From: Vulcanimicrobiota bacterium
GTDB taxonomy: Bacteria > Vulcanimicrobiota > Vulcanimicrobiia > Vulcanimicrobiales > Vulcanimicrobiaceae
DNA length: 64,000 bases
Direction: 5' to 3'
Assembly: GCA_963714015.1 (NCBI GenBank)
Contig: OY970223.1
Coordinates: 1,888,001-1,952,000 of the forward strand
Shown here: positions 1 through 64,000 of the stretch, piece after piece
How positions within the stretch are numbered: position 1 is the first letter of the stretch
How the letters are laid out: each line of letters starts with the position of its first letter
Notes under the pieces: model-generated
Seen by the model: the letters and a program-made list of their open reading frames with translations, nothing else
What the model was told of the DNA's origin: nothing
Databases searched by the model: none
Position numbers and translations under genes: made by a program

Positions 1-251
1 CAGGAATGAGCACCGATGGCGATCAGTTGCATGCCGTTGGATATGCTCCAGTGCACCTTGTCCGGATTGATCAGGTCGAGCGTAACCGACTCTTGCGGTT
101 CCTTGATGTCGACGTGGACTGAATTCACGTTTTGAAAGGCAGTTTTTACCGCTGCGAGGTCGCTTGCCGGATCTGCGAATGCCGGCTGAGCGGCTAATGA
201 AGTGAACGAGGCGACGGTGAATGCGAAAAGCCAAAGGATCTGTCTAGTCAC
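1..251 (-). CDS. Secreted hypothetical protein (partial, runs off window)
   Basis: Hand translation from GTG at 251 gives MTRQILWLFAFTVASFTSLAAQPAFADPASD..., a signal peptide with an AxA site. AAGGAG RBS upstream; frame open to the window edge. Confidence 0.7.
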   Translation of the reverse strand, partial: MTRQILWLFAFTVASFTSLAAQPAFADPASDLAAVKTAFQNVNSVHVDIKEPQESVTLDLINPDKVHWSISNGMQLIAIGAHS

Positions 252-286
252 GAGATACTCCTTTCGATGTGCGCTGCGATTGCGTA

Positions 287-1907
287 TTACGGCGTTGAAA
301 GATGATTGAGAACCGCGCGCGCGAGCGTTTCGGAGGCTGCGAGCGCAGGAGAACGCGAGCCCTGAACGAGCAGTTGGAACGCCATGTCGGCCTTGACGAC
401 AGTGAGCGTGCCCTCTTTCCACGACGCTTTATCGCCGAGTCCCGAAAGCATCTGCGCATCGGTGAAGGCGCTCGAAAGGCCCGGCGGCAGGTTGGGAACG
501 CCCGGCACGCCGAGCACCGACTGCACCGCGCGCAGGCAGCCGAATCCGTGACACGCTGTTGCGGCTTGAACGGGATGCATCGTCAGCACCACGGTTCGCG
601 CCGGAGCTCCGCCGTGTGATGATACAGCCCAGGCGCATTCGTTCGCAGACGAATGCTGCGCGGTGCCCAGCGATGAAACGCCGACGCCCAGCGCCGATGC
701 GACGTCGGGCGAGCCGAGCATGCCGCACGGATCGACGTTCAGACTCGAGCCGTTAGACGATGCTTGTTGCCGTGCTGCAGGCTGCGCCGCGGCGGACGGG
801 GCCTGCACGGGTGCGGGCTGCGCCGGTTGGGGCGTTTGCAGCGCATCCTGTCCCGGTGCCATCGTAACGGTTCCCCCGCAGGTCAAGACTGATGCGAAAG
901 TTCGCCGGGCTGCGATACTGTGGAACCGGAATCGCAAGTTTTATTTTCTCTTGCGTAGCGGCATCGAACGTCACGAGCAGCCGTGTCGGCGCATCCGCGG
1001 CGTTGAAGGTGCCCCAAGAAATGAGCTGATCGAACGTGTACGGCACGCCCGGAGCGAATGGTAGATTTCGCGAGCCCAATGAAAAGCCGCCGACGACGTT
1101 GGCCGAGGAAGAATCGTTGCCGCTCTTCGTGGCGAGAAATTCGTCGCTGGTGTTCGTCGGTGCTACGCGATTGCCGATGTCGGCCAATCCGCCCGGGAAC
1201 ACCTTCATGTGGGTGATGTTGATCCATTCTTGCCGGATATGCCAGCCGAATTGATTTTTCGCGACGGTCCCGACGGGAAAGGGCGTCACGGCGAGCACGC
1301 GCATCTTCCAAATGCCGTTGGACATCCACTGATTCATGCACCCTTGCTGAGCCGCGAGCTGTGAGGAACCGCCTTGCGCCTGCGCTGCAGCTCCTGCGGC
1401 AACGCAATCCAGGTTGTAGTCAAAGTTGTATTGGCGAGTAGAAAAGTGCGGTTTGTTCATTCGCGCGAGTACCTGGCCGTCGAATGTTACGTCGAGCGAC
1501 CTCGGCTTGTCCGAGGGATCGACTTTCATATTGGGGCCGAAGAACGATTGCGTATACGTGAACTCTCCCGCCGGCGCAAAGTTATTAAAGACCAGCGCCT
1601 GCTGGTTGTGTCCCTCCGCCGTGAGCGACAAGGCGGAAAGATTCAACGTCTCTTCCTTGAATTGCGAATCTGCCGGAGAAAGTTCGCGCGAGGTACCGTT
1701 ACGCCACGTTTGCGTGATGCGCCATCCGGTCTGCTGCGAGCCGTCCATAATCGGCTCCGCCTTGGTCACCTTGGCTCGCCAGAGGCCGTTGAACAGCCAC
1801 TGATTCATACATCCGGTGCGAGTGTCGCTTTGTGCGATCGCTTGTACCGGCGCCGCAATCTGGGTAGCCGCGACAAGCGCAGCGAGCAAGAAAGCCTTGG
1901 TTCTCAT
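287..1907 (-). CDS. Secreted protein with two internal repeat domains and a C-terminal Cys-containing domain (one frameshift near 885)
   Basis: ORF 753..1907 has a signal peptide and repeats GCMNQWLFNGLW / GCMNQWMSNGIW. It joins ORF 287..937 if one T is removed, giving FRISL-TCGGTVTM, which matches YNLDC at the end of repeat 1. Confidence 0.65.
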
Positions 1908-2080
1908 TGCATAACACCTCGAGAAACTTCCCTTGCTCAGAGGCTAACAGCGAGGCGTCCCCACAACGTCCCACCGCCTTGCCGCGCGGTGCGAGCGCTG
2001 CAACCGCAGGTAAGGAAAGGCCGGTTCCGGGTGGGAATACCGGCAAGCCCCTCGGGGATATACGATAAGACTTTAGGATA

Positions 2081-2764
2081 ATGACGCTTTTCCAGACTAT
2101 CGCGGCCGATTTGAAGGCCGTTCTGCAGCGCGACCCGGCGGCTCGAGGGCCGGTGGACGTGCTGCTGTCCTACCCGGGATTTCACGCGGTGACGGCACAC
2201 CGCTTTATTCACGAGCTTTGGCGGGCCGGGATTCCACTGCTGCCGCGCTTTCTTTCAAACGTAAACCGCTTTTGGACCGGCATCGAAATCCATCCGGCCG
2301 CAAAACTTGGATCGGCGTTTTTCATCGACCACGGAATGGGGGTGGTGATCGGCGAGACGGCCGAGGTGGGAGAGAGCTGCACGATTTATCAGGGCGTCAC
2401 GCTGGGCGGAACGAGTCTCTCGCACGGCAAGCGGCATCCGACTCTGGGCAATAACGTGACGGTGGGCGTGAGTGCGGTGGTCCTGGGCGCCATTACGATC
2501 GGCGACAACGCGAAGATTGGCGGCGGTTCCGTCGTCGTCAAAGACGTGCCCGCGAATTCGACCGTTGTCGGCGTTCCGGCTCGCGTGGTGATGCAGGACG
2601 GCGTTCCCGTGAAATTGGTACCGGAGCGGCCCCACGTTGACATGCCCGATCCAAATGCCGACTCCATTGCGCAGCTTCAGAAGCGCATTCGCGATTTGGA
2701 AGCGCGTTTCGACGCGATCGAACGAGAAGAAGATTCGCAGTCTTCGTGGTCGTGGGTCGTTTGA
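2081..2764 (+). CDS. cysE: Serine O-acetyltransferase
   Basis: RDPAA, YPGFHA, TGIEIHP, FIDHGMGVVIGETA, KRHPT hexapeptide motifs; precedes cysS. Confidence 0.95.
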   Translation: MTLFQTIAADLKAVLQRDPAARGPVDVLLSYPGFHAVTAHRFIHELWRAGIPLLPRFLSNVNRFWTGIEIHPAAKLGSAFFIDHGMGVVIGETAEVGESCTIYQGVTLGGTSLSHGKRHPTLGNNVTVGVSAVVLGAITIGDNAKIGGGSVVVKDVPANSTVVGVPARVVMQDGVPVKLVPERPHVDMPDPNADSIAQLQKRIRDLEARFDAIEREEDSQSSWSWVV

Positions 2765-2766
2765 CG

Positions 2767-4200
2767 ATGCGGCTGTACAACACCCGGACGCGAACCCTCG
2801 AAGCATTTGCGCCGTTGGATCCTCCTCGAGTCCGCATCTACGTGTGCGGACTCACGCCATCGGCGGAGGCGCACCTGGGGCATGCGCGTTCGTTCTTGTT
2901 TTTTGACGTGCTGCGCCGTTATTTGAAGTACTCGGGTTATGACGTTACGTACGTGCAAAACGTCACCGACATCGACGATAGAAGCATCAATCGCGCAAAA
3001 GAGACCGGTGAGGACTGGTACGACATCGTCAGCCGGTACTACGCTTCGTTCAAGCGGTCGATTCACGACCGGTTGGGCGTGCTGCCTTTTGACGAAGAGC
3101 CGTACGCGACGAAGTTCATTCCGCAAATAGTCGCGATGATAGCGCAACTTCAAGAGCAGGGGTATGCGTACGTCGCCAGGGACGGCGTGTATTACCGCGT
3201 CGCGAAATTTTCGCGCTACGGACGGCTGAGCAACAAGAACATCGAGGAACTGGAAGCCGGCGCGCGCATTGAAGTGGACGAGTTCAAAGAAGATCCGCTG
3301 GATTTTGCGCTCTGGAAGTTTGCGAAACCGGGCGAGCCCAAATGGCCCTCCCCCTGGGGTGAGGGGCGCCCAGGCTGGCATATCGAGTGCTCGGCAATGT
3401 CGCAGCAGCTGCTCGATCCCCAAAGCCGGGGATTCGACATACACGGCGGCGGCGCGGATCTGATTTTTCCGCATCACGAAAACGAGATCGCGCAGAGCGA
3501 GCCGCTGATGATTCATCCGCCCATGGCGAATTTTTGGATGCACGGCGGCCTGCTGCTGTTTGACAATTTGAAGATGAGCAAGTCGCTGGGCAACTTTGAA
3601 CCGCTCTGGGAATTGCTCGACCGGCACGATCCGCAGGCGATCCGTTTGTTGTTTCTGCAAACCGGTTATCGCAAAGTGATGAATTTTACGGAAGATTCGA
3701 TAACCGGTGCGGCGACGGCGCTGGAGCGCCTGAAGCGAACATATCGCGAGTTGCGCGCTCGGCATGATGGAGCGAGCGGCGCAGCTGAAAGCGGTTTGAT
3801 GCAGCGAGTCTCGCAAGCGCTCGATGACGACATGAATACAGCCGTCGCCTTGGCTGAAGTGCTTTCATTTAAAGACGGGTCGCTGCAAGAATACGCGACG
3901 GCGCTGGACGTATTGGGATTGACGGCGAGTGATTCTTGGCTGGAAGCGCCGCCGCGGTTTTTGCCGCCGGATTTTGTCGAAGCGTTGTCGTCGGCGATCG
4001 CCGGTATGCCGGAATTGGCAGACGGTTCGTTGAACGGTGTCAGTGCCGAAGAGGCCATTGCGCGCGTGATTGAGCGGCGCAGACAAGCCCGCGCGAACAA
4101 GGATTGGAGCACGTCGGATCGGCTGCGCGATGCATTGGCGGCTTGCGGCGTGGCGCTGAAAGATTCGAAAGAAGGCACAACGTGGAGCGTAGACGCCTGA
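2767..4200 (+). CDS. cysS: Cysteine-tRNA ligase
   Basis: [44 protein letters not shown]. Confidence 0.97.
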
Positions 4201-4997
4201 ACCGCCGGCACGCCGAGCGTCGGCAAGACATCGACTTTGACGCCCTGATCTACGGTGTCCACGCCGTAGAGGAGGCCCTGCTCGCGGGGGAGGAGCTGCG
4301 CTTGATCCACGTCGCGGACGAACGCCGGCGGGATCCCGTATTGCGCAACCTGCTGCAGACGGCTCGCGAAAAGCAGCTCCCCGTGCACTTTGAGAATCGC
4401 GAGTTTTTCGGCAGGTTTCCCTATAAGGCCCATCAGGGTGTCGTTGCTTTTGGGCCGCCGTTCCCATACGCGTCGCTCGAGGACATTCTAGGTTCCCGCG
4501 CCGGCGATCCGCTGCTGATTGTGGTCCTGGACCACGTCACGGATCCGCACAACGTCGGCGCGATAATTCGAACCGCCGAATGCGCCGGCGCGAGCGGTGT
4601 CGTGATGCCGGAACGCCGCGCCGCCGGCGTTAATGCCACCGTGCGTAAAGCGGCAGCGGGCGCGACGGCGCACATTCCCGTAGCGCGCGTGTCGAACGTC
4701 GCGGATGCGCTGCGCCGCTTGAAAAAAGCGAACGTTTGGGTTGCGGGCGCGCACCTTTCCTCCGAAAGCGTCGATTATCGTGAGGCCGACTTTGCCCGCG
4801 ATCTCGCCCTAGTGATCGGTGCCGAAGGCACGGGACTGGCGCAGCTCGTTCGACGTGAATGCGACTATCTGGTCAGCATTCCGGTGCTCGGCAAGATTGA
4901 CTCGCTGAACGCATCGGTGGCGGCCGGCGTGCTGCTGTACGAAGCGGTTCGCCAACGGCGCGCTCAGTCTTTTGGCGCCTTGACTCAGCCGCAGTAG
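4182..4997 (+). CDS. rlmB: 23S rRNA (Gm2251) 2'-O-methyltransferase, TrmH/SpoU family
   Basis: IYGVHAVEEAL, HQGVVA, DPHNVGAIIRTA, GAEGTG, SLNASVA; conserved position after cysS; start approximate. Confidence 0.9.
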   Translation: MERRRLNRRHAERRQDIDFDALIYGVHAVEEALLAGEELRLIHVADERRRDPVLRNLLQTAREKQLPVHFENREFFGRFPYKAHQGVVAFGPPFPYASLEDILGSRAGDPLLIVVLDHVTDPHNVGAIIRTAECAGASGVVMPERRAAGVNATVRKAAAGATAHIPVARVSNVADALRRLKKANVWVAGAHLSSESVDYREADFARDLALVIGAEGTGLAQLVRRECDYLVSIPVLGKIDSLNASVAAGVLLYEAVRQRRAQSFGALTQPQ

Positions 4998-5006
4998 TGG
5001 GCCCGT

Positions 5007-6599
5007 TTACGAAATGGAACGCAGCCGGCGTCGCTTATGCGCCTGCTTCATTTCGTACATTGCGCGGTCGGCAGCCGCGAGCAGATCGTCGGGCGTCGCG
5101 GCATCGTGCGGAAAGAGCGCTACGCCGACGCTGACGCCGATGTCGATGTTTTTGCCCCCGACGGCGAGCGGCGTCACCAGAATGTTGGCCACTTTTTCGC
5201 GGAGAATTAGAGACCCTTCCGGCGACGTGTGGGCGATAATCGCGAATTCGTCACCGCCGAAGCGCGCCAGTTCGTCCGATTCACGTATTGAACCCTTCAA
5301 ACGCCTCGCGACGATACGCAGCACTTCGTCGCCGGTTTGGTGGCCGAATGAGTCGTTTACGTCCTTGAACCCGTCGAGGTCGACGAAAAGTATCGCGAAG
5401 ACTTCTTGGAATCGCTGTGCTCGGGTGACCGTCGTCTTCAGCCGCTCGTCGAAGGCAATGCGATTGAGCGCTCCCGTAAGCGGATCGAAATATGCCAGCG
5501 TCTGCAGTTCTGCGTTCCGCTGCTCGGTGCGCTGCTTGTCGAGGGCGAGCAATCGCATTCGCTCGACGACGCCGAGCGAAAGAATCAGGATTTGGATGGT
5601 CCACCCGGCAACGATTTGATCGGTGAATTGACCTATGGCGACCGGTACAAAGCCCACGAGGAAGATGCGCGCCGGAAAATCGTGACGCGCTCGAATGGAC
5701 GCGGCGACGATGGTCAGCGCCATTCCGGCAATCAACGATCCAAGCGACACCATCCCTAGCGCCGGCCACGTCCAGAGCGGGAACGCCAGAACGACGACGG
5801 TGGAGAAAACGGCAATCAGCAAGCCGTCGAGTAATTTCGAAGTGGCTCTGGTGCTCAGAAACGTGCGAATGAAGACCAGGAACGCGACAAACGATGCGGC
5901 GTTGAGAAAAGCAGCAACCCATGCGTTCAACGTGCCGTTCGGCCACAGATAGGCATCGCCGATGCCGCTGACGCCGAGCACGTACGCCGCGATGGAGACG
6001 ATGTACACGGCGAAGAGCGCGGCGCCGCGATCGCGCATCACCACCGCCATGTAGATGTTTGCTGCGCCTACGGCAAGAACGACGCCGAAAAACAGTCCGA
6101 GTATAAGGCGCGCGAGAAGCGCGCTGTCGGCGACTGCGCGCGCCGGTGCTAATTCAACCTGGAGCGGTTCTCCGGGATCGAGATGCAGGTGCACGTAGAT
6201 CGGCTCGGAGCCGGTACGCGCGACGTCGATCAGGGCCCCGACGCGAGGAAAGGCCGCCGGTTTTCGCGCCGCGGGCATTTCGGAGCCGGTCCGGTATTCA
6301 GTGTAACCACCGGGTCCGTTCGGCACGTAGATCTGCGCGAGCGGCAGATCCGGCGACAAAGCGAGGGCCCACATTGCCGGAGCATCCGGCGTCCGCTGCA
6401 CGGCAAAACGCAGCCAAAGATCTCGGCCGCGTGCCGTCCCGGTGAGCCGTTCATAAGGAACAAACCGGACGCGCCCCGCTAAGACGTCAGAAGCAGAGAC
6501 GTTTCCGTTTGCCGCCGCGGTTTGCGGTAATGCGTCGACAGCCTTGGCGTGCGGCGGTAAAAGGATCAATGCCAATGCCGCGATGACCGAGAGGTGCAC
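5007..6599 (-). CDS. Membrane diguanylate cyclase (7TM-DISM-like sensor + GGDEF)
   Basis: Signal peptide, extracellular domain, ~6-7 TM segments, DPLTGALNR, DLDGFKDVND, RESD I-site, intact GGDEF. Confidence 0.9.
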   Translation of the reverse strand: MHLSVIAALALILLPPHAKAVDALPQTAAANGNVSASDVLAGRVRFVPYERLTGTARGRDLWLRFAVQRTPDAPAMWALALSPDLPLAQIYVPNGPGGYTEYRTGSEMPAARKPAAFPRVGALIDVARTGSEPIYVHLHLDPGEPLQVELAPARAVADSALLARLILGLFFGVVLAVGAANIYMAVVMRDRGAALFAVYIVSIAAYVLGVSGIGDAYLWPNGTLNAWVAAFLNAASFVAFLVFIRTFLSTRATSKLLDGLLIAVFSTVVVLAFPLWTWPALGMVSLGSLIAGMALTIVAASIRARHDFPARIFLVGFVPVAIGQFTDQIVAGWTIQILILSLGVVERMRLLALDKQRTEQRNAELQTLAYFDPLTGALNRIAFDERLKTTVTRAQRFQEVFAILFVDLDGFKDVNDSFGHQTGDEVLRIVARRLKGSIRESDELARFGGDEFAIIAHTSPEGSLILREKVANILVTPLAVGGKNIDIGVSVGVALFPHDAATPDDLLAAADRAMYEMKQAHKRRRLRSIS

Positions 6600-6759
6600 T
6601 GTTGGTAACCCCTTTATTCATCGGCGGATCGCTCGGCAGGACTGAGGGCATTTTGGCGTTTCGCCGCAATTTGACGCTCGGTCGAGGCAAGCCGGTGGCC
6701 TCTTGCTGCGCGGTTGGTTCACGCCTGCTCGCCTGGGCGGTCCCCTGCTCCTCTTGTCC

Positions 6760-6788
6760 TTGACGCGCAAGGAGTACCCTCTTATACT
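6760..6788 (+). promoter_or_regulatory. Sigma70-type promoter for sigH
   Basis: TTGACG-N17-TATACT, ~75 bp upstream of the sigH start. Confidence 0.6.
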
Positions 6789-6861
6789 GTTCGGGATGTG
6801 CCGCGCTTGACGGGCCCCGGCCCGCGATTTGCGCACATTGGTCCAGAGGGCAAAGCGAGTT

Positions 6862-7510
6862 ATGGCAATGACCCATCCTATCCCGGATGGACTCGACTAC
6901 CACGAGCGGGCTGATGAGGATTTGGTCGCGACCGCTAAATCGGGCGACAACCTCGCGATGGAATTCCTGCTCAATAAGTACAAAAATTTCGTCCGCATCA
7001 AAGCGAAGAGTTACTTCTTAATCGGGGCCGACCGCGAAGACATCATCCAAGAGGGCATGATCGGTCTGTACAAAGCCGTTCGCGACTTCAAGGCGGACAA
7101 GCTTTCCAGTTTTCGCGCCTTTGCGGAGCTGTGCATCACGCGTCAGATCATCACCGCGATCAAGACGGCGACCCGTCAGAAGCATATTCCGCTCAACCAA
7201 TACATTTCTCTGAACAAGCCGATCTATGACGAGGACAGCGAACGCACGCTGCTGGACGTCATGGCTTCGCAAAAGACGTCCGATCCCGAAGAGCTCGTGA
7301 TCAATCAGGAAGTCTCTCAGGACATCAAGGAACGCATTCAGGAGAATCTCTCGGAACTGGAGTCTCAGGTGCTGCTCTCGTATCTCGAGGGAAAGAGTCT
7401 ACCAGGAGATGGCGCGCGACTTGGGCCGGCACGTGAAGTCGATCGACAACGCGCTGCAGCGCGTCAAACGTAAGATCGAGAAGAACCTCTCGGAGATCGA
7501 ACTTCCGTAA
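6862..7510 (+). CDS. sigH: RNA polymerase sigma factor SigH (frameshift near 7398)
   Basis: YFLIGADREDIIQEGMIGLYKA, FAELCITRQIITAIKTATRQKHIPLN. The shifted frame continues GKSYQEMA...KSIDNALQRVKRK to TAA at 7510. Confidence 0.93.
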
Positions 7511-7531
7511 TTCTTTTTTTTGCGAATGCAG

Positions 7532-7562
7532 AGACGCCGGCTAACCGCCGGCGTCTTTTTTT
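7532..7562 (+). terminator. Intrinsic terminator after sigH
   Basis: AGACGCCGGC-taacc-GCCGGCGTCT followed by a T-run. Confidence 0.8.
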
Positions 7563-7636
7563 GTCACACTTAGGCATGGTTACAAGCGCGCTATGAACGT
7601 TGAGGATACGGCTCCCGACTCCGCATTGCCGACCGC

Positions 7637-7789
7637 TTAGAAGCGGATGTAATGCACCGCGTGAGCAAACAGATACAGAAGAATTAGAATAACGAATACG
7701 ATTGCCGCCGCGCGCAACAGGCAGCCGGCAACACGCACCGCGATCACCACGAGAACGATGACGACCAGTACGAAGATGAGTGTCGTCAT
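7637..7789 (-). CDS. Small hydrophobic membrane protein (50 aa)
   Basis: MTTLIFVLVVIVLVVIAVRVAGCLLRAAAIVFVILILLYLFAHAVHYIRF*; ATG overlaps the upstream TGA (ATGA). Below the ORF-track cutoff. Confidence 0.65.
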   Translation of the reverse strand: MTTLIFVLVVIVLVVIAVRVAGCLLRAAAIVFVILILLYLFAHAVHYIRF

Positions 7790-8184
7790 GAGGCGCCGGA
7801 ACCGGCCTGCCGATCGTCTTCGTAGTGTTCGAAGGCCGGTCGCCCCTCGTCGATAACTAAACGGTTGACGATAGTAGTGTAGAGCGCCTCGCGATCGGCG
7901 AGCGGATCGATAACGAAGGCTTCGGTCGCTTTTTCGTCGCTTTGCGGATCGATCACGACGGTCACTCGCCGGCGCGCACAGACGTCGAGGCAGCTCGTGC
8001 TGATCGCCCGCACCCTACCCCAATACCCGTCTTCCTTGAGCCGTTTTTTGAGCCAGTCGCGCAAATGGAAGTCGCCGATCTCCGCAGCTTTGTCGGGATC
8101 TTCTTCGGGAATGCGTTCCTTGCAGCAACGCTCGCACACCAGCACGAGACCGGAATTCGTCCATTTGGGGGTTACGGGCTGCAT
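7786..8184 (-). CDS. Thioredoxin-like [2Fe-2S] ferredoxin-domain protein
   Basis: VLVCERC ... TSCLDVC cysteine pattern. Confidence 0.6.
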   Translation of the reverse strand: MQPVTPKWTNSGLVLVCERCCKERIPEEDPDKAAEIGDFHLRDWLKKRLKEDGYWGRVRAISTSCLDVCARRRVTVVIDPQSDEKATEAFVIDPLADREALYTTIVNRLVIDEGRPAFEHYEDDRQAGSGAS

Positions 8185-8239
8185 GCTTTCTTTCACTAGA
8201 AGTTGTGGAGGCCCGGCCGGGCGGGCCTCCGATTCCGCA

Positions 8240-8322
8240 AGCCGACGGCCGGATTCGAACCGGCGCGCTCTTTCGAGTCCTCATTACAAGTGAGGTGCGT
8301 TCAACCGCTCCGCCACGTCGGC
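8240..8322 (-). tRNA. tRNA-Thr(UGU) with long variable arm
   Basis: GCCGACG/CGTCGGC acceptor, CCTCA-CT-TGT-AA-TGAGG anticodon arm, GCCGG-TTCGAAT-CCGGC T arm, U73, 14-nt variable region; CCA not encoded. Confidence 0.88.
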
Positions 8323-8557
8323 GTGAAGCCACGGTCTCTTACCGGGGGGGATAGATCATACCTCCCCGGCTCCGGAACGGATTTTCGCAGCCGCCGCGCC
8401 TAACGGCCATCTCGACCGCGATCGGAACGCGCGCAAAGTCGCGCCGTTCAGTCATCCGGCTGCGCACGAGATTGTGCGCATATTTAATAGGGCGATCCGT
8501 TTGAGTGACGCGCTGCAAAGTAAAAGAATTGCATTTTCGGGTCGAGAATTTAACGGC

Positions 8558-9025
8558 ATGGACAACGCGCAGCAACTACAGCTCCGGCGTGCCGGCCCGA
8601 GCGATCTGGAAACGCTGCTCCCGCTGGTTGGGGCTTACCGGGCGTTTTACGGGCAAGAATGTGATACCGGCAAAGAGCGCGGGTTCGTGGAGTCGCATCT
8701 GCGCGCCGGAACGTCGATCATTTACTTGGCCTGCAGTACCGAAGCGCACGGAGATATAGCGGGTTTCATTCAGTTGTTTGCGGCCTATTCGACCGTGCAT
8801 CTCGCGCCGTCGTGGATACTGGAAGACCTCTTTGTTACGCCCGCAGCTCGGGGGCGCGGTGTCGCCACGGCGCTCTTGGAACGTGCGCTGATGCATGCGC
8901 GCAGTAGCGGAGCATGCGCGATGTTTTTGGAGACCGCAATCGAGAACGTCACGGCGCAGCGCGTATACGAGCGAGCCGGCTGGGCGCGGGAGGGGCGTTT
9001 TCTTAAATACAACGCCCCACTTTAG
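8558..9025 (+). CDS. GNAT-family N-acetyltransferase
   Basis: LEDLFVTPAARGRGVATALL, NVTAQRVYERAGW. Confidence 0.88.
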   Translation: MDNAQQLQLRRAGPSDLETLLPLVGAYRAFYGQECDTGKERGFVESHLRAGTSIIYLACSTEAHGDIAGFIQLFAAYSTVHLAPSWILEDLFVTPAARGRGVATALLERALMHARSSGACAMFLETAIENVTAQRVYERAGWAREGRFLKYNAPL

Positions 9026-9036
9026 AACCGCGAGGG

Positions 9037-9522
9037 TTAGGTCGAGCCGCTGAGGCGCTCCGCCATCTGCAGGTGCGAACGCAGTACCGGCAGGCTTTCG
9101 CGCGCGAACATACGCAAGCTGGGGTTTCGGCCATTGTTCGCTTCTTGCTCGAAGAGCGCGATCGTCTTTTTGTGATCGGCGACTTCCTTTGTTAAATAGG
9201 CCGGACCGGGTTGCTCCGAAGGTTGCGGAGCTTGCGCGATCCCTTGATTGACCTGCGCGGTCATTCCGAGCTTTTGGGCAAGAGCGGCAAGCTGGGTGTT
9301 GTTTTTGCTGTGGTCGCCGATCATGCGGACTGCAAACTGGCCCGCGTTCGCGTCGGAACTGTGCTGCTCGGCTTTGCCTTCACGAACTTCTTCGGTCCCC
9401 GACATGGCGGCCTTTGTGACAAATGCAGAGTCGCTCGCGGCCATCGCGCTTGCGGCCGGAGCGGCCGTGACGAACGATGCGGCGGCGCAGAGCGCCCCTG
9501 CTACTAATAAGTGCGATTTCAT
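9037..9522 (-). CDS. DUF4142-like secreted protein
   Basis: Signal peptide; DSAFV..AA, FAVRMIGDH, DHKKTIALF, LPVLRSHLQMA. Confidence 0.8.
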   Translation of the reverse strand: MKSHLLVAGALCAAASFVTAAPAASAMAASDSAFVTKAAMSGTEEVREGKAEQHSSDANAGQFAVRMIGDHSKNNTQLAALAQKLGMTAQVNQGIAQAPQPSEQPGPAYLTKEVADHKKTIALFEQEANNGRNPSLRMFARESLPVLRSHLQMAERLSGST

Positions 9523-9641
9523 GGGTCCATGTTTTCCAACGATCCTTGTTTTACACGGGGCGGGCGGTCACTGTGCGGCATCTGCTTTGAGCCGCCTGCT
9601 CGCTTGTGTTTGACCGGCCCTTGGCGCGGAAAGAGCAACGC

Positions 9642-10079
9642 ATGGACCTGACGACCGACTATCCGCGAAGTCCGCGCGACGAACTCGGCGGGATGATGAT
9701 TCTGCCCCGCGCAATCGACAAAGCTCGCGCGCAGTTGGAAGGCAAACTGGGAGAGTACGTTTATTACGGTTGCCGTTTCAATTTGAAGTTGTTCAACACG
9801 CTGGGCGTTACCGAAGACGAGTTCTTGGACGCGGTACGCGGCACGCAAAGCGACGAAGAAGTCTTGGAATGGATTTGCGATCTCGTTCGCCCGGAACCGG
9901 CAAAAGTCGAAGCAATGAATCAATGGATTCGCTCGAACGCGCCTTCGGAAGAAGAACGCGAACGTTTTTGTTCGGAGCTCGAATCCATCGATCCCGGCAA
10001 CGATCAGGTAAACACGTGGACCGAGCTTATCGACTTGGAAGAGGGACGGTTGGAAAAAGAGAGTTCGACTGCCACCTAA
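9642..10079 (+). CDS. DUF5069-like protein
   Basis: DLTTDYPRSPR..LGGM..LPRAIDKARA...LGEY, C-terminal IDLEEGR. Confidence 0.75.
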   Translation: MDLTTDYPRSPRDELGGMMILPRAIDKARAQLEGKLGEYVYYGCRFNLKLFNTLGVTEDEFLDAVRGTQSDEEVLEWICDLVRPEPAKVEAMNQWIRSNAPSEEERERFCSELESIDPGNDQVNTWTELIDLEEGRLEKESSTAT

Positions 10080-10083
10080 GGAA

Positions 10084-10105
10084 AGGGCTCGCGTGCGCGA
10101 GCCCT
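10084..10105. terminator. Hairpin between convergent genes
   Basis: AGGGCTCGCG-tg-CGCGAGCCCT. Confidence 0.55.
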
Positions 10106-10129
10106 CTCTCGTTGATTGAAATGCGTTTC

Positions 10130-11290
10130 TTATTTGACGACGTGCCAGTCGACGATGCTGTAGGTGGTTCCGCTTGCGACGACCTCGAGCGTGCCGTCGC
10201 CGAAAGCGTTGACGCTGATTGTTGCAATCTGCGTGTTACCCGCGGCGACCGTCCCGGTAATGAACGCCGGCGAGGTCGGCTGTTGGCCGGAGTTGGTTTG
10301 CACGTTGAGCGTGTCGCCGTTCGCGAGCGTTGCATCCGCGATCGTGAGGTTGGTCAGGATGCCGGAGGCGAACGTAGCGCTGACCGGAAGCGAATACGAT
10401 CCCTTCGTCGTGCCGCCGGTTAGCGAGAACATCGGCGCGCTAACCGGGCACGTCGTGTTTTGGGCGCCGGTCGCGATTGAAAGGCTGCCGATCGGACCGA
10501 CATACGAAGAACCGTTATGCGTGGCGCTCCATGTGACGCTTCCGTCGTCGTTGACGGTCCGCGTTCCGGTTGCGGCCGTACCGGCCCAGCCGAACGTCAC
10601 GCCCAGCTTTTGATTGCCCGTTGCATTGAATCCGGCCGAATCACCGCAAAAGGTTTGCGAATTTCCCGAAAGGGCGCCAAGGCTGAGTTCACTATCCGAA
10701 TCGATCGTGCGCACGCCGTTGAGTCCGAGGTTTCCGCTCGAGGTGCGATCGAAACCATTCGCAGCGGCCGGGTACCCATATTGATCGAAATCCGCATCGG
10801 TGATCGTGTTCGTTTCACTGCGCACCGCAAGCGGCGAGCTGCTTCCGGACGCGTACAGCGTTACCGTTCGATAAACGGTCTCAGAATTTGAGCCCGTCGA
10901 CGTGAACAGACGAACTGCGTCTTCGGCCGGCTGAGTGCAGGCCCTATCGTAGAAAACGATGCGCTCGGTGGAACTGGGGTCGCCTTTTTTGTCGGGTGAG
11001 AAGAACTCGATGCCGTTGCTGCACTGGCCGTTCGCGGAAAGGCGCTGCACCGATTGGCCTTGGCGTGCGTGTTGAGCCAGCGGCGAAGCGGCGGATTCAT
11101 TATAATCGCTGAAATCCTTGATCGGGCTGCCGAGACTGTTGGCCGCATCGATCGAGCGGACGTCGCTGCTTTGCGTACTCTGACCGCCGCCGGAGGGCGG
11201 AAGCGACCCGGCGCTGCCGCTTCCGCCGCCGCACGCAGTAAGCATTGCTGCGCTCATGAAAGTCGAGAGGAAAACCAGATTCCGGTTCAT
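10130..11290 (-). CDS. Ser/Thr/Gly-rich lipoprotein, unknown function
   Basis: Lipobox MLTAC, Gly/Ser linker, beta-rich composition. Confidence 0.75.
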   Translation of the reverse strand: MNRNLVFLSTFMSAAMLTACGGGSGSAGSLPPSGGGQSTQSSDVRSIDAANSLGSPIKDFSDYNESAASPLAQHARQGQSVQRLSANGQCSNGIEFFSPDKKGDPSSTERIVFYDRACTQPAEDAVRLFTSTGSNSETVYRTVTLYASGSSSPLAVRSETNTITDADFDQYGYPAAANGFDRTSSGNLGLNGVRTIDSDSELSLGALSGNSQTFCGDSAGFNATGNQKLGVTFGWAGTAATGTRTVNDDGSVTWSATHNGSSYVGPIGSLSIATGAQNTTCPVSAPMFSLTGGTTKGSYSLPVSATFASGILTNLTIADATLANGDTLNVQTNSGQQPTSPAFITGTVAAGNTQIATISVNAFGDGTLEVVASGTTYSIVDWHVVK

Positions 11291-11481
11291 TCAAAAAACT
11301 CCATTTGTGACGCGGGTGGGTCGCGTGAGGCTCTCGCTTGATTCTTTATAGCGCAGGGCGGGAGGCCGCTTCATGAGCCGGCTCTGAGAGAACGGTTAGG
11401 AACCGATGAGAACGGTTTACGCGGCGGCACAGGACTCGGGAGTGAGGGCGACGTACCCTGCTCCGGCCGACGGGGTACCTT

Positions 11482-11569
11482 GGGTAGGTGGCCGAGTGGT
11501 TAAAGGCAACAGACTGTAAATCTGTCCAGCTAACGCTGTACGCTGGTTCGAATCCAGCCCTGCCCACCA
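11482..11569 (+). tRNA. tRNA-Tyr(GUA)
   Basis: ACAGA-CT-GTA-AA-TCTGT, long variable arm, A73, CCA encoded. Confidence 0.96.
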
Positions 11570-11608
11570 TGATTCGATCGCGACCATTGCGCGACGTTTT
11601 TCCGTAGT

Positions 11609-12262
11609 TCAGTCAAGAAGGGCAACCGCAGCGGACAGGCCCTCAAGCGACGGCAGATATGCGGTCGCGGCGTTCGGATCTTCTCCCGTATGGTCGCGGT
11701 CGATCCAGACACGCGGAATCCGAAGTTCGCGCGCGGGCGCGATGTCGTGATAAAAGCTGCAGGCGACGTGAATCCATCGCGATCGCCCTTTCGTCAAGTG
11801 GTCAAAGCGGCGAAAATGATCGAGCGAGGGTTTATAGGCGCGAACGTCCTGCGCCGTTACGACGAGATCGAACGAAACGGGCAGCGTCGCTCGCGTGCGT
11901 TCAAAGAGATCGTTATCGCAATTCGTCAGCGGCGCAAGTTTAAAACCGGAGCCGCGCAGCTTGCGCAACTCAGGGGCAACGTCTGCAAAAACGGGCTGTT
12001 CATCCCATCGATCGGCGAGGACGTCGCGGTCCCGCGCGCGCAAGGGAAAGTCGATAAATTCGGCAGCGCGCGTCAAGCCTTCATGCAGAATATTGCGATA
12101 AGAGCGATACGAAGCGCGTTCGAGTTGCGCTTCAAAACGGTGATACGCCGCCGCCAGTTCTTTTGCGCGATCGCCGGCGACTCGGTGAAGAATCAGAGGA
12201 AATCCCGCCTGCCAGCTCACCAGCGTCCCGTAACAATCGAACGTTATCCAAGAATCGCTCAC
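11609..12262 (-). CDS. HAD-superfamily hydrolase (haloacid dehalogenase-like)
   Basis: ITFDCYGTL, LTNCD, YKP, HVACSFYHDI. Confidence 0.85.
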   Translation of the reverse strand: MSDSWITFDCYGTLVSWQAGFPLILHRVAGDRAKELAAAYHRFEAQLERASYRSYRNILHEGLTRAAEFIDFPLRARDRDVLADRWDEQPVFADVAPELRKLRGSGFKLAPLTNCDNDLFERTRATLPVSFDLVVTAQDVRAYKPSLDHFRRFDHLTKGRSRWIHVACSFYHDIAPARELRIPRVWIDRDHTGEDPNAATAYLPSLEGLSAAVALLD

Positions 12263-12386
12263 GCAAAAGTCTAGCGTGCGAACGGTTTGCGTACCTTCAA
12301 AACGGCACCGGCCGCCGCATGGAGGCGAAGACCCCGGCACTGTCCAAACTGACGCCCCGAGCCGAAGACATATGAGATAAGGATTT

Positions 12387-12460
12387 GCGGGCGTTGCATA
12401 GTGGTAGTGCTTCTGCCTTCCAAGCAGACAGCGCGGGTTCGATTCCCGCCGCCCGCTCCA
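12387..12460 (+). tRNA. tRNA-Gly(UCC)
   Basis: GCGGGCG acceptor, TCTGC-CT-TCC-AA-GCAGA, TCCA end. Confidence 0.95.
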
Positions 12461-12512
12461 TCCGCTTCAAGTGCGTCGCGGCATCGGAGCGTCGAGCGGA
12501 GCGATTTTCGAC

Positions 12513-12587
12513 GCCGTTGTAGCTCAGTGGTAGAGCATCTCCTTGGTAAGGAGAAGGCCACGGGTTCAATCCCCGTCAACGGCTCCA
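12513..12587 (+). tRNA. tRNA-Thr(GGU)
   Basis: GCCGTTG acceptor, TCTCC-TT-GGT-AA-GGAGA, short variable loop, U73, CCA. Confidence 0.96.
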
Positions 12588-12597
12588 GAATAGTACG

Positions 12598-12627
12598 AGA
12601 GACCGGCCACCCGCCGGTCTCTTTTTT
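12598..12627 (+). terminator. Intrinsic terminator after the tRNA pair
   Basis: AGAGACCGGC-caccc-GCCGGTCTCT followed by a T-run. Confidence 0.8.
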
Positions 12628-13128
12628 CTAAAGGCGGTAATGCGAGGGAAGCGGTGTGAGCGCCGTAAAGGCGGCCACCAGACGCTCGATGCCCGCCCGA
12701 TCGTCATCGCCGAACCGCGCGAGCTGCGGACTGTCGATGTCGAATACGCCGTAAATCGCCCCTTCGCAAAGCAGCGGAACCACCAGTTCCGACCGCGAGG
12801 CGGTGTCGCAGACGATGTGATCGGCGAATGCGTGCACGTCGTCGACGATCAGCGACGCACGCGTGGAAAAACTGCGGCCGCAGACGCCCCGGCCTTGTGG
12901 CAGGCGCGTGCAAGCCGGCTTGCCTCCAAACGGTCCGAGCACCAGCCCGCCCTCGATAGGAAAATAAAAACCGGCCCAATTCACCCCCGGCAGTTCATTA
13001 AAAACAAATGCCGCAAAATTCGCGGCGTTCGCAATGAAGTCGCGCTCGCCGGATAGCAGCCCGCGCACCTGCTTCTCGAGCAAGTGGTAGTCTACGGGTG
13101 CGCGGGGCGGTGCACCGGTTGAAGTCAT
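12628..13128 (-). CDS. msrC: GAF-domain free methionine-R-sulfoxide reductase
   Basis: NWAGFY, LGPFGGKPAC, GRGVCG, HIVCD..SRSELVVP, DIDSP. Confidence 0.85.
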   Translation of the reverse strand: MTSTGAPPRAPVDYHLLEKQVRGLLSGERDFIANAANFAAFVFNELPGVNWAGFYFPIEGGLVLGPFGGKPACTRLPQGRGVCGRSFSTRASLIVDDVHAFADHIVCDTASRSELVVPLLCEGAIYGVFDIDSPQLARFGDDDRAGIERLVAAFTALTPLPSHYRL

Positions 13129-13183
13129 TCGGCCGCCTTCGAATCCGCGGGGGAAGCGGCCTTCCGAAGGTGCCGGTCGAAAG

Positions 13184-13257
13184 CGCGCCCGGGCGGAATC
13201 GAACCGCCAACCTCGGCCTTAGGAGTGCCTTGCTCTATCCAATTGAGCTACGGGCGC
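13184..13257 (-). tRNA. tRNA-Arg(CCU)
   Basis: GCGCCCG acceptor, D loop with A20, CT-CCT-AA loop, GGCGG-TTCGATT-CCGCC; anticodon stem has two mismatches. Confidence 0.88.
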
Positions 13258-13358
13258 ACGCCGGCCGGCTTAGCTTAGGCGGACAGGGCCGCCGCCCTTT
13301 CCGCAACAGCTAGCCCCGGCAGGCGTTCCCTAGCCTGCTTGCCGACCTCGAACTTTGG

Positions 13359-13388
13359 TTGCAACTCCGCCTGCGAGCGTGCTATACT
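13359..13388 (+). promoter_or_regulatory. Sigma70-type promoter of the rpmG-secE-nusG operon
   Basis: TTGCAA-N18-TATACT with an extended TGn -10. Confidence 0.55.
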
Positions 13389-13444
13389 GGCATGTCGAAC
13401 GGACCGCTGGTCCGTTTTCTTTACGTTGTGTGGTATAGAGGATC

Positions 13445-13609
13445 GTGGCGAAGAAAGAGAATCGGGTGATGGTCGTGATGGCGTGCACTGAGTGCAAGCG
13501 CCGCAATTACAACACCCAGAAGAACAAGCAGAAAACCTCGCAGCGTCTCGAGCTGAGCAAGTACTGCCGCTTTTGCCGTTGCCATAAGCCGCACCGCGAG
13601 ACGAAGTAG
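13445..13609 (+). CDS. rpmG: 50S ribosomal protein L33 (Zn-binding type)
   Basis: Hand translation [62 protein letters not shown]. Confidence 0.95.
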
Positions 13610-13638
13610 CCTGTTGCCCTGCCAATGGGCACGTATTT

Positions 13639-13715
13639 AGGGCGGTAGACTCAATTGGTAGAGTCCTCGTCTCCAAAACGAGTTGTTGCAGGTTCGAGTC
13701 CTGTCCGCCCTGCCA
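13639..13715 (+). tRNA. tRNA-Trp(CCA)
   Basis: CTCGT-CT-CCA-AA-ACGAG, G73, CCA; usual position between rpmG and secE. Confidence 0.93.
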
Positions 13716-13737
13716 ATTTCCCAGGAGAAGCGTCGTG

Positions 13738-13983
13738 ATGAACAAGGCCACCGGCGGCACGCCGGATGCCAAAAAAAGAGCGTTAAGCCAAACAAACGCA
13801 CAAGAATTCGTGCGCGGCGTTTGGCTTGAATTGCGCCGCGTCACTTGGCCGACGCGCGAGGAGTGGATTTCCGCGACCGTTCTGACGATCACGCTCGTCG
13901 TAGCGATCGGGCTGTTCACGTTCGGCGCCGACCAATTCTTCGGCTGGATTTTCAGTCTCGTTCATCCGACAGTCGTGCAATGA
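13738..13983 (+). CDS. secE: Preprotein translocase subunit SecE
   Basis: ELRRVTWPTREE followed by one TM helix. Confidence 0.93.
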   Translation: MNKATGGTPDAKKRALSQTNAQEFVRGVWLELRRVTWPTREEWISATVLTITLVVAIGLFTFGADQFFGWIFSLVHPTVVQ

Positions 13984-14699
13984 CCGATTATCCGCTGGAC
14001 CACGACCGGGAACACTTCACCCTCACGCACGAGCCGCACGAATCGGAAGCGGAAGCACTCGACGAGGCCGCCGGCACGGTCGACGCTGTGCCCGCAGATT
14101 CCGTAGCCGAGGAGATCGAGCCCGATCAGAGCCCGGATGAATCCCGGCCGCGCGGGGCCAAAGACGACCGCAAGCACTGGTACGTGATTCACACGTACTC
14201 CGGCTACGAAAACAAAGTCAAGGCCAATCTCGAGCGCCGCATCCATTCCATGAACATGCAGGACAAAATCTTCCGCGTGCTCGTGCCGATGGAGGACGAG
14301 GTCGAGTTCAAGGACGGCAAGCGCAAAATAACGCCCAAGAAGGTTTTCCCGGGCTACGTCCTGGTTGAAATGGACATGGACGACCAGTCGTGGTACGTCG
14401 TGCGAAACACGTCAGGCGTCACGGGTTTTGTCGGGAGTCCCGGTGCCGGTGAGAAACCGGTGCCGCTTCAAGACAAAGAAGTGAAGACGATTCTCAAGCA
14501 AATGGGAATCGAGACGCCCAAACTGAAGATCGATTTCAAGAAGGGCGATCGCGTCAAAGTGACGTCCGGACCGTTCTTCGATTTCACGGGAATCGTCGAC
14601 GAGATCGCTCCGGAAAAAGAAAAGGTACGGGCTCTCATCTCGATCTTCGGTCGCGAAACGCCGGTCGAACTCGAGTTCTATCAGATCGAAAAAGTGTAG
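13980..14699 (+). CDS. nusG: Transcription termination/antitermination factor NusG, with acidic N-terminal extension
   Basis: WYVIHTYSGYENKVK, FPGYVLVEM, KOW domain, FGRETPVEL. Confidence 0.97.
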   Translation: MTDYPLDHDREHFTLTHEPHESEAEALDEAAGTVDAVPADSVAEEIEPDQSPDESRPRGAKDDRKHWYVIHTYSGYENKVKANLERRIHSMNMQDKIFRVLVPMEDEVEFKDGKRKITPKKVFPGYVLVEMDMDDQSWYVVRNTSGVTGFVGSPGAGEKPVPLQDKEVKTILKQMGIETPKLKIDFKKGDRVKVTSGPFFDFTGIVDEIAPEKEKVRALISIFGRETPVELEFYQIEKV

Positions 14700-14763
14700 A
14701 ACCGAAAAACTTTCTCGCATTCAGCGACCCCGAGTGTGCGAGATTTCAAGAGGGGCAGTTTGG

Positions 14764-14820
14764 CCCGCGCGCTTTGCGTGCGGGGGGCGTGAAGCGCGGA
14801 GCGCGCATACGCCTCTTAAA
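14764..14820 (+). repeat. Two-hairpin intergenic motif, copy A (before rplK)
   Basis: CCCGCGCGC-TTT-GCGTGCGGG, then GGCGT...ACGCC, then TCTTAAA; similar copies at 33262, 62637 and 63816. Confidence 0.7.
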
Positions 14821-14836
14821 ACGAAAAAGGTAGAAA

Positions 14837-15262
14837 ATGGCTAAAAAAATCGTAGGCAAGATCGGCCTGCAGATTCCGGCCGGGAAAGCAACGCCCGCGC
14901 CGCCGATCGGTCCCGCATTGGGCCCGTACAGCTTGAACATCATGGACTTCTGCAAGCAGTACAACGAACGTACTGCCTCGCAAGCCGGGATGATCATTCC
15001 GGTCGAGATCACGGTGTTCGAAGACCGCACCTTCACATTCATCACGAAGACGCCGCCGGCATCGTTTCTGATCAAACAAGCGCTCAAGATTGAGTCCGGA
15101 TCGAAAGAGCCGAACCGTAACAAAGTGGGCAAACTCACGCAAGCGCAAGTCGAAGAGATCGCCAAGGTGAAGATGCCCGACATCAACGCCAACGATATCG
15201 ACGCGGCCAAGAAGATCATCGCCGGAACTGCCCGCTCGATGGGCGTGGAGGTAGAAGCGTAA
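14837..15262 (+). CDS. rplK: 50S ribosomal protein L11
   Basis: [28 protein letters not shown]. Confidence 0.98.
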
Positions 15263-15962
15263 TGGCTCGTTTTCACGGCAAGCGGTTCCGCAATTTGACG
15301 GGTTCGTACGATCGCAAGCAGCTTTCGATGCAGCCGAAGCGGTCTCACTCGTGAAGAAAAATTCAAACGCCAAATTCGACGAGACGGTCGAAGCGCATAT
15401 CCGTCTGGGCGTCGATCCCAAAAAGAGCGATCAAAACGTGCGCGGCACGGTGCTGCTGCCGCACGGCACCGGACGCACTGTACGCGTCATCGCGTTCGCG
15501 AAAGGTGATGCCGCAAAGGCGGCCGAGGCCGCCGGTGCGGACGTAGTGGGCGAAACGGATCTCATCGAAAGAGTCAAGAGCGGATTCACCGACTTCGACG
15601 TCGCGGTTGCAACGCCCGATATGATGGCTGCCGTCGGTAAAGAACTGGGCCGCATCCTCGCGCAAAAGATGCCCAATCCCAAGGCCGGTACGGTTTCGCC
15701 CAACATCGCTGCAGCCATTCGCGACATCAAAGCGGGCAAGGTCGAATATCGCCTCGATAAAACCGGCATCATCCACACGATTGTCGGCAAGGCCAGCTTC
15801 GGCGACGATCAGCTGGCGGAGAACGTTGCGACTCTGCTCGATGCCATCGTCCGTGCCAAGCCGGCTGCCGCGAAGGGAACCTATCTGCGGAGCATCACGC
15901 TGACCAGCACGATGGGGCCAGGGGTCAAAGTCGATCCCAATCGCGTCAAAGCTCACGCGTAG
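15262..15962 (+). CDS. rplA: 50S ribosomal protein L1 (frameshift near 15323)
   Basis: MARFHGKR... joins [34 protein letters not shown]. Confidence 0.96.
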
Positions 15963-15975
15963 CAGCTCAGCGCCC

Positions 15976-16794
15976 ATGCCGTTTGTCGACTTTCACACCC
16001 ACACGACGGTTTCGGACGGCGTGTGGCAGCCGCACGAACTCTTCGCGTACGTCCGCGAAAGCGGGATCGAAGCATTCTCGCTGACGGATCACGACACGAT
16101 GGACGGCTATCCGCTTCCGGCGGACATTGCGCCTCGTGCAGTGCCGGGAATGGAAGTCGACACCAAGTGCAACGGCGTCACCGCTCATCTGCTCGTTTAC
16201 GGAATCGATTCGCTGGAGGCGCCGCTGCTGCAGTTTCTGCGGCGGCAGCGCGCCGCGCGACGGGAACGAATGGCCGACATGCTCGAGAAGCTCGATGCTA
16301 AGGGCATTCATTTAGACATGTCGGACGTCGAGGCTCAGGCCGGTAAAGCGGTGAGCTGAGGCCGGCCCCATTTGGCGCGCGCTTTGGTCGCGCGAGGCGT
16401 CGTTAAGGATACGCAGGAGGCGTTCGACAAGTATCTCGCGGACGATCAAGAGGCGTACGTGTCGCTCGATCGGCTCGACTCTTGGCGCGCGATCGAACTG
16501 GCTCACGAGTCCCGGGCCGTCGTCAGCGTCGCCCACCCATGCCGGCTGCGGGAACCGGCGTCACTCGAAGTGTTGCGCTTGGCCGGCGTTGACGGAGTCG
16601 AAGTACTGCATCCCTCCGCAGATACCTCAGCGCAAGCGGAACTGCGCGAATACGCCGCGCGGCACGATCTGCTCGTAACGGGCGGCAGCGATTTCCATGC
16701 ACCGGACAAAGGCTACACGCCCGGCGTACAGCTCGAAGCAAACCATGTCGAGCGGCTATTCGCTGCTGTAGCAGCGGCAAGAATACCCGCTTAA
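15976..16794 (+). CDS. PHP-domain phosphoesterase (frameshift near 16357)
   Basis: DFHTHTTVSDG, LTDHDT, GRPHLA across the shift, VAHP, TGGSDFH. Confidence 0.85.
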
Positions 16795-19005
16795 TACCTT
16801 ACGGCCGAGCGGTCGGCCCCGGGCTTGGCGTCGGCACGATAAACGGCGACGGGTTCGGGCGCAGGCGCCGGAAGAGGCTGCGGCGACGGTGAAGCGCTGG
16901 GCGAGGGCGATGCCTTTGGCAACGGCGATGGTGAGGGTGATGCCTTGGGCGTCGCTGCGGATCGAGGCGTTGGACTCGGCCTCGGTGATGCAGTGGCTTT
17001 GGGAGACGCGCTCGGCGTCGGCTTGACGCTCGGTTTCGGCGACGGCGTTGCTGCGGGCGCCGATTTTGTTTGAACGGCCTTCATCATTGCGGGCCGCGGC
17101 GAGGTCGACGGCGATGCCTTCGGCGAGGGCGATGGTAAGGGTGATGCCTTGGGCGTCGCTCGCGGCCGGGGCGACGGACTCGGCTTCGGCGATGCAGCCG
17201 CTTTGGGCAGCGCGGTAGGCGTCGGCTTGACGTTCGGTTTCGGCGACGGCACTGCTGCAGGCGCCGATTTTGTTTGAACGGCCTTCATCATTGCGGGCCG
17301 CGGCGAGGACGAGGGCGATGCCTTTGGCAAAGGCGATGGTGAGGGTGATGCCTTCGGCGTTGCTGATGGTCGGGGCGACGGGCTCGGCTTGACGCTCGGT
17401 TTCGGCGACGGCATTGCTGCCGGCGCCGATTTTGTTTGAACGGCCTGCCGCGTTACGTTGGGCACTGCGGCGTGCTTAACGAGCGCGGCATTCGTGGCGT
17501 CGGGCTTTGCAGCCGGTGAAGTCGAGGCTGCCGGTTTGGGAGTCGCGACGGTCGTCGGTTTCGGCATTGGTGCCGGAGTCGGAATCGGCTTGGCAGGCAG
17601 AGCCGCCTTAGCCGGCTGACCCGCTGCCGCCCGAGCTGCCCTATGCCGCGGAGGCTTCGTAGGCAGAACCATCGGCGGAATCGCTTCGTACCGCGCGCCG
17701 CAGGCGCCGGGGGCGATGGTGAGCAGATCCGCTGCATAGAGCAGCACGTTTTCCCGATCCACCGACACGGCCGTCTGAGCAGTGAGCACGTCGCTGCGAC
17801 GCGTGTGCACGTCCAGAAACTCGGCTTCGGGTTTCTCTCGAACGTATGCGTACGTCGACTGAGCATTCCGCAGATCTTGCTGCCGTGCAGTGACGTCGGC
17901 GCCGGCTTGGTTGAGCAGGGTTTCCGCGCTCTTGATATTGTCCAAGTCCGCATCGATCGACGCGGCCAGTTCGAGCTTGCGCTGCGTCTGGCGATAGCCC
18001 AATGCTTTTAGTTCCTCGAGATACTGCGCGCGCAGCGCGCGCTCTTCGTCGCGGCCGTGCGTGGGCAGCGCTACGCTGACCCCGACGTCGAGGCGATAGC
18101 CCGAAACTTGCGCGTTGATATCGGTTGTGGATCCGATTTCGGCGATCGTGCTGGCCGTGATGGACGAGCCTTTCACGCGGGCGAGTTCTTCGTTTACCTG
18201 AATGTCTTCCGCAGCGATTCCGGCCATTTGGGGATCGACCGCGTATGCCGATTGCAGCGCGCGGTCGCGATCGGGAGCGCAGCGATCGAAGAACGAGGGT
18301 ATGGCGGGCTGAAATTGTCCCATCTCGTAGCCGACCGCCGAACTGACGTTGGCGAGTTCGGACCGCTGGAGCGCCCGCAGACTAGCGACGTTGAACTGCA
18401 CTTTCTGCACGGACGAATTTATGTCCATGAGATCCGTGCCGGTGAAGAACCCGGTATGAAGCAGCGAACGGCCGGTCGTGATGTCGGACTGAGAGGCGCC
18501 GACGTACGCCTCGCCTACCCGGGCCTGATCGTCATAGCTCCAATACTCCGTGTAAGCCTTTCGAAGCGCCGCTATCTTCGCGCGCTGTAGCTGGTTGAGC
18601 TGAATGACGGCCAGCTGCTCCTGTTCGGCCGCGTCGATAATGGCCAGCTGCTGCTCGATCTTGGAGCCGAGAAGCGGCAGCGAAAGTCCGCCGCCCTGAT
18701 CGTACCGGAGCACGTGGTAGTCGAACGTCCGCGGAACGATGACGGCGGCCGGACCGAAGTCTGTCCGAATATTCGTAGGCAAGACCCGCCCTGTCTTCCG
18801 TTGCGCGGAGCGCCTGGGCCTTGGCTTCGATGGTGCTCTCATCGCCGCGCACGTCCGGCGCGTTCGCAATTTGCGCTTCCAGCGAATTGAGTGTGATGGT
18901 CGCCCGCTGCGCAAAAACGAGCTCCGGTGTCAGGAGCAACAGGCTCGAAAGCACGGCCAAAACTAGGGGCGCTCGAAGTAAACGTCGCCATAGCAGCATT
19001 GGCAC
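16791..19005 (-). CDS. TolC/outer-membrane-efflux-like protein with a long Pro/Ser/Lys/Ala C-terminal tail (frameshift near 18762)
   Basis: Signal peptide in ORF 18532..19005; two beta-strand plus coiled-coil modules (GLSLPLLG; VGVSVALP) in ORF 16791..18914. Confidence 0.65.
16860..17450 (-). repeat. Three imperfect coding repeats (AVQTKSAPAAxPSPKPxVKP...)
   Basis: GCCGATTTTGTTTGAACGGCC recurs near 17059, 17263 and 17425. Confidence 0.85.
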
Positions 19006-19129
19006 CGAACTTCTGCCGAGAGACGGTTGCCCCCTGGGGGAGGTTCGCGCGCGTACACCGAAGATATGAGGCGACGGCGCCGTATTTTACGGGCGGTCCT
19101 CCTTACATTCACTCGGTAGAGTCTGACAT

Positions 19130-20201
19130 ATGCGGCTACGTTCTTGGCGCGGCACCACGGTTGTAAGTCCCACACCGCGCCGCTCATTTCCATGGGTTCG
19201 GCTTCTGATTTTCGCGGCGGTGCTCGGCATCGCGGCTTATCTTATTATTCCGAACATCTACTACGTACGCGCGGACGCTCTCGTCCGGGGCGACTTGATA
19301 CCCGTGACGCCGGTCTACCGGGTCCGTGTCGACAAGCTGCTCGTTTCGTGCACGGATCGTGTCCACGCCGGCGAGCCGGTGGCGGTCATCAGCAACTTTT
19401 TGCTCCAGGCGGACTACACGCGGGAGTACCTGCAAGGGCTGCAGCAGTCGCAGATCGCCGGGATCGCGCTGGATCAGAACGTGGCGACGGCGCGTGAGAA
19501 CGCCGAGTCGCTCCATCAGCGCTACCTTCAGGCCGTTGCCGACGACCAGCGGCTGGAAGAGTCGTTCGGATCCTACGACAAGGCCTACAAAGCCGGCGCC
19601 ATTCCGCAGGTCGACTGGGCGGACAAGAAGGCCGAGATCGACGCATCCAAGGCCATGGTCCAAGCATCGCTTGACGCTTGGAAGCGGGCTCAACTGTTCG
19701 TCGCGCAAGTAACGGCTACGCAGACGACCAAGATCTCGTCCGACCAGGCACTCCTCCAGCAGGCGCAAACCGTTGCGAACCGCGTTGGGCAAGAGAAGTC
19801 TGTTCGCACCGGTAAGCGGTGACATCGTCGAGTGCATCGAGCGTCCGCAGAACGTCATTGAAGCGGGAACGCCGCTCTTCAGCATCTTCCAACCCGATCG
19901 CGCGTACATCGTTGCCTATTTTTCGCCGAACGCGGTCGCCAAGGTGCACATCGGACAGTCCGCCGACGTGAACATCGCCGGCCTCCCGAATAGCGTCAAG
20001 GGTCGCGTCGCCTGGATTTACCCCAACCTCGACGCGCTGCCGCCCGAGCTGACCCGGTTCTTCTGGCAGCACGTGCAGTTCTCGCAATACCGGCCGGTCA
20101 AGATCGCCCTCGACCGTCTGCCCGAATCGGACCGGAGCCAGCTCTACTACGACGCGCAGGCACGCGTGAGTATCAGCGTGTCCGGTCAGAAGCTGCAATG
20201 A
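19130..20201 (+). CDS. HlyD/membrane-fusion-protein family (frameshift near 19797)
   Basis: N-terminal TM, lipoyl half motif (DRVHAGEPV), long coiled coil, APVSG..., VHIGQSADV...GRVAWI. Confidence 0.8.
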
Positions 20202-20830
20202 ACGGCGACAGCAATCAACGACTGCTCCAGGTTCTCGCGCTGGTTCCCAAGGATTCCCATCTGGATCCCCACTGGGAGCCGCGCGCGCCGGCCGGAGCCA
20301 CCTATGGGGACGCCGTTGCCGGCTTAGATCCGGACCAGGTCGCCCAGGACCTCGAGACCCTCGCTGACCGCGGCTATGCGGAACGGATATTCGTCGAACG
20401 CCTAATGATCTGTCCGTCCTGCTCGAGTCATGCGGTCAACGTTCACGAGTCGTGCGTCACTTGCAACTCGTCCAACCTCGAGTCGATCACGTCGTACTTC
20501 CATTTCCGCTGCGGTTTCATCGGACCGGAAAAGGCGTTTACGAAAGAACCCGCCGGCCTGCGCTGCCCCAAATGCAAGAAGTACCTGGTCGACGTGGGAA
20601 CCGATCACGATAGCCCTGGGGTCTTTTTCGAGTGCAAGAATTGCGCTGCGATGTTCCAGCAGCCGAATATGGGCGTGCGGTGCCTGGGATGCGGCGCGCG
20701 ATTCACCGGCCTGGCCCTGCAGGATCTCAAACACCGCGACGTCTACGCGTACCGGCTGCTGCTTCGCGGCCAAAATGCGCTCGCAAACGGAGCGCTGGAG
20801 ACCAGCGACCTGAATGCTCGATCTCTTTAA
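20198..20830 (+). CDS. Multi-CxxC Zn-ribbon protein (TackOD1-like)
   Basis: CPSC, CVTC, HFRCG, CPKC, VGTDHDSPG, CKNC, CLGC; start and stop overlap both neighbours. Confidence 0.7.
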   Translation: MNGDSNQRLLQVLALVPKDSHLDPHWEPRAPAGATYGDAVAGLDPDQVAQDLETLADRGYAERIFVERLMICPSCSSHAVNVHESCVTCNSSNLESITSYFHFRCGFIGPEKAFTKEPAGLRCPKCKKYLVDVGTDHDSPGVFFECKNCAAMFQQPNMGVRCLGCGARFTGLALQDLKHRDVYAYRLLLRGQNALANGALETSDLNARSL

Positions 20831-22114
20831 TCGGTTACTGACAAGCCTCGACAACTTCTACATTTGGAACGCGTTCCTCGCCGTTCCGCACCTGCTGTAC
20901 AGCACGAGTCTGATCTTCTGGCTCGTCGTGTTCCTGGTTGTGCGCTTCGAAACTCCTAACTTCGCGTTGTACGTCGCCTACTTGGTGAATCGTAAGGCAT
21001 TCGAGCCGCCGCCCCTGCGGCGTTTCGCGAACAATCAGCCGCTGATCTCGTTTCTTATCGCCGGACGCAACCCGGGCGCGAGCATCATCTCGTGCATCGA
21101 ATCGATTCTGGCGAGCAACTACAAAAACATCGAGATCATCTTTGCCGACGACAAGTCCACCGACAATAGCGTCGAGCTGGCGCGCAAATTCGAGTCTTCC
21201 GGCAAAGTCCGCGTCGTCGCGAATGCCAACCACAGCGGAAAAGCCGCCGGGCTCAATCTGGCGCTGATGTTCGCTCGCGGAGAGTTCGTTTTCATCCTCG
21301 ACGCCGACAGCTGGTGTTTCCCGACACCGTCGACAATATGCTGCCGTATTTCGAGGACCCGAAGGTCGGCGGCGTCTCACCGAGCATTTTCTGCCGCAAT
21401 CCGTTCGATAGTTTCTGGACGCGGTGCCAGCAGATCGAATACGTCATGGCGTACGTCATGAACCAGCTCTGGCGCGACAAACTCGGAGTCATCGCCACCC
21501 TCTCCGGAATGGGGACGCTCTTCCGGATGGAGGCCATCAAGCACATCGGCGGCTGGGACATGGGATTGGGCGACGACACGGACAGTACGATCCGGTTGCG
21601 CAAAACGCATTGGACGCTGCACACTTCGCTGCGCGGGCATATCCTGACCGAATGTCCCAAGACGCTCAGCCATCTCTGGAGCCAGCGTTCGAGGTGGACC
21701 CGCAACATGGTCAAACAGCGGATGCGTAAGCACCGCGATTTGGGGACGTTCCGCTACGGGTTCAGGAACGGCCTGATGTTCTGGGACATGACGTTCAATC
21801 GCATCGTCCACCCGTATCTGCTGGTGGGGCTGCCGCTGCTCGCCTTCTTTCTGAAGACTCCCGACATTCCGGTCATAGCGGGCGGACTGTACGCCTTTAC
21901 GACCATCATTTTTACGCTCGAATTGCTGATGGCCCGCGATATGACGCGGCGCGATCCCTCGATGCAGAATTTTCTGCTGATGCCAATCTACGTTCTCTAT
22001 CGCATTCCGCTGCTGACCGTTCGGCTCGTTCAGATTACCCGCGAGCTGCTGATGATCAAGCCATGGCATCCCTACGTTCCACGCCGGGTGTGGGACGCGA
22101 TCCCGTTCCACTAG
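20814..22114 (+). CDS. Processive GT2 glycosyltransferase / polysaccharide synthase (frameshift near 21312)
   Basis: DDKSTD, GKAAGLN, DAD, GDD, QRSRW (QxxRW); TM helices at both ends. Confidence 0.88.
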
Positions 22115-22151
22115 AGTAGTTTCAGGACTCGCCGGCCCCGGTCACCCCGCC

Positions 22152-23465
22152 CTAAGGCGAGGTGATCGAGAACAGCGCGTTGCCGTTGCTGCGAATGTTC
22201 AGGACGCCGTTTGGAGCATACGACCGGATATCCGTGGCGAACGCCTGGTACGTCGGTGACGTTGAAATCGAGTCGTACTGGAACGACTGATTGTTGTCTT
22301 CGTACCATGAGATTGCGTGAAGGTGCGGATACGGCGTGTTCGGCGAGGTCAGTACCGAGAACATCGCGTCGATCCACGCAGCCTTCATGGCACCGCCGTC
22401 GCCATATTCGTTTGAGGCGGTTTCCGTGACCATAATCGGCTTGTTTTCGGTAGCTTTGATCGCGTAGTTGTACGCGCCGCCCATCATGAACGTGAACGCG
22501 TACCACCTGCGTCCATTGTTGTAGCTGCCCATGTTGTAGCCGTCCAGCGCAACCCAGTCAACGTAGGAGTCGCCGGGGTATGCTGCCGGAGGCTCGTTCC
22601 ACGATTCGACCGGGCTCGTGCCGCTGTTGAAGCACCAGATGAACTTCACGTTCGAGGCGCCTACTTGACGGAAGATCGTGACGACATGCTGCCAAGCCGC
22701 GATAAAGTTGGCGTCTGCAACCGGCCCCGCGCCGTTCTGCGGTAGTCCCCATGCATACCGCGTCGTGTTGAACTCGTGGAAGAGCCGGATGAACACGGGC
22801 TGTCCGAACGCCTTCAGCGTCTGTGCGGAAGCGGTGATGTACGAGTCATAATCGCCGGCCGCGATCCCGGCAAGCGTAACCGTCGAATGAGCCGACTGTG
22901 CCTGCCACGTGATGTCGGGGATCGTATTTTGAGCCTCCATCGCCGCCAGCGCGTTCTGAGAGATGACGTTCGTCATTGCCTCGTCCCACGTCGAGTACAC
23001 CGTGCCGATCGCTATCCCGTGCCGCATGACGGAGGGAAAGTTTGTGCACGTAAGTGCAGCCCACAGGCCGCAATCGGCGCCAAGGAAAATGCCGGACGTG
23101 GAGTTACTTGGGTCCGGTAATATCGGCAAACCGTTGGGGTTGAATGTCGGCACCGGGCTAGGCGTGGGGCTCGGCGCATTCGTCGGCCAGGGTGTGCCGG
23201 TGGGCCAGGGTGTGCCGGTCGGCCAGGGGGTGCCGGTGGGCCGGGGGGTGCTCGTCGGCCACGGGCTGCCGGTGGGCCGCCAGTTCGGTGTAGAAGTCGG
23301 GGAGGGGCTCGGCGTGGTGCTCGGACGCGCCGATGGGAAACTTTGGCCAAGGCCGGCCGTCGATGCGCCTCCGGTGCTGGGGATACCGGCTCCGCCGCCG
23401 CCGCATGCGGTCAGAATCGTTGCGGCCAGGGCTAGGGTCAATACACTTCTCGTCTGTCTGCTCAC
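22152..23465 (-). CDS. GH26 glycoside hydrolase lipoprotein with Pro/Thr linker
   Basis: Lipobox ILTAC; PTGTPW repeats; [29 protein letters not shown]. Confidence 0.85.
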
Positions 23466-23548
23466 AAACGAGTAATCGGCGTCTTAATGTTTTTGGTGTA
23501 GTCGCTTTACAAATTCTTAAGGGTTGGTACTCCTCAATACCAAACGAG

Positions 23549-23578
23549 AAGCGCCCCGCGAATCCGCGAGGCGCTTGG
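23549..23578 (-). terminator. Probable terminator after the sulfotransferase
   Basis: Minus strand AAGCGCCTCGCG-GATT-CGCGGGGCGCTT followed by CTCGTTT. Confidence 0.55.
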
Positions 23579-23600
23579 AACGGTTGCCTAATCCCGCGGC

Positions 23601-24317
23601 TTAGACGCCGACGCAAACCTCGTATTTCGAACACTCTTGCTTGAAGATTTCCTTTGCCTTGGCGTAGAGCTCGACGTCTTGCGCTCGATACTTGTTGACC
23701 AGTCTGCGCACCTCGTCGCTTACTTCGAAGGCGCCGCCAACGCGCTTGGTTACGTTGGCAAAACGCGGCGGTCCAAGGTCGTGCCGGAACCGCGCCTTGA
23801 AGAGTTCCCAGCTCTTCTCGTATTCCTCGTAGAGGCCGACGAAGGCGAATTCTTCGATGGGAACGCTGCCCACGAACTGCGATTGGTGATCGTGGTAGAA
23901 CAGCCACTTGAAGTGTTCTTCGAGCGTGGGGCGCAGCTCTTGCCAGTAACGGACCTCAGCGTGAACCTCCTTGTTCGCATCGCTCTTGCGATCGGTCAGC
24001 GCGCTTTGCCAGCGCCAGTGCGAAATCGACTGCTGCGCCGGTTCGCGCACGAACGTGACGTATTCGGCTTGCGGGAAGAGACCCACGTACTTGTCTGCGC
24101 AAAAATGTCCGTGTATGACATCGTAATTCTCGAGCAGCTCTTCGCGCCGAGCGCGCATTGCAGCCATCCGCAGGTCGCGGCGGCGGTTGGCGAACGGCTC
24201 GTCGAAACCGACCCAGTCCCCGTAGTCGCGGAAGACGCGCTCGACGTCGTATGCATCCATCAAGGCCTCACGAAACGAATTTCCGGCGGTCTTGGGGATG
24301 TGGATTGAAAGTAACAT
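23601..24317 (-). CDS. PAPS-dependent sulfotransferase
   Basis: 5'-PSB motif IHIPKTAGNS, GHF, 3'-PB motif VREP...SISHW, C-terminal N...DVELY. Confidence 0.85.
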   Translation of the reverse strand: MLLSIHIPKTAGNSFREALMDAYDVERVFRDYGDWVGFDEPFANRRRDLRMAAMRARREELLENYDVIHGHFCADKYVGLFPQAEYVTFVREPAQQSISHWRWQSALTDRKSDANKEVHAEVRYWQELRPTLEEHFKWLFYHDHQSQFVGSVPIEEFAFVGLYEEYEKSWELFKARFRHDLGPPRFANVTKRVGGAFEVSDEVRRLVNKYRAQDVELYAKAKEIFKQECSKYEVCVGV

Positions 24318-24347
24318 AGGCTCGTTCAATGCTCTCTTTCGGTGTGA

Positions 24348-25373
24348 TTATGGTACGGGCTGCGCCCCGGCATTCGTCGCTTCCGCGGCGCGGAGAGCGC
24401 CGGTCAAAGCTGTTCGGATGATTGCGTCGATCTCCAGGTAGCGCGGCTGCCACCCCAGCGTGCGATTTGCAAGCGATGCATCGGCAACGAGAACCGGCGG
24501 ATCGCCTTCGCGGCGAGGTCCGGCGCCGTGCGGGACCCGGCGGGCGGCGACGCGTTCGACGCTGCTCAAAAGTTCTTTGACGGACGTGCCGCGACCGGTT
24601 CCCAGATTGAGCGTGAGAACGCCGGCGTTGTTCTCGAGGTGCTTGAGCGCGAGCATGTGCGCTTCGGCCAAATCGTCGACGTGGATGTAGTCGCGAATGC
24701 AGGTTCCGTCGGGCGTGTTGAAGTCATCGCCGAAAATCGTAAACGGTTTTCCGCCCAATGCGGCGCGAATAGCCAGCGGAATAGCGTGGGTTTCGGGATC
24801 GTGCAGCTCGTAAAGATCGTGCGTCTCGCTGCTTCCGGCGGCGTTGAAGTAGCGCAGCAGCGCGAAACTCATTCCGTAGGCGGCGGCAAAGTCGCGCATC
24901 ACGTGCTCGATCATCAGTTTGGAACGGCCGTAAGGATTGATAGGCCGTTCGTCCATGGTTTCGTCGAGGTGCTTGCCCTCGGGCGGTATGCCGTACGTCG
25001 CGCACGTTGAAGAGAACACGACGCGCCGCACGCCGCTATCGCGAAGCGCGGTGAGCAGCCGGCACGTTTGAACCACGTTGTTTTCGTAATACAGACCCGG
25101 ATCGACGACCGATTCTCCGACTGCGGCGAACGCCGCAAAATGGACGACGCCGGTTACGTTGTGGCGGCGCACCGTATCGCGGATCGCTTCGACGTCTCCG
25201 ACGTCGGCGCGAACCAGTTTGCCGGTGGGAACGAACGTCCCGTTAGAACGGCTGAGGTTGTCCACGACGACGTACGGAACGCCGCGATCCTGAAGAAGGG
25301 CGGCGAAGTGCGACCCGATGTAGCCGGCCCCTCCCGTGACTAGGAGCGAGCCGCCCAGGTACGCGTTTTCCAT
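24348..25373 (-). CDS. galE: UDP-glucose 4-epimerase
   Basis: VTGGAGYIGSH, HFAA, FSSTCATYG, YGRSK, LRYFNAAG, DGTCIRDYIHV. Confidence 0.93.
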   Translation of the reverse strand: MENAYLGGSLLVTGGAGYIGSHFAALLQDRGVPYVVVDNLSRSNGTFVPTGKLVRADVGDVEAIRDTVRRHNVTGVVHFAAFAAVGESVVDPGLYYENNVVQTCRLLTALRDSGVRRVVFSSTCATYGIPPEGKHLDETMDERPINPYGRSKLMIEHVMRDFAAAYGMSFALLRYFNAAGSSETHDLYELHDPETHAIPLAIRAALGGKPFTIFGDDFNTPDGTCIRDYIHVDDLAEAHMLALKHLENNAGVLTLNLGTGRGTSVKELLSSVERVAARRVPHGAGPRREGDPPVLVADASLANRTLGWQPRYLEIDAIIRTALTGALRAAEATNAGAQPVP

Positions 25374-25379
25374 GTTCGC

Positions 25380-27041
25380 TTAAGCCCCCGAGGAGAGCCC
25401 CGAAACGATCCGCGCGAGCACCTCGTGGGTTGCGGCGTCCATTCCAAAGAACTCCAAATGATACTGGTACCAGCCGTTGTCGGCGATGCGGTGGTCTACC
25501 ACCCGCGCCTGGAGCACGACTTCGTCCGTGACGCTCGCTCCATGCACGTGCGGAGCCTTGAACCGGACTTCAACACGCGAGCCGATGGGCAGCATGTCAT
25601 CGGCGGCCATGAGCAATCCGCCGGCCGAGATGTTTTTCATACGAGCGGAGCGGCGCGCCGAGATCGACGTCTGATACGTCATGGCCAAGTCGGTGCCGAT
25701 GCGCACGCTGGAGCGCGCGTCGGTTTCGGCGGAATCCCATGAAACCGAACTAATGAGCAGCGCACCGCTAGTGCGGTGGCTCGAGGGATCGACGACGATC
25801 ATCGAACCCGCGGTACGGTTCGTCTGGTAAAGGTCGACCGGAAGCGCTTCCTGCGTTTCGAAGGTGACGTAACCGATCTCGTTTACTTCGAGCGCGTGCG
25901 CAGCAGTGCGGTCGAGCGTGTGAATGTCCAGGCAGCTCTCGATGCTGACGATGCGTCCTTGAATCCAGCGCGAGCCGTGACGGATCCAGTACTTGCGGCC
26001 AATCTGCGCGGGTTCGGTGTCCATCCACGCAAGTGCAGCGGAGAAACGCTGCGTGCTGCGTACAGTGTGCGGCGTCGATATCCAGTTTCCGCGCGCCACG
26101 TCCACGTGGCGATCGAGGACGAGTCCGGCCGATTCGCCCGCTTGAACGATTTCCACGCGGTCGCCGGCGCGCCGCACTTCGACTACCGTTGCAGATTCGT
26201 TGCTCGGGAATATCTGCACGCTATCGCCGCGCTGCACGCTGCCGCCGCAGACCCGTCCCCACACGACGCGGGTATGGTTGCTGCCCGTAGCGGGATCGCG
26301 CGAGACGTATTGCACCGGCATGAGGAAATTGCCGTCTTTGGTGCCGTCCTCTTCGACCGGAAGACATTCGAGCAATTCGAGAAGCGTCGGCCCGGTATAC
26401 CAGTCCAATCCGCCGCGCGTCGTTACGTTGTCGCCGTTCAGCGCGGAGATCGGCACGATTGCCCGCACCGGAATTCCGGCGGCGCCGCTGAGCTGCAGCA
26501 GCGCTTCGCAGACGGCCTCAAAGCCTTCACGCTGGTTGGGAATAGCGTCGATCTTATTGACGGCGAACACGATGCTCGGGATGCGCAAGAGGTGCGCGAG
26601 AAGCGTATGGCGGCGCGTTTGAGCGAGCAGCGTAACGGGACGTTTGCTCACATCGAGTTTCGTGATGTCGACCAGCACCACGGCCGCGTCGCTTCCGGTG
26701 GCCGCCGTAACCATGTTCCGCGTGTACTGTTCGTGCCCCGGCGCGTCCGCGATGATGAACTTGCGCTGGCGCGTCGAAAAATAACGGTACGCGACGTCGA
26801 TGGTGATGCCTTGCTCGCGCTCGGCCTCCAATCCGTCGGTCAGCAGCGCGAGATCGATCTCCTGACCGTTACTGCTCAAACGGCCAAGCTGATCCGCTAG
26901 AATCGCTTGACATTCGTACAACAATCGGCCCGTGAGAGTGCTCTTCCCGTCGTCCACGCTCCCGGCCATCAGAAACCGCAACGCGCGGTCTTCGCCCGGA
27001 CGGTTGTTGCCGGCGGGGACAGCGTTCATCATAACCACCAT
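25380..27041 (-). CDS. cysN: Sulfate adenylyltransferase GTPase subunit fused to a C-terminal PilZ domain
   Basis: GSVDDGKSTL, EREQGITIDVAYRYF, DAPGHEQYTRNM, NKID; last ~110 aa carry RSSVR (RxxxR) and NISAGG (D/NxSxxG). Confidence 0.9.
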   Translation of the reverse strand: MVVMMNAVPAGNNRPGEDRALRFLMAGSVDDGKSTLTGRLLYECQAILADQLGRLSSNGQEIDLALLTDGLEAEREQGITIDVAYRYFSTRQRKFIIADAPGHEQYTRNMVTAATGSDAAVVLVDITKLDVSKRPVTLLAQTRRHTLLAHLLRIPSIVFAVNKIDAIPNQREGFEAVCEALLQLSGAAGIPVRAIVPISALNGDNVTTRGGLDWYTGPTLLELLECLPVEEDGTKDGNFLMPVQYVSRDPATGSNHTRVVWGRVCGGSVQRGDSVQIFPSNESATVVEVRRAGDRVEIVQAGESAGLVLDRHVDVARGNWISTPHTVRSTQRFSAALAWMDTEPAQIGRKYWIRHGSRWIQGRIVSIESCLDIHTLDRTAAHALEVNEIGYVTFETQEALPVDLYQTNRTAGSMIVVDPSSHRTSGALLISSVSWDSAETDARSSVRIGTDLAMTYQTSISARRSARMKNISAGGLLMAADDMLPIGSRVEVRFKAPHVHGASVTDEVVLQARVVDHRIADNGWYQYHLEFFGMDAATHEVLARIVSGLSSGA

Positions 27042-27044
27042 TGA

Positions 27045-28003
27045 TTAGAAATAGCCTTCGAGTTTGCGCCGCTCCATTGAAGCTTCGGAGGTGCTGTCGT
27101 CCATACGCGTAGCGCCGCGTTCGCTGACAGTCACCGAAACGGTCTCGGCGATGATTTCCTGCGGAGTCGAAGCGAAGCTCTCGACACGGGACAGGTGCAC
27201 GTCATGTCACCAACGGTGCGGAATCTCACGGAGACGCTTTCAGGCCGTTCGAGCGGCTGAAGCGGTGTAATATCCGTGATCGGCACGAGAAGATCGCGCC
27301 GGCGCACGACCGGACGCATGTGCGAGTAGTAGAGAGAGGGCAGCGCAATTTCTTCGCGGGCGATATAGAGCCACACGTCCAACTCGGTCCAGTTCGAGAT
27401 CGGGAACGCGCGCATATGTTCGCCCGGGCGAACGCGCGTGTTGAAGAGCGTCCACAACTCGGGGCGCTGCTCTTTGGGCCGCCATTGTCCGAAACGATCG
27501 CGATGCGAGAAGATGCGCTCTTTTGCGCGAGCCTTTTCTTCGTCGCGGCGCGCGCCGCCGATCAGCACGTCGAAGCGATGCTCCTCGATCGTTTCGAGCA
27601 GCGTCACTGACTGATGGCTGTTGCGGCTTTCGAGCGGATGCGAAAGGCGAACCGTTCCGCGCTCGATGGAATCCTGAAGGCTGCCCACGATGAGGCGTTC
27701 TCCGGTTTCCGCGACGCACCAGTCGCGGAATTCGATTACTTCCGGGAAATTATGACCCGTGTCAATGTGCACGAGCGGGAACGGCAGCGTTCCGCGATAG
27801 GTACCGTCGGCATCGCGGTGCTTGAACGCCTTTTCCGCAAGGCGAAGCACGACGCATGAATCTTTGCCGCCGGAGAACAACAGTGCGGGCCGTTCGAAAG
27901 CACCCGCGACTTCGCGCAGGATGAAAATCGCCTCTTCCTCGAGCCAATCGAGATGGCGAACGTTAAGCGGCGAAGTCTGCTCAACAGTAAGAGCTGCGTC
28001 CAT
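27045..28003 (-). CDS. cysD: Sulfate adenylyltransferase subunit 2 (frameshift near 27183)
   Basis: LFSGGKDS, GGARRDEEKARAKER, QRPELW, VRFRTVGD; shifted frame ends SMERRKLEGYF*. Confidence 0.94.
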
Positions 28004-28460
28004 CGTAAATTGTCGCGTCCTAACGAATGAAAGGAGATGCGGTCATCTGCGCCTTTTCCGGCATACACTCCTGCCCGATGCCCTCGTTACAAGTAGTCCA
28101 TTCGGCACGTTCGCTGTTTAGACTTTACGCTCCTAATATTAGGCGTTTGCACCGTTGCGTCGGCATATATGGCTTTTACATCTTCGGCATTGCCTGCGCA
28201 ACAGATTAGAATCGCCGCTATCTCGGCTTTCCTTATATCTCGGCTTTCCTTATATATGGGAATAGCTCCCAATCTCGTCATGAAGTCAAGACCGTGCAAC
28301 GGCAATAGTGAAAAAATACTAGTGACAAGCTAGGCTTTACGCTTGATTGACACTTCACGGCGCGATTGATATCGTAGCCGCACGAAGCCCCAAACGGGTT
28401 TTGCCGCTCGTATCTGCGGCGTTTACGGCAGATGCGGGCCACGGTTTCCGTAGGGAGCAC

Positions 28461-29240
28461 ATGAACGCAGAGCTCATTGCCATAGGATTTGTGGTAGGGA
28501 TCCTCGTCGGCCTCACCGGTGTGGGTGGAGGCAGCATTATGACGCCGCTCCTGATTGCGCTGAACATTCCGCCGCTGGCCGCGGTCGGAACCGACCTGTT
28601 GTACAGCGCCCCCACGAAGGTCTTTGGAGCCTATCTGCACCATCGTCAGCGAACCGTGAATTGGCGGCTGGTGGGTGCCTTGACGACCGGCGGCGTACCG
28701 GCCGCCATCGTGGGCGCACTAACGCTGGTATGGTTGCGCGGCCATGTCGCCCTGAGCGTGCTGCAGAGTTTCACGAAGCACGCGGTGGGCGCGGCGCTCG
28801 TCATTTCCGCGGTCATCATCATGGTGACGCCCTGGCTGCTCAAGGGTCAGGATCGGACCTCCGGCAACATCGAGTGGAATCGGGCCAGGCGTTGGAAGAC
28901 CATCACGATCGGTGCCGCGGTCGGCCTCATCGTGACGGTGACCTCCATCGGCAGCGGTTCGGTCACGCTTCCGATGCTCGCTCTGGTCTTGCCCGCAGCG
29001 GGCCTACAAACATTGGTAGGAACGGATATCGCTTTTGCCGCAATTCTCATACCAACCGCATTTCTGAGCCGGTGGTCGATGGGCGGCGGCGTCAACATTC
29101 CGCTCGCGGTCAACCTGATCGTCGGGTCCATGCCCGGGGTCTTCATCGGTACGAAGCTGTGCGGATTTCTCCAGCAGCGTTACCTGCGTCCCGCACTCGC
29201 TTTGACGCTCGTGGTCGTGGGCGCGCGAATGGTCGTCTAA
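28461..29240 (+). CDS. TauE/SafE (TSUP) family sulfur-compound transporter
   Basis: GLTGVGGGSIMTP, AVGTDL, TSIGSGS, LVGTDI; multiple TM helices; GGGAG RBS. Confidence 0.88.
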   Translation: MNAELIAIGFVVGILVGLTGVGGGSIMTPLLIALNIPPLAAVGTDLLYSAPTKVFGAYLHHRQRTVNWRLVGALTTGGVPAAIVGALTLVWLRGHVALSVLQSFTKHAVGAALVISAVIIMVTPWLLKGQDRTSGNIEWNRARRWKTITIGAAVGLIVTVTSIGSGSVTLPMLALVLPAAGLQTLVGTDIAFAAILIPTAFLSRWSMGGGVNIPLAVNLIVGSMPGVFIGTKLCGFLQQRYLRPALALTLVVVGARMVV

Positions 29241-29260
29241 GAACAGGAAGTTCACAGCAC

Positions 29261-29809
29261 TTGAAACGAGGATTCACCGTTTGGCTCACCGGCATGTCCG
29301 GCGCGGGCAAGAGTTCGATTTCCGAAAGACTCGCTGCAGAACTCGCCGCCCGCGGTGAGAGCGTCGAAGTGCTCGACGGCGACGAGGTCCGTACGCACCT
29401 TTCAAAGGGCCTGGGTTTCAGTCGCGAGGACCGCGACGTCAACATCGGCCGCATCGCGTTCGTCGCCTCGCTGCTGGTCAAGCACGGCGCCGCCGTCATT
29501 ACCGCCGCAATCTCGCCCTATGCTCAGGCCCGTGAAGCGGCGCGGAAGCAGATTGGCGACTTTCTCGAGGTCTACGTCCGCTGCTCGATTGAGGAACTCG
29601 CGCGTCGCGACGTCAAAGGCCTTTACAAGAAGGCAATCGCCGGCGAGATCGGTCAGTTCACCGGAATCTCCGATGAGTATGAGGCACCGCAAAATCCGAA
29701 CGTGACGGTCGATACGGAGTTGGAAACGATCGAAGAGAGCGTCTCCAAGATCATCGCGGCGCTGGAGGAGCGCGGGTACTTGCGGGCGGGCGAGCAAGCC
29801 CGCACCTAA
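29261..29809 (+). CDS. cysC: Adenylyl-sulfate kinase
   Basis: WLTGMSGAGKS, LDGDEVR, LGFSREDR, RDVKGLY, FTGISDEYEAP; TTG start. Confidence 0.94.
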   Translation: MKRGFTVWLTGMSGAGKSSISERLAAELAARGESVEVLDGDEVRTHLSKGLGFSREDRDVNIGRIAFVASLLVKHGAAVITAAISPYAQAREAARKQIGDFLEVYVRCSIEELARRDVKGLYKKAIAGEIGQFTGISDEYEAPQNPNVTVDTELETIEESVSKIIAALEERGYLRAGEQART

Positions 29810-29881
29810 CGTCCCGCGGCTATCGTCATCCGGTCCCCATCGGTAATGCCGTGGCCGTTACCATCGACGTTTACGTGAAGT

Positions 29882-29915
29882 AAGAAAGGCCTCGCCGGGG
29901 CGAGGCCTTTCTTTT
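29882..29915. terminator. Bidirectional terminator
   Basis: AAGAAAGGCCTCGCC-GG-GGCGAGGCCTTTCTT between convergent genes. Confidence 0.8.
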
Positions 29916-29931
29916 AGGCAGCAGCGTTACG

Positions 29932-30894
29932 CTACTGTTTGCACGCGCCGAGTTTGTTGCTCCACAACGGCTGCGTCGGGAACGTTCCGGTGGAGAACTT
30001 CGTGTTTTGCAGATCCTGCCAAGCGCACGCGTCGCCAATCTCTCCGAGCGGTCCGTTCCAGCCGCTAAAGGGCTGCGGATCGGTCTCGGTCTCGCCCTGT
30101 TCGTGTCCTTCGACGATCGACACGCCGTCATCGGTTCCGGGACTGTTCACCGAACCGGCGCCGCACGCTTGACCGGGATCGGGCATGTACGGCAAATTGG
30201 TGAACGCGATCGGGTTGCCGTTCTCGGTCTCATTGCTGTGCCACGCGCAGTATTCCGTACCGAAACCTGCCGGCAGGATGCCGTGCGGCATCGCAACGAC
30301 GTAGCTGGCGCTGTTCGTGTAGTCGCCGAAGTGTTTGGCAGCGCGCGCGGCTTCTGCGCCGATTTGCCCGTCGGTCGGCGACTGCGGCGGTTGATTCGCA
30401 CTATCCACATAAGCTCCGGCAAGGGTGGTAGTGTTCTTGATGAACGTCTTGACAGGTCCGTAGTACTGCGTGAGGGTGCCGGTCCATTGACTCCCATTCA
30501 GTCCCTTGGTAAACGTCCTGAGCACTTTTTGGACTCCGTCGGGATCGCCGCTCTTGCTGCTCCACGCCTTGCCCCAGAACACGATGTACATCTTTGGGCT
30601 GGCCTGAATCGGGCCGCCGCCGTAATTCAGATTGTCCGATTTCGACGGCGCGATGAGGCCCAGCGTTTGTGCGCGCGCGTAATCCTGACGCGTCGGAAAA
30701 TACGACGCCGTCATGCCGTTGTCGAGCACTTTGGTGAAGACGCTTTGCGTCGTACGCGCCGACGGAACGATGCGCCCGCCGCCTACCGACGACGGAAGAT
30801 TTTGCGTTTGCGGAATTGCGGCGCTGTGTTGGCCGCAAGCTGCCAGCATCGACGCAGCCGCCGCGAGCGCGGCAAATTTGGTCACTCTATGCAC
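29932..30894 (-). CDS. Lipoprotein with Phi-1/EXORDIUM-like domain, paralog 1
   Basis: Lipobox MLAAC; LNYGGGP, YIVFWG, YCAWH, HEQGETETDP, EIGDAC, QPLWSN. Confidence 0.7.
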   Translation of the reverse strand: MHRVTKFAALAAAASMLAACGQHSAAIPQTQNLPSSVGGGRIVPSARTTQSVFTKVLDNGMTASYFPTRQDYARAQTLGLIAPSKSDNLNYGGGPIQASPKMYIVFWGKAWSSKSGDPDGVQKVLRTFTKGLNGSQWTGTLTQYYGPVKTFIKNTTTLAGAYVDSANQPPQSPTDGQIGAEAARAAKHFGDYTNSASYVVAMPHGILPAGFGTEYCAWHSNETENGNPIAFTNLPYMPDPGQACGAGSVNSPGTDDGVSIVEGHEQGETETDPQPFSGWNGPLGEIGDACAWQDLQNTKFSTGTFPTQPLWSNKLGACKQ

Positions 30895-30988
30895 GAAGAA
30901 AAACCCCTTCAAACTAACGGTTTCAGAGAAAAGTATCTCTGACGTTTCTCTGCGTTCGAGGGTGTCCTTCGAGTGAGGACTAGTATCT

Positions 30989-31207
30989 TTACACTATAGC
31001 CTTTCGGACACGCTTTGCGTTCGCGTGAGAGTGATGCAAACTCTGCGTTACTGTGCCGTTACCGAGTCCGGGTGCGGGTGCCGGAGCGACGGGAGCTTGT
31101 GCGGCACTGTGCGGAAGAGGTTGAACCGCACCACCGCCGGCGCATGCCGCCAGCATCGCGGACATCGTAGCCGCTGCGGCGATTTTGGAAATTCTCCGCA
31201 CGAACAT
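30989..31207 (-). CDS. Small lipoprotein resembling the N-terminus of the flanking paralogs
   Basis: VRRISKIAAAATMSAMLAAC lipobox; no catalytic domain follows. Confidence 0.5.
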   Translation of the reverse strand: MFVRRISKIAAAATMSAMLAACAGGGAVQPLPHSAAQAPVAPAPAPGLGNGTVTQSLHHSHANAKRVRKAIV

Positions 31208-31296
31208 CCCCCATTTGAAAAGAGCGCAGCATTTTCTTATCGAGCGTTACGCTTGATGCCGCGCGCTCCCTCGCACTTCTGTTAGTCCATATGTAC

Positions 31297-31331
31297 TAAA
31301 AAAGAGGCCCCGCCGCGAAGGCGAGGCCTTT
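31297..31331 (-). terminator. Terminator after paralog 2
   Basis: AGGCCCCGCC-GCGAA-GGCGAGGCCT preceded by an A-run; similar to the hairpin at 29882. Confidence 0.65.
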
Positions 31332-31354
31332 CGTACTCACGCTTTGATTCGTCG

Positions 31355-32300
31355 TTACTGAACGCAGCCGTTATTCTTGTTGCTCCAGAGCGGCTGAGTC
31401 GGGTAAGTGCCGTTGGTGAACGCCGTGTTTTGAAGGTTTTCCCACGCGCACTTGTCGCCAATCTCTTGGCCGCTGGAATCGCACCAGCCGCTGCAGGGGC
31501 GGGGATCGGTTTCAGTCTCGGCTTGCTCGTGTCCGCCGACGATCGTGACGCCGTCGTTCGTTCCGGGGCTGTTGACTGAGCCTTGACCGCAGCTGAAATC
31601 CGGCGTCGGGCATGTACGGCAGATCGGTGTACTGAATCGTGCCGCCCGAGCCCGATTCGTCGTCGTGCCATGCGCACCACTGGTTGCCGAACGCGGTCGG
31701 ATCGTGTCCGTGCGGCAGCGCGACGACATAGCTGGCGCTCACCGAATAATTACGGAAATGCGAAGCGCCGCGCTTGGCTTCATTGCCTACAGCCGTATCC
31801 GAAGGATGCGTCGGCGGCGTGCTTCCCGTGTCGACCCACGTGCTTTGCAGAACGGTGTCGTCATTGATGTACGTTCCGCTCGGGCCGTAATACTGCGTCA
31901 TCGAGCTCGGCCAGCTCGCGCCGTTCCAACCGGCGTAGAATTGATCGAGCAGCGATTTGACGCCGTCCGGATCGCCGGAGGAACCGTTCCACGAGCTTCC
32001 CCAGAAGATGACGTAGACTTTCGGGTTGGGCTGAATGGGACCGCCGCCGTACTGCAAATTGTTTGCCGGCGGTTGAACGCTCCGGAATCTCGCAGCTTCT
32101 TGGCGCGTCGGGAAGTAGTGAACGAGGTGTCCGTTATCCGCCATTCGTGTAAAGCTCGACGCGCCGCCGGCTCCCACCGGTGAAACGTGCGTCGATGCCG
32201 GAGCGTTTTGCGAACCGGGAACCGCCCCGGTTTGACTGCCGCAAGCAGCCAAAATTGCCGATGCGGCTGCAAAGGCGGCTACAGTTGAAAGATTTCGCAC
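31355..32300 (-). CDS. Lipoprotein with Phi-1/EXORDIUM-like domain, paralog 2 (frameshift near 31596)
   Basis: Lipobox ILAAC; LQYGGGP, YVIFWG, WCAWH, HEQAETETDP, EIGDKC, QPLWSN. Confidence 0.7.
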
Positions 32301-32413
32301 AAATAAAACCCTCCCGAGGTTTTTGGTGCAGCGGTGATATGAGGCCGACGTTTGTCGGGCGCCCATGGTTTCCTAGTGGCACTTAACCGATAGCTGACAT
32401 TTGCCTGAAGAAC

Positions 32414-32992
32414 CTAAAGCAGGTTCACCTGCCCTGTTTTCAAGTCGTAGACGCCGCCCGCGACCTGGACGCGACCCGCTTCGACTGCATCGCGAATTAC
32501 GGGCGCCGAGTCCTCGAGCAGCCCAACCGTGCGCCGCACGTTCTCCACTACCGCCGCGTGCCACAGATCGTCGGCTCTTCCGGCCGCACGTACCGCCGGC
32601 ACGACTGCGTCGGCCAGTGCCTGCATACGTCCCGGAAGCGGGACGCCGGTTTGGATAAAATCGATTGCGGCCTTGACTGCACCGCAAGACGTGTGTCCGA
32701 GTACCATGATGAGCGGCGACTCGAGCACGGCGGTGGCGTATTCGATAGAGCCCAGGGCGGCTTCGCTCAGGAAGTTGCCCGCGAGGCGGACCACGAAAAT
32801 TTCTCCCGGGTCGTGGTCGAAAATGGCCTCCACGGGGACTCGCGAGTCCGCGCACCCAAGGACCGTCGCGAAAGGCCGCTGCAGGGCGGCTAAGCGCGAG
32901 ATGGTCTCGATCGTCGGCCTGCTCGCCGGCGTTCCGGCCACGAACCGGGCGTTACCGTCCATTAGGTTCTGAAGTGCATTTCGTCCGGGCAT
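32414..32992 (-). CDS. Beta-class carbonic anhydrase
   Basis: LMDGNARF, GCADSRV, GSIEYA, LGHTSCGAV, YDLKTG. Confidence 0.92.
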   Translation of the reverse strand: MPGRNALQNLMDGNARFVAGTPASRPTIETISRLAALQRPFATVLGCADSRVPVEAIFDHDPGEIFVVRLAGNFLSEAALGSIEYATAVLESPLIMVLGHTSCGAVKAAIDFIQTGVPLPGRMQALADAVVPAVRAAGRADDLWHAAVVENVRRTVGLLEDSAPVIRDAVEAGRVQVAGGVYDLKTGQVNLL

Positions 32993-33054
32993 CGGCGCGG
33001 AGCGTTCGGCGGCCCCTTGCAGCGGTCCCGGGCCCTCTGCTATGATGTGCGACG

Positions 33055-33185
33055 GCTCCAAAGACCGTAGCTCGTCCCCTCGGGGACCTTAATGCCGGAA
33101 ACGGCGGCTACCGAGGACGTGATACGAGGTGCATTGCGCGGCGCGCAATGTGGTTCCGATGCGTTCCTTCGGCAGGCTGGAGGAG
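33055..33185 (+). ncRNA. Ribosomal protein L10 leader (autoregulatory RNA)
   Basis: CCAAAGACCGTAG...TTAA...CTACCGAGG...CCTTCGG...TGGAG pattern upstream of rplJ; extended -10 TGCTATGAT at ~33038-33046. Confidence 0.75.
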
Positions 33186-33261
33186 CGCTTTTTATTAGCC
33201 CCGTCTGGAGGTGACTCGAACATCAGGCACTCCGCCGATGCCGGGGGCCGAAGGCCGGGCG

Positions 33262-33319
33262 CCCCACGCGCTTTGCGTGTGGGGGGCGTGACGCGCGAAG
33301 CGCGGATACGCCTGTTAAA
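33262..33319 (+). repeat. Two-hairpin intergenic motif, copy B (before rplJ)
   Basis: CCCCACGCGC-TTT-GCGTGTGGGG, GGCGT...ACGCC, TGTTAAA. Confidence 0.7.
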
Positions 33320-33331
33320 CGGAGCACACTC

Positions 33332-33865
33332 ATGCCAACCGCCAAAAAAGAGACCGCGATTGGAGAACTGAAAGACCGGCTTGCCAAGTCGGGCAATCTG
33401 TTTTTCACAAATTATGCGGGCTTGACCGTTCAGGAGATCACGCGCTTGCGCGGCGAGCTCCGCAAAGACGGCAGCACGTACGCGGTCGCGAAAAACACGC
33501 TGTTTTCGATTGCCGCGGGCGAAGATCTCGCGCGGCAGCTCGAACAGTTTTTGCATGGTCCTACGGCCATCGTGTTCGCCGGAGACGATCCGGTCGCGCC
33601 GGCCAAGGCGATCAAGAAATTCTCCGACGACGTCAAACCGATCGAAGTCAAGGCCGCATTCATCGAAGGCCGTGTCGTCGATGCAGCGCAAGTCAAGGCG
33701 CTCGCTGCGCTTCCTTCTCGCGAAGAACTCCTCGCAAGGATGGTTGGTTCGATCGCCGGCCCGCTGCGCGGTCTCGTTACCGTGCTTTCGGGAAATCAAA
33801 GCGGACTGGTCCGCGTCCTCAATTCCATCCGCGAGCAAAGAGAAGCCGCGGGTTCGAACGCTTAA
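33332..33865 (+). CDS. rplJ: 50S ribosomal protein L10
   Basis: YAGLTV, VAKNTL, GPTAIVF, LPSREELLA. Confidence 0.96.
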   Translation: MPTAKKETAIGELKDRLAKSGNLFFTNYAGLTVQEITRLRGELRKDGSTYAVAKNTLFSIAAGEDLARQLEQFLHGPTAIVFAGDDPVAPAKAIKKFSDDVKPIEVKAAFIEGRVVDAAQVKALAALPSREELLARMVGSIAGPLRGLVTVLSGNQSGLVRVLNSIREQREAAGSNA

Positions 33866-33883
33866 AGGAGACCCTTACGTATC

Positions 33884-34258
33884 ATGGCATTAGCCGAAAT
33901 CATCGAATCGATCGATAAACTCACCGTGCTCGAGCTCGCGGATCTCGTCAAACAGCTCGAAGAGAAATACGGCGTCAGCGCCGCCGCTCCGGCGATGATG
34001 ATGGCCGCCCCAGGCGCCGGCGCCGCAGCCGCACCGGCCGCCGAGAAGACCGAGTTCGACGTTATCCTGCAGAGCGCGGGCGCCGAGAAGATTAAGGTCA
34101 TCAAGGCCGTGCGCGAGATCACGAGCCTGGGCCTTACCGAGGCCAAGACGTTCGTTGAGAGCGCGCCCAAGCCGGTCAAGGAAGGCGTCAGCAAAGACGA
34201 GGCCGAGAGCGTTAAGAAGAAGCTCGAAGACGCAGGCGCGAGCGTCGAAGTCAAGTAG
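33884..34258 (+). CDS. rplL: 50S ribosomal protein L7/L12
   Basis: [46 protein letters not shown]. Confidence 0.98.
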
Positions 34259-34276
34259 CCGCCGCGATATCAATGA

Positions 34277-34310
34277 AAAGGGGAGTGTGCCTTACGGCAC
34301 GCTCCTTTTT
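34277..34310 (+). terminator. Terminator after rplL
   Basis: GGAGTGTGCC-TTAC-GGCACGCTCC followed by a T-run. Confidence 0.8.
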
Positions 34311-34380
34311 GCTTTTGCGGTGCTATACTTCGGCTAGGGTCAGCCACAGTCTCTTAAGACTGTTAATCGGAGGTGCAGAG

Positions 34381-34839
34381 ATGCGCAGATTCTCGATTTC
34401 CCTGGCGGTCCTGCTCTTTGTCGTGTGTGCGGCCGGAACGTATGCCGCGAATAGCCCGACGATCGTCATGCCCTCGCAACTTAAGTGGAGCACGGCAGCG
34501 GTTCCAAAGGGAATGTCGATGGCGGTTGTGAGCGGAAATCCGAACGGTACGGGATGGTACGTGGTTCGCATCAAGATGAGCCCGGGATCGAAGTTTCCCG
34601 TTCACGTGCATAGCGGAGACGAACGCGTCACCGTTTTGCAGGGCACGTTGCTCGCCGGTATCGGTCCGAAGTGGAACACCGCCGCGATGAAACCGCTTCC
34701 CGTCGGAACGTACGTCGTCATGCCTGCGGGAGTTCCGCATTACGTGATGGCTCAGGGCGACGTTATCGTCGACGTTTCCGGTCAAGGACCGATGACCACG
34801 AAGATGCTCGGGAGCGGCGGCGGCAACACGAGCATGTAG
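34381..34839 (+). CDS. Secreted cupin-domain protein
   Basis: Signal peptide; PVHVHSGDERVTVLQG, MPAGVPHY; GGAGG RBS. Confidence 0.8.
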   Translation: MRRFSISLAVLLFVVCAAGTYAANSPTIVMPSQLKWSTAAVPKGMSMAVVSGNPNGTGWYVVRIKMSPGSKFPVHVHSGDERVTVLQGTLLAGIGPKWNTAAMKPLPVGTYVVMPAGVPHYVMAQGDVIVDVSGQGPMTTKMLGSGGGNTSM

Positions 34840-34868
34840 ATTCCGTTTGGCGGCCGAAACCCGGGTCC

Positions 34869-35372
34869 ATGAACGGACCCGGCCAGCCGCCGCTCGGAAC
34901 GACGGCGCTCATCTATGTCATCCTCATCGCACTCTTCGTCTGGCGCACGATGCGCCCGATGCGCGTCAGCGCCGCGCGCATTTGGTCGCGCCCCATCCTT
35001 TTGGTTTTAGTTACGGCCGTTTCGATTTGGACCGAGCAGGCAATGTCGCACGGACCGGCGTGGGAAATTGCCGCAATCGTTATCGCGGGCGCGATTCTTG
35101 GAATTCCGCTCGGCATCGTGCGCGGGCGGCACAGCGAGGTCAAAGGAACGGAACGCCCGGGCGTTTTTTACGTGCACTCCTCGCCGGTGGTGGTCGTCGT
35201 CTGGCTGCTTGCGTTTCTCGCGCGCGCGGTGGTGCGTTATGCGCTGCCGCATGCGAGCAGCGGAGTAACGGTGTGGAGCCTCGGGCTGCTGGCATTCGCG
35301 ACCTCCGCTATCGCGGTGTCGGCGTACATGGTTCACCAGAAGCTGATCGTCGTGCAGCGGGGAACGGCTTAA
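34869..35372 (+). CDS. CcdC/DUF1453-like membrane protein
   Basis: About five hydrophobic segments, LGIVRG motif. Confidence 0.6.
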   Translation: MNGPGQPPLGTTALIYVILIALFVWRTMRPMRVSAARIWSRPILLVLVTAVSIWTEQAMSHGPAWEIAAIVIAGAILGIPLGIVRGRHSEVKGTERPGVFYVHSSPVVVVVWLLAFLARAVVRYALPHASSGVTVWSLGLLAFATSAIAVSAYMVHQKLIVVQRGTA

Positions 35373-35394
35373 CGCCGATCCCCGCTTTTCAGTA

Positions 35395-37443
35395 TCACCA
35401 GATCTGGCACTGCTGCGACTTGGGCCGAACCATCGGGTCGTTCAACTTGCAGAAGAAGGCCTTCGCAAACTGCGGCATGTCGCTCAGGGTTTGATTTACG
35501 CGGAACTTGTCATAGCCGTGGACGTCCGTTTCGGCGGCCATCCGGATGTACTCGGGTCGATAGTCGCTGGCCCAAACTTGCGCCCATCCCATGAAAAAGC
35601 GCTGCTCCGGAGTAAACCCGTCGATGACGCGGCGCGGATGCTGCGCCTGGTATTTCTCGAACGCCTTGTAGGCGATCGTCAATCCGCCCAAATCGGCGAT
35701 CTCTTCGCCTTCGACTTGCTTGCCGATTTCGTGCACGCCCGGAAGCGGCTGGAGTCGATTCCACTGATCGACGATGCACTGCGTGCGCGCGTTGAAACGC
35801 GCCGCGTCAGCCGGCGTCCACCAATCGGTTAGATTGCCGACCGCGTCAAACTTGCGGCCGGAGTCGTCGAAGCCGTGCGTCGACTCGTGACCGATCACGG
35901 CGCCGATGCCCCCGTAGTTTACCGCCATATCGGCGTCTTTGTTGAAGAACGGCGGCTGAAGAATGCCGGCGGGGAAAACGATCTCGTTAATCGTCGGATT
36001 GTAATACGCATTGACGGTAGGCGGCGTCATCCCCCACTCCGTGCGATCGACCGGATGACCGATCTTCGCATTCTCGAAATCGGTTTGGAATTGCGCCGAC
36101 GCCAGGATGTTCTTTCCATAGAGGCCGCGCGTGATCGCGAGCTTACCGTAATCGCGCCACTTGTTGGGATAGCCGATCTTCAGTTCGAAGGCGTCGAGCT
36201 TCTTGATCGCAAGTGAGCGCGTGCGCGGCGACATCCACGAGAGCGTGCTGAAGTCGTCGCGAAGCTCCGCCTTGATGTTCTGGACCATCGCAAGAGCGGA
36301 CGCTTTGGCGGAAGGCGGAAAGGTCTTCTGCACGTAGATTTGGCCGAGCGCTTCCCCCAGGTTGTTGTCCGTCGCGGCGACGCAGGTCTTCCACCGCGGC
36401 CGCTGCGCTCGAGCGCCTTCCAGAGTCTTGCTGTAAAAGTTCCAGTTTTCGTCGACGAACTGCTGCGGCAGCGCGGTAGCGAAGGCGTGCACGACCTGCC
36501 AGCGCAGATACGTGTGCATGTCCGGCGCAGGCATCGACGAGATCATTTGCGAGACGGCCTTGAAGTACGCCGGCTCTTCAACGTTCAGCGGCACCGTGGC
36601 GGGAACGTGGTACGTGTCGAAATAGGAGGCGAACTGCATGTTCGGCGCGATGTTTTCTGCGTTCGCGAGCGTCATCTTATGGTACACGGCGGCCGGATCT
36701 CGCTGCTGAACGATCGTCAGCTGATTCTTTGCCAGCGCCGTCTCGGTCGCCAAGACCGATGCCGCTTCTTGTGAAGCGGCCGCCGGCGAGTCACCAAGCA
36801 GCTGGAACATCTTCGCGACATGCTGCTGATACTCGGCGAGAGTCTCTTTGCTCTTCGCGTCCGTGCGCGTGTAATAATCGCGATCGGGAAGGCCGAGCCC
36901 GCCTTGAGCGAGGTCGGCGAGATTTTGCGTGCTGTTCTTGTAATCCGGCGATGGGCCGAAGCCGAAGAACGCGTTTACGTTAGCGGCTTGGAGCTGCGCC
37001 AGGGTTTGGCCCAAATTCTGAGGCGTTGCATCGGCAGCCAGCTCGAGGAGGGAAGCAATCGGCTTTGTTCCGGCGGCGTTGATGGCCGCCACGTTCATGC
37101 AGCTCGCGTAGAAGTCGCCGATCTTTTGTTCGTTGGATCCGGCGGGAGCTTTGGCGGCAGCGGCTTGATTGAGAATTCCGTGCAGCACGTCTTGATTCCG
37201 GTCCGCAAGTTTTTGAAAGCTGCCGTACCCGGGATATGCCGCCGGAATGGGATTGTGCTTTATCCAGCCGCCGTCGGCAAATTGATAAAAGTCGGTGCAG
37301 GGCTTGCAGGTACGATCGAGGTTGCCCAGATCGATGCCGCTCTGCAGCCCGACCGCGGCGCGAACGTTCGGATCGACGATCGCGAGTGCCAATAAGCTTG
37401 CAGCAGCGACGACTCGAAGAGCCCCAGAGTATGTAAAGCGCAT
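35395..37443 (-). CDS. M13 (neprilysin-like) metalloendopeptidase
   Basis: PCTDFYQFADGGW, KIGYP, VNAYY, HESTH (HExxH), EEIAD. Confidence 0.93.
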   Translation of the reverse strand: MRFTYSGALRVVAAASLLALAIVDPNVRAAVGLQSGIDLGNLDRTCKPCTDFYQFADGGWIKHNPIPAAYPGYGSFQKLADRNQDVLHGILNQAAAAKAPAGSNEQKIGDFYASCMNVAAINAAGTKPIASLLELAADATPQNLGQTLAQLQAANVNAFFGFGPSPDYKNSTQNLADLAQGGLGLPDRDYYTRTDAKSKETLAEYQQHVAKMFQLLGDSPAAASQEAASVLATETALAKNQLTIVQQRDPAAVYHKMTLANAENIAPNMQFASYFDTYHVPATVPLNVEEPAYFKAVSQMISSMPAPDMHTYLRWQVVHAFATALPQQFVDENWNFYSKTLEGARAQRPRWKTCVAATDNNLGEALGQIYVQKTFPPSAKASALAMVQNIKAELRDDFSTLSWMSPRTRSLAIKKLDAFELKIGYPNKWRDYGKLAITRGLYGKNILASAQFQTDFENAKIGHPVDRTEWGMTPPTVNAYYNPTINEIVFPAGILQPPFFNKDADMAVNYGGIGAVIGHESTHGFDDSGRKFDAVGNLTDWWTPADAARFNARTQCIVDQWNRLQPLPGVHEIGKQVEGEEIADLGGLTIAYKAFEKYQAQHPRRVIDGFTPEQRFFMGWAQVWASDYRPEYIRMAAETDVHGYDKFRVNQTLSDMPQFAKAFFCKLNDPMVRPKSQQCQIW

Positions 37444-37491
37444 AGTTCTCCGTAGAAGGGCGGTGAATAGTCCACCTCTTCGACTCGAGAT

Positions 37492-38406
37492 TTAGCAGAA
37501 CTTCCAGCCTGGCGGGCACGTCGGGCGAGGCAGGCCGGCGTTCTGTCCTGCGGGTCTAGTTCGCGCCGGGCGGGGTGCGCCGGATTGGCGCCGCGGCGCG
37601 CCGCATCCGCCTTTGTATTGGCTGTAGAACCCCGAATAGCTCAACGGCGTACCGCACGCTTCATTCGGGTTGAAATTTCCGAACAATCCGGGATCCGATG
37701 CAAACTCGTCCTCCAGCGCGCCGATGCGGTGCTCGTTGCTCGGGTGATCCGAGACGAATTCCGGTTGATTGGAGAGATTGGCGTTTTGAAACGCTTGCAT
37801 GAGCCACACGAGTCCCCACGGGTCGATGCCCGCTTGCGCGCAGGTTATCGCGCCTTTGTGATCGGCGTTCTCTTCCACGTCACGCGAGAAATGGAGCGAC
37901 TCCAGGTTTGCAGCGATGTTGATGATCGAGTTCGCATATCCGCCGACGCTGCGCCCGAACAGCAACTCCAAGCCCGTCGCATACAGGGAGAGCCGTTGAT
38001 TCTTTGCGTACAGGTTGTAGACGTCGTGGTGGATGTCGTGTGAGGTTTCGTGACAGAGCACTCCCGCGAGTTGTTCTTTGTTCTTCACGAATTTCATCAG
38101 CGCCGTCGTCACGTAGACGTTACCGCCCGGAACGGCAAACGCGTTGGGGTCGCTTTCGTTGACCAAGATGAAGTGGAACGGAACGAAGTACTGCGGGTCG
38201 GCAATTCTTGCAATGCGGGCGGCGATGGGATTCAAAATGCCGTAGTACGGCGACGAGGTGACGATCTCGCCTTTTTGCTGCAGTTGCTGGTACTCTTGCT
38301 GCCCAATCTGCATTTCGGTCTGCTCTTCGTCCGTGTATGCACAAGCCGGCGCCGCGCCGGCCAGCGCGAGCACGCTCGCAAGTATCACCGCCCAAAACCG
38401 GTTCAT
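37492..38406 (-). CDS. M48 family metalloprotease, secreted
   Basis: PNAFAVPGG, HETSH, FSRDVEENAD, SDHP..EHRI. Confidence 0.9.
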   Translation of the reverse strand: MNRFWAVILASVLALAGAAPACAYTDEEQTEMQIGQQEYQQLQQKGEIVTSSPYYGILNPIAARIARIADPQYFVPFHFILVNESDPNAFAVPGGNVYVTTALMKFVKNKEQLAGVLCHETSHDIHHDVYNLYAKNQRLSLYATGLELLFGRSVGGYANSIINIAANLESLHFSRDVEENADHKGAITCAQAGIDPWGLVWLMQAFQNANLSNQPEFVSDHPSNEHRIGALEDEFASDPGLFGNFNPNEACGTPLSYSGFYSQYKGGCGAPRRQSGAPRPARTRPAGQNAGLPRPTCPPGWKFC

Positions 38407-38503
38407 CGTTTCCTTATTCCTCTCCGAGGCTTCAACGAAAAGGAAGCGAGGGCCGTCTCTCGACGCGCCCTCGCTGCTTTTGGATACCGGAGCTTCGTTG
38501 GGC

Positions 38504-40654
38504 TTAGTGCACCAGGAAAGCGACCAGCAGCAGGGCTACGATGTTCAAGACCTTGATCATCGGGTTGATTGCCGGTCCGGCGGTATCTTTGTACGGATCG
38601 CCCACGGTGTCGCCCGTAACCGCAGCCTTGTGCGCTTCGGACCCTTTACCGCCGTTGTGTCCGTCTTCAATATATTTCTTGGCGTTGTCCCATGCGCCGC
38701 CGCCGCTGGTCATCGCAATTGCCAGGAAGAGGCCGGTAACGATTGCGCCGACCAGAATACCGCCCATGATCTGCGCGGCTTCGATCCCGCGAAAAACGCC
38801 GATCGCGCCCAGGATCACCACGATAACCGGCACGCCTACGGGAATGAGCGCCGGCACGATCATCTCTTTGAGCGCGGCGCGCGTCACGATGTCGACCGTC
38901 GAAGCGTAGTCCGGTCGCGCCGTCCCGGCCATGATGCCGGGATTGTTCTTGAATTGCCAGCGCACGTTCTCCACGACTTTGCCGCCGGCGCGTCCGACGG
39001 CTTCCATCGACAGCGACGAGAAGTAGAACGGCAGCATACCGCCGATCAGCAAACCGGCCAGAACGAACGGGTTGCTGATTACGAACTGCCCTTGCAGGGC
39101 TTGCATTGAGAATGCTTCTCCCGCCGGCAAACAATGCGTCGGCAGGACCGAACAATGGTTGGCGAGTTCTTGCAGAAACGATGCGAACAAGACGATCGCC
39201 GCCAACCCCGCGGAACCGATCGCATAGCCTTTGGTCACGGCTTTAGTGGTGTTGCCGACCGCGTCGAGCGGATCGGTGACGTTGCGAACTTCCTGCGGAA
39301 GCTCCGCCATCTCGGCGATACCGCCGGCGTTATCGGTAATCGGCCCGAACGAATCGATCGCCACGATGATGCCGGCCATCGAGAGCATGGCCATAACGGC
39401 GATACCAACGCCGTACAATCCGCATAGGCTGTACGAGCAAAGGATCCCGACCACGATGACGATTCCCGGCAGTGCGGTCGCCTGCATGGAAATGGCCAGG
39501 CCGCTGATGATGTTCGTTGCGTGGCCCGTAATGGAGGCGTTCGCGATACGCTGCACCGGCGAGAACTGCGTGCCCGTAAAGTATTCGGTAATCCACGTGA
39601 TCAGTCCGGTGATAGCCAAACCGATTGCGGCGCAGCCCCAAATGGCGAGCGCGCTTTCCGTGTGTCCTTCAACGAAGATGCCCGCTCCGAACTCCTTGAC
39701 GGTAACGAAATAGAACACGACCGCCGATATGAGCCCGGCTACCGCCAAGCCGACGTACAGCGAATTCATGATCTTGGCGCGATTGACGTTTCCGATCCCG
39801 ACGAAGAAGGTTCCGATGATCGACGCGACGATCGAAATCGCTCCGAGAATAATCGGGAAGGTCGTTGCGCCTGCTATCTTTCCCAGGACGAGATTGCCGA
39901 GCAGCATCGCGGCGACGGTGGTGACGACGTACGTTTCGAACAAGTCGGCCGCCATGCCGGCGCAATCGCCGACGTTGTCGCCGACGTTGTCCGCAATGAC
40001 CGCCGGGTTGCGTGGATCGTCTTCCGGAATTCCGGCTTCCACTTTTCCGACCAAGTCGGCGCCGACGTCCGCCGCTTTCGTATAAATGCCTCCGCCCAAG
40101 CGCGCGAACACGGAAATGAGCGAACATCCGAACGCCAGCCCGATCATGGCGCCGAGCGACTTCGCTTCGTCGCCCGCGTTGAGCGAGAGCAGAATCCAGT
40201 AGTAGCCCGCGACGGCTAGGATGCCGAGCCCGACCACGAGCAGTCCGGTAATGGCGCCGCCGCGAAAAGCTACGTTGAGCGCAGGGCCCAAACCGCCGCG
40301 AGCGGCTTCGGCGGTGCGCACGTTCGCGCGTACCGAGACCATCATGCCGATGAAGCCGGCGGCGCCCGATAGAATGGAGCCGATCAAGAACCCGACGCCG
40401 GTCTCCCATCCCAAGCCGAAGCCGATGATGATGAAGAGCACCACCGCAACGATCGCGACCGTGGTGTATTGGCGCTTGAGAAAGGCCATCGCGCCTTCCT
40501 GAATGGCTCCGGCGATCTCTTGCATCCGTGCGTTTCCGGGCGAGCGGCGGACGATCCAGCTTATAAGGTACAGACCATAAAGAATGGCGAGGATGCCCGC
40601 GCCCACACCTAAATAGATGGCCACGTAGGTGCCAATCCCACTCTGAGAGCTCAT
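38504..40654 (-). CDS. hppA: Membrane-bound H+-translocating pyrophosphatase (K+-independent signature)
   Basis: [35 protein letters not shown] (Lys at the diagnostic position), [10 protein letters not shown]. Confidence 0.95.
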
Positions 40655-40741
40655 TCGAATCCTTACGGGTAAGTGCAGTAAATAGCCGCCCGTGCCGTCG
40701 TCGCGACGTCGCAGGGGCGGGTATTGGTCGGTCGGATTGCT

Positions 40742-41293
40742 CTAGACCGCTGCTGCTTCCTGCTCTTTAAAGCGTTGGTACGCTTCCTGGATGATGCGCC
40801 GGGCAGCCGCGGCATCTTGCCAGCCCTCGGTCGAAGTCTCCTTGCCCTCCAGCAACTTGTAGGTCTCGAAAAAGTGCTGGATCTTGCGCACGGTGTGAGG
40901 AAAAATCTGCGTGTAGTCGTGAATGCCCTCAAAGGACGGTTCACCGACCGGTACGGCTAGGACTTTGTCGTCTTCCTTGCCTTCGTCGAACATCTTCAGC
41001 AGCCCAATCGGCCGGGCAGCGACCAAGCAGCCCGAAAAGGTCGGTTCGATCGTCAGAATCAGCACGTCGAGCGGGTCGCCGTCCAGCGCCAGAGTCTGGG
41101 GCGTAAAACCGTAATCGCCGGGATAGTGGATCGGCGAGTGCAGCGCGCGATCGAGCCGGAAGATGTCGAGCGACTTGTCGTACTCGTACTTGTTGCGAGA
41201 GCGCTCCGGGATCTCGACGACGACGTTGATTTCGTCCGGCGCCTTCTCGCCGAGGGGGAGATGCAGATAGTTCTTGGGAGCAGGCAGCGGCAT
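40742..41293 (-). CDS. ppa: Soluble family I inorganic pyrophosphatase
   Basis: VEIP..SRNKYE, YPGDYG, DGDPLD, DDK, FFETYK. Confidence 0.94.
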   Translation of the reverse strand: MPLPAPKNYLHLPLGEKAPDEINVVVEIPERSRNKYEYDKSLDIFRLDRALHSPIHYPGDYGFTPQTLALDGDPLDVLILTIEPTFSGCLVAARPIGLLKMFDEGKEDDKVLAVPVGEPSFEGIHDYTQIFPHTVRKIQHFFETYKLLEGKETSTEGWQDAAAARRIIQEAYQRFKEQEAAAV

Positions 41294-41352
41294 ATCGGCC
41301 CCGGCTTTCCGCGCCCGGAGAACGCGTCCCCCCAAGCGAAACCTCCCGCCGC

Positions 41353-42536
41353 ATGGTCGAGGACGTCGAATTCTTGGTAGTAGGTTGCGGCCCGTCGGGT
41401 GGAATTGCGGCGCGCGAAGCAGCCGCCCGCGGCATCGAGACGCTGGTGCTCGAGAAGGACAGCGTCGTCGGCGCGAAGCGCGTTTGCGCCGCCGGTTTGC
41501 GACCGGGCTTCTGCGAAATCTTCGACGTGCCGCGATCGATCGTGCATTGCGACACACCGCGCCTCGCGCTCTTCGACGTCGATTTCCGGGAATACGAAGT
41601 CTTCTTCGGACCCGGACACACGACGACGCGTGAAGAGCTGGACGGCACGATTGCGGATCTCGCGCGATCGGCCGGCGCGCAGGTGCGCACGTCGGCGCTC
41701 TTTCGATCCGTGCAGCGCGACGGAAATCGGATTCTGGTGGACTACGTCGACACGGCGGAATCACAAAGGCGCACGGTGGCCGCGCGCCACGTGTTCTTCG
41801 CACAAGGCTCGACCGCAAAATTGGAAGAGAGCGATTTCGCATACGGGCGCTGGTCCGAAGGACTCATTACGACGTTGCAATACCGCGTCTATTTGGAACG
41901 TCCGGCCGCGGCTATTGCATATCAAACGCTGGAGATGCATTACTTTCCGGCGCATGACGGACGAATGTCCGTTGCATGGATGTTCCCCAAGCGCGATCAT
42001 CTGGCAATCGGTTTGGGCGTCATGGGAAAGATTCCGGGAGTGCAATTGCGCGCAGAGCTGGATCGTTTCACACGCGCGTGCAAGAGCGCCTCTATCCCGG
42101 GATAGCGCACACGATCAAGCTGGAGGGACACCTGCTTTACGGCAGCGATCCGCGTCCGGAGATCGGTGCGAACGGCGCGATGGTCGGCGGTACGGCCGCC
42201 GGACTCGTAGACGCCACCAATGGCGAGGGGATTTACGAAGCCGCGATGAGCGGCCGGTTTGCTGCGGAAGCCGTTGCGAAAAGCCGGCTGGGAACCGGTT
42301 CGGCGCACGCGGCATACGCGCGAGCCGTCAAACGCCGGTTTTACCGCCGGCTGCGCCACCGCTCGCATCTGATGCGGTTTCTCGAAGCCCGGCCGGCGCG
42401 CTTTGCGCTGCTTTTCGAACAGCTCGCGAAGGCTCCGCGCTTTGCCGACATCTTGCAGCGGGAAGACCACGAGCGCTCCATGCGCGATCGCTTGTATCTC
42501 TACGGGCAAGCCTTACGCTTTGCCGTCCGTGCCTAA
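41353..42536 (+). CDS. Geranylgeranyl-reductase-family FAD oxidoreductase (frameshift near 42075)
   Basis: VVGCGPSG, CAAGL, WMFPK, AAGLVDATNGEGIYEAAMSG. Confidence 0.8.
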
Positions 42537-43370
42537 TTGCTGGTTACGATCACGGACACCGAGTTTCGACAACTTCGCGAAGCGATTCGCGAGAAGTTCG
42601 GCATTTTCTACGACGATTCGAAGTTGTTTCTGCTGCAGAGCCGCCTGCAGACCCGGCTGCTCAAGCGAAGCGTTCCGGACTTTACCGCTTATTATCGCTT
42701 CTTGACGACCAATCCCCAGCGCGAGAGCGAGTGGGACGACCTGGCGTCGGTACTCTCGAACAACGAGACGTATTTTTTTCGTGAACGCGCGCAATTGGAC
42801 GTGCTTACGCACGAGGTGCTCGAGGATTACAAGCGCAGCGGCGCGCCCAAACTGCGCGTTTGGTCAGCCGCGTGCTCGACCGGGGAAGAGCCGTTCTCTC
42901 TAGCGATGGCGCTTCTGGAGACGTTCCGGCTGCCCGCTTCGGAGATTCAGATCAAAGCGAGCGACATTTCGCCTCGGGCGCTGGAGAAGGCAGGCATAGG
43001 TTTCTATCGAGAACTTAGCTTTCGCGCTACCCCGCCGGGGTTGATTCAGAAATACTTCCGGCCCTTCGAAGGCGGCTTCCTGATCTCGGACGAGATTAAG
43101 CGGATGGTCCAATTCTTCCGAATCAATCTGTTAGATGATCAGTCCGTGGCCAAAGCCGGCCCGGTAGACGCAATTTTCTGCCGGAACGTGCTCATCTATT
43201 TCGACAAGCCGACGCAGAAACGCGTCGTCGAAGCTTTCGCGCGCGCGCTGCGGCCGCGCGGTTACCTTTTCCTGGGCCACGCCGAATCGATCATTCGCTT
43301 AACGGATCGCTACGAGCCGGTCGTCACGCCCAAGGCGATCTACTATAGATTGAAAGCCGATGCGCATTAA
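42537..43370 (+). CDS. cheR: Chemotaxis protein methyltransferase
   Basis: NETYFFRE, WSAACSTGEEP, IFCRNVLIYF, LFLGHAES. Confidence 0.94.
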   Translation: MLVTITDTEFRQLREAIREKFGIFYDDSKLFLLQSRLQTRLLKRSVPDFTAYYRFLTTNPQRESEWDDLASVLSNNETYFFRERAQLDVLTHEVLEDYKRSGAPKLRVWSAACSTGEEPFSLAMALLETFRLPASEIQIKASDISPRALEKAGIGFYRELSFRATPPGLIQKYFRPFEGGFLISDEIKRMVQFFRINLLDDQSVAKAGPVDAIFCRNVLIYFDKPTQKRVVEAFARALRPRGYLFLGHAESIIRLTDRYEPVVTPKAIYYRLKADAH

Positions 43371-44424
43371 CGTCCTGGTGGTCGACGACTCGGCTTTCAT
43401 GCGCCGGGCGATCACGAAGATGCTGGAGAGTGAACCGGAAGTGACCGTCGTCGGGACGGCGCGCAACGGCGAAGAGGCTATTGCCAAGACCGAACAGCTC
43501 AAGCCTGACGTCATCACGATGGACGTCGAGATGCCGGGCATGGGCGGGCTCGACGCGTTGCGTCAAATAACGACGCGTTGCGACGTTCCGGTTATCATGG
43601 TAAGCGCCCTCACGCAAGAAGGCGCAGAGACGACGCTGCTTGCGCTCGAGATTGGCGCCGTCGACTTTATTCCGAAGCCCGATTCGGCATACGTCAACAT
43701 CAGCGACGTTGCGCGCGATCTCATCGCAAAGATTCGCATCTTTGCGAGCCGGCGCGCGGCCCCCAGGAGCGGTGCGCGTCCGAAAGTCTCGCTCCCGCCG
43801 CTGCTTCCGCATATCGCGCGCCCGGGCCGCGACGTCTTCGAATGCTTGGCAATCGGCACGTCCACCGGAGGACCGGTCGCGCTTTCACATATCATCCCTT
43901 CGCTGCCGGGCGACTTTCCGGTTCCGGTGATCATCGTGCAGCATATGCCGGCCGGCTTTACGCGGCCGCTCGCGGATCGTTTGAACTCCACGAGCAAGCT
44001 CACGGTGGTAGAGGGCGAAGAAGGGATGCCGGTTCAAAAAGGCTTCGCCATCGTCGCACCGGCAGGCCGGCATCTGACGCTGCGCCGCACCGGTACGGGT
44101 CTATTCGAAGTCGCGCTGCAATCGGACGATCGGCGTTCGCTGCATGTTCCGAGCGTCGACGTGATGACCGCCTCGGTTGCCGACGCCTACGGTGTAGGGA
44201 CGCTCGCAGCCATTTTGACCGGTATGGGCCAAGATGGGGTCATTGGTTTACGCCGTGTAAAGGACGCCGGCGGTTTTGTCGTGGGGCAAGACGCAGCCAC
44301 CTCCGTCGTCTACGGCATGCCCCGAGCGGCCGCCCAAGCGGGTTTGGTGGATCGCGTGCTGCCGCTGGATCAAATCGCCCCGGCTCTGTGCGAACTCACG
44401 AACACTTCCTTCGCGCGCTCTTAA
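43360..44424 (+). CDS. cheB: Chemotaxis response regulator protein-glutamate methylesterase
   Basis: REC domain (VVDDSAFMR, DVEMP); GTSTGGP, QHM, LTGMGQDG, YGMP. Confidence 0.95.
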   Translation: MRINVLVVDDSAFMRRAITKMLESEPEVTVVGTARNGEEAIAKTEQLKPDVITMDVEMPGMGGLDALRQITTRCDVPVIMVSALTQEGAETTLLALEIGAVDFIPKPDSAYVNISDVARDLIAKIRIFASRRAAPRSGARPKVSLPPLLPHIARPGRDVFECLAIGTSTGGPVALSHIIPSLPGDFPVPVIIVQHMPAGFTRPLADRLNSTSKLTVVEGEEGMPVQKGFAIVAPAGRHLTLRRTGTGLFEVALQSDDRRSLHVPSVDVMTASVADAYGVGTLAAILTGMGQDGVIGLRRVKDAGGFVVGQDAATSVVYGMPRAAAQAGLVDRVLPLDQIAPALCELTNTSFARS

Positions 44425-44521
44425 CGCAATTCTGTGTAAGGAGCAGGCGAGATCAGTAGGAGCAGCCACCCGTTCGGGCAATAATGCCTTCTGCTACGGA
44501 CAACCGTCCTTCGGAGCGTGA

Positions 44522-45361
44522 ATGAGACTGAACCGAAGTTCGCACCGCTACGTGATCGGCGGCGTCGAACTCTCCCGAGAAGAGATCGTTCACAAGTATT
44601 TGCATCTCGTCAAGTACGTGGCGGGCCGCATCTCCGTCAATCTGCCTCCGAACGTCGAGCTCAACGATCTCATCAACGACGGCATCCTCGGTCTGATCGA
44701 CGCGATCGAGAAATACGACGACGGGCGCGGCGTAAAGTTCGAAACGTACGCCATAACGCGAATCAACGGCGCGATTTTGGATGCGCTGCGATCGCTCGAT
44801 TGGGTTCCGCGCGCAGTCCGTCAGCGGGCTCGCGAACTCGAGCGCGCCTACCAGCAGATCGAAGCGGAATTCGGCCGCGTGCCTACCGAAGACGAACTTG
44901 CCGGGAAACTGGGCATTACGCGCAAGGAGCTCGACACGCTCATGCAGCGCGTGCGCGGCACGTCCGTCCTTTCGCTCGAAGAGTTCTTGCCCAACGAGAA
45001 GGGCTATGAGATTCCGCTCGTCGATACGCTCAAAGATTCCGGCAACGACGTTACCGCGGCCGTCGAACAGCGCGAGATCAAAGCCTCGCTGGTTACCGCC
45101 GTCCAAGATTTGCCCCCGCAAGAACGCACCGTGATCTCGCTCTATTACTTCGAAGGCTTGACCCTCAAAGAGATCAAGAGCGCGCTCAACGTCTCCGAGT
45201 CCCGCGTATCCCAGATCCATGCCCAAGCGGTCATTCATCTGAGGCAGAAGTTGCGGGAGCTCAAGTCCGATCTGGGGTACCGTGAGGGCGACCCCAACGT
45301 CAAACAGAAATATTTACGCAAAAACCCTCCGGCTGCCGATAACGTAACTAGGGCCGGTTAG
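44522..45361 (+). CDS. fliA: Sigma-28 (FliA/WhiG/SigD) factor
   Basis: KFETYA..RINGAILDALRSLDWVPR, LTLKEI...VSESRVSQIH. Confidence 0.93.
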   Translation: MRLNRSSHRYVIGGVELSREEIVHKYLHLVKYVAGRISVNLPPNVELNDLINDGILGLIDAIEKYDDGRGVKFETYAITRINGAILDALRSLDWVPRAVRQRARELERAYQQIEAEFGRVPTEDELAGKLGITRKELDTLMQRVRGTSVLSLEEFLPNEKGYEIPLVDTLKDSGNDVTAAVEQREIKASLVTAVQDLPPQERTVISLYYFEGLTLKEIKSALNVSESRVSQIHAQAVIHLRQKLRELKSDLGYREGDPNVKQKYLRKNPPAADNVTRAG

Positions 45362-45410
45362 GCGCAGCGCACGGCGGGCGCCCGGCTGGTCCGGCGAGAA
45401 GGCAACCGTC

Positions 45411-45737
45411 ATGGCGATTAGACCGGTAGATTTGCAGCTCGCGTACTTGGCCGGTCCACAGAACGCGGCCACCGTGAGCAGCGCGCAACAAGCCCCGCAA
45501 GCCGCCCAACAGGCGGCTCAGTCGGCATTTGCCGCCGAGCTCACCAAGCGCGAAGAGTCCGTTGACGAGCCTCAACACGTCGAGGGCCAAAAAATTCGCG
45601 ATCGCCGCGAACGCAATCCGTCGGAGCAGCAGCGCCGTAACGGACGCCGGTATCCCGAACGGACCGATGAGCAGGGACTCTTCTCGCCGGAGTATGACGG
45701 CGGCGAGGACGAGCACCTCATCGACTTCACCGCGTAG
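45411..45737 (+). CDS. Conserved hypothetical flagellar-region protein
   Basis: MAIRPVDLQ... with C-terminal HLIDFTA; sigma28 -10 element GCCGATAA at 45335-45342 upstream. Confidence 0.65.
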   Translation: MAIRPVDLQLAYLAGPQNAATVSSAQQAPQAAQQAAQSAFAAELTKREESVDEPQHVEGQKIRDRRERNPSEQQRRNGRRYPERTDEQGLFSPEYDGGEDEHLIDFTA

Positions 45738-45800
45738 ACCCTATGTACGGCATGAGCCGGGTCGCCGCGGAGGCTCTCGGGCGCGGCCCTCCCGATCGAC

Positions 45801-47441
45801 TTGTCCGCGGACCTCCTTGCGCAGATATCGGTGGGCGACGTCCTCGAGGCGATGGTCTTAGCGCCCCAAAACGGTCAGGACCTCATCCAGATCTTGGGCC
45901 GGCAAGTTGCCGCGCAGCTTCCTCCGGGAATACATCCGGGCGAAGTGCTGCTGCTTCAGGTGACCGGTTTTTCGAATACGCAGATTTTCGTGCAGAATCT
46001 GGGGCCGTACGACGGCCAGAATCCGCCCGCTGCACTCCTGCCGGATCCTTCGGCATCGGTCGTTCTTACCGCGGCCACGCAAAATGATGCCCCGGCCGCG
46101 CCTTCACCCCCATCACCGCCCGTACCGCCGGCGAGAACGCCGGCCGCGCCGCCGCCGTCGGTTTTCGTTGCCGCTTCCGTCCGGCCGGCCCCGGCAGCAC
46201 AAGGCAACGGCGGTGCCGCCGAAGCCGTAAATTCCGCCGTACAGCGCGCGGCCGCGATCGCGAACAGCGTCGAAGCGCGCATCGCCGCAGCGCAAACGGC
46301 AAAGCCGCCGCAAACCGTTCAACCGCAAGTGTTTACACTGCGGCCCGCGATGACCGGAGCCGCACCACCGGTCCGGCCGTCGCCGGTACAGGCCGCGGTG
46401 CAGAACGCAGTGCAGAACGCCGCCGGGACCGCGCAGCGCGTGATTCAAACGGCTGCCGATCTCATCAAGACCTTGCGGCTTCCGGATACGCCGCTCGTCC
46501 GGACCGCGTCCGCGATAGCGCCTCAGGCTGCAGGACGTTTGCCTGCGGTGCTCGCTCGACTTGAAGCGGCCCTGCCGCGAGAGTCGGCAGATCCTCGCGT
46601 GTCGACGCTCCGCATAATCGCCGCATTCGTTGCGCGGATCGCGCCGCAGAACGAGGAGACGCTGGCCGCCCAAATATCGGCGTACGTTTCAAACGCCGTT
46701 GAAGGGGCGGAGTCCAAACTGGTACAGCTGCTCCAGGCTGCCGGATCGGCTGCTGCCGGTCAATCGCCGGATTTCGGCGGTAAGGCCGCGGCGCGCGAGC
46801 AGACGCCGGTCTCGGGTCCCGCGCAGCATCCGGACGCGCGCAGTGCGCCGATCGTGCAGTCGGCCTCCCAAGGACGCGCGCTCGAACGGGCTGCGGCGAT
46901 CGACCACGACCTCAAATCGCTGGTGCTCTCGTTGCTGCGCGATCCGCCTGCCGAGCGCGGCACGACGCTGACGCAAGCGCTCAACGAGACGCTGATCACG
47001 CTGACGGGAACGCAGCTCAACACGCTTTCGAATAGTTTGAACGATGCGCGCGCCGTTACGATAGCGCTTCCCGTTTTTTATCGGGAGGGCGGAAAGCCGG
47101 CGCAGATTCGCATCAGTCGCGACGGCGACGGAACCGCTGCGAAGCTCGACGCCGACAATTTTCACATCGCATTCGTCTTGGATACGGCGAATCTCGGAAC
47201 AGTCGCCATCGATCTGCAGACCGCGGGACGCGCCGTGAAGGTCGATGTAAAAACGGAACAATCCAGGGCCGCTTCGAGATTCTCCGACACTCTGTCGGCG
47301 TTGCGATCGCGCCTGGAGGATCTGCGTTATCGCGTCTTGTCGGCCGGAGCGAGCGTCGCGGAGCGCAGAACGGCGCAGGTTCCGGCGCGCACGGAGCAAA
47401 GGCCGGGCCGCAGCAGTTCCGGCGTGGACATGCGCGCGTGA
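45801..47441 (+). CDS. FliK-like protein (hook-length control C-terminal domain); true start may lie near 45752 behind a frameshift
   Basis: Pro/Ala-rich body; C-terminal FHIAFVLDTANLGTVAIDL; overlaps the FlhB-like gene. Confidence 0.65.
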   Translation: MSADLLAQISVGDVLEAMVLAPQNGQDLIQILGRQVAAQLPPGIHPGEVLLLQVTGFSNTQIFVQNLGPYDGQNPPAALLPDPSASVVLTAATQNDAPAAPSPPSPPVPPARTPAAPPPSVFVAASVRPAPAAQGNGGAAEAVNSAVQRAAAIANSVEARIAAAQTAKPPQTVQPQVFTLRPAMTGAAPPVRPSPVQAAVQNAVQNAAGTAQRVIQTAADLIKTLRLPDTPLVRTASAIAPQAAGRLPAVLARLEAALPRESADPRVSTLRIIAAFVARIAPQNEETLAAQISAYVSNAVEGAESKLVQLLQAAGSAAAGQSPDFGGKAAAREQTPVSGPAQHPDARSAPIVQSASQGRALERAAAIDHDLKSLVLSLLRDPPAERGTTLTQALNETLITLTGTQLNTLSNSLNDARAVTIALPVFYREGGKPAQIRISRDGDGTAAKLDADNFHIAFVLDTANLGTVAIDLQTAGRAVKVDVKTEQSRAASRFSDTLSALRSRLEDLRYRVLSAGASVAERRTAQVPARTEQRPGRSSSGVDMRA

Positions 47442-47752
47442 ACGGCCGTTTCTTCGATTTTCGCAAGAAAGTCGCGCCCCGTCCCGCAGCGGCCGCGCTG
47501 CGATACGATCCGGTCGGAGACGACGCGCCGCAGCTTATCGCGGCAGGGCGCGGATTGATCGCCGAAGAGATCGTCCGTCTTGCGAAAGAGCACGCGATTC
47601 CACTCCACGAGGACGCTCAGCTGGTCGAAGCGCTCGCGCGTTTGGAACTGACGGAATCCATCCCGCGCGAACTCTACGCCGTCGTGGCGGAAGTGCTCGC
47701 GTACGTGTTTCGCGTCGATGCTGCCGCAGCGCGCCGCAGCCACGCTCGCTAA
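47438..47752 (+). CDS. Stand-alone FlhB cytoplasmic-domain-like protein
   Basis: AALRYD..APQLIAAGRGLIAEEI, IPRELYAVVAEVLAYV. Confidence 0.88.
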   Translation: MNGRFFDFRKKVAPRPAAAALRYDPVGDDAPQLIAAGRGLIAEEIVRLAKEHAIPLHEDAQLVEALARLELTESIPRELYAVVAEVLAYVFRVDAAAARRSHAR

Positions 47753-47756
47753 GCGG

Positions 47757-49064
47757 CTACAACGAAGCTTCTGCCTCGCCTTCGGCCAAAGCCGGCGCGT
47801 TCGTGTGCTCGGAGGGTTTGGCGATTTTGTCGTAGATCCACAGCAGCAGCGTGGTCAGAAAGCCCACCGCCGTAACGGCCGGCCAAATCAGCGCGGGTTG
47901 ATGCGTTACCTCGCCGAAGTGATGCAGCAGCGTTCCGCCGAACCATCCGCCGACGAACGAACCGATGCCGATCGGCAAGAACGCGAAGCCCATGTAGGTA
48001 CCCTGCTGTCCCCGCGGCGCCAGACGCGAGATGTACTCGTAATAGCGCGGCGCCTGCGTGATTTCCCCGAGCGCAACCAGCACCAGACTCAATACCGCCG
48101 TTATGACGCTGCCTCTCGCAGCGATGATTAGCCAGCCGGCCGACGTCAGCAACGTTCCCAGCACAATCGCTTGAAATGCCGGCATCCGGCGCGTAACGGC
48201 GCTCACGGCGACGGTGAAGCAAATCACGATGAGCGGGTCCGTGATGAGAATCATCGCCGTATTGGCGTTGGGATTGACGTAATTCTGAATGTAGATCGGC
48301 AGGATGAGGTACTGCTGCCAGAAGACGATCCAGAAGCCCGAAAAGATCAGAAGAAACACGACGAATCGAACGTTGCTCAGAACGACCAGCAGATTTCGTC
48401 CCACTTGTCCGAGCGCCGGTATAGGCTCCGTGCTGCTGCGGCGCGGTTCCTTGAAAAAGATCACCACGACGAAGATCATGAGAAAAACGCTGAGCGCCGC
48501 CAGCATGAAGACGCCCTCGGGACGCATGCGTGAATGCATCCATCCGGCGAGAAACGGTCCGGCGGTGCTGCCGATGTTGACCATGGTGTAGTAGATCGCG
48601 TAGCCGACGGAGCGGACGTTTTCTTTGGACGCGCGGGCCGTCGTTCCGACGACGGAAGGCTTGACCAGCGCAATGCCGAGCGCCGGTAAAAACAGAACGA
48701 CGCCGACGAGCAATCCCAGCGGTATCGTGCTGCGGACCGGAGCGAACCACGGCGCGCCGATCGAACCGATTAAGAAATACGCGCACGTGAGAATGAAGTA
48801 CGCCGTCGAGAGCGCGCGCCGGAATCCGATCTTGTCCGCGAGCGCACCGCCGAAAACCGCCATTACCCAGACGGCGCCCCCGAAGAGTCCACTCAGGGTT
48901 GCGGCGGTCGCGCTGGGAAACCGCAGCGAGTCGTGCAGGTAGAGCGCGAGGACCGAAAAAACGGCGTAGTATGACAGCCGTTCGAAAATCTCGCTGATGT
49001 TGGCGACCCAGAACGGGCGCTCGAATCCCGTCCGGACTTCGTCAATCCGCTGCGCGAAGCTCAA
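47757..49064 (-). CDS. MFS transporter, POT/peptide-H+ symporter-like
   Basis: EIFERLSYY (ExxERxxYY), GALADKIG, YYTMVNIG; 12 TM pattern. Confidence 0.85.
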   Translation of the reverse strand: MSFAQRIDEVRTGFERPFWVANISEIFERLSYYAVFSVLALYLHDSLRFPSATAATLSGLFGGAVWVMAVFGGALADKIGFRRALSTAYFILTCAYFLIGSIGAPWFAPVRSTIPLGLLVGVVLFLPALGIALVKPSVVGTTARASKENVRSVGYAIYYTMVNIGSTAGPFLAGWMHSRMRPEGVFMLAALSVFLMIFVVVIFFKEPRRSSTEPIPALGQVGRNLLVVLSNVRFVVFLLIFSGFWIVFWQQYLILPIYIQNYVNPNANTAMILITDPLIVICFTVAVSAVTRRMPAFQAIVLGTLLTSAGWLIIAARGSVITAVLSLVLVALGEITQAPRYYEYISRLAPRGQQGTYMGFAFLPIGIGSFVGGWFGGTLLHHFGEVTHQPALIWPAVTAVGFLTTLLLWIYDKIAKPSEHTNAPALAEGEAEASL

Positions 49065-49137
49065 CGCGTTTTCCTCAGTATCATGAGCGAGGGTTTTCTA
49101 GGCTGGCTGCTTGGAGCCTTACGGAGCGGAGGTTGAG

Positions 49138-49308
49138 ATGTTGACCAAACTGCGCGAATTCTTCGTGACCTGGCTGCGCGTCGTCCGGGGCTCCCGCAAG
49201 CGTCCTCCGGGCGAACCGCCGGCGGGCGCAGGTGTCGGGGCCAAATTGCCTCCGACGGTGCCCTCACTCTCCGGCGCCAACGCGCGCGCCTTTCCGCCGG
49301 AAGAATAG
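49138..49308 (+). CDS. Small protein (56 aa)
   Basis: GGAGG RBS; MLTKLREFFVTWLRVVRG followed by a Pro-rich tail. Confidence 0.5.
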   Translation: MLTKLREFFVTWLRVVRGSRKRPPGEPPAGAGVGAKLPPTVPSLSGANARAFPPEE

Positions 49309-49327
49309 CTCGGTCTACTCACCTACC

Positions 49328-49341
49328 CGAACAGGAGTTCG
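49328..49341. promoter_or_regulatory. Candidate LexA (Gram-positive-type) SOS box
   Basis: CGAAC-AGGA-GTTCG, 27 bp upstream of ftsY, which is co-directional with recA-recX. Confidence 0.55.
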
Positions 49342-49368
49342 ATTCTTGCCGGTGAAGGGGGCATACCC

Positions 49369-50286
49369 GTGAGCTTTTTCGCCAAGATTCGAGCTTCATT
49401 CGGGAAAGCGCGTGAAACGCTCGCGGGAGTCCAGGCGCTCGGGCGAGCCCGCCGGCCGATTACGGCCGAGGTCTGGGAAGAGCTGGAGGAGTTGCTGCTC
49501 CTGGCCGACTTCGGCGTACCGACGACCGAGAAGATCGTATCCGGCTTGAAAACCGTGGCGAAGCAAGAACTTTGGGCCACGAGCGATCAAATGGTCGCCC
49601 GTTTTCGCAAGGATGTCGAGCGGTTTCTCACGCTGCCGAACGCCGAACTGAATCTTTCCAACGGCCCGGCCGTGGTGCTGGTAGTCGGCGTCAACGGCAG
49701 CGGTAAGACCACGACGATCGGCAAGCTCGCAACGCGTCTAACCAAAGAGCGCAAGCGCGTCCTGCTCGTCGCGGCTGATACGTTCCGGGCCGCGGCGGCG
49801 GAACAACTTGCGATATGGGCCGATCGCAGCGGCGCCGATTTCATTCGCGGCAAAGAAGGCGCCGATCCGGCGTCCGTCGTCTTCGACGGATTGCAGGCCG
49901 GCAAAGCTCGCGGTGCGGACGTCATCTTGGTCGACACGGCCGGGCGTCTGCAAACGAAGACGAATCTGATGGAAGAGCTCAAGAAAATGCGGCGGATCAT
50001 CGAGCGTGAAACCGGCGCCCCGCCGGCTGAGACGCTGCTCGTGCTCGACGGCACTACCGGACAGAACGCGATCTCGCAGGCACGGCTCTTCCACGAGGCG
50101 ACTGCGCTTACCGGCGTCGTCGTGACGAAGTTGGACTCTACCGCAAAAGGGGGCGTCCTCGTTGCGATCGTCGATACGCTCGAGGTTCCCATCAAATTCG
50201 TGGGTTTGGGTGAATCCGCCGACGCGCTTCGACCATTCCTCCCTTCGGAGTTTATCGAAGCGGTCTTTGAAGGCTCGGAATTTTGA
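49369..50286 (+). CDS. ftsY: SRP receptor FtsY (NG domain only)
   Basis: GVNGSGKTTT, DTFRAAA, DTAGR, DGTTGQ, TKLDSTAKGG. Confidence 0.96.
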   Translation: MSFFAKIRASFGKARETLAGVQALGRARRPITAEVWEELEELLLLADFGVPTTEKIVSGLKTVAKQELWATSDQMVARFRKDVERFLTLPNAELNLSNGPAVVLVVGVNGSGKTTTIGKLATRLTKERKRVLLVAADTFRAAAAEQLAIWADRSGADFIRGKEGADPASVVFDGLQAGKARGADVILVDTAGRLQTKTNLMEELKKMRRIIERETGAPPAETLLVLDGTTGQNAISQARLFHEATALTGVVVTKLDSTAKGGVLVAIVDTLEVPIKFVGLGESADALRPFLPSEFIEAVFEGSEF

Positions 50287-50381
50287 AGACGGCAATTTCA
50301 ATGCCAGGGTGTTGGCATTAGACGGTGATAGCGTGATACTCGTAATAACGTACGCACTTTAGGACAGGAGAGCAGAAAACA

Positions 50382-51419
50382 ATGGCAGCGCAAGACGAAC
50401 GGCAAGCCGCCCTGAGCAACGCACTGGCGCAGATCGAGCGGCAGTTCGGCAAAGGCTCCATCATGCGCATGGGTGAGATCCAGGAACGCATGTCGTTCGA
50501 GGTCATACCTTCCGGCTCCATCGCCATCGATTTGGCTTTGGGCGTCGGCGGTTTTCCGCGCGGGCGTATCGTCGAAATTTACGGTCCGGAGTCCAGCGGT
50601 AAAACGACGCTTGCGCTGCATGCCATTGCCGAGGCGCAAAAAATCGGCGGTACGGCGGCGTTCATCGACGTGGAGCACGCGCTGGATCCGAATTACGCGG
50701 CGGCCCTCGGCGTCGATTTGGATAATTTGCTCGTCTCACAGCCGGACACCGGCGAACAGGCGCTCGACATCGCGGAGATGCTGGTCCGCAGCAATGCGGT
50801 CGACGTCATCGTCGTCGACTCTGTAGCCGCACTGGTGACGAAGGCCGAACTCGAAGGCGACATGGGAGACACCCACGTCGGTTTGCAGGCGCGGCTCATG
50901 TCGCAGGCCCTGCGCAAACTCACGGCAGCAATATCGCGCAGCAAATCCGTCATGATCTTCATCAATCAGCTTCGCGAAAAAGTCGGCGTCATGTTCGGCA
51001 GTCCCGAGACCACTTCGGGCGGCCGGGCGCTCAAGTTCTACGCTTCCATCCGCTTGGACGTGCGCAAGCTGGAGCAGATCAAGGTAGGTCAGGAGGTCGT
51101 CGGATCGCGGACGCGCGCCAAGGTCGTGAAGAACAAAGTCGCCCCGCCGTTCCGTCAAGCCGAGTTCGACATCACCTATGGCCGCGGAATCAGCAAGATG
51201 GGATCGATTCTCGACGTGGCGCTCGAACGCAACGTCGTGGGCAAGAGCGGTTCGTGGTACACGTACGGTGAGACGCGTATCGGTCAAGGACGTGAGAACG
51301 CGAAGTCTTATCTCGAAGAGCATACGGACTTGGCCGACGAGATCTCGGCGCGCATTCGCGAAGAGATCGCCGGTAACGTTTCGCGCAACGGTTCGGCGCA
51401 GCCGGTCGCCTCGGAGTAA
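50382..51419 (+). CDS. recA: Recombinase RecA
   Basis: [33 protein letters not shown]. Confidence 0.99.
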
Positions 51420-51428
51420 CCGGCGCAC

Positions 51429-51902
51429 GTGGCAGCCGCCTACGTCGCGGCGTTGCGGCTGCTCGCCCAACGGAGGCTGACCGAGGCCCAACTTTGGCAG
51501 AGGCTCGAGCGCCGTGAATATTCCGCCGACGAGATCGGCATCGTCGTCCAGCGCTGCAAACGCGAAGGCTATCTGGACGATCGGCTCTATGCGCAGCTCT
51601 ACGTCGAGCAAAAGCGAAAATCGGTCGGCGACGCGCGTTTGATCGGCGAGCTGATCCGCAAGGGCATCGAGCGTGATGCGGCCCGCGCGGCGGTGCAGAA
51701 CGGATCGACCAAGGAGTCCGAGCGCCTCGACGAGGCGCTCGAGAAACTCTTCCGCGCGAAGCCCGGCCTCAGCTATCCGTCCGCGGCGCGCGCGCTGGAG
51801 CGGTTAGGTTTTCCGGCCTCGCTCATCTATCGCAAGCTGCGCGATCATGCGGCGCAGTTCGGGCCGTTCGCCGATATGGCCGAGGTGCTCTCGAGCGCAT
51901 AG
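51429..51902 (+). CDS. recX: Regulatory protein RecX
   Basis: [23 protein letters not shown]; follows recA. Confidence 0.88.
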
Positions 51903-53056
51903 GTCAGGTCGCCGATGAGATCCGGCGCATCTTCGATGCCTACGGAGAGTCTGAGCAGATCGTCGGTCACGCCGAGCGTTACGCGTTCCTGCGCCGTCAG
52001 CGGTCCATGCGTCATTACCGCCGGGCTGCAGATCAGCGACTCGACGCCGCCGAGCGAGGTGGCCAAGTTGAAGATCTTCGTGACTCGCGCGACGGCGTGC
52101 GCGCGCTCCTTGCCGCCGCGAGGCCGGAACGAGACGATCCCGCCGAAGCCGGTCATCTGACGCTTCGCGAGCTCGTGCTGCGGATGAAGCGGCAGGCCCG
52201 GATAATACACTTGCGCGACATCTTGCCGGCCGCTAAGAAAATCGGCAATTTCGAAGGCGTTGCTTTCGTGCGCGCGCATGCGCAGCGCGAGCGTCTTCGC
52301 GCCGCGCAGCGTCAGATAAGCATCCCACGGACCGGGCACGGCGCCGACGGCATTCTGATGAAATTTGATCTGCGCGTGGATCTCCGCGTCGTCGGTAATG
52401 ACGGCTCCGCCAATCACATCGCTGTGTCCGCACAAATACTTGGTCGTCGAGTGCATGACGACGTCGGCGCCGAGCGCGATGGGCCGCTGAAAGTACGGCG
52501 AGGCGAAGGTGTTGTCGACGGCGAGCTTGCATCCCGGCGCCTTGAGCGCGCAGAGTGCAGCGATGTCGACGATCTTCAGGACTGGATTGGTGGGGGTTTC
52601 AATCCAAAAAAGCCGGGTGTTCGGCTGAATAGCGGCTCGAACCGCCTGCAAATCGCACATATCCGCGAACGTCGTCGTAATCCCGTAGCGCGGCAGAACC
52701 TGCGTGAGGAGACGATGCGTTCCGCCGTAGATGTCGAGCGTGGCGACGATGTGATCGCCGGCGCGGAGAAGTGCGGCGATACCGGCGGCGGCGGCCATGC
52801 CCGATCCAAAGGCGGCGGCAAACTGCGCGCCCTCAAGATCGGCAAGCTGCGCCTCTAGCGCACTCCGGGTCGGATTCGCCGTTCGCGAGTAGTCGTAGCC
52901 CTTGGTGACTCCGACGTCCGGCAGCGTGAAGGTGGCCGTCTGATAGACCGGGACGATGGTGGCGCCGGTGGCGCTGCACGGATCCTGTCCCGCGCGAATT
53001 GCGCGCGTCGAGAATCCGCGAGTCGCTCCGGAGCGGCCAAATGACTGATTCGGCAT
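51845..53056 (-). CDS. Cystathionine gamma-synthase / gamma-lyase family PLP enzyme
   Basis: [45 protein letters not shown]; MetB vs. MetC/CGL not resolvable by eye. Confidence 0.92.
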
Positions 53057-53077
53057 GAGTTGCACTCCGTAAATGAC

Positions 53078-53218
53078 GACGGCCCCTCACTGCTTTAGTG
53101 AGAGGCCGTTGAACGCTTATCTGTTGCGGGGGGAAGCTTAAGCGAAAGACGACCTCTGCCGGCGCATCTCTGCGCGGCACATCATCGAACGCACCATCTC
53201 GCTCCGTCCGGTCAACAT
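53078..53218 (-). promoter_or_regulatory. Met-rich leader peptide (53138..53218) with alternative hairpins; putative attenuator
   Basis: MLTGRSEMVRSMMCRAEMRRQRSSFA*; downstream 13-bp hairpin whose 5' arm can alternatively pair with AGAGGUCGU inside the leader ORF. Confidence 0.65.
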
Positions 53219-53251
53219 TGGGGCCAACCTACCATACCCGGCCGTAAAGTG

Positions 53252-55238
53252 TCAATGCATATATGTTTCCACCCACCGTAAGATGTCCGAGTAATACCGG
53301 TCGATTTGCACCGGCCGGCTCGGCGAATGATGGGCACCCGGCAGCCCGACGAAACGAACCGGAACGTGACGATCGGCCAGGTCGTGATACAGCTCGAACG
53401 ACTCGCTGATGGGCACCGTCTGGTCCGCCGTCCCGGAAAGGATCAACGTCGGCGTGGTGATTTGGTTTGCGTACGTAATCGGCGATCCGCTTACGTACAG
53501 CGGGGCCACCGCCGGATCGGTCGGCGTTCCTCCGAGCGAATCGCGAGTCCATGCGAGGTTGCCGGCCGCGGAAAGATCGTACTCCTCGCGCCAGTCGATC
53601 GCGCCGTCTGCGACGACCGCACAGCGCCAGATATGTTCGTGTCCGACGAGCCACGTCGTCATGTAACCGCCGTATGAATGGCCGACGACGGCTATGCGCG
53701 CGGTGTCTACGGCGCCGGTTTTCTCGAGTGCGGCAATACCCGACATGACGTCGCTTCCGGGTCCCACGCCCGGATCGGCGAAGATCGCGTGTTCGTGCTC
53801 GTTCCCTAAGTCGTCGCTGCCGCGATAGTTCGGTTCGAACACGATGTATCCGGCGGCCGTCAAGCCGTAACGCAGACGCCCGATTTCCTGATCGCCGAAC
53901 GTCTGCTGCGACTGTGCCTCGGGTCCGCCGTGACTATAGACGACCATCGGATACCGGTGGCCGGGCTGATAGCCGACCGGATACGTCACGATGCCGTCCG
54001 AGCGTTCACCGTCCGGAGCGGTCCACTGCAGCACGCTGCTTCGTCCGTACGTATAGTGCAAGAATGCGGAATTCAGCGAGGTAAGCTTTACCGGCAGAAC
54101 ACCGGGCGTCGCCATGTAGTACAGACTCTTTCGGTGTCGACGCATTGCTGCCGACGAAGGCAATGGCGCCGGACCGGCCCACGTCAAACTCCGCGACGGA
54201 GACGTTGCCGAGATCGATCCGCTTCGCGTTTCCGTTGACGGGCTGCTGCCAAAGTCCGACGGTCGTGCGATCGTCCGCCATGGCGATCAAACTTTTTCCG
54301 TCCGGCATCCATTGAGCTTGCAGGACGTCGCGATCCAGCCGTCCGCTGACGTCGTTGTCGCCGTTGAAGACGTTCATGACGCTGACCGGTCCGGGACCGT
54401 GCGGATAGATATACTGCACTTGCGGGCCGGCCGGCGAGAACTGCGGCTGATATTCGTATTTCGGGTGGTTGGTGAGCATGCGCACTGCGCCGGTGCGCAC
54501 GTCTGCGATTGCGATGCGCGTGCGGTCCGAATCGCTCTCGTCGGCGTCGGCTTGCTGCGCGAACGCAATCGATCTTTCGTCTCGCGACCACGACGGATCG
54601 CTCGGAGCGCCGACGAAGGGCGGCGCCGCCTCGAGCACGCTCCACGTACCCTCGGTCAAGCGTCGCGCGTTTCCACCGCCGGACGAAACGATCCACAAGT
54701 GCGAGGGCTGCGGCGGTCCGTCGGTCAGATAGCCGTCGTCGTGGATGTCGAACAGGTCGTCGTGGCGCTTCTGGGCGGCCGCGTTCATCGGATCGTCCTC
54801 GGTCACGTAAACGAACGTCTTGCCGTCCGGACTGAGCGCATATTGCTCGACGCCGTTCTTGGCGTTCGAAATTTGACGAGGCGCTCCGCCCGAAGATCGG
54901 ACAGTGAAGATCTGGTCCTGCTTGTTGCGCCCTTGCGCGACGTATGTGACGCCGTCGCCGGTCGGAGTCCATTTCGGCGACGAAATATCGGTCGACGGCT
55001 TCGTCAGCGAATGCATCGCGCCGGTTGCGACGTCGATGACTTCCAGCGTCGTAAGATGCTTGTCGGCGGAGAGATTCGTAACGGTCTTCAAGAACGCGAC
55101 GCGTCTGCCGTCCGGAGATACGGCTGGCGCCGAAATGCCGATCAGCGCGTTGAACGCCGGCATCGTTATCGGTTTGGCTGCGGCGGCCATCGGCAGAAGG
55201 GCAGGCAGCACAGCAAGTGCGAGGATGCGGTTCTTCAT
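53252..55238 (-). CDS. S9 family (acylaminoacyl/dipeptidyl) peptidase, secreted (frameshift near 54132)
   Basis: Signal peptide, beta-propeller SPDG repeats, HGGP, NYRGS, GHSYGG, D..VP, GAHH. Confidence 0.9.
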
Positions 55239-55346
55239 GCCGCGATTATTGCACTTTACCGAACGGACCTACTGCCATGGAGGCCGATTGCCGAGCCTTT
55301 AGAGCTCGGTGTCCGGCGAGCGGCATACAGGGGCACTAGAGCCGGT

Positions 55347-56036
55347 ATGCCGGCCCTGAAAATCTTGATTGCGGAGGACGACCCCGCGATACGCGAACTG
55401 CTCACGCATCATCTCGAGCGTGAAGCGTTCGACGTGCTTGCCGTGGGCGACGGAAATGCAGCCCTTCGTGCCGCACGCGCAGTCGCGGACGTGGTGATTT
55501 TGGACGTCGGCTTGCCGGCAGTGGACGGTTTCGAAGTGGCTCGGGCGCTGCGACGCGAGAAGTGCGAGATCCCGATCATCATGCTGACGGCGCGGGCGGA
55601 GGAGATCGATCGCGTCGTGGGATTCGAGCTCGGCGCCGACGATTACATCGTCAAACCGTTTTCGCCCCGCGAAGTCGTCGCGCGCGTGAAAGCACTGATG
55701 CGCCGCGTCGGTCAAGCCGACGATCGTCCGCCGTCGCTTCTCACGTTCGGGCGCTTGGAGATCGACGAAGCCGCGCGCGAGGTGCGCGTGGACGGAACGA
55801 ACATCAAACTGAAGCCGCGCGAATTCGGACTGCTGTTGGCGCTTGCCGGCAATCCCGGCGTCGCGCTCTCGCGCCGCACGCTCGTCGAAAAAGTCTGGGG
55901 CTTCGACTTCGAGGGCGACGAGCGAACGGTCGACGTGCACATCCGCCGGGTCCGCTCGAAAATCGAAGAGGAATGCAACTTGCCGCGCATGCTCCACACG
56001 GTGCATGGATTCGGCTATAAATTCGCGCGTTCGTAA
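55347..56036 (+). CDS. OmpR/PhoB-family response regulator
   Basis: AEDD, LDVGLP, MLTA, GADDYIVKPF, RTVDVHIRR, TVHGFGY. Confidence 0.94.
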   Translation: MPALKILIAEDDPAIRELLTHHLEREAFDVLAVGDGNAALRAARAVADVVILDVGLPAVDGFEVARALRREKCEIPIIMLTARAEEIDRVVGFELGADDYIVKPFSPREVVARVKALMRRVGQADDRPPSLLTFGRLEIDEAAREVRVDGTNIKLKPREFGLLLALAGNPGVALSRRTLVEKVWGFDFEGDERTVDVHIRRVRSKIEEECNLPRMLHTVHGFGYKFARS

Positions 56037-56040
56037 GAGC

Positions 56041-57181
56041 GTGAGAAGAAGCACCAAGGCGCTAGGTCTTCACGCGCTGCGCGCGCCGCTCGGCGCCGCG
56101 GTTACGGCCGCGCCGGTCCCACTGCTCGCGCTGCGCTTACCTGAATTCGAGCGTATCGCGTGGCGCGACGGCAAGCCCGCGGCAAAAAGACTCGAGCAGC
56201 AGATCGCGCGTACGTTCGTCAACGCTTCAGCGCGGTTGCTGCGTGCCGGAGATTTGATCGGGCACGATCCGGGCAGCGACGTCTTCGTCATTGCAATGGC
56301 AGCGCCGGCCCGCGGGCGTCCCGCGCCCTCGCCCGCCGATTGCCGCATGGTGCTGGAGCGCGTTGCAGCAGCGCTGTCGTCAAGAGACGTCCGCGTGGAA
56401 AGCGGGTGGACCGTTCTGCAGCATTTTGACGCCGGCACGCCGGTAGAGGCGTGCGTTGCTCGCGCTCTCGAACGCGGCGCGCGCGAGCGCGAACGCTACG
56501 AATTTTTCGCGGCGATCGGACATGAACTGCGCACTCCGCTCACGCTCTATTCGAGGATATCTGGAGACGCTCATCGAGAGTGAGGTCGACCCGGTCACGG
56601 CGCGTCGTTTTCTGCAGACCGCCCAGCGGGAAGCGCTGCGAATGGGACGTTTACTCGAGGGCATGTTCGAGTTTTCGCTGCTGGATCTCTCGGCGGGCGC
56701 GCTGCTCGGCCGGACTTGCGACATTGCGGCGCAGATGGAGTCGGCATGCGAGATCGTTCGCCCGCTCGCGAAGTCCCGCCGGGTCCATCTGCGTGTCGAA
56801 TTGTGCGAGGCGGCCGAAGTGCTGATCGACCCGGATGCCGCTCTCCAGCTGCTCGTCAATTTAATGGATAACGCCGTCAAGCACGGACGCGAGGATGGTG
56901 TGGTGCGAGTTGCGGCCCTTGCAACTGAAGCCGAGGTCCGTGTGCTGGTGGACGACGACGGTCCCGGCGTCACGCCTGCGGAACGCGAATCGATCTTCGG
57001 CTTGCGCGTGCGGGGTTCGCAAGCTTCGGCGCGCCCGGGGACCGGCATCGGCCTTGCCATCGTAAAGATGATAGCCGAGAGCGCCGGGGGCCGCGTGTGC
57101 GTTGCGGAGTCGCCTCTCGGCGGCGCGCGCTTTGAGGCTTGGCTGCCTCGGCGAGCGGAATCGGAAGCGCGCGCGTCGTAG
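56041..57181 (+). CDS. Cytoplasmic histidine kinase with degenerate GGDEF-like N-terminal domain (frameshift near 56545)
   Basis: HELRTPLT-SIRGY, NLMDNAVKH, DDDGPG, GTGIGL; no TM segment. Confidence 0.85.
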
Positions 57182-57191
57182 ACTTACGCCC

Positions 57192-57515
57192 GTGGAAACA
57201 CGGTTCGCGCATCGCAGCGAAGCTGAATTCGCCGGTCTTCTGGACTTTTATCAGGTCGAATGGGTTTACGAACCTTGCAGTTTTCCAATTGTGCGCGACG
57301 AGCACGGCAAGGCTCGCGAGTGGTTCACTCCCGATTTCTATCTGCCGCAGTTCGACCTCTTCATCGAAATGACGGTGCAGAGTCCGCGCCTGCAATCCCG
57401 TAAGAACCGCAAAATGCGGTTGCTGCGGGAAGCATTTCCCGACGTTGCGATCAAACTCTTTACGCGCCGCGACGTCGAGCGCGTGTTCTCCGGCAGATTG
57501 AGCCGCGCTTCGTGA
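57192..57515 (+). CDS. Small PD-(D/E)xK-like fold protein
   Basis: SEAEFA..LD..W.YEP, FTPDFYLP..DLFIEMT. Confidence 0.6.
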   Translation: METRFAHRSEAEFAGLLDFYQVEWVYEPCSFPIVRDEHGKAREWFTPDFYLPQFDLFIEMTVQSPRLQSRKNRKMRLLREAFPDVAIKLFTRRDVERVFSGRLSRAS

Positions 57516-57525
57516 GCGGCGCTGA

Positions 57526-58050
57526 GTGCTAGCCGAAAGGCTGTTCGACGAGGCGGCGATTCAGGCACGAGTGCGCGAGATCGGCGAATCGATCGCGCGC
57601 GATTACGCCGGCAAAAGGCCGATGATCGTGGGTGTGCTTACCAGCGCAGCCGTTTTCGTAGCCGATCTCACTCGCGCGATAGAAATTCCGTGCGAATTCG
57701 ACTTCATCGCGCTCTCGCGTTACGAAGGTGAGGCGCAGGCGGGACAGAGCATCGCCTTCGTCAAGGACACGTCGGCATCGGTCGAGGGGCGCCATGTCGT
57801 TCTCGTCGAGGACACTATCGACACGGGCCTGACCTTGCAGTATATTGCGAAGACACTGCGCGCACGTCAGCCGGCCTCGCTGGAGGTCTGCACGCTCTTG
57901 GACCGGCCGCACCGCCGAATTGCGAGAATCGAGCCCAAATACCGGGGCTTTCAGATTCCCGACGTTTTCGTCGTTGGGTACGGGCTCGATTATCTTGGAC
58001 GTTACCGGGAGTTACCCGAACTGTACGCGCACGGGAGTTGGCCCCAGTGA
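57526..58050 (+). CDS. hpt: Hypoxanthine phosphoribosyltransferase
   Basis: VVLVEDTIDTGLTL, FVVGYGLDY..YRELP. Confidence 0.9.
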   Translation: MLAERLFDEAAIQARVREIGESIARDYAGKRPMIVGVLTSAAVFVADLTRAIEIPCEFDFIALSRYEGEAQAGQSIAFVKDTSASVEGRHVVLVEDTIDTGLTLQYIAKTLRARQPASLEVCTLLDRPHRRIARIEPKYRGFQIPDVFVVGYGLDYLGRYRELPELYAHGSWPQ

Positions 58051-59350
58051 GAAGGTTCTTCGCCGCGGTTTTCGCGCTCACATTGGTCTTGCCGCAAGCT
58101 TCTTCGGCACTGGACTTGCAGTCGATTCAGCGCGCGGCGCAAGACTATCAGAATCCCAACGTGCACCTGCAGGAGATGTATCGGGCGGCGCTGCTCGATA
58201 CGACGAAACTTGCGCAAGAAGCGCCCGACGGCACGGCGTACGTGGCTACCGGCGACATTCCGGCGGAGTGGCTTCGGGACTCGAGCGCGCAGGTTCGTCC
58301 CTACCTTTATTATGCCAGGACAGGATCCCACGATCCGGCAGCTGCTTCGCGGCATCATCGCGCGCCAAGCGAAGTATCTCCAGATCGATCCGTACGCGAA
58401 CGCCTTCACGCTCGACTATCGCGTCTGGGAGCAGAAGTTCGAACTCGACTCGCTGGCCTACCCGGTGACCTTGGCATGGAGCTGACTGGCATCAGACCGG
58501 CGACGCGTCGATCTTCACGGTCGACGAACAGAAAGCGTACGACGCAATCCTTGCGACGATGGAACGCGAACAAGACCACCCGCGCAATTCCACCTATACG
58601 CACAAAGAGCTCGCCGACGGCGGTAAAGGGCGGCCCGTCGCCTTCACCGGGATGATTTGGACCGGCTTTCGTCCTTCCGACGACGCGTGCTATTACAACT
58701 ATTTGATCCCTTCCGAGATGTTCGCCGTCGTCGCGTTGGGCGACATGGCGCAGATCGAGAGACAGGTCTATCACAACCTGATAAAAGCCCACGAAGCGCA
58801 GTCGCTGCGCGACGAGGTGCAGCGCGGAATTCAGCGTTACGGAATGGTACCGATCAAAAAGTACGGTTACATTTACGCGTATGAAGTGGACGGCCTTGGA
58901 CACGCGCAATTGACGGACGACGCGAATGTTCCAAGCCTGCTCTCGGCGCCGTATATCGGTTACACGACGGTGAACGATCGCTACTATCTGAACACGCGAG
59001 CCTTCCTGCTCTCGCAGGACAACCCGTCGTATTATTCCGGCGACGTCGCACGCGGAATCGGCAGCTACCACACGCCGGATCACTGGGTCTGGCCGCTCGC
59101 CCTCGTGATCGAAGGACTGACTGCCTCGTCGCAAGCCGAGAAGCAAGACGTGCTCAACCAGCTGCTCGCAAGCGATCCCGGCGATCATCTGCTGCACGAA
59201 TCGTTCGATCCGAACGACCCCAAGCGCTATACGCGCGAAGATTTCGGCTGGCCGAACGCGCTCTTCAGCGAATTCGTCATGACATCGTTTCAGGGTATAA
59301 GCCAGATTCCGATGGGAGACTCGTCCGATCTCCAATTCATGAATGAGTGA
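58047..59350 (+). CDS. GH125 exo-alpha-mannosidase-like glycoside hydrolase, secreted (frameshifts near 58320 and 58483)
   Basis: TGDIPAEWLRDSSAQ, DPYANAF, KFELDSL, FRPSDDAC, YAYEVDG, DDANVPSLL, HESF, FGWPNALF spread over three frames. Confidence 0.85.
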
Positions 59351-60587
59351 CTCTTCAACCGATGATGGCGGCACAGGCGGCACTGCCGACATCATCGTGG
59401 GCATTCAGTGGGGCGATGAGGGCAAGGGGCGGGTCGTCGATTACTATGCCGGCGACTATGACGTCGTCGCGCGTTTCGGCGGCGGCGATAACGCCGGACA
59501 TTCCATACGCGTCGGCGATCGCAAACTTGCGCTGCGTATCGTACCTTCAGGCGTGCTGCAAGAGCGCTGCGAACTCTTCATCGGCGGCGGAACCGTCGTC
59601 AGCCTGGAAGGGCTCATTGCGGAAATCGAATCCCTGCAAGCTGCCGGCGTCGACCTGAAACGTCTGCGCATTTCCGATCGCGCGCAGGTGGTCTTTCCGT
59701 ATCACGCCGAGCAAGACCGTGCTTCGGAGGCTGCGCGCGGCGCACATGCGATAGGTACGACCGGCCGCGGAATCGGACCGGCTTACGTCGACAAAGCGGC
59801 GCGCATGGGCATCACGTTCGGCGATCTGCTGCGCAAAGACGCATTAGCGGACAAACTCCGGCTCAAAGGCGCGGAAGATCTCGTTGCCCCGACGCTCGAA
59901 GCGGCCGCACGGATCGCTTCGCACATCGTCGACGGCGTGGAGTATCTCCATGGCGCACTCCAAAACGGAAAGCGCGTGCTCATCGAGGGCGCGCAGGGAT
60001 CGCTGCTCGACGTCGGTTACGGCACGTATCCGTACGTTACCAGCTCTCACACCATCGCCGGCGGCGCATGCATCGGGCTTGGGCTTGGACCGACCGCGGT
60101 CGGACGAGTCGTTGGCGTGGTGAAGGCGTACTGCACGCGCGTCGGAGGCGGCCCCTTCCCATCCGAACTCCTCGACGAGACGGGCGAACGGCTGCGCGTC
60201 CAGGGAGGCGAGTTCGGAGTCGTAACCGGCCGGCCGCGGCGCTGCGGCTGGTTCGACGCCGTCGCCGCGCGGTATGCAACGCGCATCAACGGGCTGACTT
60301 CGGCCGTGGTCACGAAATTGGACGTGCTCGCGGGGTTCGAGCGCATCGGAATCGTAACGGGATATCGCTTGCACGATAAGCAGGCGACCTTCGCCGATGC
60401 GATTCAACCCGGCCTCACGGTAGACGTGGAGTACGCGGAAGGCTGGGCGGAAGATCTGAGCGACATTCGCCGGATCGCCGATTTACCAGCGGCGGCACGC
60501 GCCTACTTGGAGCGCATCCAAGCGGTCCTTGCGGTGCCCATCGAGTGCGTCTCTTTGGGGCCCGAACGCTCTCAACTCGCCCGTTAA
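59343..60587 (+). CDS. purA: Adenylosuccinate synthetase
   Basis: QWGDEGKG, NAGH, IGTTGRGIGPAY, EGAQG, GTYPYVTSS, TGRPRRCGWFD. Confidence 0.97.
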   Translation: MSDSSTDDGGTGGTADIIVGIQWGDEGKGRVVDYYAGDYDVVARFGGGDNAGHSIRVGDRKLALRIVPSGVLQERCELFIGGGTVVSLEGLIAEIESLQAAGVDLKRLRISDRAQVVFPYHAEQDRASEAARGAHAIGTTGRGIGPAYVDKAARMGITFGDLLRKDALADKLRLKGAEDLVAPTLEAAARIASHIVDGVEYLHGALQNGKRVLIEGAQGSLLDVGYGTYPYVTSSHTIAGGACIGLGLGPTAVGRVVGVVKAYCTRVGGGPFPSELLDETGERLRVQGGEFGVVTGRPRRCGWFDAVAARYATRINGLTSAVVTKLDVLAGFERIGIVTGYRLHDKQATFADAIQPGLTVDVEYAEGWAEDLSDIRRIADLPAAARAYLERIQAVLAVPIECVSLGPERSQLAR

Positions 60588-60613
60588 GTTTTGCATACCC
60601 CGAAATGTCTGCG

Positions 60614-60640
60614 TAAAGCGCTCTGCTTAACGTCCGATAC
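60614..60640 (+). promoter_or_regulatory. Candidate sigma-28 promoter upstream of fliF
   Basis: TAAA-N15-TCCGATAC against the consensus TAAA-N15-GCCGATAA. Confidence 0.5.
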
Positions 60641-60752
60641 TAGGTTAAGAAGTCGAGGCAATCCGGCATTGGGATTGCTTTGATACGCCGCCGGGCACGG
60701 ATGCCGGGTGCGCAGGCCATGGTCGGCCGCGTTGAGAGTTTAGGTGAACTAG

Positions 60753-62407
60753 TTGGATCGCATCACGTCGTCGTGGAACGATCTTGCCGGCCGGCTTAGA
60801 GCCCTGTGGAATGGTCAAAACGCCCAAAACCGCACGCTCATGGCCGGTATTGCTGGTGTCTTCGTCGTCGCGCTTGCGGCGATGATGGTTCTGTATGCGG
60901 TTCATCGTCCTTCGTACGAAGTGCTGTTCTCGAACCTCTCCGCGTCCGATGCAGCATCGGTCACGCAACATCTCAAAGATGACAAGGTCCCGTACCAACT
61001 CTCCGACGACGGCAAAACCGTGTACGTACCGTCCCAGAACCTCTCCGACGAGCGAGTTGCGATTGCCGGATCGAACGTCATCAAAGGCGCTTCTACCGGA
61101 TACGAGCTGTTCGATCGCACCAACTTCGGCATGACCGAGTTTGAAGAGAACATCGACAAGACGCGCGCGATCGAAGGTGAACTGGAACGCACGATCGGCG
61201 GCCTGGATCCCGTGGAAGCTGCGCGCGTACACATCGCAGCTCCCGACCAAACACTGTATTCTTCGGATCAGTCCGAGAGGACCGCCTCCGTCGCGCTGAC
61301 GCTCAAACCAGGCATGGATCTCACGCCGCAGCAGGTCGAAGGCATAACGATGCTCGTTTCGCATGCCGTCGCAGGGCTCAAACCCGAATCGGTCACCATC
61401 ATCGATCAGGACGGCCAAGTGCTCATTCCGGCTGCTGGTGCTTCGGCCGACTCGCCGGACCCGCTCAACCTGACGCAAGAACAGCTCGTTGCCAAACAGC
61501 GCTACGAGAGCGCGCTGCAGGCAAGCATTCAATCGATGCTCGATCAGACGCTGGGTCCGCGTCACGCCGTCGCTCGCGTTTCGACGAAGATGAATTTCGA
61601 CGCGAACACGACCGAGACGAAGACGTACGCGCCGCAAGGCACGGTGCTTTCTTCGCAGAGCAAACGCGAATCGTACAATGGAACCGGTCCGCGTCCGGCC
61701 GCTGCCGGCGTTCCGGGGACGACCAGCAACATTCCGACGTATCAAGCGCAGCAGCAAGGCGGAAACAGCCGCTACAACAAGTCGGAAACGACGACGAACT
61801 ACAACATTTCAGAGTCGAACACCAAGCACATCGACGCTCCCGGCAAAGTGATGCAGACCAGCGTCGCCGTCGTTCTCAACAGCGCAACCGCCGCCGCGAC
61901 CGGCGGACCGCGCGCGCAGCAGCCGTATCAAATTACGCCCGCGATGCGCCAGCAAGTGCAGAATCTCGTCGTCGCCGCAGCCGATTTGAATCTGAACAAC
62001 GGCGATCAAGTTTCGGTCGAGGCCATTCCGTTCAATCCGATGGTTACGGGCACGCCCGGCCTCGGCAATGCCGCTCCGGCCGCGGGACGATGCTCGGGAT
62101 TCCGGTTTGGGCGCTGATCGCCGTGCTGGGAGCCGGCGCACTGCTCGGATTCGGTCTGCTGATGGGCCGTATGCGCCGCCGTTCGTTCAAGCCGGCGATG
62201 GAATTGCCGTCGTTCGACTCGACGCTCGCTGAAGAGCTGCCGCCGTTCGAAGAGCATCCGATGCTCGACGGCGCGCCCGGCATCGCCGCACCGATTCGTT
62301 CGGCAGCCGATCTGACGCGCGAACAGATGATCGAGTACGTCACGACGGTTGCTCAAGAGAATCCGGACAGCATCGCCAAACTCGTGAAATTGTGGTTAGC
62401 GGAATGA
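60753..62407 (+). CDS. fliF: Flagellar MS-ring protein (frameshift near 62085)
   Basis: LFSNLS..DA, GYELFD..FGMTEF, RAIEGELERTI, ARVHI, GVPGTTSN; shifted frame gives TM2 and ENPDSIAKLVKLWL. Confidence 0.94.
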
Positions 62408-62424
62408 ATAAGATGAAATCATCG

Positions 62425-62589
62425 CGGCGCCCTCGGGGAGTGAACGAATCTCCCCGGCGCCCTCGGGGAGTGAACGAATCTCCCCGGCGCCCTCGGGGAG
62501 TGAACGAATCTCCCCGGCGCCCTCGGGGAGTGAACGAATCTCCCCGGCGCCCTCGGGGAGTGAACGAATCTCCCCGGCGCCCTCGGGGA
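62425..62589. repeat. Perfect 30-bp tandem repeat, 5.5 copies
   Basis: Unit CCTCGGGGAGTGAACGAATCTCCCCGGCGC; each unit contains the hairpin CGGGGAG-N9-CTCCCCG; no spacers. Confidence 0.97.
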
Positions 62590-62636
62590 ATCTTTGGTTT
62601 GCCGGAATGCATTACGCGCCTTGAGCTTCTCGGGGG

Positions 62637-62690
62637 CCCCGGCGCTTTGCGCTGGGGGGCGCGGAGGCTCAGAGCGGAGCGCCTTTTAAA
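62637..62690 (+). repeat. Two-hairpin intergenic motif, copy C (before fliG)
   Basis: CCCCGGCGC-TTT-GCGCTGGGG, GGCGC...GCGCC, TTTTAAA immediately before the ATG. Confidence 0.65.
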
Positions 62691-63770
62691 ATGGAATCGC
62701 CAATCGTCAATTTGAGCGACGTGCCCAGCGATCTGCCGGATCCGGGATTCGCGCTCGGCAATTTCGGTTCCATCGACGTATCGGGCCCCGAAAAGGCTGC
62801 GATTCTGATCATCACGCTGGGACTCGAACTCTCGGCGACGATCTTCAAGTTCTTGCGGCAAGACGAAGTCGAGCGCATCGTGCTGGAGATCGCGAAGATC
62901 TCGACCGTGCCGCTCGAGAAGCGCGATTCCGTAATTACGGAAGCGTATCAGCGCGCCATAGCGCTCAAGTATATCAACGAAGGCGGCATCGAGTACGCAA
63001 AGGAGATTCTCGAGCGCTCGTTCGGCGCGGGCCAAGCCGACGACATGACGAACCGGCTGTTCGCTGCGCTCAAGCACGGCAATCCGCTGGAGCTGATCAA
63101 GAAGACCGAACCGGCGCAGTTGCTGCAGTTCATCCAAGACGAGCATCCGCAGACGATCGCGCTCATTCTCGTGTACATGGCGCCCGACCAAGCCGGCGCG
63201 GTACTTTCGGCGCTTCCGCCGGAGCTGCAAGCCGAAGTGGCGATGCGCATTGCAATCCTTCAGAAGACCGCGCCCGAGGTGTTGGAACAATTGGACGAAC
63301 TGCTCGGACGCCGGCTGCTCGTCAGCGGGGCCGATTTTGCCAAAGCCGGCGGCGTTCAATCGCTCGCGAACGTCATGGGATTCGTGGATCGCGAGACCGA
63401 GAAAAACATTCTCGAAGGTCTCTCCAAGCGCGATCCGGAGCTTGCGACCGAGGTCAAGAACCTGCTCTTCGTCTTCGAAGACATCGTCAATCTGGACGAC
63501 CGTTCTATCCAGCGCATCCTCAAAGAAGTCGAAGGCAAGGATCTTGCGCTCGCGCTCAAGGCCTCAAATGACGACATGCTGGCGCGAGTCTTCAAGAACA
63601 TGTCCTCGCGCGCCGCTCAAACGCTGCGCGAAGAGATCGAGCTGCTCGGCCCGACGCGCATGCGCGAAGTCGGCAAGGCGCAGCAGGCAATCGTCGACGT
63701 GATTCGGACGCTCGAAGAGAACGGCCAAATCGTCATCGCGCGCGGCGCCAAAGACGAGAAGCTCGTTTGA
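62691..63770 (+). CDS. fliG: Flagellar motor switch protein
   Basis: KAAIL, GGIEYA, EHPQTIALIL, GGVQ, FVFEDI, LALALK, NMSSRAA. Confidence 0.96.
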   Translation: MESPIVNLSDVPSDLPDPGFALGNFGSIDVSGPEKAAILIITLGLELSATIFKFLRQDEVERIVLEIAKISTVPLEKRDSVITEAYQRAIALKYINEGGIEYAKEILERSFGAGQADDMTNRLFAALKHGNPLELIKKTEPAQLLQFIQDEHPQTIALILVYMAPDQAGAVLSALPPELQAEVAMRIAILQKTAPEVLEQLDELLGRRLLVSGADFAKAGGVQSLANVMGFVDRETEKNILEGLSKRDPELATEVKNLLFVFEDIVNLDDRSIQRILKEVEGKDLALALKASNDDMLARVFKNMSSRAAQTLREEIELLGPTRMREVGKAQQAIVDVIRTLEENGQIVIARGAKDEKLV

Positions 63771-63815
63771 TGCGCTCGATCGAGATCGCGTCCTGCTGTA
63801 GACGGCAGGCTTCGG

Positions 63816-63862
63816 CCCTGCTCGCTCGGGGGCGCGGAGGCTAGGCCGCAGCGCCTTTCCAA
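63816..63862 (+). repeat. Two-hairpin intergenic motif, degenerate copy D (before fliH)
   Basis: GGGGGCGCGGAGGCT...AGCGCC-TTTCCAA then ATG; shares GGGGGCGCGGAGGCT with copy C. Confidence 0.55.
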
Positions 63863-64000
63863 ATGGGACGGGTCGTCAAAGGTGCGCAGGTAGCGCAACA
63901 GACGTATCAACTCAAGCCGCCGCCGGCTAACGGTGCGCGGCATTCGGCGTTTGCACCGCTCGAAGAAGATCCGCTGTTTGCGCAAGGCCTGCATGACCTT
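63863..64000 (+). CDS. fliH: Probable FliH N-terminus (partial)
   Basis: MGRVVKGAQVAQQTYQLKPPP..., open to the window end; assigned mainly by position after fliG. Confidence 0.6.
   Translation, partial: MGRVVKGAQVAQQTYQLKPPPANGARHSAFAPLEEDPLFAQGLHDL

Follow-up and report, generated by a model that had tools for sequence, protein, structure and literature searches.

A long-armed tRNA-Thr(UGU) gene in Vulcanimicrobiaceae and its probable replacement by endonuclease-plus-tRNA cassettes

Long variable arms are confined, in the available text of four sources (PMC7609411, PMC9976931, PMC4033280, and PMC13433404), to the tRNAs for leucine, serine, bacterial tyrosine, and selenocysteine and to the nematode nev-tRNAs. 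The accessible sections of the first three, as reviews, treat tRNA class as fixed for each isotype over deep time. The nev-tRNAs resemble the gene described here in joining a long variable arm to the anticodon of a class I amino acid (PMC4033280 and PMC3333845, available parts). According to the same parts, however, nev-tRNA-Gly has leucine identity, mistranslates, and is weakly expressed, whereas the present tRNA appears to have threonine identity, with ACA read as threonine, and is the sole reader of that codon. Bacterial class II tRNA-Tyr(GUA), the neighbour in the ancestral operon, shares with it a 3-bp D stem, a 13.22 mismatch, G9, G15-C48, and the spacing of the variable arm, but the threonine tRNA differs in its UGU anticodon, U73, C2-G71/C3-G70, and a shorter variable stem. 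Class I tRNA-Thr(UGU), represented by the thrU gene of E. coli and by this family's short alleles, has the same identity elements, locus, and codon; it differs in that its variable region measures 4-5 nt and its D stem 4 bp, against a 14-nt paired arm and a class II D arm here.

A second group of related systems concerns endonucleases. T4 SegB cuts in tRNA genes and drives the inheritance of the tRNA region (PMC2330249, accessible part), within the wider practice of homing (PMC3943268 and PMC10448857, likewise in their available parts). In phage T5, the HNH genes hegA/C/D sit between the tRNA genes. The loci described below resemble both, in that an endonuclease gene adjoins tRNA genes and likely spreads with the flanking tRNA alleles. 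They differ from SegB in lying on a bacterial chromosome, with one endonuclease family per isotype and with cutting that is predicted; furthermore, the scars lie at the anticodon loop, whereas the SegB site is in the T arm.

The window, that is, the whole stretch of 64,000 nucleotides that was analysed, belongs to a genome (G000) of one contig, 3.56 Mb in length, with a marker completeness of 89.6%. The reading that best joins the results is probably that of an intact class II allele of tRNA-Thr(UGU), standing at a locus that has been replaced repeatedly by an endonuclease cassette. No description of a class II tRNA-Thr and none of chromosomal endonuclease-tRNA cassettes was found in a search of mostly open-access literature. 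The present analysis adds a check of ACA decoding in this genome, two further endonuclease families along with their negative controls, and two scars.

Structure of the tRNA-Thr(UGU)

The gene and the features assigned to it are as follows.

8240..8322, minus strand: tRNA-Thr(UGU) in a class II frame (ARAGORN, tRNA-Thr(tgt), 83 nt; Rfam RF00005), the only ACA reader of the genome
8265..8278, minus strand: 14-nt variable arm, A-CTC-GAAA-GAG-CGC (one unpaired base, 3-bp stem, GAAA loop, three unpaired bases)
8297..8313, minus strand: class II D arm (3-bp stem GCG/CGC, G13.A22, G15 with C48)
8286..8288, minus strand: anticodon UGU (ARAGORN and sequence)
8355..8360, minus strand: TATGAT hexamer, putative -10, 32 nt before G1 (sequence)
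8207..8230, minus strand: 9-bp GC hairpin directly 3' of the tRNA, without a U run (sequence)

An earlier sequence-only reading had described an 83-nt gene with a UGU anticodon, G1-C72/C2-G71/C3-G70, U73, and the 14-nt variable region, and all of these were present; the strand, which it had not given, was minus. The match of 8240-8322 to RF00005 scored 63.2 bits against a threshold of 29 (E 2.3e-11) and covered the full model (1-71). The acceptor stem of 7 bp begins with the three pairs named, CCA is not encoded, and the tRNA has G9, a 5-bp anticodon stem, and the anticodon loop CUUGUAA. Both marks of class II were found, namely a variable region of at least 10 nt with a stem-loop, and a 3-bp D stem with 13.22 unpaired and a larger D loop.

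ARAGORN called 47 tRNA genes in G000, including Thr(CGU), Thr(GGU), four Ser, five Leu, and Tyr; a second tRNA-Thr(UGU), for which the earlier reading had advised a check, was absent from them. The acceptor and T arms are about the same as those of the genome's own Thr(CGU). The resemblance to the tRNA-Tyr frame that had been pointed out (3-bp D stem, G13.A22, and G9) was borne out, and by eye the geometry of the variable arm, with one unpaired base on the 5' side and three on the 3' side, equals that of the G000 tRNA-Tyr. In all four Ser tRNAs the arm measures 19 nt and leaves one 3' base unpaired, against two in the Leu tRNAs (both by eye). Identity to the G000 tRNA-Tyr was 63%, no higher than to several other tRNAs; judged from the sequences, the likeness to tRNA-Tyr is one of geometry only. 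A chimera with the genome's own tRNA-Leu(UAA) was considered and rejected: the two have the GAAA hairpin in common, but the geometry, the Levitt pair, and an identity of 63% disfavour it.

The MFE z-score of the tRNA was only -1.97, so that the structural support was drawn from covariation. Thirty-seven distinct 83-nt homologues with 14-nt arms, chosen by us from bacterial and viral matches, were aligned; the search pattern fixed the anticodon loop, the T loop, and the start of the acceptor, so that the invariant UGU in the alignment is built in, and left the pairing of the variable stem free. This stem was paired in 37/37 homologues, with changes on both sides in all three of its pairs. Across all stems, 99.4% of 851 cells were paired, and shuffles and slid registers fell far below this value. 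In the 61 family loci compared below, 13.22 was unpaired in 32 of 33 long alleles and in 8 of 28 short ones, which indicates that the D arm and the variable arm change together. The variable arm is thus confirmed as a genuine conserved structure that is kept through compensatory changes in bacterial and viral homologues, and the proposal of a structurally novel tRNA-Thr holds. An independent public run, X2, contains the same 83 letters on one contig (depth 2.3), where the sequence on either side differs; accordingly, the arm is no assembly error, as the earlier reading had argued against an indel.

The signals proposed outside the tRNA fared less well. The TATGAT hexamer exists at 8360-8355, but a promoter scan gave 0 promoter-like sites at the tRNA and the hexamer sits within an imperfect inverted repeat, which leaves it as a possible -10 element only. 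Likewise, the GC hairpin is present (8230-8207), but it was not scored as a terminator by the scan and has no U run.

Locus, occurrence, and allele turnover

The following neighbours were used in comparing loci.

6829..7473, plus strand: sigH, synteny anchor (locus comparison)
7786..8196, minus strand: orfX, a small, conserved Cys-containing ORF, found after the tRNA in most family loci
8474..9025, plus strand: GNAT acetyltransferase gene, divergent neighbour (locus comparison)
11482..11569, plus strand: tRNA-Tyr(GUA), class II tRNA used for comparison, its arm equal in geometry (ARAGORN)
12513..12587, plus strand: tRNA-Thr(GGU), class I, the second most variable tRNA of the region (allele comparison)

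The gene is the thrU orthologue, in inverted orientation relative to the ancestral order thrU-tyr-gly-thrT, which G006, G060, and G071 retain. In most of the 61 loci, tRNA-Thr(UGU) lies between sigH and the Tyr-Gly-Thr cluster, with orfX after the tRNA. No match for orfX was found in NCBIfam, Pfam, or PHROG. It was discarded as a partner of the long arm, because it follows long and short alleles equally, and was treated as a locus marker for the same reason. The GNAT gene was discarded as well, being next to both classes and missing at many long-arm loci. The segment from sigH to tRNA-Tyr has been inverted more than once, and G169 (L285) differs from the remaining g81 loci in that its tRNA-Thr/orfX block keeps the ancestral orientation. 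An inverted repeat (8461-8480) immediately precedes the GNAT gene; it has a terminator-like call on the plus strand and may be an operator.

The tRNA-Thr(UGU) pattern matched 275 of 301 genomes of Vulcanimicrobiaceae. Judged by their coordinates, 56 of the 150 family matches listed were long alleles (a further 130 matches lie beyond these), with 12/18 in g73 and 29/44 in g81; the 150 include two unpublished genomes, G150 (long) and G126 (short), without which the count is 55/148. Apart from this and one further tally, the results use published genomes. The earlier reading had named as a refutation that long-armed tRNA-Thr is already catalogued as common in this lineage: common it is, by these counts, and no paper cataloguing it was found in the literature search described above. 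In a GTDB scan, at least 119 matches to long-armed Thr(UGU) were obtained, of which about 11 were chance or archaeal intron cases as judged by eye; labels among the matches listed were Vulcanimicrobiota for 42, none for 32, and Kiritimatiellota for 18, the rest being scattered. An IMG/VR scan yielded the long-armed form in no fewer than 120 viral contigs; each of these 120 fits the Thr register and none the Tyr register. Because both patterns demand G57 and no position 17, these counts are lower bounds. With GGU or CGU in place of UGU, the pattern returned 14 matches in a complete scan, all CGU, one of them no tRNA. Gut Kiritimatiellia carry the long-armed form as well, with hardly any variation in the allele. 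In an evenly drawn sample of the phylum to which the Kiritimatiellia genome belongs, there was one long allele among 101 matches, that genome itself, which indicates that the form is patchy and no general trait.

Several forms outside the main pattern were seen in these scans. The archaeal tRNA-Thr(UGU) matches L158, L170, and L233 resemble intron-bearing genes, not long arms. In G247 (L293) and G197 (L295), a class II-type D arm occurs with a 5-nt variable region, and these may be intermediates between the classes. Unpairable A/C-rich variable regions of 11-12 nt were seen in G077 (L324), L163, L183, and many viral loci such as L031 and L055; they make up a second kind of long variable region, common to phages and a few chromosomes.

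Long or short alleles occupied one syntenic locus, even between sister species, independently of the species tree. The allele of the window was 93.9% identical to that of G017 (genus g16) and 92.7% to that of G009 (g8), and its congener G001 has a 7-nt variable region. In g81, 25 of 26 Thr(UGU) alleles were distinct, with a mean identity of 0.753, compared with 0.969 for Tyr, 0.979 for Gly, and 0.888 for Thr(GGU). For Thr(UGU), allele distance was unrelated to species distance (rho 0.04), against a rho of 0.66 for Tyr, 0.63 for Gly, and 0.36 for Thr(GGU). A FastTree tree of 57 rows was built on cysE, cysS, rlmB, and sigH, omitting G008, G009, G077, and G187, in which genes were missing. It required 20 class changes, 17 of them forced by the starred branches, which is not below the number for shuffled labels (mean 19.5); the count is no unbiased rate, since the 61 loci were chosen to mix both classes, and it does not distinguish gain from loss.

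Other tRNAs of the same genomes were conserved: identity was 1.000 for Lys(UUU), 0.992 for Asn(GUU), 1.000 for Thr(CGU), and 0.992 for Arg(UCU), and Thr(CGU) was identical in 6/6 g81 genomes. As Thr(CGU) shares the synthetase and is invariant, a tolerant ThrRS is insufficient to explain the turnover. His(GUG) was as variable as Pro(UGG) (0.873), with the invariant neighbour Arg(UCU) between them. Across L379-L385, His(GUG) is hypervariable, and in three genomes its T loop is unusual.

That an essential single-copy tRNA switches class between sister species suggests that ThrRS, EF-Tu, and the ribosome accept either frame. The locus offers dozens of natural allele pairs on which identity rules and RNase resistance could be studied. 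It also warns against trusting tRNA genes as phylogenetic markers in every case and against equating long-arm isotype scores with recoding.

Endonuclease genes and scars beside variable tRNAs

Directly 5' of tRNA-Thr(UGU) and on the same strand, 29 of the 61 loci carried a gene of one HNH family (HNH in both Pfam and PHROG), whole in 20 and broken or partial in nine; it adjoined no other tRNA in these loci. The gene stood beside 13 long and 16 short alleles, its presence being independent of class. Presence or absence at the same locus among relatives, together with frequent decay, is a trait of homing endonucleases. The protein had no meaningful match in the PDB. A profile of the Thr-linked HNH matched 16 of 120 viral loci (78 of the 120 have at least 500 nt upstream) and none of the 18 Kiritimatiellota-labelled long-arm loci. 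A search of the present genome for the family found no member. One short stretch may be a remnant.

8378..8410, minus strand: possible eroded C-terminal tail of the HNH gene (10.2 bits, p ~0.0015 against 2000 shuffles, nhmmer E 0.019)

Its distance to the tRNA equals that of the HNH tail in G009 and G210; the match is weak and, as the stretch was first spotted by eye, post hoc, and G156 and G243 score alike.

Of 53 loci, 20 had a gene of a second family, PDDEXK_5 (PF11645), directly before Thr(GGU) on its 5' side, for example at 6139-6660 of L319, and in some it was split; the call was checked by Pfam in four of the 20. It matched PDB 2OST with an E value of 6.7e-6 and is free-standing here, with no intron seen. 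We take 2OST to be I-Ssp6803I, a PD-(D/E)XK homing endonuclease whose target is presumably the anticodon region of tRNA-fMet. In 11 whole genomes, four PDDEXK_5 matches occurred in three genomes, all of them 5' of Thr(GGU); the present genome has no such gene before its Thr(GGU). An endonuclease linked to Pro(UGG) was predicted beforehand from the variability of that tRNA. When the ORF listings were inspected, a third family (PHROG 2255, HNH, E 4e-31; no Pfam match) was found 5' of Pro(UGG) in five of seven genomes, whole in three and split in two. The reading frame of the following members ends at the 5' end of the tRNA.

L380, 1510-1941: Pro(UGG)-linked family
L384, 1609-2040: Pro(UGG)-linked family
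L385, 1484-1972: Pro(UGG)-linked family

No endonuclease gene was seen in the ORF listings before the invariant tRNAs Thr(CGU) (0/6) and Asn (0/7). The variable His(GUG) had none of its own.

Two loci carry scars. In G085 (L423, 1527-691), a fragment that matches nucleotides 1-27 of the window's tRNA letter for letter extends into an anticodon stem and breaks off within the loop. Next come an HNH gene of 171 aa, which is intact, a full-length class I Thr(UGU) that has a self-complementary stem of its own, and orfX. This order, with a complete second tRNA, indicates that a long allele of the window's type was disrupted and fully exchanged, with no fusion of the two. In G434 (L426), the 5' half of a long allele ends just after the anticodon, followed by HNH and a slightly different full long allele; L199 has the same arrangement, and the two were counted as one case. 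The leaders of both tRNA copies in L199 are alike, as if a cassette had been laid over an older one. A family-wide scar pattern gave eight matches in 348 genomes, of which two were real scars and six had no tRNA or HNH nearby, with seven matches in the control; the 61 chosen loci contained none. We infer that the order of the elements would agree with cutting at the anticodon loop and mending with donor DNA, the scar being kept where 5' homology failed.

These findings suggest the following course of events. If ThrRS reads the acceptor pairs and the anticodon only, the body between positions 9 and 48 would be free to vary. The HNH protein would cut the resident tRNA-Thr gene within the anticodon arm, and repair from incoming DNA would bring in the HNH gene together with its own, necessarily cut-resistant, tRNA allele. 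The HNH gene would then decay and disappear, as may have happened in this genome, leaving the allele behind. Repeated rounds would favour alleles unlike the resident one, and the frame of the Tyr type may be the most distant that still works. On the pattern known for T4 SegB (PMC2330249, as far as its accessible text goes), we favour this model, and endonuclease-plus-tRNA cassettes are, on balance, the likely main cause of the turnover.

The main failure of the cassette model is the lack of co-phylogeny between HNH and tRNA alleles: in 27 genomes, the partial correlation was 0.03 (permutation p 0.32), and G294 and G316 have similar HNH proteins beside tRNAs of different class. Fast reshuffling could account for this result, which is not counted as support. 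The full proposal goes further. In it, intron-less cassettes of Vulcanimicrobiaceae, with one family per isotype, would cut the tRNA at the anticodon, swap it wholesale, and drive the repeated switching between classes I and II, and threonine would join the canonical long-arm identities of bacteria and phages as the fourth; for all of this together, we regard the case as evenly balanced. If the cassette model is true, it would represent an intron-less form of homing that acts on an essential RNA gene by bringing a replacement, with three candidate endonuclease families of predictable targets.

Other explanations and amino-acid identity

The strongest alternative supposes that the cutting of tRNA-Thr(UGU) by toxins or by enzymes of defence favours anticodon stems and arms of altered shape, initially in phages, and that the endonuclease genes merely ride along or carry the alleles. 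In the accessible parts of the respective papers, P2 OLD acts chiefly on tRNA-Thr(UGU), and phage alleles with altered anticodon stems resist it (PMC12445682); Thr(UGU) is a prime target of AriB, with His(GUG) and Pro(UGG) as probable minor ones (PMC12409363); and HepS cuts tRNA-Thr (PMC13043305). Such selection would account for the variable His(GUG), for which the cassettes offer no linked gene, and agrees with the anticodon stems being most diverse in Thr(GGU) (12 types in 22). It may also explain the phage alleles in the viral contigs, at least 120 in number. Against it, the AriB targets Lys(UUU) (1.000), Asn(GUU) (0.992), and Thr(CGU) (1.000) are invariant or nearly so here, and it predicts neither three endonuclease families at variable tRNAs nor DNA scars in the anticodon loop. 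Furthermore, a search for the family-type alleles in viruses turned up no copy, the best viral identity being 73%, and a direct phage donor was rejected on this result. INPHARED gave three weak matches, the best at 75%, and metagenome scans for the window's allele gave none. The Thr(UGU) of phage T5 is a class I tRNA of 75 nt, so that the T5 rescue experiments say nothing on long arms. Escape from RNases is compatible with cassettes; as the explanation of the turnover, we consider it possible and rather unlikely.

A less probable explanation, which we doubt, is relaxed selection, in which a rare codon and a tolerant ThrRS permit drift and ordinary recombination, and endonuclease genes just gather beside tRNAs. 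ACA is indeed infrequent (2.2 per 1000 in 51,192 aligned codons), and the lack of HNH-tRNA co-phylogeny would be expected. However, the stems are kept by compensatory change, Arg(UCU) and Arg(CCU) are conserved although they too read rare codons, and the abundant-codon reader Thr(GGU) varies too while Thr(CGU), with the same ThrRS, does not. A difference of the whole scaffold between sister species is, moreover, beyond drift.

The sequence-only reading had offered as a further choice a tRNA of dual identity, in which SerRS (or TyrRS or LeuRS) also charges through the arm and ACA is partly mistranslated in the manner of nev-tRNAs. The available text of PMC5389517 describes a long arm with G73 or U73 as a SerRS signal in allo-tRNAs, with which U73 and the long arm are compatible. 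In G000, tRNA-Ser(UGA) (C1:3426179-3426269) has U73 instead of G73. Moreover, with fast allele turnover the placement of codons could lag behind a new identity, and low-level mischarging would be invisible in alignments. The identity elements point elsewhere. The threonine set of G1-C72, C2-G71, and G35-U36, as given in the accessible parts of PMC9976931 and PMC13433404, is present, and under the sets of PMC9976931, as far as that text is available, threonine alone is satisfied. For serine, C2-G71 stands in place of G2-C71, and the 3-bp arm with three unpaired 3' bases is unlike the 19-nt arms of the four tRNA-Ser; U73 and G35 replace the A73 and U35 of tyrosine; and U73 and G15-C48 replace the A73 and A15-U48 of leucine.

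Codon columns agree with these elements. The 111 ACA codons of G000 that could be aligned to four short-allele relatives were assessed at sites where at least three relatives agree. ACA was opposite threonine at 36 of 38 such sites, the other two being one Gly and one Ser; by the same test, ACC was opposite threonine in 224/244 and ACG in 316/357. At conserved columns of the 61 loci, ACA corresponded to threonine in 34/36 cases in long-allele genomes and 42/47 in short-allele genomes. Across five Kiritimatiellia genomes, the codons exchanged for ACA encoded threonine in 32/33 cases, although some antisense frames passed the filter, and the ACA sites behaved alike in frames that we take to encode RpoB and ribosomal proteins. 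Comparison of Kiritimatiellia with G000 yielded just five ACA sites (two Thr, two Ser, one Arg), a tiny sample, and with class I Vulcanimicrobiaceae only one usable pair. The ACA codon that the earlier reading had placed at the conserved Thr of L11 was present as stated. ACA was aligned with serine at 1/38 sites here, at 1/36 in long-arm relatives, and at 0/33 in Kiritimatiellia; charging by the arm over the anticodon is therefore not supported by the codon columns as far as these alignments tell, and dual identity or mistranslation appears very improbable. The genome has one ThrRS and one SerRS, and a special ThrRS was ruled out, as the enzyme is single-copy and aligns in the ordinary way to PDB enzymes. 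As judged from these comparisons, tRNA-Thr(UGU) is very probably a functional threonine tRNA that is likely charged with threonine and likely reads ACA.

Finally, an assembly or indel artefact or a pseudogene has a negligible probability: the assembly does seem frameshifted nearby, where the sigH frame (6829-7473) is seemingly lost near its end and a PHP-family-like gene (15976-16794) is split into two ORFs, but the gene is the single UGU tRNA of a one-contig genome, its 83 letters recur in run X2, and alleles 93-94% identical occur in two other genera.

Follow-up and report, generated by a model that had tools for sequence, protein, structure and literature searches.

Why should a polysaccharide synthase operon lie beside genes for sulfate activation and a candidate sulfotransferase? 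The question is raised by a 64,000-nt stretch of DNA (the window) from a soil-dwelling member of Eremiobacterota, a phylum about which little is known. A preliminary description had divided positions 16791..29809 into four parts: a TolC-like gene with a HlyD-TackOD1-GT2 operon, a GH26 lipoprotein, a sulfotransferase-galE-cysN(PilZ)-cysD group and a tauE-cysC pair. ORF calls together with Pfam and NCBIfam annotation place every part where it had been put and, again as described, find no ABC transporter, Wzx/Wzy, CysH or sulfite reductase in the block. The functional block begins further upstream, with a PHP-family gene (Table 1). On balance, the locus probably encodes a synthase-dependent, c-di-GMP-linked secretion system for a sulfo-glycan, most likely a beta-glucan, with a dedicated supply of activated sulfate. 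A machine that builds, trims and exports a sulfated glycan with its own activated sulfate would be of a type not yet described in bacteria.

Table 1. Features of the locus, in coordinates of the window.
Feature	Position	Strand	Evidence or remark
Functional block	15976-29809		PHP-family gene first, ahead of the earlier start at 16791
PHP-family phosphoesterase, candidate 3',5'-bisphosphate (PAP) phosphatase	15976..16794	+	Pfam PHP 26.8 bits
TolC-like outer-membrane factor, signal peptide	16791..19005	-	Split over two frames
HlyD-type membrane-fusion (periplasmic adaptor) protein	19130..20201	+	HlyD_3 46.6 bits, HlyD_D23
TackOD1 multi-Cys zinc-ribbon protein, short form, 210 aa	20198..20830	+	PF18551 136.6 bits vs 32
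Membrane GT2 synthase, ~443 aa	20814..22114	+	Glycos_transf_2, Glyco_trans_2_3, Glyco_transf_21
GH26 lipoprotein, lichenase-like	22152..23465	-	PF02156 37.6 bits vs 20.2
Candidate PAPS-dependent sulfotransferase, Sulfotransfer_2 / HS6ST-HS2ST-like, divergent	23601..24317	-	Profile and fold
UDP-glucose 4-epimerase GalE	24348..25373	-	TIGR01179 359.1 bits vs cut-off 262.3
CysN, GTPase subunit of ATP sulfurylase	25380..27041	-	TIGR02034 416.2 bits vs 336.1
PilZ domain, C-terminal on CysN	~25404-25715	-	PilZ 40.7 bits vs 22.5
CysD	27045..28003	-	NF003587 374.4 bits vs 195
TauE/TSUP-family permease, proposed sulfate importer	28461..29240	+	PF01925 149.9 bits
APS kinase CysC	29261..29809	+	NF002059 251.2 bits vs 244; TIGR00455 208.1 bits vs 138.7

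The TolC-like gene is divergent from the HlyD-TackOD1-GT2 operon, as had been proposed, and adjacent ORFs of the operon overlap: the TackOD1 start (20198) overlaps the HlyD stop (20201), and the GT2 and TackOD1 ORFs share 17 nt. The HlyD gene also matches the RND_mfp and EmrA models of NCBIfam. The window's TolC-like copy matches Pfam OEP weakly (E 0.013); intact homologues with 28-48% identity to it score 40.8, 32.4 and 30.3 bits, above the OEP cut-off of 22. Its C-terminal tail is Pro/Ser/Ala-rich, with a 204-nt x 2.4 repeat at 16902-17390. The GT2 carries the motifs DAD (at 21300) and QRSRW (21683-21697); the top NCBIfam match of its intact G001 counterpart is PgaC_IcaA (117.7 bits), and the family profile aligns with hyaluronan synthase (positions 75-408) and BcsA (positions 12-371). 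TackOD1, which has conserved CxxC and HFRCG motifs, is predicted to be a cytoplasmic partner that docks on the GT2. The modelled complex has an ipSAE of 0.64 (runs 0.55, 0.64 and 0.71; best of three controls 0.00), with a partner pLDDT of at least 79 and at least 95% of contacts shared between runs. Of 157 solved complexes, 116 attain this mark, and of 215 mismatched pairs, 2 do.

The ORF of the candidate sulfotransferase, with an ATG start at 24317, encodes a protein that has no Pfam match; distant homologues carry PF03567. Its profile finds heparan sulfate 6-O (5t03, E 1.4e-12) and 2-O (4ndz, E 5.8e-8) sulfotransferases, and its HIPKTAG aligns with HIQKTGG. The AlphaFold model (pLDDT 92) has a sulfotransferase fold, and its best Foldseek matches are nearly all sulfotransferases, HS6ST and HS2ST first. 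As it carries no signal peptide, the enzyme should be cytoplasmic. This speaks against a sulfated polymer, since known synthases extrude the chain while building it and leave no obvious place for its sulfation.

With CysD/CysN and CysC present, PAPS can be made. The start of CysC may be TTG at 29261 or ATG at 29294. We infer c-di-GMP binding by the PilZ domain on CysN, in which RxxxR and NxSxGG are invariant across the genus's three CysN-PilZ fusions while the domain as a whole is just 40% identical. Long TackOD1 forms have instead a C-terminal domain with a degenerate GGDEF fold, and RxxD is retained in 8 of 8 long forms on contigs labelled Proteobacteria. Judged by these domains, the c-di-GMP modules differ, with a degenerate GGDEF on long TackOD1 and, in this genus, PilZ on CysN. 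The PAPS supply beside the core is provided by non-orthologous enzymes, CysDN in G000, G001 and G297 and Sat in G319 and G363, and 7 of the 13 core loci, like the second PAPS locus, have TauE linked with CysC, Sat or CysDN. PHP genes lie beside PAPS genes in 4 of the 13 core loci, with homologues adjoining Sat, TauE or CysD in G363, G289 and G001. A profile of these homologues finds PDB entries 9etk, 7ug9, 3e0f and 2yb1 at E 1e-41 to 1e-49. They score 142-150 bits with NF041577 (3',5'-nucleoside bisphosphate phosphatase), below its cut-off of 400, and 140-156 bits with RNase RNM (NF047791), below its cut-off of 375; of two homologues tested, the former model was best for one and the latter for the other.

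The GH26 protein has a lipobox (LTAC, recognised by eye) and a Pro/Thr linker encoded by an 18-nt x 5 repeat at 23185-23278. A phmmer search gives E 6.5e-29 to chains of CtLic26A (Endoglucanase H) and 1e-3 or worse to mannanases, and in the alignment to Endoglucanase H the motifs HE(F/A)N and (T/A)E(T/F)A line up. The lichenase-like character of GH26 favours a glucan over a mannan, the two glycan types first suggested. A galactose-containing product had also been suggested from GalE. The gene is present; it is linked to the locus in G000 and G001 only and, being linked in this genus only, argues weakly for galactose.

A survey of 401 Eremiobacterota genomes found TackOD1 above cut-off in 15 and the HlyD-TackOD1-GT2 core at 13 loci. 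An orthologous sulfotransferase occurs in 10 of the 13 core genomes, in two on another contig and in eight on the same contig within 10 kb, so the linkage of sulfur genes and GT2 operon posited by the preliminary description recurs in relatives. At the remaining three core loci, a UDP-sulfoquinovose-synthase-like gene lies directly upstream of HlyD, and one is found within 10 kb at 13 of 26 loci on named contigs mostly labelled as other phyla. UDP-sulfoquinovose synthase is the best and almost the sole model for these relatives' genes, at 307-450 bits, under the curated cut-off of 575; no such gene was found in the window's genome, where the best match is 24% identical. The six sulfotransferase-type rows of the GT2 tree group together with support 100/100 in a single clade inside the sulfoquinovose type, and their sister is G319, with both SQD1 and TauE-CysC-Sat. 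On this tree, the sulfotransferase-type system is derived from within a broader family linked to sulfoquinovose. Sulfotransferases with at least 49% identity occur in 11 genomes, 10 of which have the core, in several gene orders around it. Homologues at E 1e-20 or better occur in 23 genomes, of which 13 are without TackOD1, and 12 of the 13 homologues in the latter are at most 47% identical. Some TackOD1 loci (L067, L068) have neither a GT2 nor a HlyD match. Sequence comparison indicates that the GT2 module is inherited together with an enzyme of the carbohydrate O-sulfotransferase type.

That the GT2 makes no long polymer but an oligosaccharide or glycolipid bearing sulfate or sulfonate, which HlyD and TolC would move outward, we consider unlikely; such a product could be a signal of the Nod-factor type, a sulfolipid or a periplasmic glucan. 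Sulfoquinovose synthase is known chiefly for its role in making sulfolipid, and NodH is a cytoplasmic sulfotransferase that acts on a short soluble or lipid-bound acceptor, the kind of acceptor that would suit the cytoplasmic enzyme here. The GT2 is also similar to glycosyltransferases for oligosaccharides and lipids, with matches to NodC (59 bits), HpnI (40 bits), Glyco_transf_21 and ceramide glucosyltransferase (E 1.6e-9). However, the secreted lichenase-like GH26 is linked to the core in 8 of 10 sulfotransferase-type genomes, the GT2 profile aligns with hyaluronan and cellulose synthases across the membrane part, no acyltransferase, deacetylase or ABC exporter is annotated in the block by Pfam or NCBIfam, and the layout of GT2, adaptor and TolC is that of a mixed-linkage glucan machine as outlined in PMC13438883. 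An unsulfated GT2 polymer, with the sulfotransferase and PAPS genes serving lipopolysaccharide, protein or a small molecule and owing their place next to the synthase to regulation or history, seems to us improbable. Such a role would fit the sulfotransferase homologues of the 13 TackOD1-less genomes and a second cysD-cysNC-TauE set at a different sugar locus in this genome, which implies that the organism sulfates more than one target; it fits poorly with the near-confinement of the closer sulfotransferases to core genomes in varied gene orders, with the sulfoquinovose-synthase-like gene that takes the place of a missing sulfotransferase beside HlyD, and with a GT2 tree that divides along this same line.

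Five lesions lie within ~14 kb, and if they were real the locus would be a decaying remnant, a reading that the marker-based completeness of the one-contig genome (only 89.6%) would suit but that we regard as quite improbable. Frameshifts had been suspected from the outset and correspond to single-base insertions at ~18760 in the TolC-like gene (placed by comparison with G001) and ~19795 in HlyD, a single-base deletion at ~21311 in GT2 and a 2-nt insertion at ~27178, through which the CysD ORF as assembled stops at 27131; the PHP gene is interrupted in frame by a TGA at 16357-16359, a position occupied by Leu in the G001 homologue. The essential rpoB and rpoC of the same genome are likewise split over two frames. 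On either side of each break the broken genes have 70-80% amino acid identity to intact G001 genes, and both G001 and G024 have HlyD (355 aa in a single frame in G001) and GT2 unbroken. An independent short-read contig from a near-identical strain has 1 nt fewer at position 16850 in the TolC-like gene and 2 nt fewer at 27178; removal of the 2 nt yields a CysD-typical C-terminus (...SERGATRMDD...RKLEGYF) and a stop immediately ahead of the cysN start. Among the matches listed, cysD is the only one of the five lesions contradicted by independent data. Because rpoB and rpoC are split too and the short-read contig restores cysD, most of the lesions are probably assembly or sequencing errors. That the sulfur genes carry out ordinary sulfate assimilation for cysteine and neighbour the polysaccharide operon by chance is very unlikely. 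While cysE, cysS and a Cys/Met PLP enzyme lie in the same 64-kb window, the one-contig genome contains no NIR_SIR (sulfite reductase), no Sat and no CysH (its sole two PAPS_reduct family members are cysD), so PAPS serves sulfation and not cysteine synthesis, in keeping with the original proposal. CysC and the sulfotransferase are both there, and the linkage is repeated across many genomes with different enzymes.

The make-sulfate-trim-export pathway first proposed for the locus is thus upheld in its parts and their linkage; that its product is a sulfated polymer we infer. In the synthase-dependent system that we favour, a TauE-family permease would import sulfate, the cytoplasmic sulfotransferase would consume PAPS and the PHP-family phosphatase would clear the by-product PAP. 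GalE would adjust the UDP-hexose pool, and the membrane GT2, with TackOD1 bound at its cytoplasmic domain, would polymerise and translocate the chain, which would pass the periplasm and outer membrane through the HlyD adaptor and TolC-like channel and be trimmed or released by the lichenase-like GH26 lipoprotein. Through the PilZ domain on CysN, c-di-GMP could make sulfate activation track the biofilm signal. In the wider family, a UDP-sulfoquinovose-synthase-like enzyme would replace the sulfotransferase and PAPS.

Several known systems resemble the proposed one in part. In the rhizobial NodC-NodH-NodPQ system, a GT2 works with a cytoplasmic sulfotransferase that depends on PAPS, and a CysD/CysN(C) copy of its own does nothing but furnish PAPS for glycan sulfation; a GT2, a cytoplasmic sulfotransferase and a CysD/CysN are found here too. 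The Nod product, however, is a short lipo-chitooligosaccharide that leaves through an ABC transporter, and the Nod system is not known to have the adaptor/TolC, hydrolase, TackOD1 and c-di-GMP link of the window block, in which no NodA, NodB or NodIJ was seen. The c-di-GMP receptor that activates the polysaccharide synthase in Pel (PelD) and in Listeria Pss (PssE) is a GGDEF domain that is degenerate and has RxxD. Long TackOD1 proteins carry such a domain, whereas the short TackOD1 of the window has no GGDEF and the c-di-GMP domain is the PilZ on CysN; the zinc-ribbon part of TackOD1 has no known counterpart in PelD or PssE. Alginate Alg8-Alg44 likewise pairs a GT2 synthase with an adaptor-like protein, and PilZ on Alg44 receives c-di-GMP and controls polymerisation; there the PilZ domain sits on the adaptor, here on the sulfate-activating enzyme, and alginate is exported by AlgE/AlgK, not TolC. 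Known pathways that use a UDP-sulfoquinovose synthase (SQD1/SqdB for sulfolipid, Agl3 for archaeal N-glycans) supply lipids or the glycans of proteins via GT4, GT8 or oligosaccharyltransferase. The likeness to them lies in relatives of the locus only, through synthase-like genes that score below the model's cut-off, and these pathways are not known to feed a GT2/HlyD/TolC machine, unlike the family of this locus.

BgsA of Sinorhizobium meliloti itself binds c-di-GMP, and the window's GT2 is by comparison a small PgaC/HAS-like enzyme. In the BgsA-BgsB-TolC system, a processive GT2 works with a membrane-fusion protein and needs TolC, and the c-di-GMP-controlled product is a mixed-linkage beta-glucan (PMC13438883), which fits the lichenase-like GH26 of the window. 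In the account cited, TolC is a housekeeping gene outside the locus and no TackOD1, sulfotransferase, PAPS genes or dedicated hydrolase are described, whereas the window has all of these and its own TolC-like gene. Sulfated exopolysaccharide clusters with sulfotransferases include synechan (xss) of Synechocystis (PMC8205485) and the putative wps-1 of Actinoplanes, which also has a GH26 (PMC13390465). Both are described there as Wzx/Wzy-dependent, and the cited texts report no PAPS genes of their own; the window, without Wzx, Wzy or Wzz, has instead a synthase, an adaptor and a TolC-like channel, together with its own PAPS genes.

The genome carrying the window (G000) is a single contig of 3.56 Mb, and the closest relatives of its proteins and of the locus carry labels such as Vulcanimicrobiaceae, Baltobacteraceae, Candidatus Eremiobacteraeota and WPS-2, on which basis we assign the genome to Eremiobacterota. 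ORF listing together with Pfam and NCBIfam scans upheld every gene identity proposed in the preliminary description, as well as its statement that the block holds no ABC transporter, Wzx, Wzy, CysH or sulfite reductase. Across all ORFs of 15976-30912, no Pfam or NCBIfam match to a Wzx flippase, a Wzy polymerase or a priming transferase was found. The plus-strand frames are coupled, with HlyD and TackOD1 sharing 4 bases and TackOD1 and GT2 sharing 17 bases. A lipoprotein-like 326-aa protein beside cysC has no family match in Pfam or NCBIfam; a 61%-identical copy lies ~4 kb past cysC in the same-genus relative G001.

Features of the locus and its surroundings in window coordinates, with frame lesions and the evidence for them
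Feature	Coordinates	Strand	Assignment or position	Frame lesion
7TMR-DISM sensor fused to GGDEF diguanylate cyclase	5007-6599	minus	10 kb off the locus	
PHP-family phosphoesterase	15976-16794		just upstream of the block of the preliminary description	in-frame TGA, 16357
TolC-like gene	16791-19005	minus	homologues pass OEP cut-off	one extra base, ~18760 (vs intact same-genus genes)
HlyD	19130-20201	plus	HlyD_3, 46.6 bits; divergent from TolC-like gene	one extra base, ~19795 (vs intact same-genus genes)
TackOD1 zinc-ribbon protein	20198-20830	plus	short form	
GT2	20814-22114	plus	Glycos_transf_2	one missing base, ~21311 (vs intact same-genus genes)
GH26	22152-23465	minus	PF02156	
238-aa predicted sulfotransferase	23601-24317	minus	profile and model; Pfam blank	
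GalE		minus	between 238-aa gene and CysN	
CysN with C-terminal PilZ	25380-27041	minus		
CysD		minus	beyond CysN in the block	two extra bases, ~27178 (absent from short-read contigs)
TauE, then CysC		plus	divergent from CysD	
326-aa lipoprotein-like protein	29932-30912	minus	no family match (Pfam, NCBIfam)	

The breaks in the locus are probably not biological. Among the contig pieces listed, short-read contigs of a near-identical strain from a soil run lack exactly the two additional cysD bases; once these bases are removed, the conserved C-terminus of CysD is recovered and stops directly ahead of the cysN start. Among the sequencing runs listed, there was no RNA run containing this DNA. Four long essential genes were checked elsewhere in the genome: uvrA and secA are whole, and rpoB and rpoC are frame-split (G000:C1:2035484-2038733 and 2063474-2066972; the second piece of rpoB contains 2 TGA). 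As rpoB and rpoC are also split, the lesions extend across the genome, the pattern that indel errors of long-read assembly would produce. We infer that the indels in the TolC-like, HlyD and GT2 genes are assembly errors too.

The GT2 matches Glycos_transf_2 (82 bits) and Glyco_trans_2_3 (59.8 bits) and carries both motifs, DAD at 21300 and QRSRW at 21683-21697, with Q301, R302 and W305 invariant across 17 homologues. Its family profile aligned with hyaluronan synthase (positions 75-408 of 434) and BcsA (12-371) through the membrane part, and hydrophobic stretches are visible by eye. The best curated model is PgaC/IcaA, with a score far below the cut-off. The broken TolC-like copy in the window reaches OEP at just E 0.013, and homologues of the gene score 30-68 bits, above the cut-off. 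By tblastn, the HlyD adaptor and a TolC-like gene are linked in 12 of 13 loci bearing the HlyD-TackOD1-GT2 trio (hereafter the core); in the locus of G024, no TolC-like match was found within the contig. The TolC-like protein ends in a tail rich in Pro, Ser, Ala and Lys that makes up its C-terminal third and is built from 2.4 copies of a 204-nt unit (16902-17390). Long tails are also present on the homologues of G001 and G002; such a tail is unusual among outer-membrane factors.

The 238-aa protein has no Pfam match, and Sulfotransfer_2 was found on its distant homologues. A 25-sequence profile matched heparan sulfate 6-O- and 2-O-sulfotransferases (E 1.4e-12 and 5.8e-8, respectively) with the PAPS-binding loop aligned: HIPKTAGNS pairs with HIQKTGGTT, and, for the 3'-phosphate motif (RDPxxR...S), the REP..Q..S region pairs with RDPVSRYLS of 5t03. 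K9, G12, R91 and P93 are invariant among the 25 homologues. The top Foldseek matches of the structure model (pLDDT 92) are nearly all sulfotransferases, led by HS6ST and HS2ST (prob 1.0, TM 0.51-0.55). Sequence profile and model thus identify the protein as a predicted PAPS-dependent sulfotransferase of the HS6ST/HS2ST-like kind, and its nearest solved relatives and gene linkage point to a carbohydrate as the acceptor. No signal peptide was visible by eye, and the enzyme is therefore taken to be cytoplasmic. The copy in G363, an Eremiobacterota genome, contains one in-frame TAA in that assembly (G363:C80:6994-7665).

CysN, CysD and CysC score above their NCBIfam cut-offs (416.2 vs 336.1, 374.4 vs 195 and 251.2 vs 244 bits). 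Sulfate assimilation for cysteine was considered as the purpose of these genes and rejected, since the genome has no CysH (the two members of its PAPS_reduct family are both cysD) and neither NIR_SIR sulfite reductase nor Sat was found in it. The earlier proposal that PAPS is not destined for cysteine therefore stands. A second PAPS set (L012, G000:C1:2816024-2820016) consists of cysD, a cysN-cysC fusion that is split in the assembly and a TauE-like gene, and adjoins RmlA, a NeuD-type acetyltransferase, a WecE-type aminotransferase and a PEP-CTERM-system ATPase. This arrangement suggests a second sulfated glycan in the organism; with the second cysD set inside a sugar-modification locus, both PAPS factories lie in glycan loci.

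In three other genomes, homologues of the PHP-family phosphoesterase have Sat, TauE or CysD as a neighbour, and the profile of these homologues matches the solved phosphoesterases 2yb1 (E 8.5e-41), 3e0f, 7ug9 and 9etk. On these homologues, the model for 3',5'-nucleoside bisphosphate phosphatase (NF041577) reaches 142-150 bits (cut-off 400), and that for RNase RNM (NF047791) scores about equally, likewise below cut-off, each model being best for one. We read the PHP protein as a candidate enzyme for the removal of PAP, the inhibitory by-product of sulfotransfer.

To place the locus among its relatives, we sampled 401 genomes of the phylum and found TackOD1 above cut-off in 15 of them (a tally that includes G241, flagged as unpublished), at 16 loci. 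Fifteen of these loci were compared, the sixteenth being from a genome with that flag; 13 contain the core, and two are of another type without a HlyD match. In the latter (L028, G364:C72; L029, G289:C22), TackOD1 scores much higher, at 182-190 bits, in frames of ~490-507 aa, and its neighbours are a TolC-like gene and a distantly related GT2. The sulfotransferase gene shares the contig of the core, no more than 10 kb away, in 8/13 core loci (G000, G002, G146, G289, G297, G357, G363, G377) and on another contig in two (G001, G024); the G001 contig starts in a cut GH26 gene, the one that comes after GT2 in the window. In the other three (G017, G029, G319), a gene resembling UDP-sulfoquinovose synthase (SQD1-like; 417-434 bits vs a cut-off of 575) abuts HlyD. 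TauE is linked in seven of the 13 core loci, CysC in six and the PHP gene in four, and the ATP sulfurylase is CysD+CysN in three (G000, G001, G297) and Sat in two (G319, G363). GH26 is present in 8/10 sulfotransferase-type genomes and 0/3 sulfoquinovose-type genomes. Gene-neighbourhood comparison, the check named in the preliminary description, thus finds the GT2 core linked with the sulfotransferase and PAPS genes in relatives, and because gene order and orientation vary among the genomes, this linkage is not one inherited block. At E 1e-20 or better, the sulfotransferase occurs in 23 of the 401 genomes (including G223, flagged as unpublished). Eleven genomes have a copy of at least 49% identity, ten of which have the core and the eleventh of which is 72% complete; 13 of the 23 genomes have homologues and no core, 12 of them at 47% identity or less.

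A scan with the TackOD1 alignment, one genome per species, yielded 38 loci, of which 12 resembled loci already compared and were left out. By title, the 26 loci examined belong to Gamma-/Alphaproteobacteria, Planctomycetota, Nitrospinota and others, and six are shorter than 3 kb. Searches with tblastn located HlyD in 19 and GT2 in 17, and an SQD1-like gene lies within 10 kb in 13; eight of these 13 genes were run against NCBIfam and score 136-450 bits (cut-off 575), one of them split in two. None of the 26 loci contains the sulfotransferase, GH26, CysD, CysN, CysC or TauE, and no SQD1 orthologue was found in the window's genome. On six contigs labelled Gammaproteobacteria or as families within that class, the genes run in the order SQD1-like, a secreted protein without family match, HlyD, TackOD1, GT2 and TolC.

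We built a maximum-likelihood tree from 25 GT2 sequences, rooted at midpoint only and omitting the split copy of the window as well as three loci that lack an intact ORF. It groups the six sulfotransferase-type GT2s in one clade (support 100/100). The sister of this clade is the GT2 of G319, which carries an SQD1-like gene together with TauE-CysC-Sat; the two other sulfoquinovose-type Eremiobacterota come next outward, followed by proteobacterial clades. Because the more distant TackOD1-linked GT2s branch outside, the tree points to a derived origin of the sulfotransferase type.

Several of the sulfoquinovose-type loci have further features. In G319, a 498-aa protein without Pfam or NCBIfam match is encoded between Sat and the SQD1-like gene (L031:3706-5202) and could link activated sulfate to sulfite. 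G017 has a cysteine dioxygenase gene immediately upstream of its SQD1-like gene and core operon (L007:11964-12587), a possible route from cysteine to sulfite. An alphaproteobacterial locus has its SQD1-like gene in two pieces ~2.4 kb apart (L079:14133-14903 and 17312-18037), covering model positions 3-190 and 192-374 as though interrupted by an insertion. Azospirillum oleiclasticum has SQD1, HlyD and TackOD1 and was dropped as a cultured model, as no GT2 match was found at its locus. The gene between SQD1 and HlyD on Gammaproteobacteria-labelled contigs was considered as GH26-like and dropped, its alignment being without GH26 motifs; direct BLAST traced the likeness given by single-linkage clustering to one fused or mis-called 661-aa ORF. 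With the gene in this slot being a separate family, we also dropped the idea that GH26 belongs to the core across the entire family. Members of this ~300-aa secreted family fill the slot at L065:7768-8748 and likewise in L060, L063, L064 and L066, and one in G017 that comes after TolC (L007:18466-19458) is not GH26 either.

The function of TackOD1 is called obscure in the sole literature account of the domain that we found, and no role for it was found in the openly accessible part of the literature. We predicted the complex of the G001 GT2 with its own TackOD1 using alignments as input and obtained an ipSAE of 0.64 (runs 0.55, 0.64 and 0.71), compared with 0.00 for the best of three controls; the partner pLDDT is at least 79 and contacts agree to at least 95% between runs. 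The 0.64 mark is attained by 116/157 solved complexes and 2/215 mismatched pairs, counts that are approximate for custom alignments. The predicted interface sets the invariant HFRCG stretch of TackOD1 against the GT2 cytoplasmic domain, and the model supports binding of TackOD1 to GT2.

Long forms of TackOD1 (330-370 aa) with an extra C-terminal domain are common in the family. The domain gives sub-threshold matches to GGDEF and PelD_GGDEF, and its model (mean pLDDT 75) has a GGDEF fold, with 71 Foldseek matches at E 1e-3 or better, of which those listed are GGDEF-domain proteins (prob 1.0, TM 0.55-0.67). The GGDEF motif itself is lost, and an RxxD lies five residues upstream of its site, which we take to be the PelD arrangement. 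This RxxD is kept in 8/8 long forms on Proteobacteria-labelled contigs, which fit the pattern of a PelD-like degenerate GGDEF receptor, and in 0/3 Eremiobacterota long forms. The window's TackOD1 is without the GGDEF-like domain and does not qualify as a PelD-like receptor. On a Sulfuricella-labelled contig, a PAS-GGDEF gene lies directly downstream of the core operon.

The window's CysN ends in a PilZ domain (Pfam 40.7 bits vs cut-off 22.5) that carries RSSVR ... NISAGG. R26, R30, N53, S55, G57 and G58 are invariant across three CysN-PilZ fusions even though the domain is only 40% identical among them. RRSAR was dropped as the RxxxR motif, as the alignment puts the conserved motif further upstream, at RSSVR. 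Judged from its residues, the domain fits the c-di-GMP receptor pattern of RxxxR and (D/N)xSxxG ~20-30 residues apart. The fusion occurs in 3/41 relatives, all within one genus (the negatives include G010, G021, G023 and G036, flagged as unpublished). When the CysN tail was run with HMMER against all of 1.84 billion representatives, it gave 52 matches, one with the CysN-PilZ layout, and a word-based search found two fusions. Fusions with unrelated PilZ domains could escape; within this scope, the fusion is rare outside the genus, and no CysN-PilZ fusion was found in titles or abstracts of the openly accessible literature. The 7TMR-DISM-GGDEF protein of the window is a possible local source of c-di-GMP.

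The GH26 protein (PF02156, 37.6 bits vs cut-off 20.2) aligns over nearly its whole length with the GH26 domain of Endoglucanase H (E 6.5e-29), which we take to be of the lichenase type, a beta-1,3-1,4-glucanase; mannanases and xylanases match at 1e-3 or worse. FHEFN aligns with LHEAN and VTETAS with IAEFAS of Endoglucanase H, and the aligned glutamates are presumably the catalytic residues. The substrate of sulfoquinovose synthase is UDP-glucose. The lichenase-like GH26, the GT2 alignment and this use of UDP-glucose together point to a beta-glucan-like backbone. Of the mannan/glucan-like, galactose-containing polymer first proposed as a possibility, the glucan is favoured by the lichenase-like GH26 and the mannan is not; galactose is uncertain because GalE is linked to the locus only in this genus. 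Elsewhere in the genome, four GH26 paralogues stand in a row beside a ~275-aa secreted protein with a lipobox and a DNEHW motif (G000:C1:3435697-3440401). The family of this protein is unlinked to the core in G000 and lies inside or beside it in 13 other loci, and is a candidate for a further glycanase of the machine. Neither this family nor the ~300-aa secreted family has a Pfam or NCBIfam match.

Around enzyme identities established from sequence, we infer the following route. Sulfate would be imported, probably via TauE, and converted to PAPS by CysD/CysN-PilZ and CysC. The sulfotransferase would spend the PAPS, the PHP enzyme would clear the PAP, and c-di-GMP would tune the PAPS supply. 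GT2 with TackOD1 would make and translocate the chain, which would be exported through HlyD and the TolC-like protein and trimmed by GH26. The weak point of this model is that a cytoplasmic sulfotransferase would be hard-put to reach a chain extruded during growth. The most economical solution would be that the donor or primer is sulfated instead of the chain, because the enzyme that the sulfotransferase replaced acts on a nucleotide sugar.

A wider reading, possible if on balance unlikely, is that HlyD-TackOD1-GT2-TolC forms an undescribed multi-phylum, c-di-GMP-linked synthase family that secretes sulfo-beta-glucans. In most lineages the sulfo group would arrive as UDP-sulfoquinovose, and one Eremiobacterota clade would have swapped the sulfoquinovose enzyme for a PAPS-dependent sulfotransferase and a PAPS factory of its own. 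Since extrusion accompanies synthesis of the chain, the substrate of the sulfotransferase would be the nucleotide sugar or primer, and its product a 6-O-sulfo analogue of sulfoquinovose. The c-di-GMP input would have shifted in this genus from the synthase partner TackOD1, with its GGDEF-like tail, to CysN and its PilZ, so that the second messenger would gate sulfate activation itself.

If true, few genes would suffice for a synthase-type machine that supplies its own PAPS, giving compact and transferable access to sulfated glycans, and barely cultured soil phyla would also make sulfated polymers. For TackOD1, the comparison offers a first role that can be tested, that of synthase partner, the family would display a natural swap of two chemistries for placing a sulfo group on a sugar, and the CysN-PilZ fusion would put sulfate activation under c-di-GMP, a new kind of target.

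In the openly accessible literature, we did not find this gene combination described, nor the system under UDP-sulfoquinovose synthase/exopolysaccharide, sulfoquinovose/c-di-GMP or Eremiobacterota/exopolysaccharide. In the accessible portions of the sources, reports of bacterial sulfated polysaccharides concern cyanobacteria almost exclusively, and the sulfated exopolysaccharide gene clusters characterised or proposed are Wzx/Wzy-dependent (PMC8205485, PMC13390465). The synechan-type clusters, as portrayed there, are of this kind, whereas the block described here is without Wzx, Wzy and a priming transferase. In its architecture, the locus comes nearest to BgsA-BgsB-TolC, as far as the accessible part of the source describes that system. 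NodPQ/NodH couples a private PAPS supply to a sulfotransferase, and is the nearest match for this side of the locus.

What the first reader, a model, noticed from the sequence alone, without database searches (positions are those of the whole stretch)
25380..27041. CysN-PilZ fusion: possible c-di-GMP control of sulfate activation
Seen: a full CysN GTPase continues in frame, via the linker SSVSWDSAET, into ~110 aa with both canonical PilZ motifs, RSSVR (RxxxR) and NISAGG (D/NxSxxG). There is no separate start codon ahead of RxxxR. Known: the usual C-terminal partner of CysN is APS kinase (CysNC/NodQ); here CysC is a separate gene. PilZ domains activate BcsA and Alg44. The GT2 and MFP of this locus show no PilZ motifs. 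Inference: c-di-GMP may gate the donor supply (APS/PAPS) instead of the synthase, which would be an unusual control point.
Basis: partly seen in the sequence, partly recalled or inferred. Interest (0 to 1): 0.82.

Follow-up and report, generated by a model that had tools for sequence, protein, structure and literature searches.

The report
CysN sulfate-activating GTPase fused to PilZ
A soil bacterium carries a sulfate-activating enzyme subunit with a built-in receptor domain for the biofilm signal c-di-GMP, set among genes for a sulfated sugar polymer, which suggests a so far undescribed way of switching polymer sulfation on and off.

Summary
ORF 25380-27041 (-) is one uninterrupted 553-aa frame. 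Residues 21-429 are a CysN scoring above the curated cut-off. Residues 443-546 are a PilZ domain above Pfam's gathering score, with RSSVR and NISAGG 23 residues apart. The fusion is not an assembly artefact: 21 homologues of 525-561 aa from other assemblies (55-93% identity) have the same architecture. RxxxR is kept in 22 of 22 sequences and [D/N]xSxxG in 20 of 22. The fused CysN parts form one clade (100/100) nested among unfused Burkholderiales-type CysN. The architecture is rare: 4 of 348 genomes of the family, and 0 of 200 other sampled genomes of the phylum. The gene lies in a cysD-cysN/pilZ-galE-sulfotransferase-GH26 string, next to TauE-cysC and an MFP-TackOD1-GT2 synthase operon. No PilZ lies on the GT2 or the MFP. 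The genome has 28 GGDEF matches. CysH, sulfite reductase and Sat were not found, so sulfate activation probably serves sulfation only. Best reading: c-di-GMP controls PAPS supply for a sulfated exopolysaccharide. Binding and effect are untested. Caveats: cysD, MFP and GT2 carry frameshifts in this assembly, and relatives hold a second CysNC. This is a new variant of a known kind.

The parts
25380..27041 (-). cysN-pilZ fusion gene, 553 aa
   Evidence: Colinear with P0001 (93% identity, 99% coverage).
25755..26981 (-). CysN core (residues 21-429): GTPase domain plus domains II and III. P-loop AGSVDDGKST, DAPGH and NKID are invariant.
   Evidence: TIGR02034 416.2 bits. Invariant columns. Best solved match is 1zun_B, P. 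syringae CysN: Foldseek E 1.5e-37, VIA Z 31.6.
25716..25748 (-). Linker, residues 432-442 (SSVSWDSAETD-A). Predicted disordered. No in-frame start codon.
   Evidence: pLDDT below 50 for residues 436-442. Sequence.
25404..25715 (-). PilZ domain, residues 443-546: RSSVR (443-447), NISAGG (470-475), a beta-barrel and a C-terminal helix.
   Evidence: PF07238 40.7 bits. Motif conservation 22/22 and 20/22. AF2 block-mean pLDDT 75-94 over residues 451-550. MotI/DgrA 5vx6_B: Z 15.0, rmsd 2.0 over 107 residues.
27049..28003 (-). cysD (sulfate adenylyltransferase small subunit). Its last ~46 codons are in another frame in this assembly (extra 'GT' near 27173-27185). The restored frame would stop 3 nt before the cysN ATG.
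   Evidence: NF003587 374.4 bits against cut-off 195. Frameshift shown.
24348..25373 (-). galE-like UDP-glucose 4-epimerase. Starts 6 nt after the cysN-pilZ stop.
   Evidence: TIGR01179 359.1 bits against cut-off 262.3. Epimerase 1.2e-57.
23601..24329 (-). Carbohydrate-type sulfotransferase-like protein ('ST242'), a divergent Sulfotransfer_2 relative. IHIPKTAGNSF aligns with the PAPS 5'-phosphosulfate-binding loop of HS6ST.
   Evidence: No Pfam hit at E <= 0.1. Atlas score 0.97 to Sulfotransfer_2 clusters. 18 of 120 listed homologues carry PF03567. Profile against PDB: HS 6-O-sulfotransferase 4e-12, HS 2-O-sulfotransferase 3.3e-8. AF2 pLDDT 93.3 and Foldseek top hits 5t03 and 4ndz.
22152..23465 (-). 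GH26 glycoside hydrolase with a lipoprotein-type signal (…ILTACGGG) and a Pro/Thr-rich linker.
   Evidence: PF02156 37.6 bits. Sequence. Three GH26-like genes in the syntenic G280 locus.
20814..22114 (+). GT2 synthase-like glycosyltransferase, split by a 1-nt frameshift near 21318 in this assembly.
   Evidence: Intact 447-aa orthologous frame in G280, no PilZ.
20198..20830 (+). TackOD1-domain protein (210 aa, Cys-rich) between the MFP and the GT2.
   Evidence: PF18551 136.6 bits. Conserved in G280 and G279.
19091..20201 (+). HlyD-type membrane fusion protein, split by a 1-nt frameshift near 19790 in this assembly.
   Evidence: Intact 384-aa frame in G280.
28347..29240 (+). TauE/SafE-family anion transporter, divergent from cysD.
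   Evidence: PF01925 149.9 bits. Syntenic in G280 and G337.
29267..29809 (+). cysC (APS kinase). Domain from 29267; the true start was not determined.
   Evidence: PF01583 197.4 bits at residues 203-351 of ORF 28661..29809.

Best explanation
The gene encodes the GTPase subunit (CysN) of a CysD·CysN ATP sulfurylase. Its C-terminus, where many bacteria carry the APS-kinase domain, carries a canonical c-di-GMP receptor (PilZ) domain instead. I propose that c-di-GMP binds at the RxxxR linker and the [D/N]hSxxG strand and re-orients the PilZ barrel against the CysN/CysD core. This would switch on, or relieve inhibition of, GTP-coupled APS synthesis. APS then goes to the separately encoded CysC, and the resulting PAPS goes to the co-transcribed carbohydrate sulfotransferase. 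Sulfation of an exopolysaccharide, made by the neighbouring MFP-TackOD1-GT2 synthase and trimmed by GH26, would then proceed only when c-di-GMP is high. Shown: the fusion, its conservation and single origin, intact GTPase and PilZ motifs, the PilZ fold in the model, the gene neighbourhood, and c-di-GMP machinery in the genome. Also shown: known sulfate-reduction genes were not found. Inferred: c-di-GMP binding, its effect and sign, and the sulfated polymer.
For: Architecture.
Conservation:
- 21 homologues of 525-561 aa at 55-93% identity.
- RxxxR in 22/22 and [D/N]xSxxG in 20/22, with I, L or V at the 'h' position in 19 of those 20, as in the refined motif [D/N]hSxxG (preprint 10.1101/814665, passages read).
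- The motifs hold although the tail is only 39% identical on average against 69% for the core.
Fold:
- Tail block-mean pLDDT is 75-94 over residues 451-550, and the linker is disordered.
- VIA Z 15.0, rmsd 2.0 A over 107 residues to B. subtilis MotI/DgrA, a PilZ protein.
- The core matches 1zun_B, CysN of the CysD·CysN heterodimer.
Single origin: the fused clade has 100/100 support.
Context:
- cysD stop to cysN start is 3 nt once the frame is restored. cysN stop to galE start is 6 nt, followed by the sulfotransferase-like gene and GH26 on the same strand.
- The sulfotransferase assignment rests.
- The module ST-like + TauE + CysC + CysD + CysN-PilZ recurs in G280 (same genus) and G337 (another genus, unpublished). 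CysD-CysN/PilZ lies beside GH26 on a metagenome contig.
- Five further fused homologues share their longest-contig length with an ST242 homologue: 11794, 195814, 21764, 28673, 25873. This is indirect.
Signalling and metabolism:
- 28 GGDEF and 9 PilZ matches in the genome.
- No other PilZ in the window, and none on the GT2, MFP or TackOD1 genes.
- No ATP-sulfurylase (Sat), no NIR_SIR, and only the two CysD as PAPS_reduct matches. Activation therefore probably feeds sulfation, not cysteine synthesis.
Precedent for a c-di-GMP/PAPS link, at the level of transcription: c-di-GMP and BrpT raise cysDNC expression in Vibrio vulnificus (PMC6113621, passages read).
Against: - No binding or activity data exist.
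- In this assembly cysD, the MFP and the GT2 each carry a frameshift relative to intact orthologues. The pathway may be decaying in this strain, or the assembly may have indel errors.
- A second CysD-CysNC locus with its own TauE and sulfotransferase exists here. It is intact in G280. Gating one sulfurylase gates sulfation only if PAPS is channelled or limiting.
- The architecture is rare: 4 of 348 family genomes, 0 of 200 other sampled genomes of the phylum, and one 50%-identity cluster among 1.84 billion representatives.
- In G337 neither the GT2 nor the TackOD1 protein found a match genome-wide, so the link to this synthase is not universal.
- 2 of 22 tails lack the second motif: P0037 has DLGMGG, and the P0013 tail looks frameshifted.
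- The sign of regulation is inferred only by analogy with other c-di-GMP-activated exopolysaccharide systems.
Confidence: 0.55

Rival explanations
1. Recruitment rather than allostery. c-di-GMP-loaded PilZ tethers CysD·CysN to a partner (free CysC, the sulfotransferase, TauE or the membrane synthase complex). APS/PAPS is then made and handed over locally, without any change in the intrinsic catalytic rate.
For: The PilZ sits exactly where CysNC/NodQ-type proteins carry the APS kinase, and here CysC is always a separate neighbouring gene. A second PAPS source in the same cell makes local hand-over attractive. The tail is tethered by a disordered linker.
Against: No partner was tested. The tail's conserved surface features (AR.VAH, Y.YH/N.AF) are shared with stand-alone 218-241-aa PilZ proteins, so no fusion-specific interface is evident.
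Confidence: 0.2
2. Negative control. c-di-GMP binding shuts the sulfurylase off, for example to save ATP and GTP in the sessile state, or to make an unsulfated polymer when c-di-GMP is high.
For: The architecture and motifs say nothing about sign. Some PilZ proteins act as brakes, such as the YcgR/MotI class (recalled). The closest solved fold listed is MotI.
Against: The locus is an exopolysaccharide locus, and known polysaccharide outputs of c-di-GMP are activations (BcsA, Alg44; recalled). In V. vulnificus c-di-GMP raises cysDNC expression.
Confidence: 0.1
3. The PilZ tail no longer signals. It is a ligand-independent structural or adaptor domain, or it binds another ligand.
For: The tail evolves faster than the core (39% against 69% mean pairwise identity). 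4 of 21 long homologues have no precomputed PF07238, and the G337 copy does not reach Pfam at 1e-4.
Against: RxxxR in 22/22 and [D/N]xSxxG in 20/22 despite the divergence. The spacing of 23 residues is canonical. The fold is kept.
Confidence: 0.1
4. The enzyme serves assimilatory sulfate reduction (cysteine synthesis), and c-di-GMP tunes sulfur assimilation in general.
For: CysD·CysN is the assimilatory sulfurylase of many Proteobacteria (NCBIfam names). In G337 a class-V aminotransferase gene follows the fusion.
Against: No CysH-type reductase, no NIR_SIR sulfite reductase and no Sat were found in a one-contig genome of 3.56 Mb (marker completeness 89.6%). The gene is co-oriented with a sulfotransferase, galE and GH26.
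Confidence: 0.04
5. The fusion is an artefact: an indel in this assembly joined cysN to a separate downstream pilZ gene.
For: This assembly does carry frameshifts in at least four nearby or related genes.
Against: 21 homologues from other assemblies have the same single frame and a conserved linker. So do three other genomes and two metagenome contigs. The linker holds no start codon. One contig of a public run bridges the junction without a gap.
Confidence: 0.01

Closest known systems
CysD·CysN GTP-regulated ATP sulfurylase (Pseudomonas syringae, PDB 1ZUN; E. coli CysDN)
   Same: Residues 10-432 superpose on 1zun_B (Z 31.6, 41% identity). All GTPase motifs are present. A CysD gene lies immediately upstream. 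TIGR02034 scores above its cut-off.
   Different: It carries about 110 extra C-terminal residues forming a PilZ domain. It is set in a sulfation/exopolysaccharide locus rather than a cysteine regulon.
CysNC / NodQ bifunctional sulfate adenylyltransferase subunit 1-APS kinase
   Same: Both add a functional domain to the CysN C-terminus. Both kinds of gene occur in the same genome.
   Different: The appended domain is a second-messenger receptor, not the next enzyme. NF004035 reaches only 432.8 bits against a cut-off of 715 and matches profile positions 22-441 of 632. The phylum's own CysNC proteins are only 28-44% identical.
PilZ-gated polysaccharide machines: BcsA (GT2-PilZ) and Alg44 (PilZ-MFP)
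   Same: A canonical PilZ with RxxxR and [D/N]hSxxG is covalently attached to a component needed for exopolysaccharide output, and the locus contains GT2 + MFP + glycoside hydrolase.
   Different: The PilZ is on neither the synthase nor the MFP. It is on the enzyme that makes the sulfate donor, so the control point would be polymer modification or donor supply.
Transcriptional c-di-GMP/PAPS circuit of Vibrio vulnificus (PMC6113621)
   Same: It links c-di-GMP to cysDNC output and to biofilm polysaccharide.
   Different: There the link is transcriptional (BrpT). Here a receptor domain is fused to the enzyme itself, which implies post-translational control.
Stand-alone two-domain PilZ proteins of 218-241 aa (P0122, P0123 and others; also in genomes of the same family)
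   Same: Their C-terminal PilZ is the nearest relative of the tail (31-40% identity). They share TRSSVRVP, N.S.GG, AR.VAH and Y.YN.AFF.
   Different: They have no enzyme part (Pfam finds PilZ only in 5 of 5 such proteins scanned).

Membership tests
CysN (sulfate adenylyltransferase large subunit, TIGR02034) | Whole-protein score above the curated cut-off | tested here: met
   416.2 bits against 336.1
CysN (sulfate adenylyltransferase large subunit, TIGR02034) | GTPase motifs G1 (GxxxxGKS/T), G3 (DxxG) and G4 (NKxD) | tested here: met
   AGSVDDGKST, DAPGH and NKID are invariant in 24 and in 40 aligned sequences
CysN (sulfate adenylyltransferase large subunit, TIGR02034) | Partner CysD encoded alongside | tested here: met
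   cysD lies directly upstream (NF003587 374.4 bits against 195), but its C-terminus is frameshifted in this assembly
CysN (sulfate adenylyltransferase large subunit, TIGR02034) | GTP-dependent stimulation of APS synthesis | not testable with these tools
   Needs an enzyme assay
PilZ (PF07238), canonical c-di-GMP-binding type | Score above Pfam's gathering threshold | tested here: met
   40.7 bits against 22.5; 44.7 bits for the tail alone
PilZ (PF07238), canonical c-di-GMP-binding type | RxxxR in the N-terminal loop | tested here: met
   R443 and R447; present in 22 of 22 fused sequences
PilZ (PF07238), canonical c-di-GMP-binding type | [D/N]hSxxG about 20-30 residues downstream | tested here: met
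   N470-I-S-A-G-G475, 23 residues after R447; present in 20 of 22. Motif definition from 10.1101/814665
PilZ (PF07238), canonical c-di-GMP-binding type | Six-stranded beta-barrel followed by a C-terminal helix | tested here: met
   AF2 strands between 448 and 532 and helix 536-552. Z 15.0, rmsd 2.0 over 107 residues to MotI 5vx6_B. This is a predicted model, not a structure
PilZ (PF07238), canonical c-di-GMP-binding type | Binds c-di-GMP | not testable with these tools
   Needs DRaCALA, ITC or MST
CysNC / NodQ (NF004035) | C-terminal APS-kinase domain in the same polypeptide | tested here: not met
   432.8 bits against cut-off 715, and only profile positions 22-441 of 632 matched. APS_kinase is in a separate gene
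BcsA/Alg44-type PilZ-gated synthase systems | PilZ domain on the GT2 synthase or on the MFP co-polymerase | tested here: not met
   No PilZ on the GT2 or MFP pieces or on the intact G280 orthologues at E <= 0.1. The only PilZ match in the window is the CysN tail
Sulfotransfer_2 (PF03567) for the neighbour at 23601-24329 | Match to the Pfam model | tested here: not met
   No Pfam family at E <= 0.1. 18 of 120 listed homologues carry PF03567
Sulfotransfer_2 (PF03567) for the neighbour at 23601-24329 | PAPS-binding sulfotransferase fold with the 5'-PSB loop | tested here: met
   Profile against PDB: HS6ST 4e-12 with HiPKtAGtsF aligned to HIQKTGGTTF, HS2ST 3.3e-8. Foldseek top hits 5t03 and 4ndz, TMq 0.51-0.57

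The most novel reading that the evidence does not exclude
c-di-GMP rebuilds a sulfate-activating complex on demand. The PilZ that replaced the APS-kinase domain of a CysNC-like ancestor position captures free CysC (and perhaps the sulfotransferase) only when loaded with c-di-GMP. A channelled CysD·CysN·CysC 'PAPS factory' would then assemble at the exopolysaccharide synthase. This would be the first direct second-messenger switch on sulfur activation and on the chemical modification of a biofilm polymer, as distinct from its polymerisation.
Probability: 0.12. Interest if true: 0.8.

Novelty: new variant of a known kind. Interest (0 to 1): 0.62.

Why it matters
Known c-di-GMP receptors of polysaccharide pathways act on the synthase, its co-polymerase or on transcription. 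A receptor domain welded to the enzyme that makes the sulfate donor would put polymer chemistry (sulfation, and hence charge, hydration and metal binding) under direct second-messenger control. It would also add sulfate activation to the short list of metabolic enzymes controlled by c-di-GMP. It gives a simple testable system: two soluble proteins, one ligand, and point mutants. It also points to sulfated exopolysaccharides in Vulcanimicrobiota (Eremiobacterota), a widespread and almost uncultured soil phylum. The gene's history is a compact example of how new signalling outputs can arise: a Burkholderiales-type cysN picked up a PilZ of a subfamily that also occurs as stand-alone proteins in this family's genomes.

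Tried and rejected
- Complex prediction (CysD + CysN core + PilZ tail as partner + 2 c-di-GMP, using the intact L031 proteins): never ran. The queue was full, and the tool was declared unavailable. There is no verdict of any kind.
- The search for homologous proteins restricted to the tail: only P0001 and P0002, because word sharing limits it. Uninformative on range.
- Metagenome scan with a tail alignment: only 2 loci.
- Rfam at gathering threshold over the whole window: 6 tRNAs, no riboswitch near the locus.
- Promoter and terminator scan of 22000-30000: counts no higher than in shuffles.
- Sequencing runs: no RNA holder listed. Only one DNA run holds part of the stretch (share 0.30). Its contigs leave 25380-25547, 26052-26387 and 26836-27041 uncovered, which says nothing.
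- ESM Atlas with the full protein: only unfused CysN clusters, score 0.88. Clusters under 50 members are not searched, so this is no evidence of absence.
- Earlier findings of this scan: nothing.
- Literature searches for the fusion or a PilZ/PAPS link found no paper describing it. The searches were PilZ+CysN, PilZ+'sulfate adenylyltransferase', c-di-GMP+sulfated+exopolysaccharide+sulfotransferase, 'PilZ-related domains'+'domain architectures', Eremiobacterota+'sulfate adenylyltransferase' and PilZ+PAPS. The co-occurrences were judged from titles and abstract openings only, and looked like genome inventories or the surname Pilz. Subscription journals and InterPro/Pfam architecture tables could not be searched.
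- The idea that conserved tail residues (AR.VAHR, Y.YHL.F) mark a fusion-specific interface was dropped, because stand-alone relatives share them.
Full report
**Observation**

The ORF at 25380..27041 on the minus strand is a single 553-aa frame.
- NCBIfam calls residues 21-429 CysN: TIGR02034, 416.2 bits against a cut-off of 336.1.
- The bifunctional CysNC model reaches only 432.8 of the 715 bits it requires and matches only its first 441 of 632 positions.
- Pfam finds GTP_EFTU (21-222), GTP-eEF1A_C (332-427) and PilZ (443-546). PilZ scores 40.7 bits against a gathering score of 22.5, and 44.7 bits for the tail alone.
- The linker holds no in-frame ATG, GTG or TTG.

**Is the fusion real?**

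The evidence rules it out.
- Among the 120 best of 8000 scored relatives, 21 proteins of 525-561 aa from other assemblies are colinear with the whole query at 55-93% identity. 17 of the 21 carry a precomputed PF07238.
- Across the window protein and these 21, RxxxR is present in 22 of 22 and [D/N]xSxxG in 20 of 22. The exceptions are P0037 (DLGMGG) and P0013, whose tail looks frameshifted after RxxxR.
- The motifs hold although the tail averages only 39% pairwise identity against 69% for the core (21 sequences, P0013 left out).
- One 182-nt contig of a public soil run spans 25592-25773 without a gap. That run may be the sample of origin, so this is weak support.

**Structure**

An AlphaFold2 model from a 40-row alignment has mean pLDDT 77.9.
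- It shows a disordered linker (residues 436-442, pLDDT below 50).
- The tail is modelled well (10-residue block means 75-94 over residues 451-550). It consists of beta strands between 448 and 532 followed by helix 536-552.
- Against about 48,000 solved chains, the core matches P. syringae CysN of the CysD·CysN heterodimer (1zun_B, Z 31.6, 388 residues aligned).
- The tail (439-553) matches the C-terminal PilZ of B. subtilis MotI/DgrA (5vx6_B, Z 15.0, rmsd 2.0 A, 107 residues) (Foldseek agrees on 1zun_B).
- G1, G3 and G4 of the GTPase are invariant.

Both halves therefore look functional.

**Distribution and origin**

The architecture is rare.
- In 200 other sampled genomes of the phylum, no match extends past query residue 452. 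The best identity is 44%, and these are CysNC-like frames of about 610-680 aa.
- In 348 genomes of the family (own genome included), the tail lies at the end of a long CysN frame in only four: the window's genome, both other genomes of its genus (G279, G280), and G337 of another genus, which is unpublished. The other 24 genomes with a match hold PilZ proteins with open frames mostly of about 140-340 aa.
- A full HMMER pass of the tail over 1.84 billion representatives found a single cluster (P0001) with the CysN + tail layout. The next hits include 218-241-aa proteins with a C-terminal PilZ. Pfam scans of 12 of the 54 hits showed PilZ only in 10, and GTP_EFTU in none.
- Those stand-alone proteins share the tail's subfamily signatures.

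A maximum-likelihood tree placed all fused sequences in one clade.
- It had 76 rows: the CysN parts of 21 fused sequences, every second unfused hit (50 rows), and 5 CysNC proteins of the phylum. P0013 was left out.
- The fused clade has 100/100 support. It also contains a 413-aa partial protein that its source labels Eremiobacteraeota.
- The clade is sister to an unfused protein (97/85) and nested among unfused CysN that sources name Piscinibacter, Rhizobacter, Caldimonas and the like (66-68% identity).
- The phylum's own CysNC lies across a branch of more than 4 substitutions per site (quick version).

The simplest history is that a Burkholderiales-type cysDN was acquired by a Vulcanimicrobiaceae lineage and fused once to a PilZ of a subfamily that also occurs as stand-alone proteins in this family's genomes. 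The taxon names are those that sources give to P0012, P0028 and P0031 together with the synonymy. Direction and order of events are inferred.

**Neighbourhood**

On the minus strand lie cysD, cysN-pilZ, a GalE (TIGR01179, above its cut-off), a 242-aa protein, and a lipoprotein-type GH26.
- The cysN stop and the galE start are 6 nt apart.
- With the cysD frame restored, its stop lies 3 nt before the cysN ATG.

The 242-aa protein has no Pfam hit, but four lines of evidence make it a PAPS-dependent carbohydrate-type sulfotransferase relative:
- The language-model atlas places it with Sulfotransfer_2 clusters (score 0.97; 23 of 30 hits).
- 18 of its 120 listed homologues carry PF03567.
- A 43-sequence profile hits heparan-sulfate 6-O- and 2-O-sulfotransferases in the PDB (4e-12 and 3.3e-8), with its HIPKTAG loop on their PAPS loop.
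- Its model (pLDDT 93.3) finds the same enzymes first.

Divergently transcribed are a TauE/SafE transporter and cysC. Convergent on the plus strand is an MFP-TackOD1-GT2 operon. None of the GT2, MFP or TackOD1 genes has a PilZ, here or in the intact G280 orthologues.

Synteny:
- G280 has ST-galE-PQQ protein-three GH26-like genes-unknown-cysN/pilZ-cysD, then TauE-cysC.
- G337 (unpublished) has ST-like-TauE-cysC-regulator-cysD-cysN/pilZ-aminotransferase. Neither the GT2 nor the TackOD1 protein found a match in that genome.
- A metagenome contig has GH26-cysD-cysN/pilZ.
- Five more fused homologues share their longest-contig length with an ST homologue. This is indirect.

The constant core is therefore sulfotransferase + TauE + CysC + CysD + CysN-PilZ.

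**Genome background**

The genome is one contig of 3.56 Mb with marker completeness of 89.6%.
- It has 28 GGDEF and 9 PilZ matches.
- It has no Sat-type ATP sulfurylase, no NIR_SIR sulfite reductase, and only the two CysD as PAPS_reduct matches. No route from PAPS or APS to sulfide was found.
- A second locus holds CysD-CysNC-TauE beside a Sulfotransfer_3 protein and sugar-modifying genes.

Both sulfate-activating systems thus sit with sulfotransferases.

**Mechanism**

The best-supported reading is that c-di-GMP binds the PilZ tail and positively controls CysD·CysN output. PAPS for the co-transcribed sulfotransferase, and hence sulfation of the locus's exopolysaccharide, would then follow the c-di-GMP level.
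- The rivals are recruitment of CysC or other partners without allostery, inhibition instead of activation, and a silent domain.
- Nothing here measures binding, sign or contacts. The complex prediction that might have hinted at a docking site could not be run.
- A transcriptional c-di-GMP/cysDNC/PAPS loop is known in Vibrio vulnificus (PMC6113621, passages read).
- No paper describing a CysN-PilZ protein was found in six searches.
- The PilZ survey preprint 10.1101/814665 (passages read) contains none of the words 'sulfate', 'CysN' or 'GTPase'.

**Caveats**

- In this assembly cysD (a 2-nt insertion), the MFP (1 nt extra), the GT2 (1 nt missing) and the second-locus cysNC are each split relative to intact orthologues.
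- The second CysNC is intact in G280. Gating one sulfurylase therefore matters only if PAPS is limiting or channelled.
- The family is small and its members are uncultured.

**Verdict**

The fusion is genuine, conserved and of single origin. It attaches a canonical c-di-GMP receptor to a new kind of enzyme partner, in a coherent sulfation locus. This is a new variant of a known kind. It is of real interest to c-di-GMP and polysaccharide specialists and is directly testable, but it is functionally unproven.

Noticed in passing
window 27173-27185 (cysD), ~19790 (MFP), ~21318 (GT2); G000:C1 ~2818758 (cysNC, L001 ~5759): Four genes of the two sulfation loci are split by small indels relative to intact orthologues in G280 and L031: +2 'GT' in cysD, +1 in the MFP, -1 in the GT2, and one break in cysNC. 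These are either residual assembly errors (the one-contig genome has only 89.6% marker completeness) or decay of the pathway in this strain.
   Followed up: partly
window 20198-20830 (+): A stand-alone TackOD1 protein (PF18551, 136.6 bits) sits between the MFP and GT2 genes. TackOD1 is a Cys-rich 'output domain' described from thaumarchaeal response regulators, of unknown function. The gene is conserved in the same place in G280, and an orthologue is present in G279. It may be an uncharacterised regulator of the synthase.
   Followed up: partly
G000:C1:2813000-2824000 (L001): A second sulfate-activation locus holds CysD-CysNC-TauE next to a Sulfotransfer_3 protein, WbqC, hexapeptide transferase, nucleotidyl transferase and methyltransferase genes. 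Sat, CysH and sulfite reductase were not found, so the organism may activate sulfate only for sulfation.
   Followed up: partly
window 25755-26981 (-): The CysN core is 66-68% identical to Burkholderiales CysN (Piscinibacter, Rhizobacter, Caldimonas) but only 28-44% identical to the CysNC proteins of its own phylum. This suggests horizontal acquisition before the fusion.
   Followed up: yes
window 22152-23465 (-); L028 4817-7827: The GH26 has a lipoprotein-type signal and a long [11 protein letters not shown] Pro/Thr linker. The syntenic locus of G280 has three tandem GH26-like genes.
   Followed up: no
G279:C40:3314-3577 (L030): A second tail-like fragment (41% identity to the PilZ tail, 93-aa open frame) lies at the end of a 3.6-kb contig in G279. 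It may be a second fused copy cut off by the contig end.
   Followed up: no
window 5031-5495 (-): A GGDEF-domain gene (145.2 bits, 536-aa open frame) lies about 20 kb from the fusion. It is one of 28 GGDEF matches in the genome.
   Followed up: no
window 29932-30912 (-): A 326-aa lipoprotein-like ORF with no family match is conserved next to the locus in G280 (61% identity).
   Followed up: no
window 8240-13712: A cluster of six tRNA genes lies upstream of nusG.
   Followed up: no
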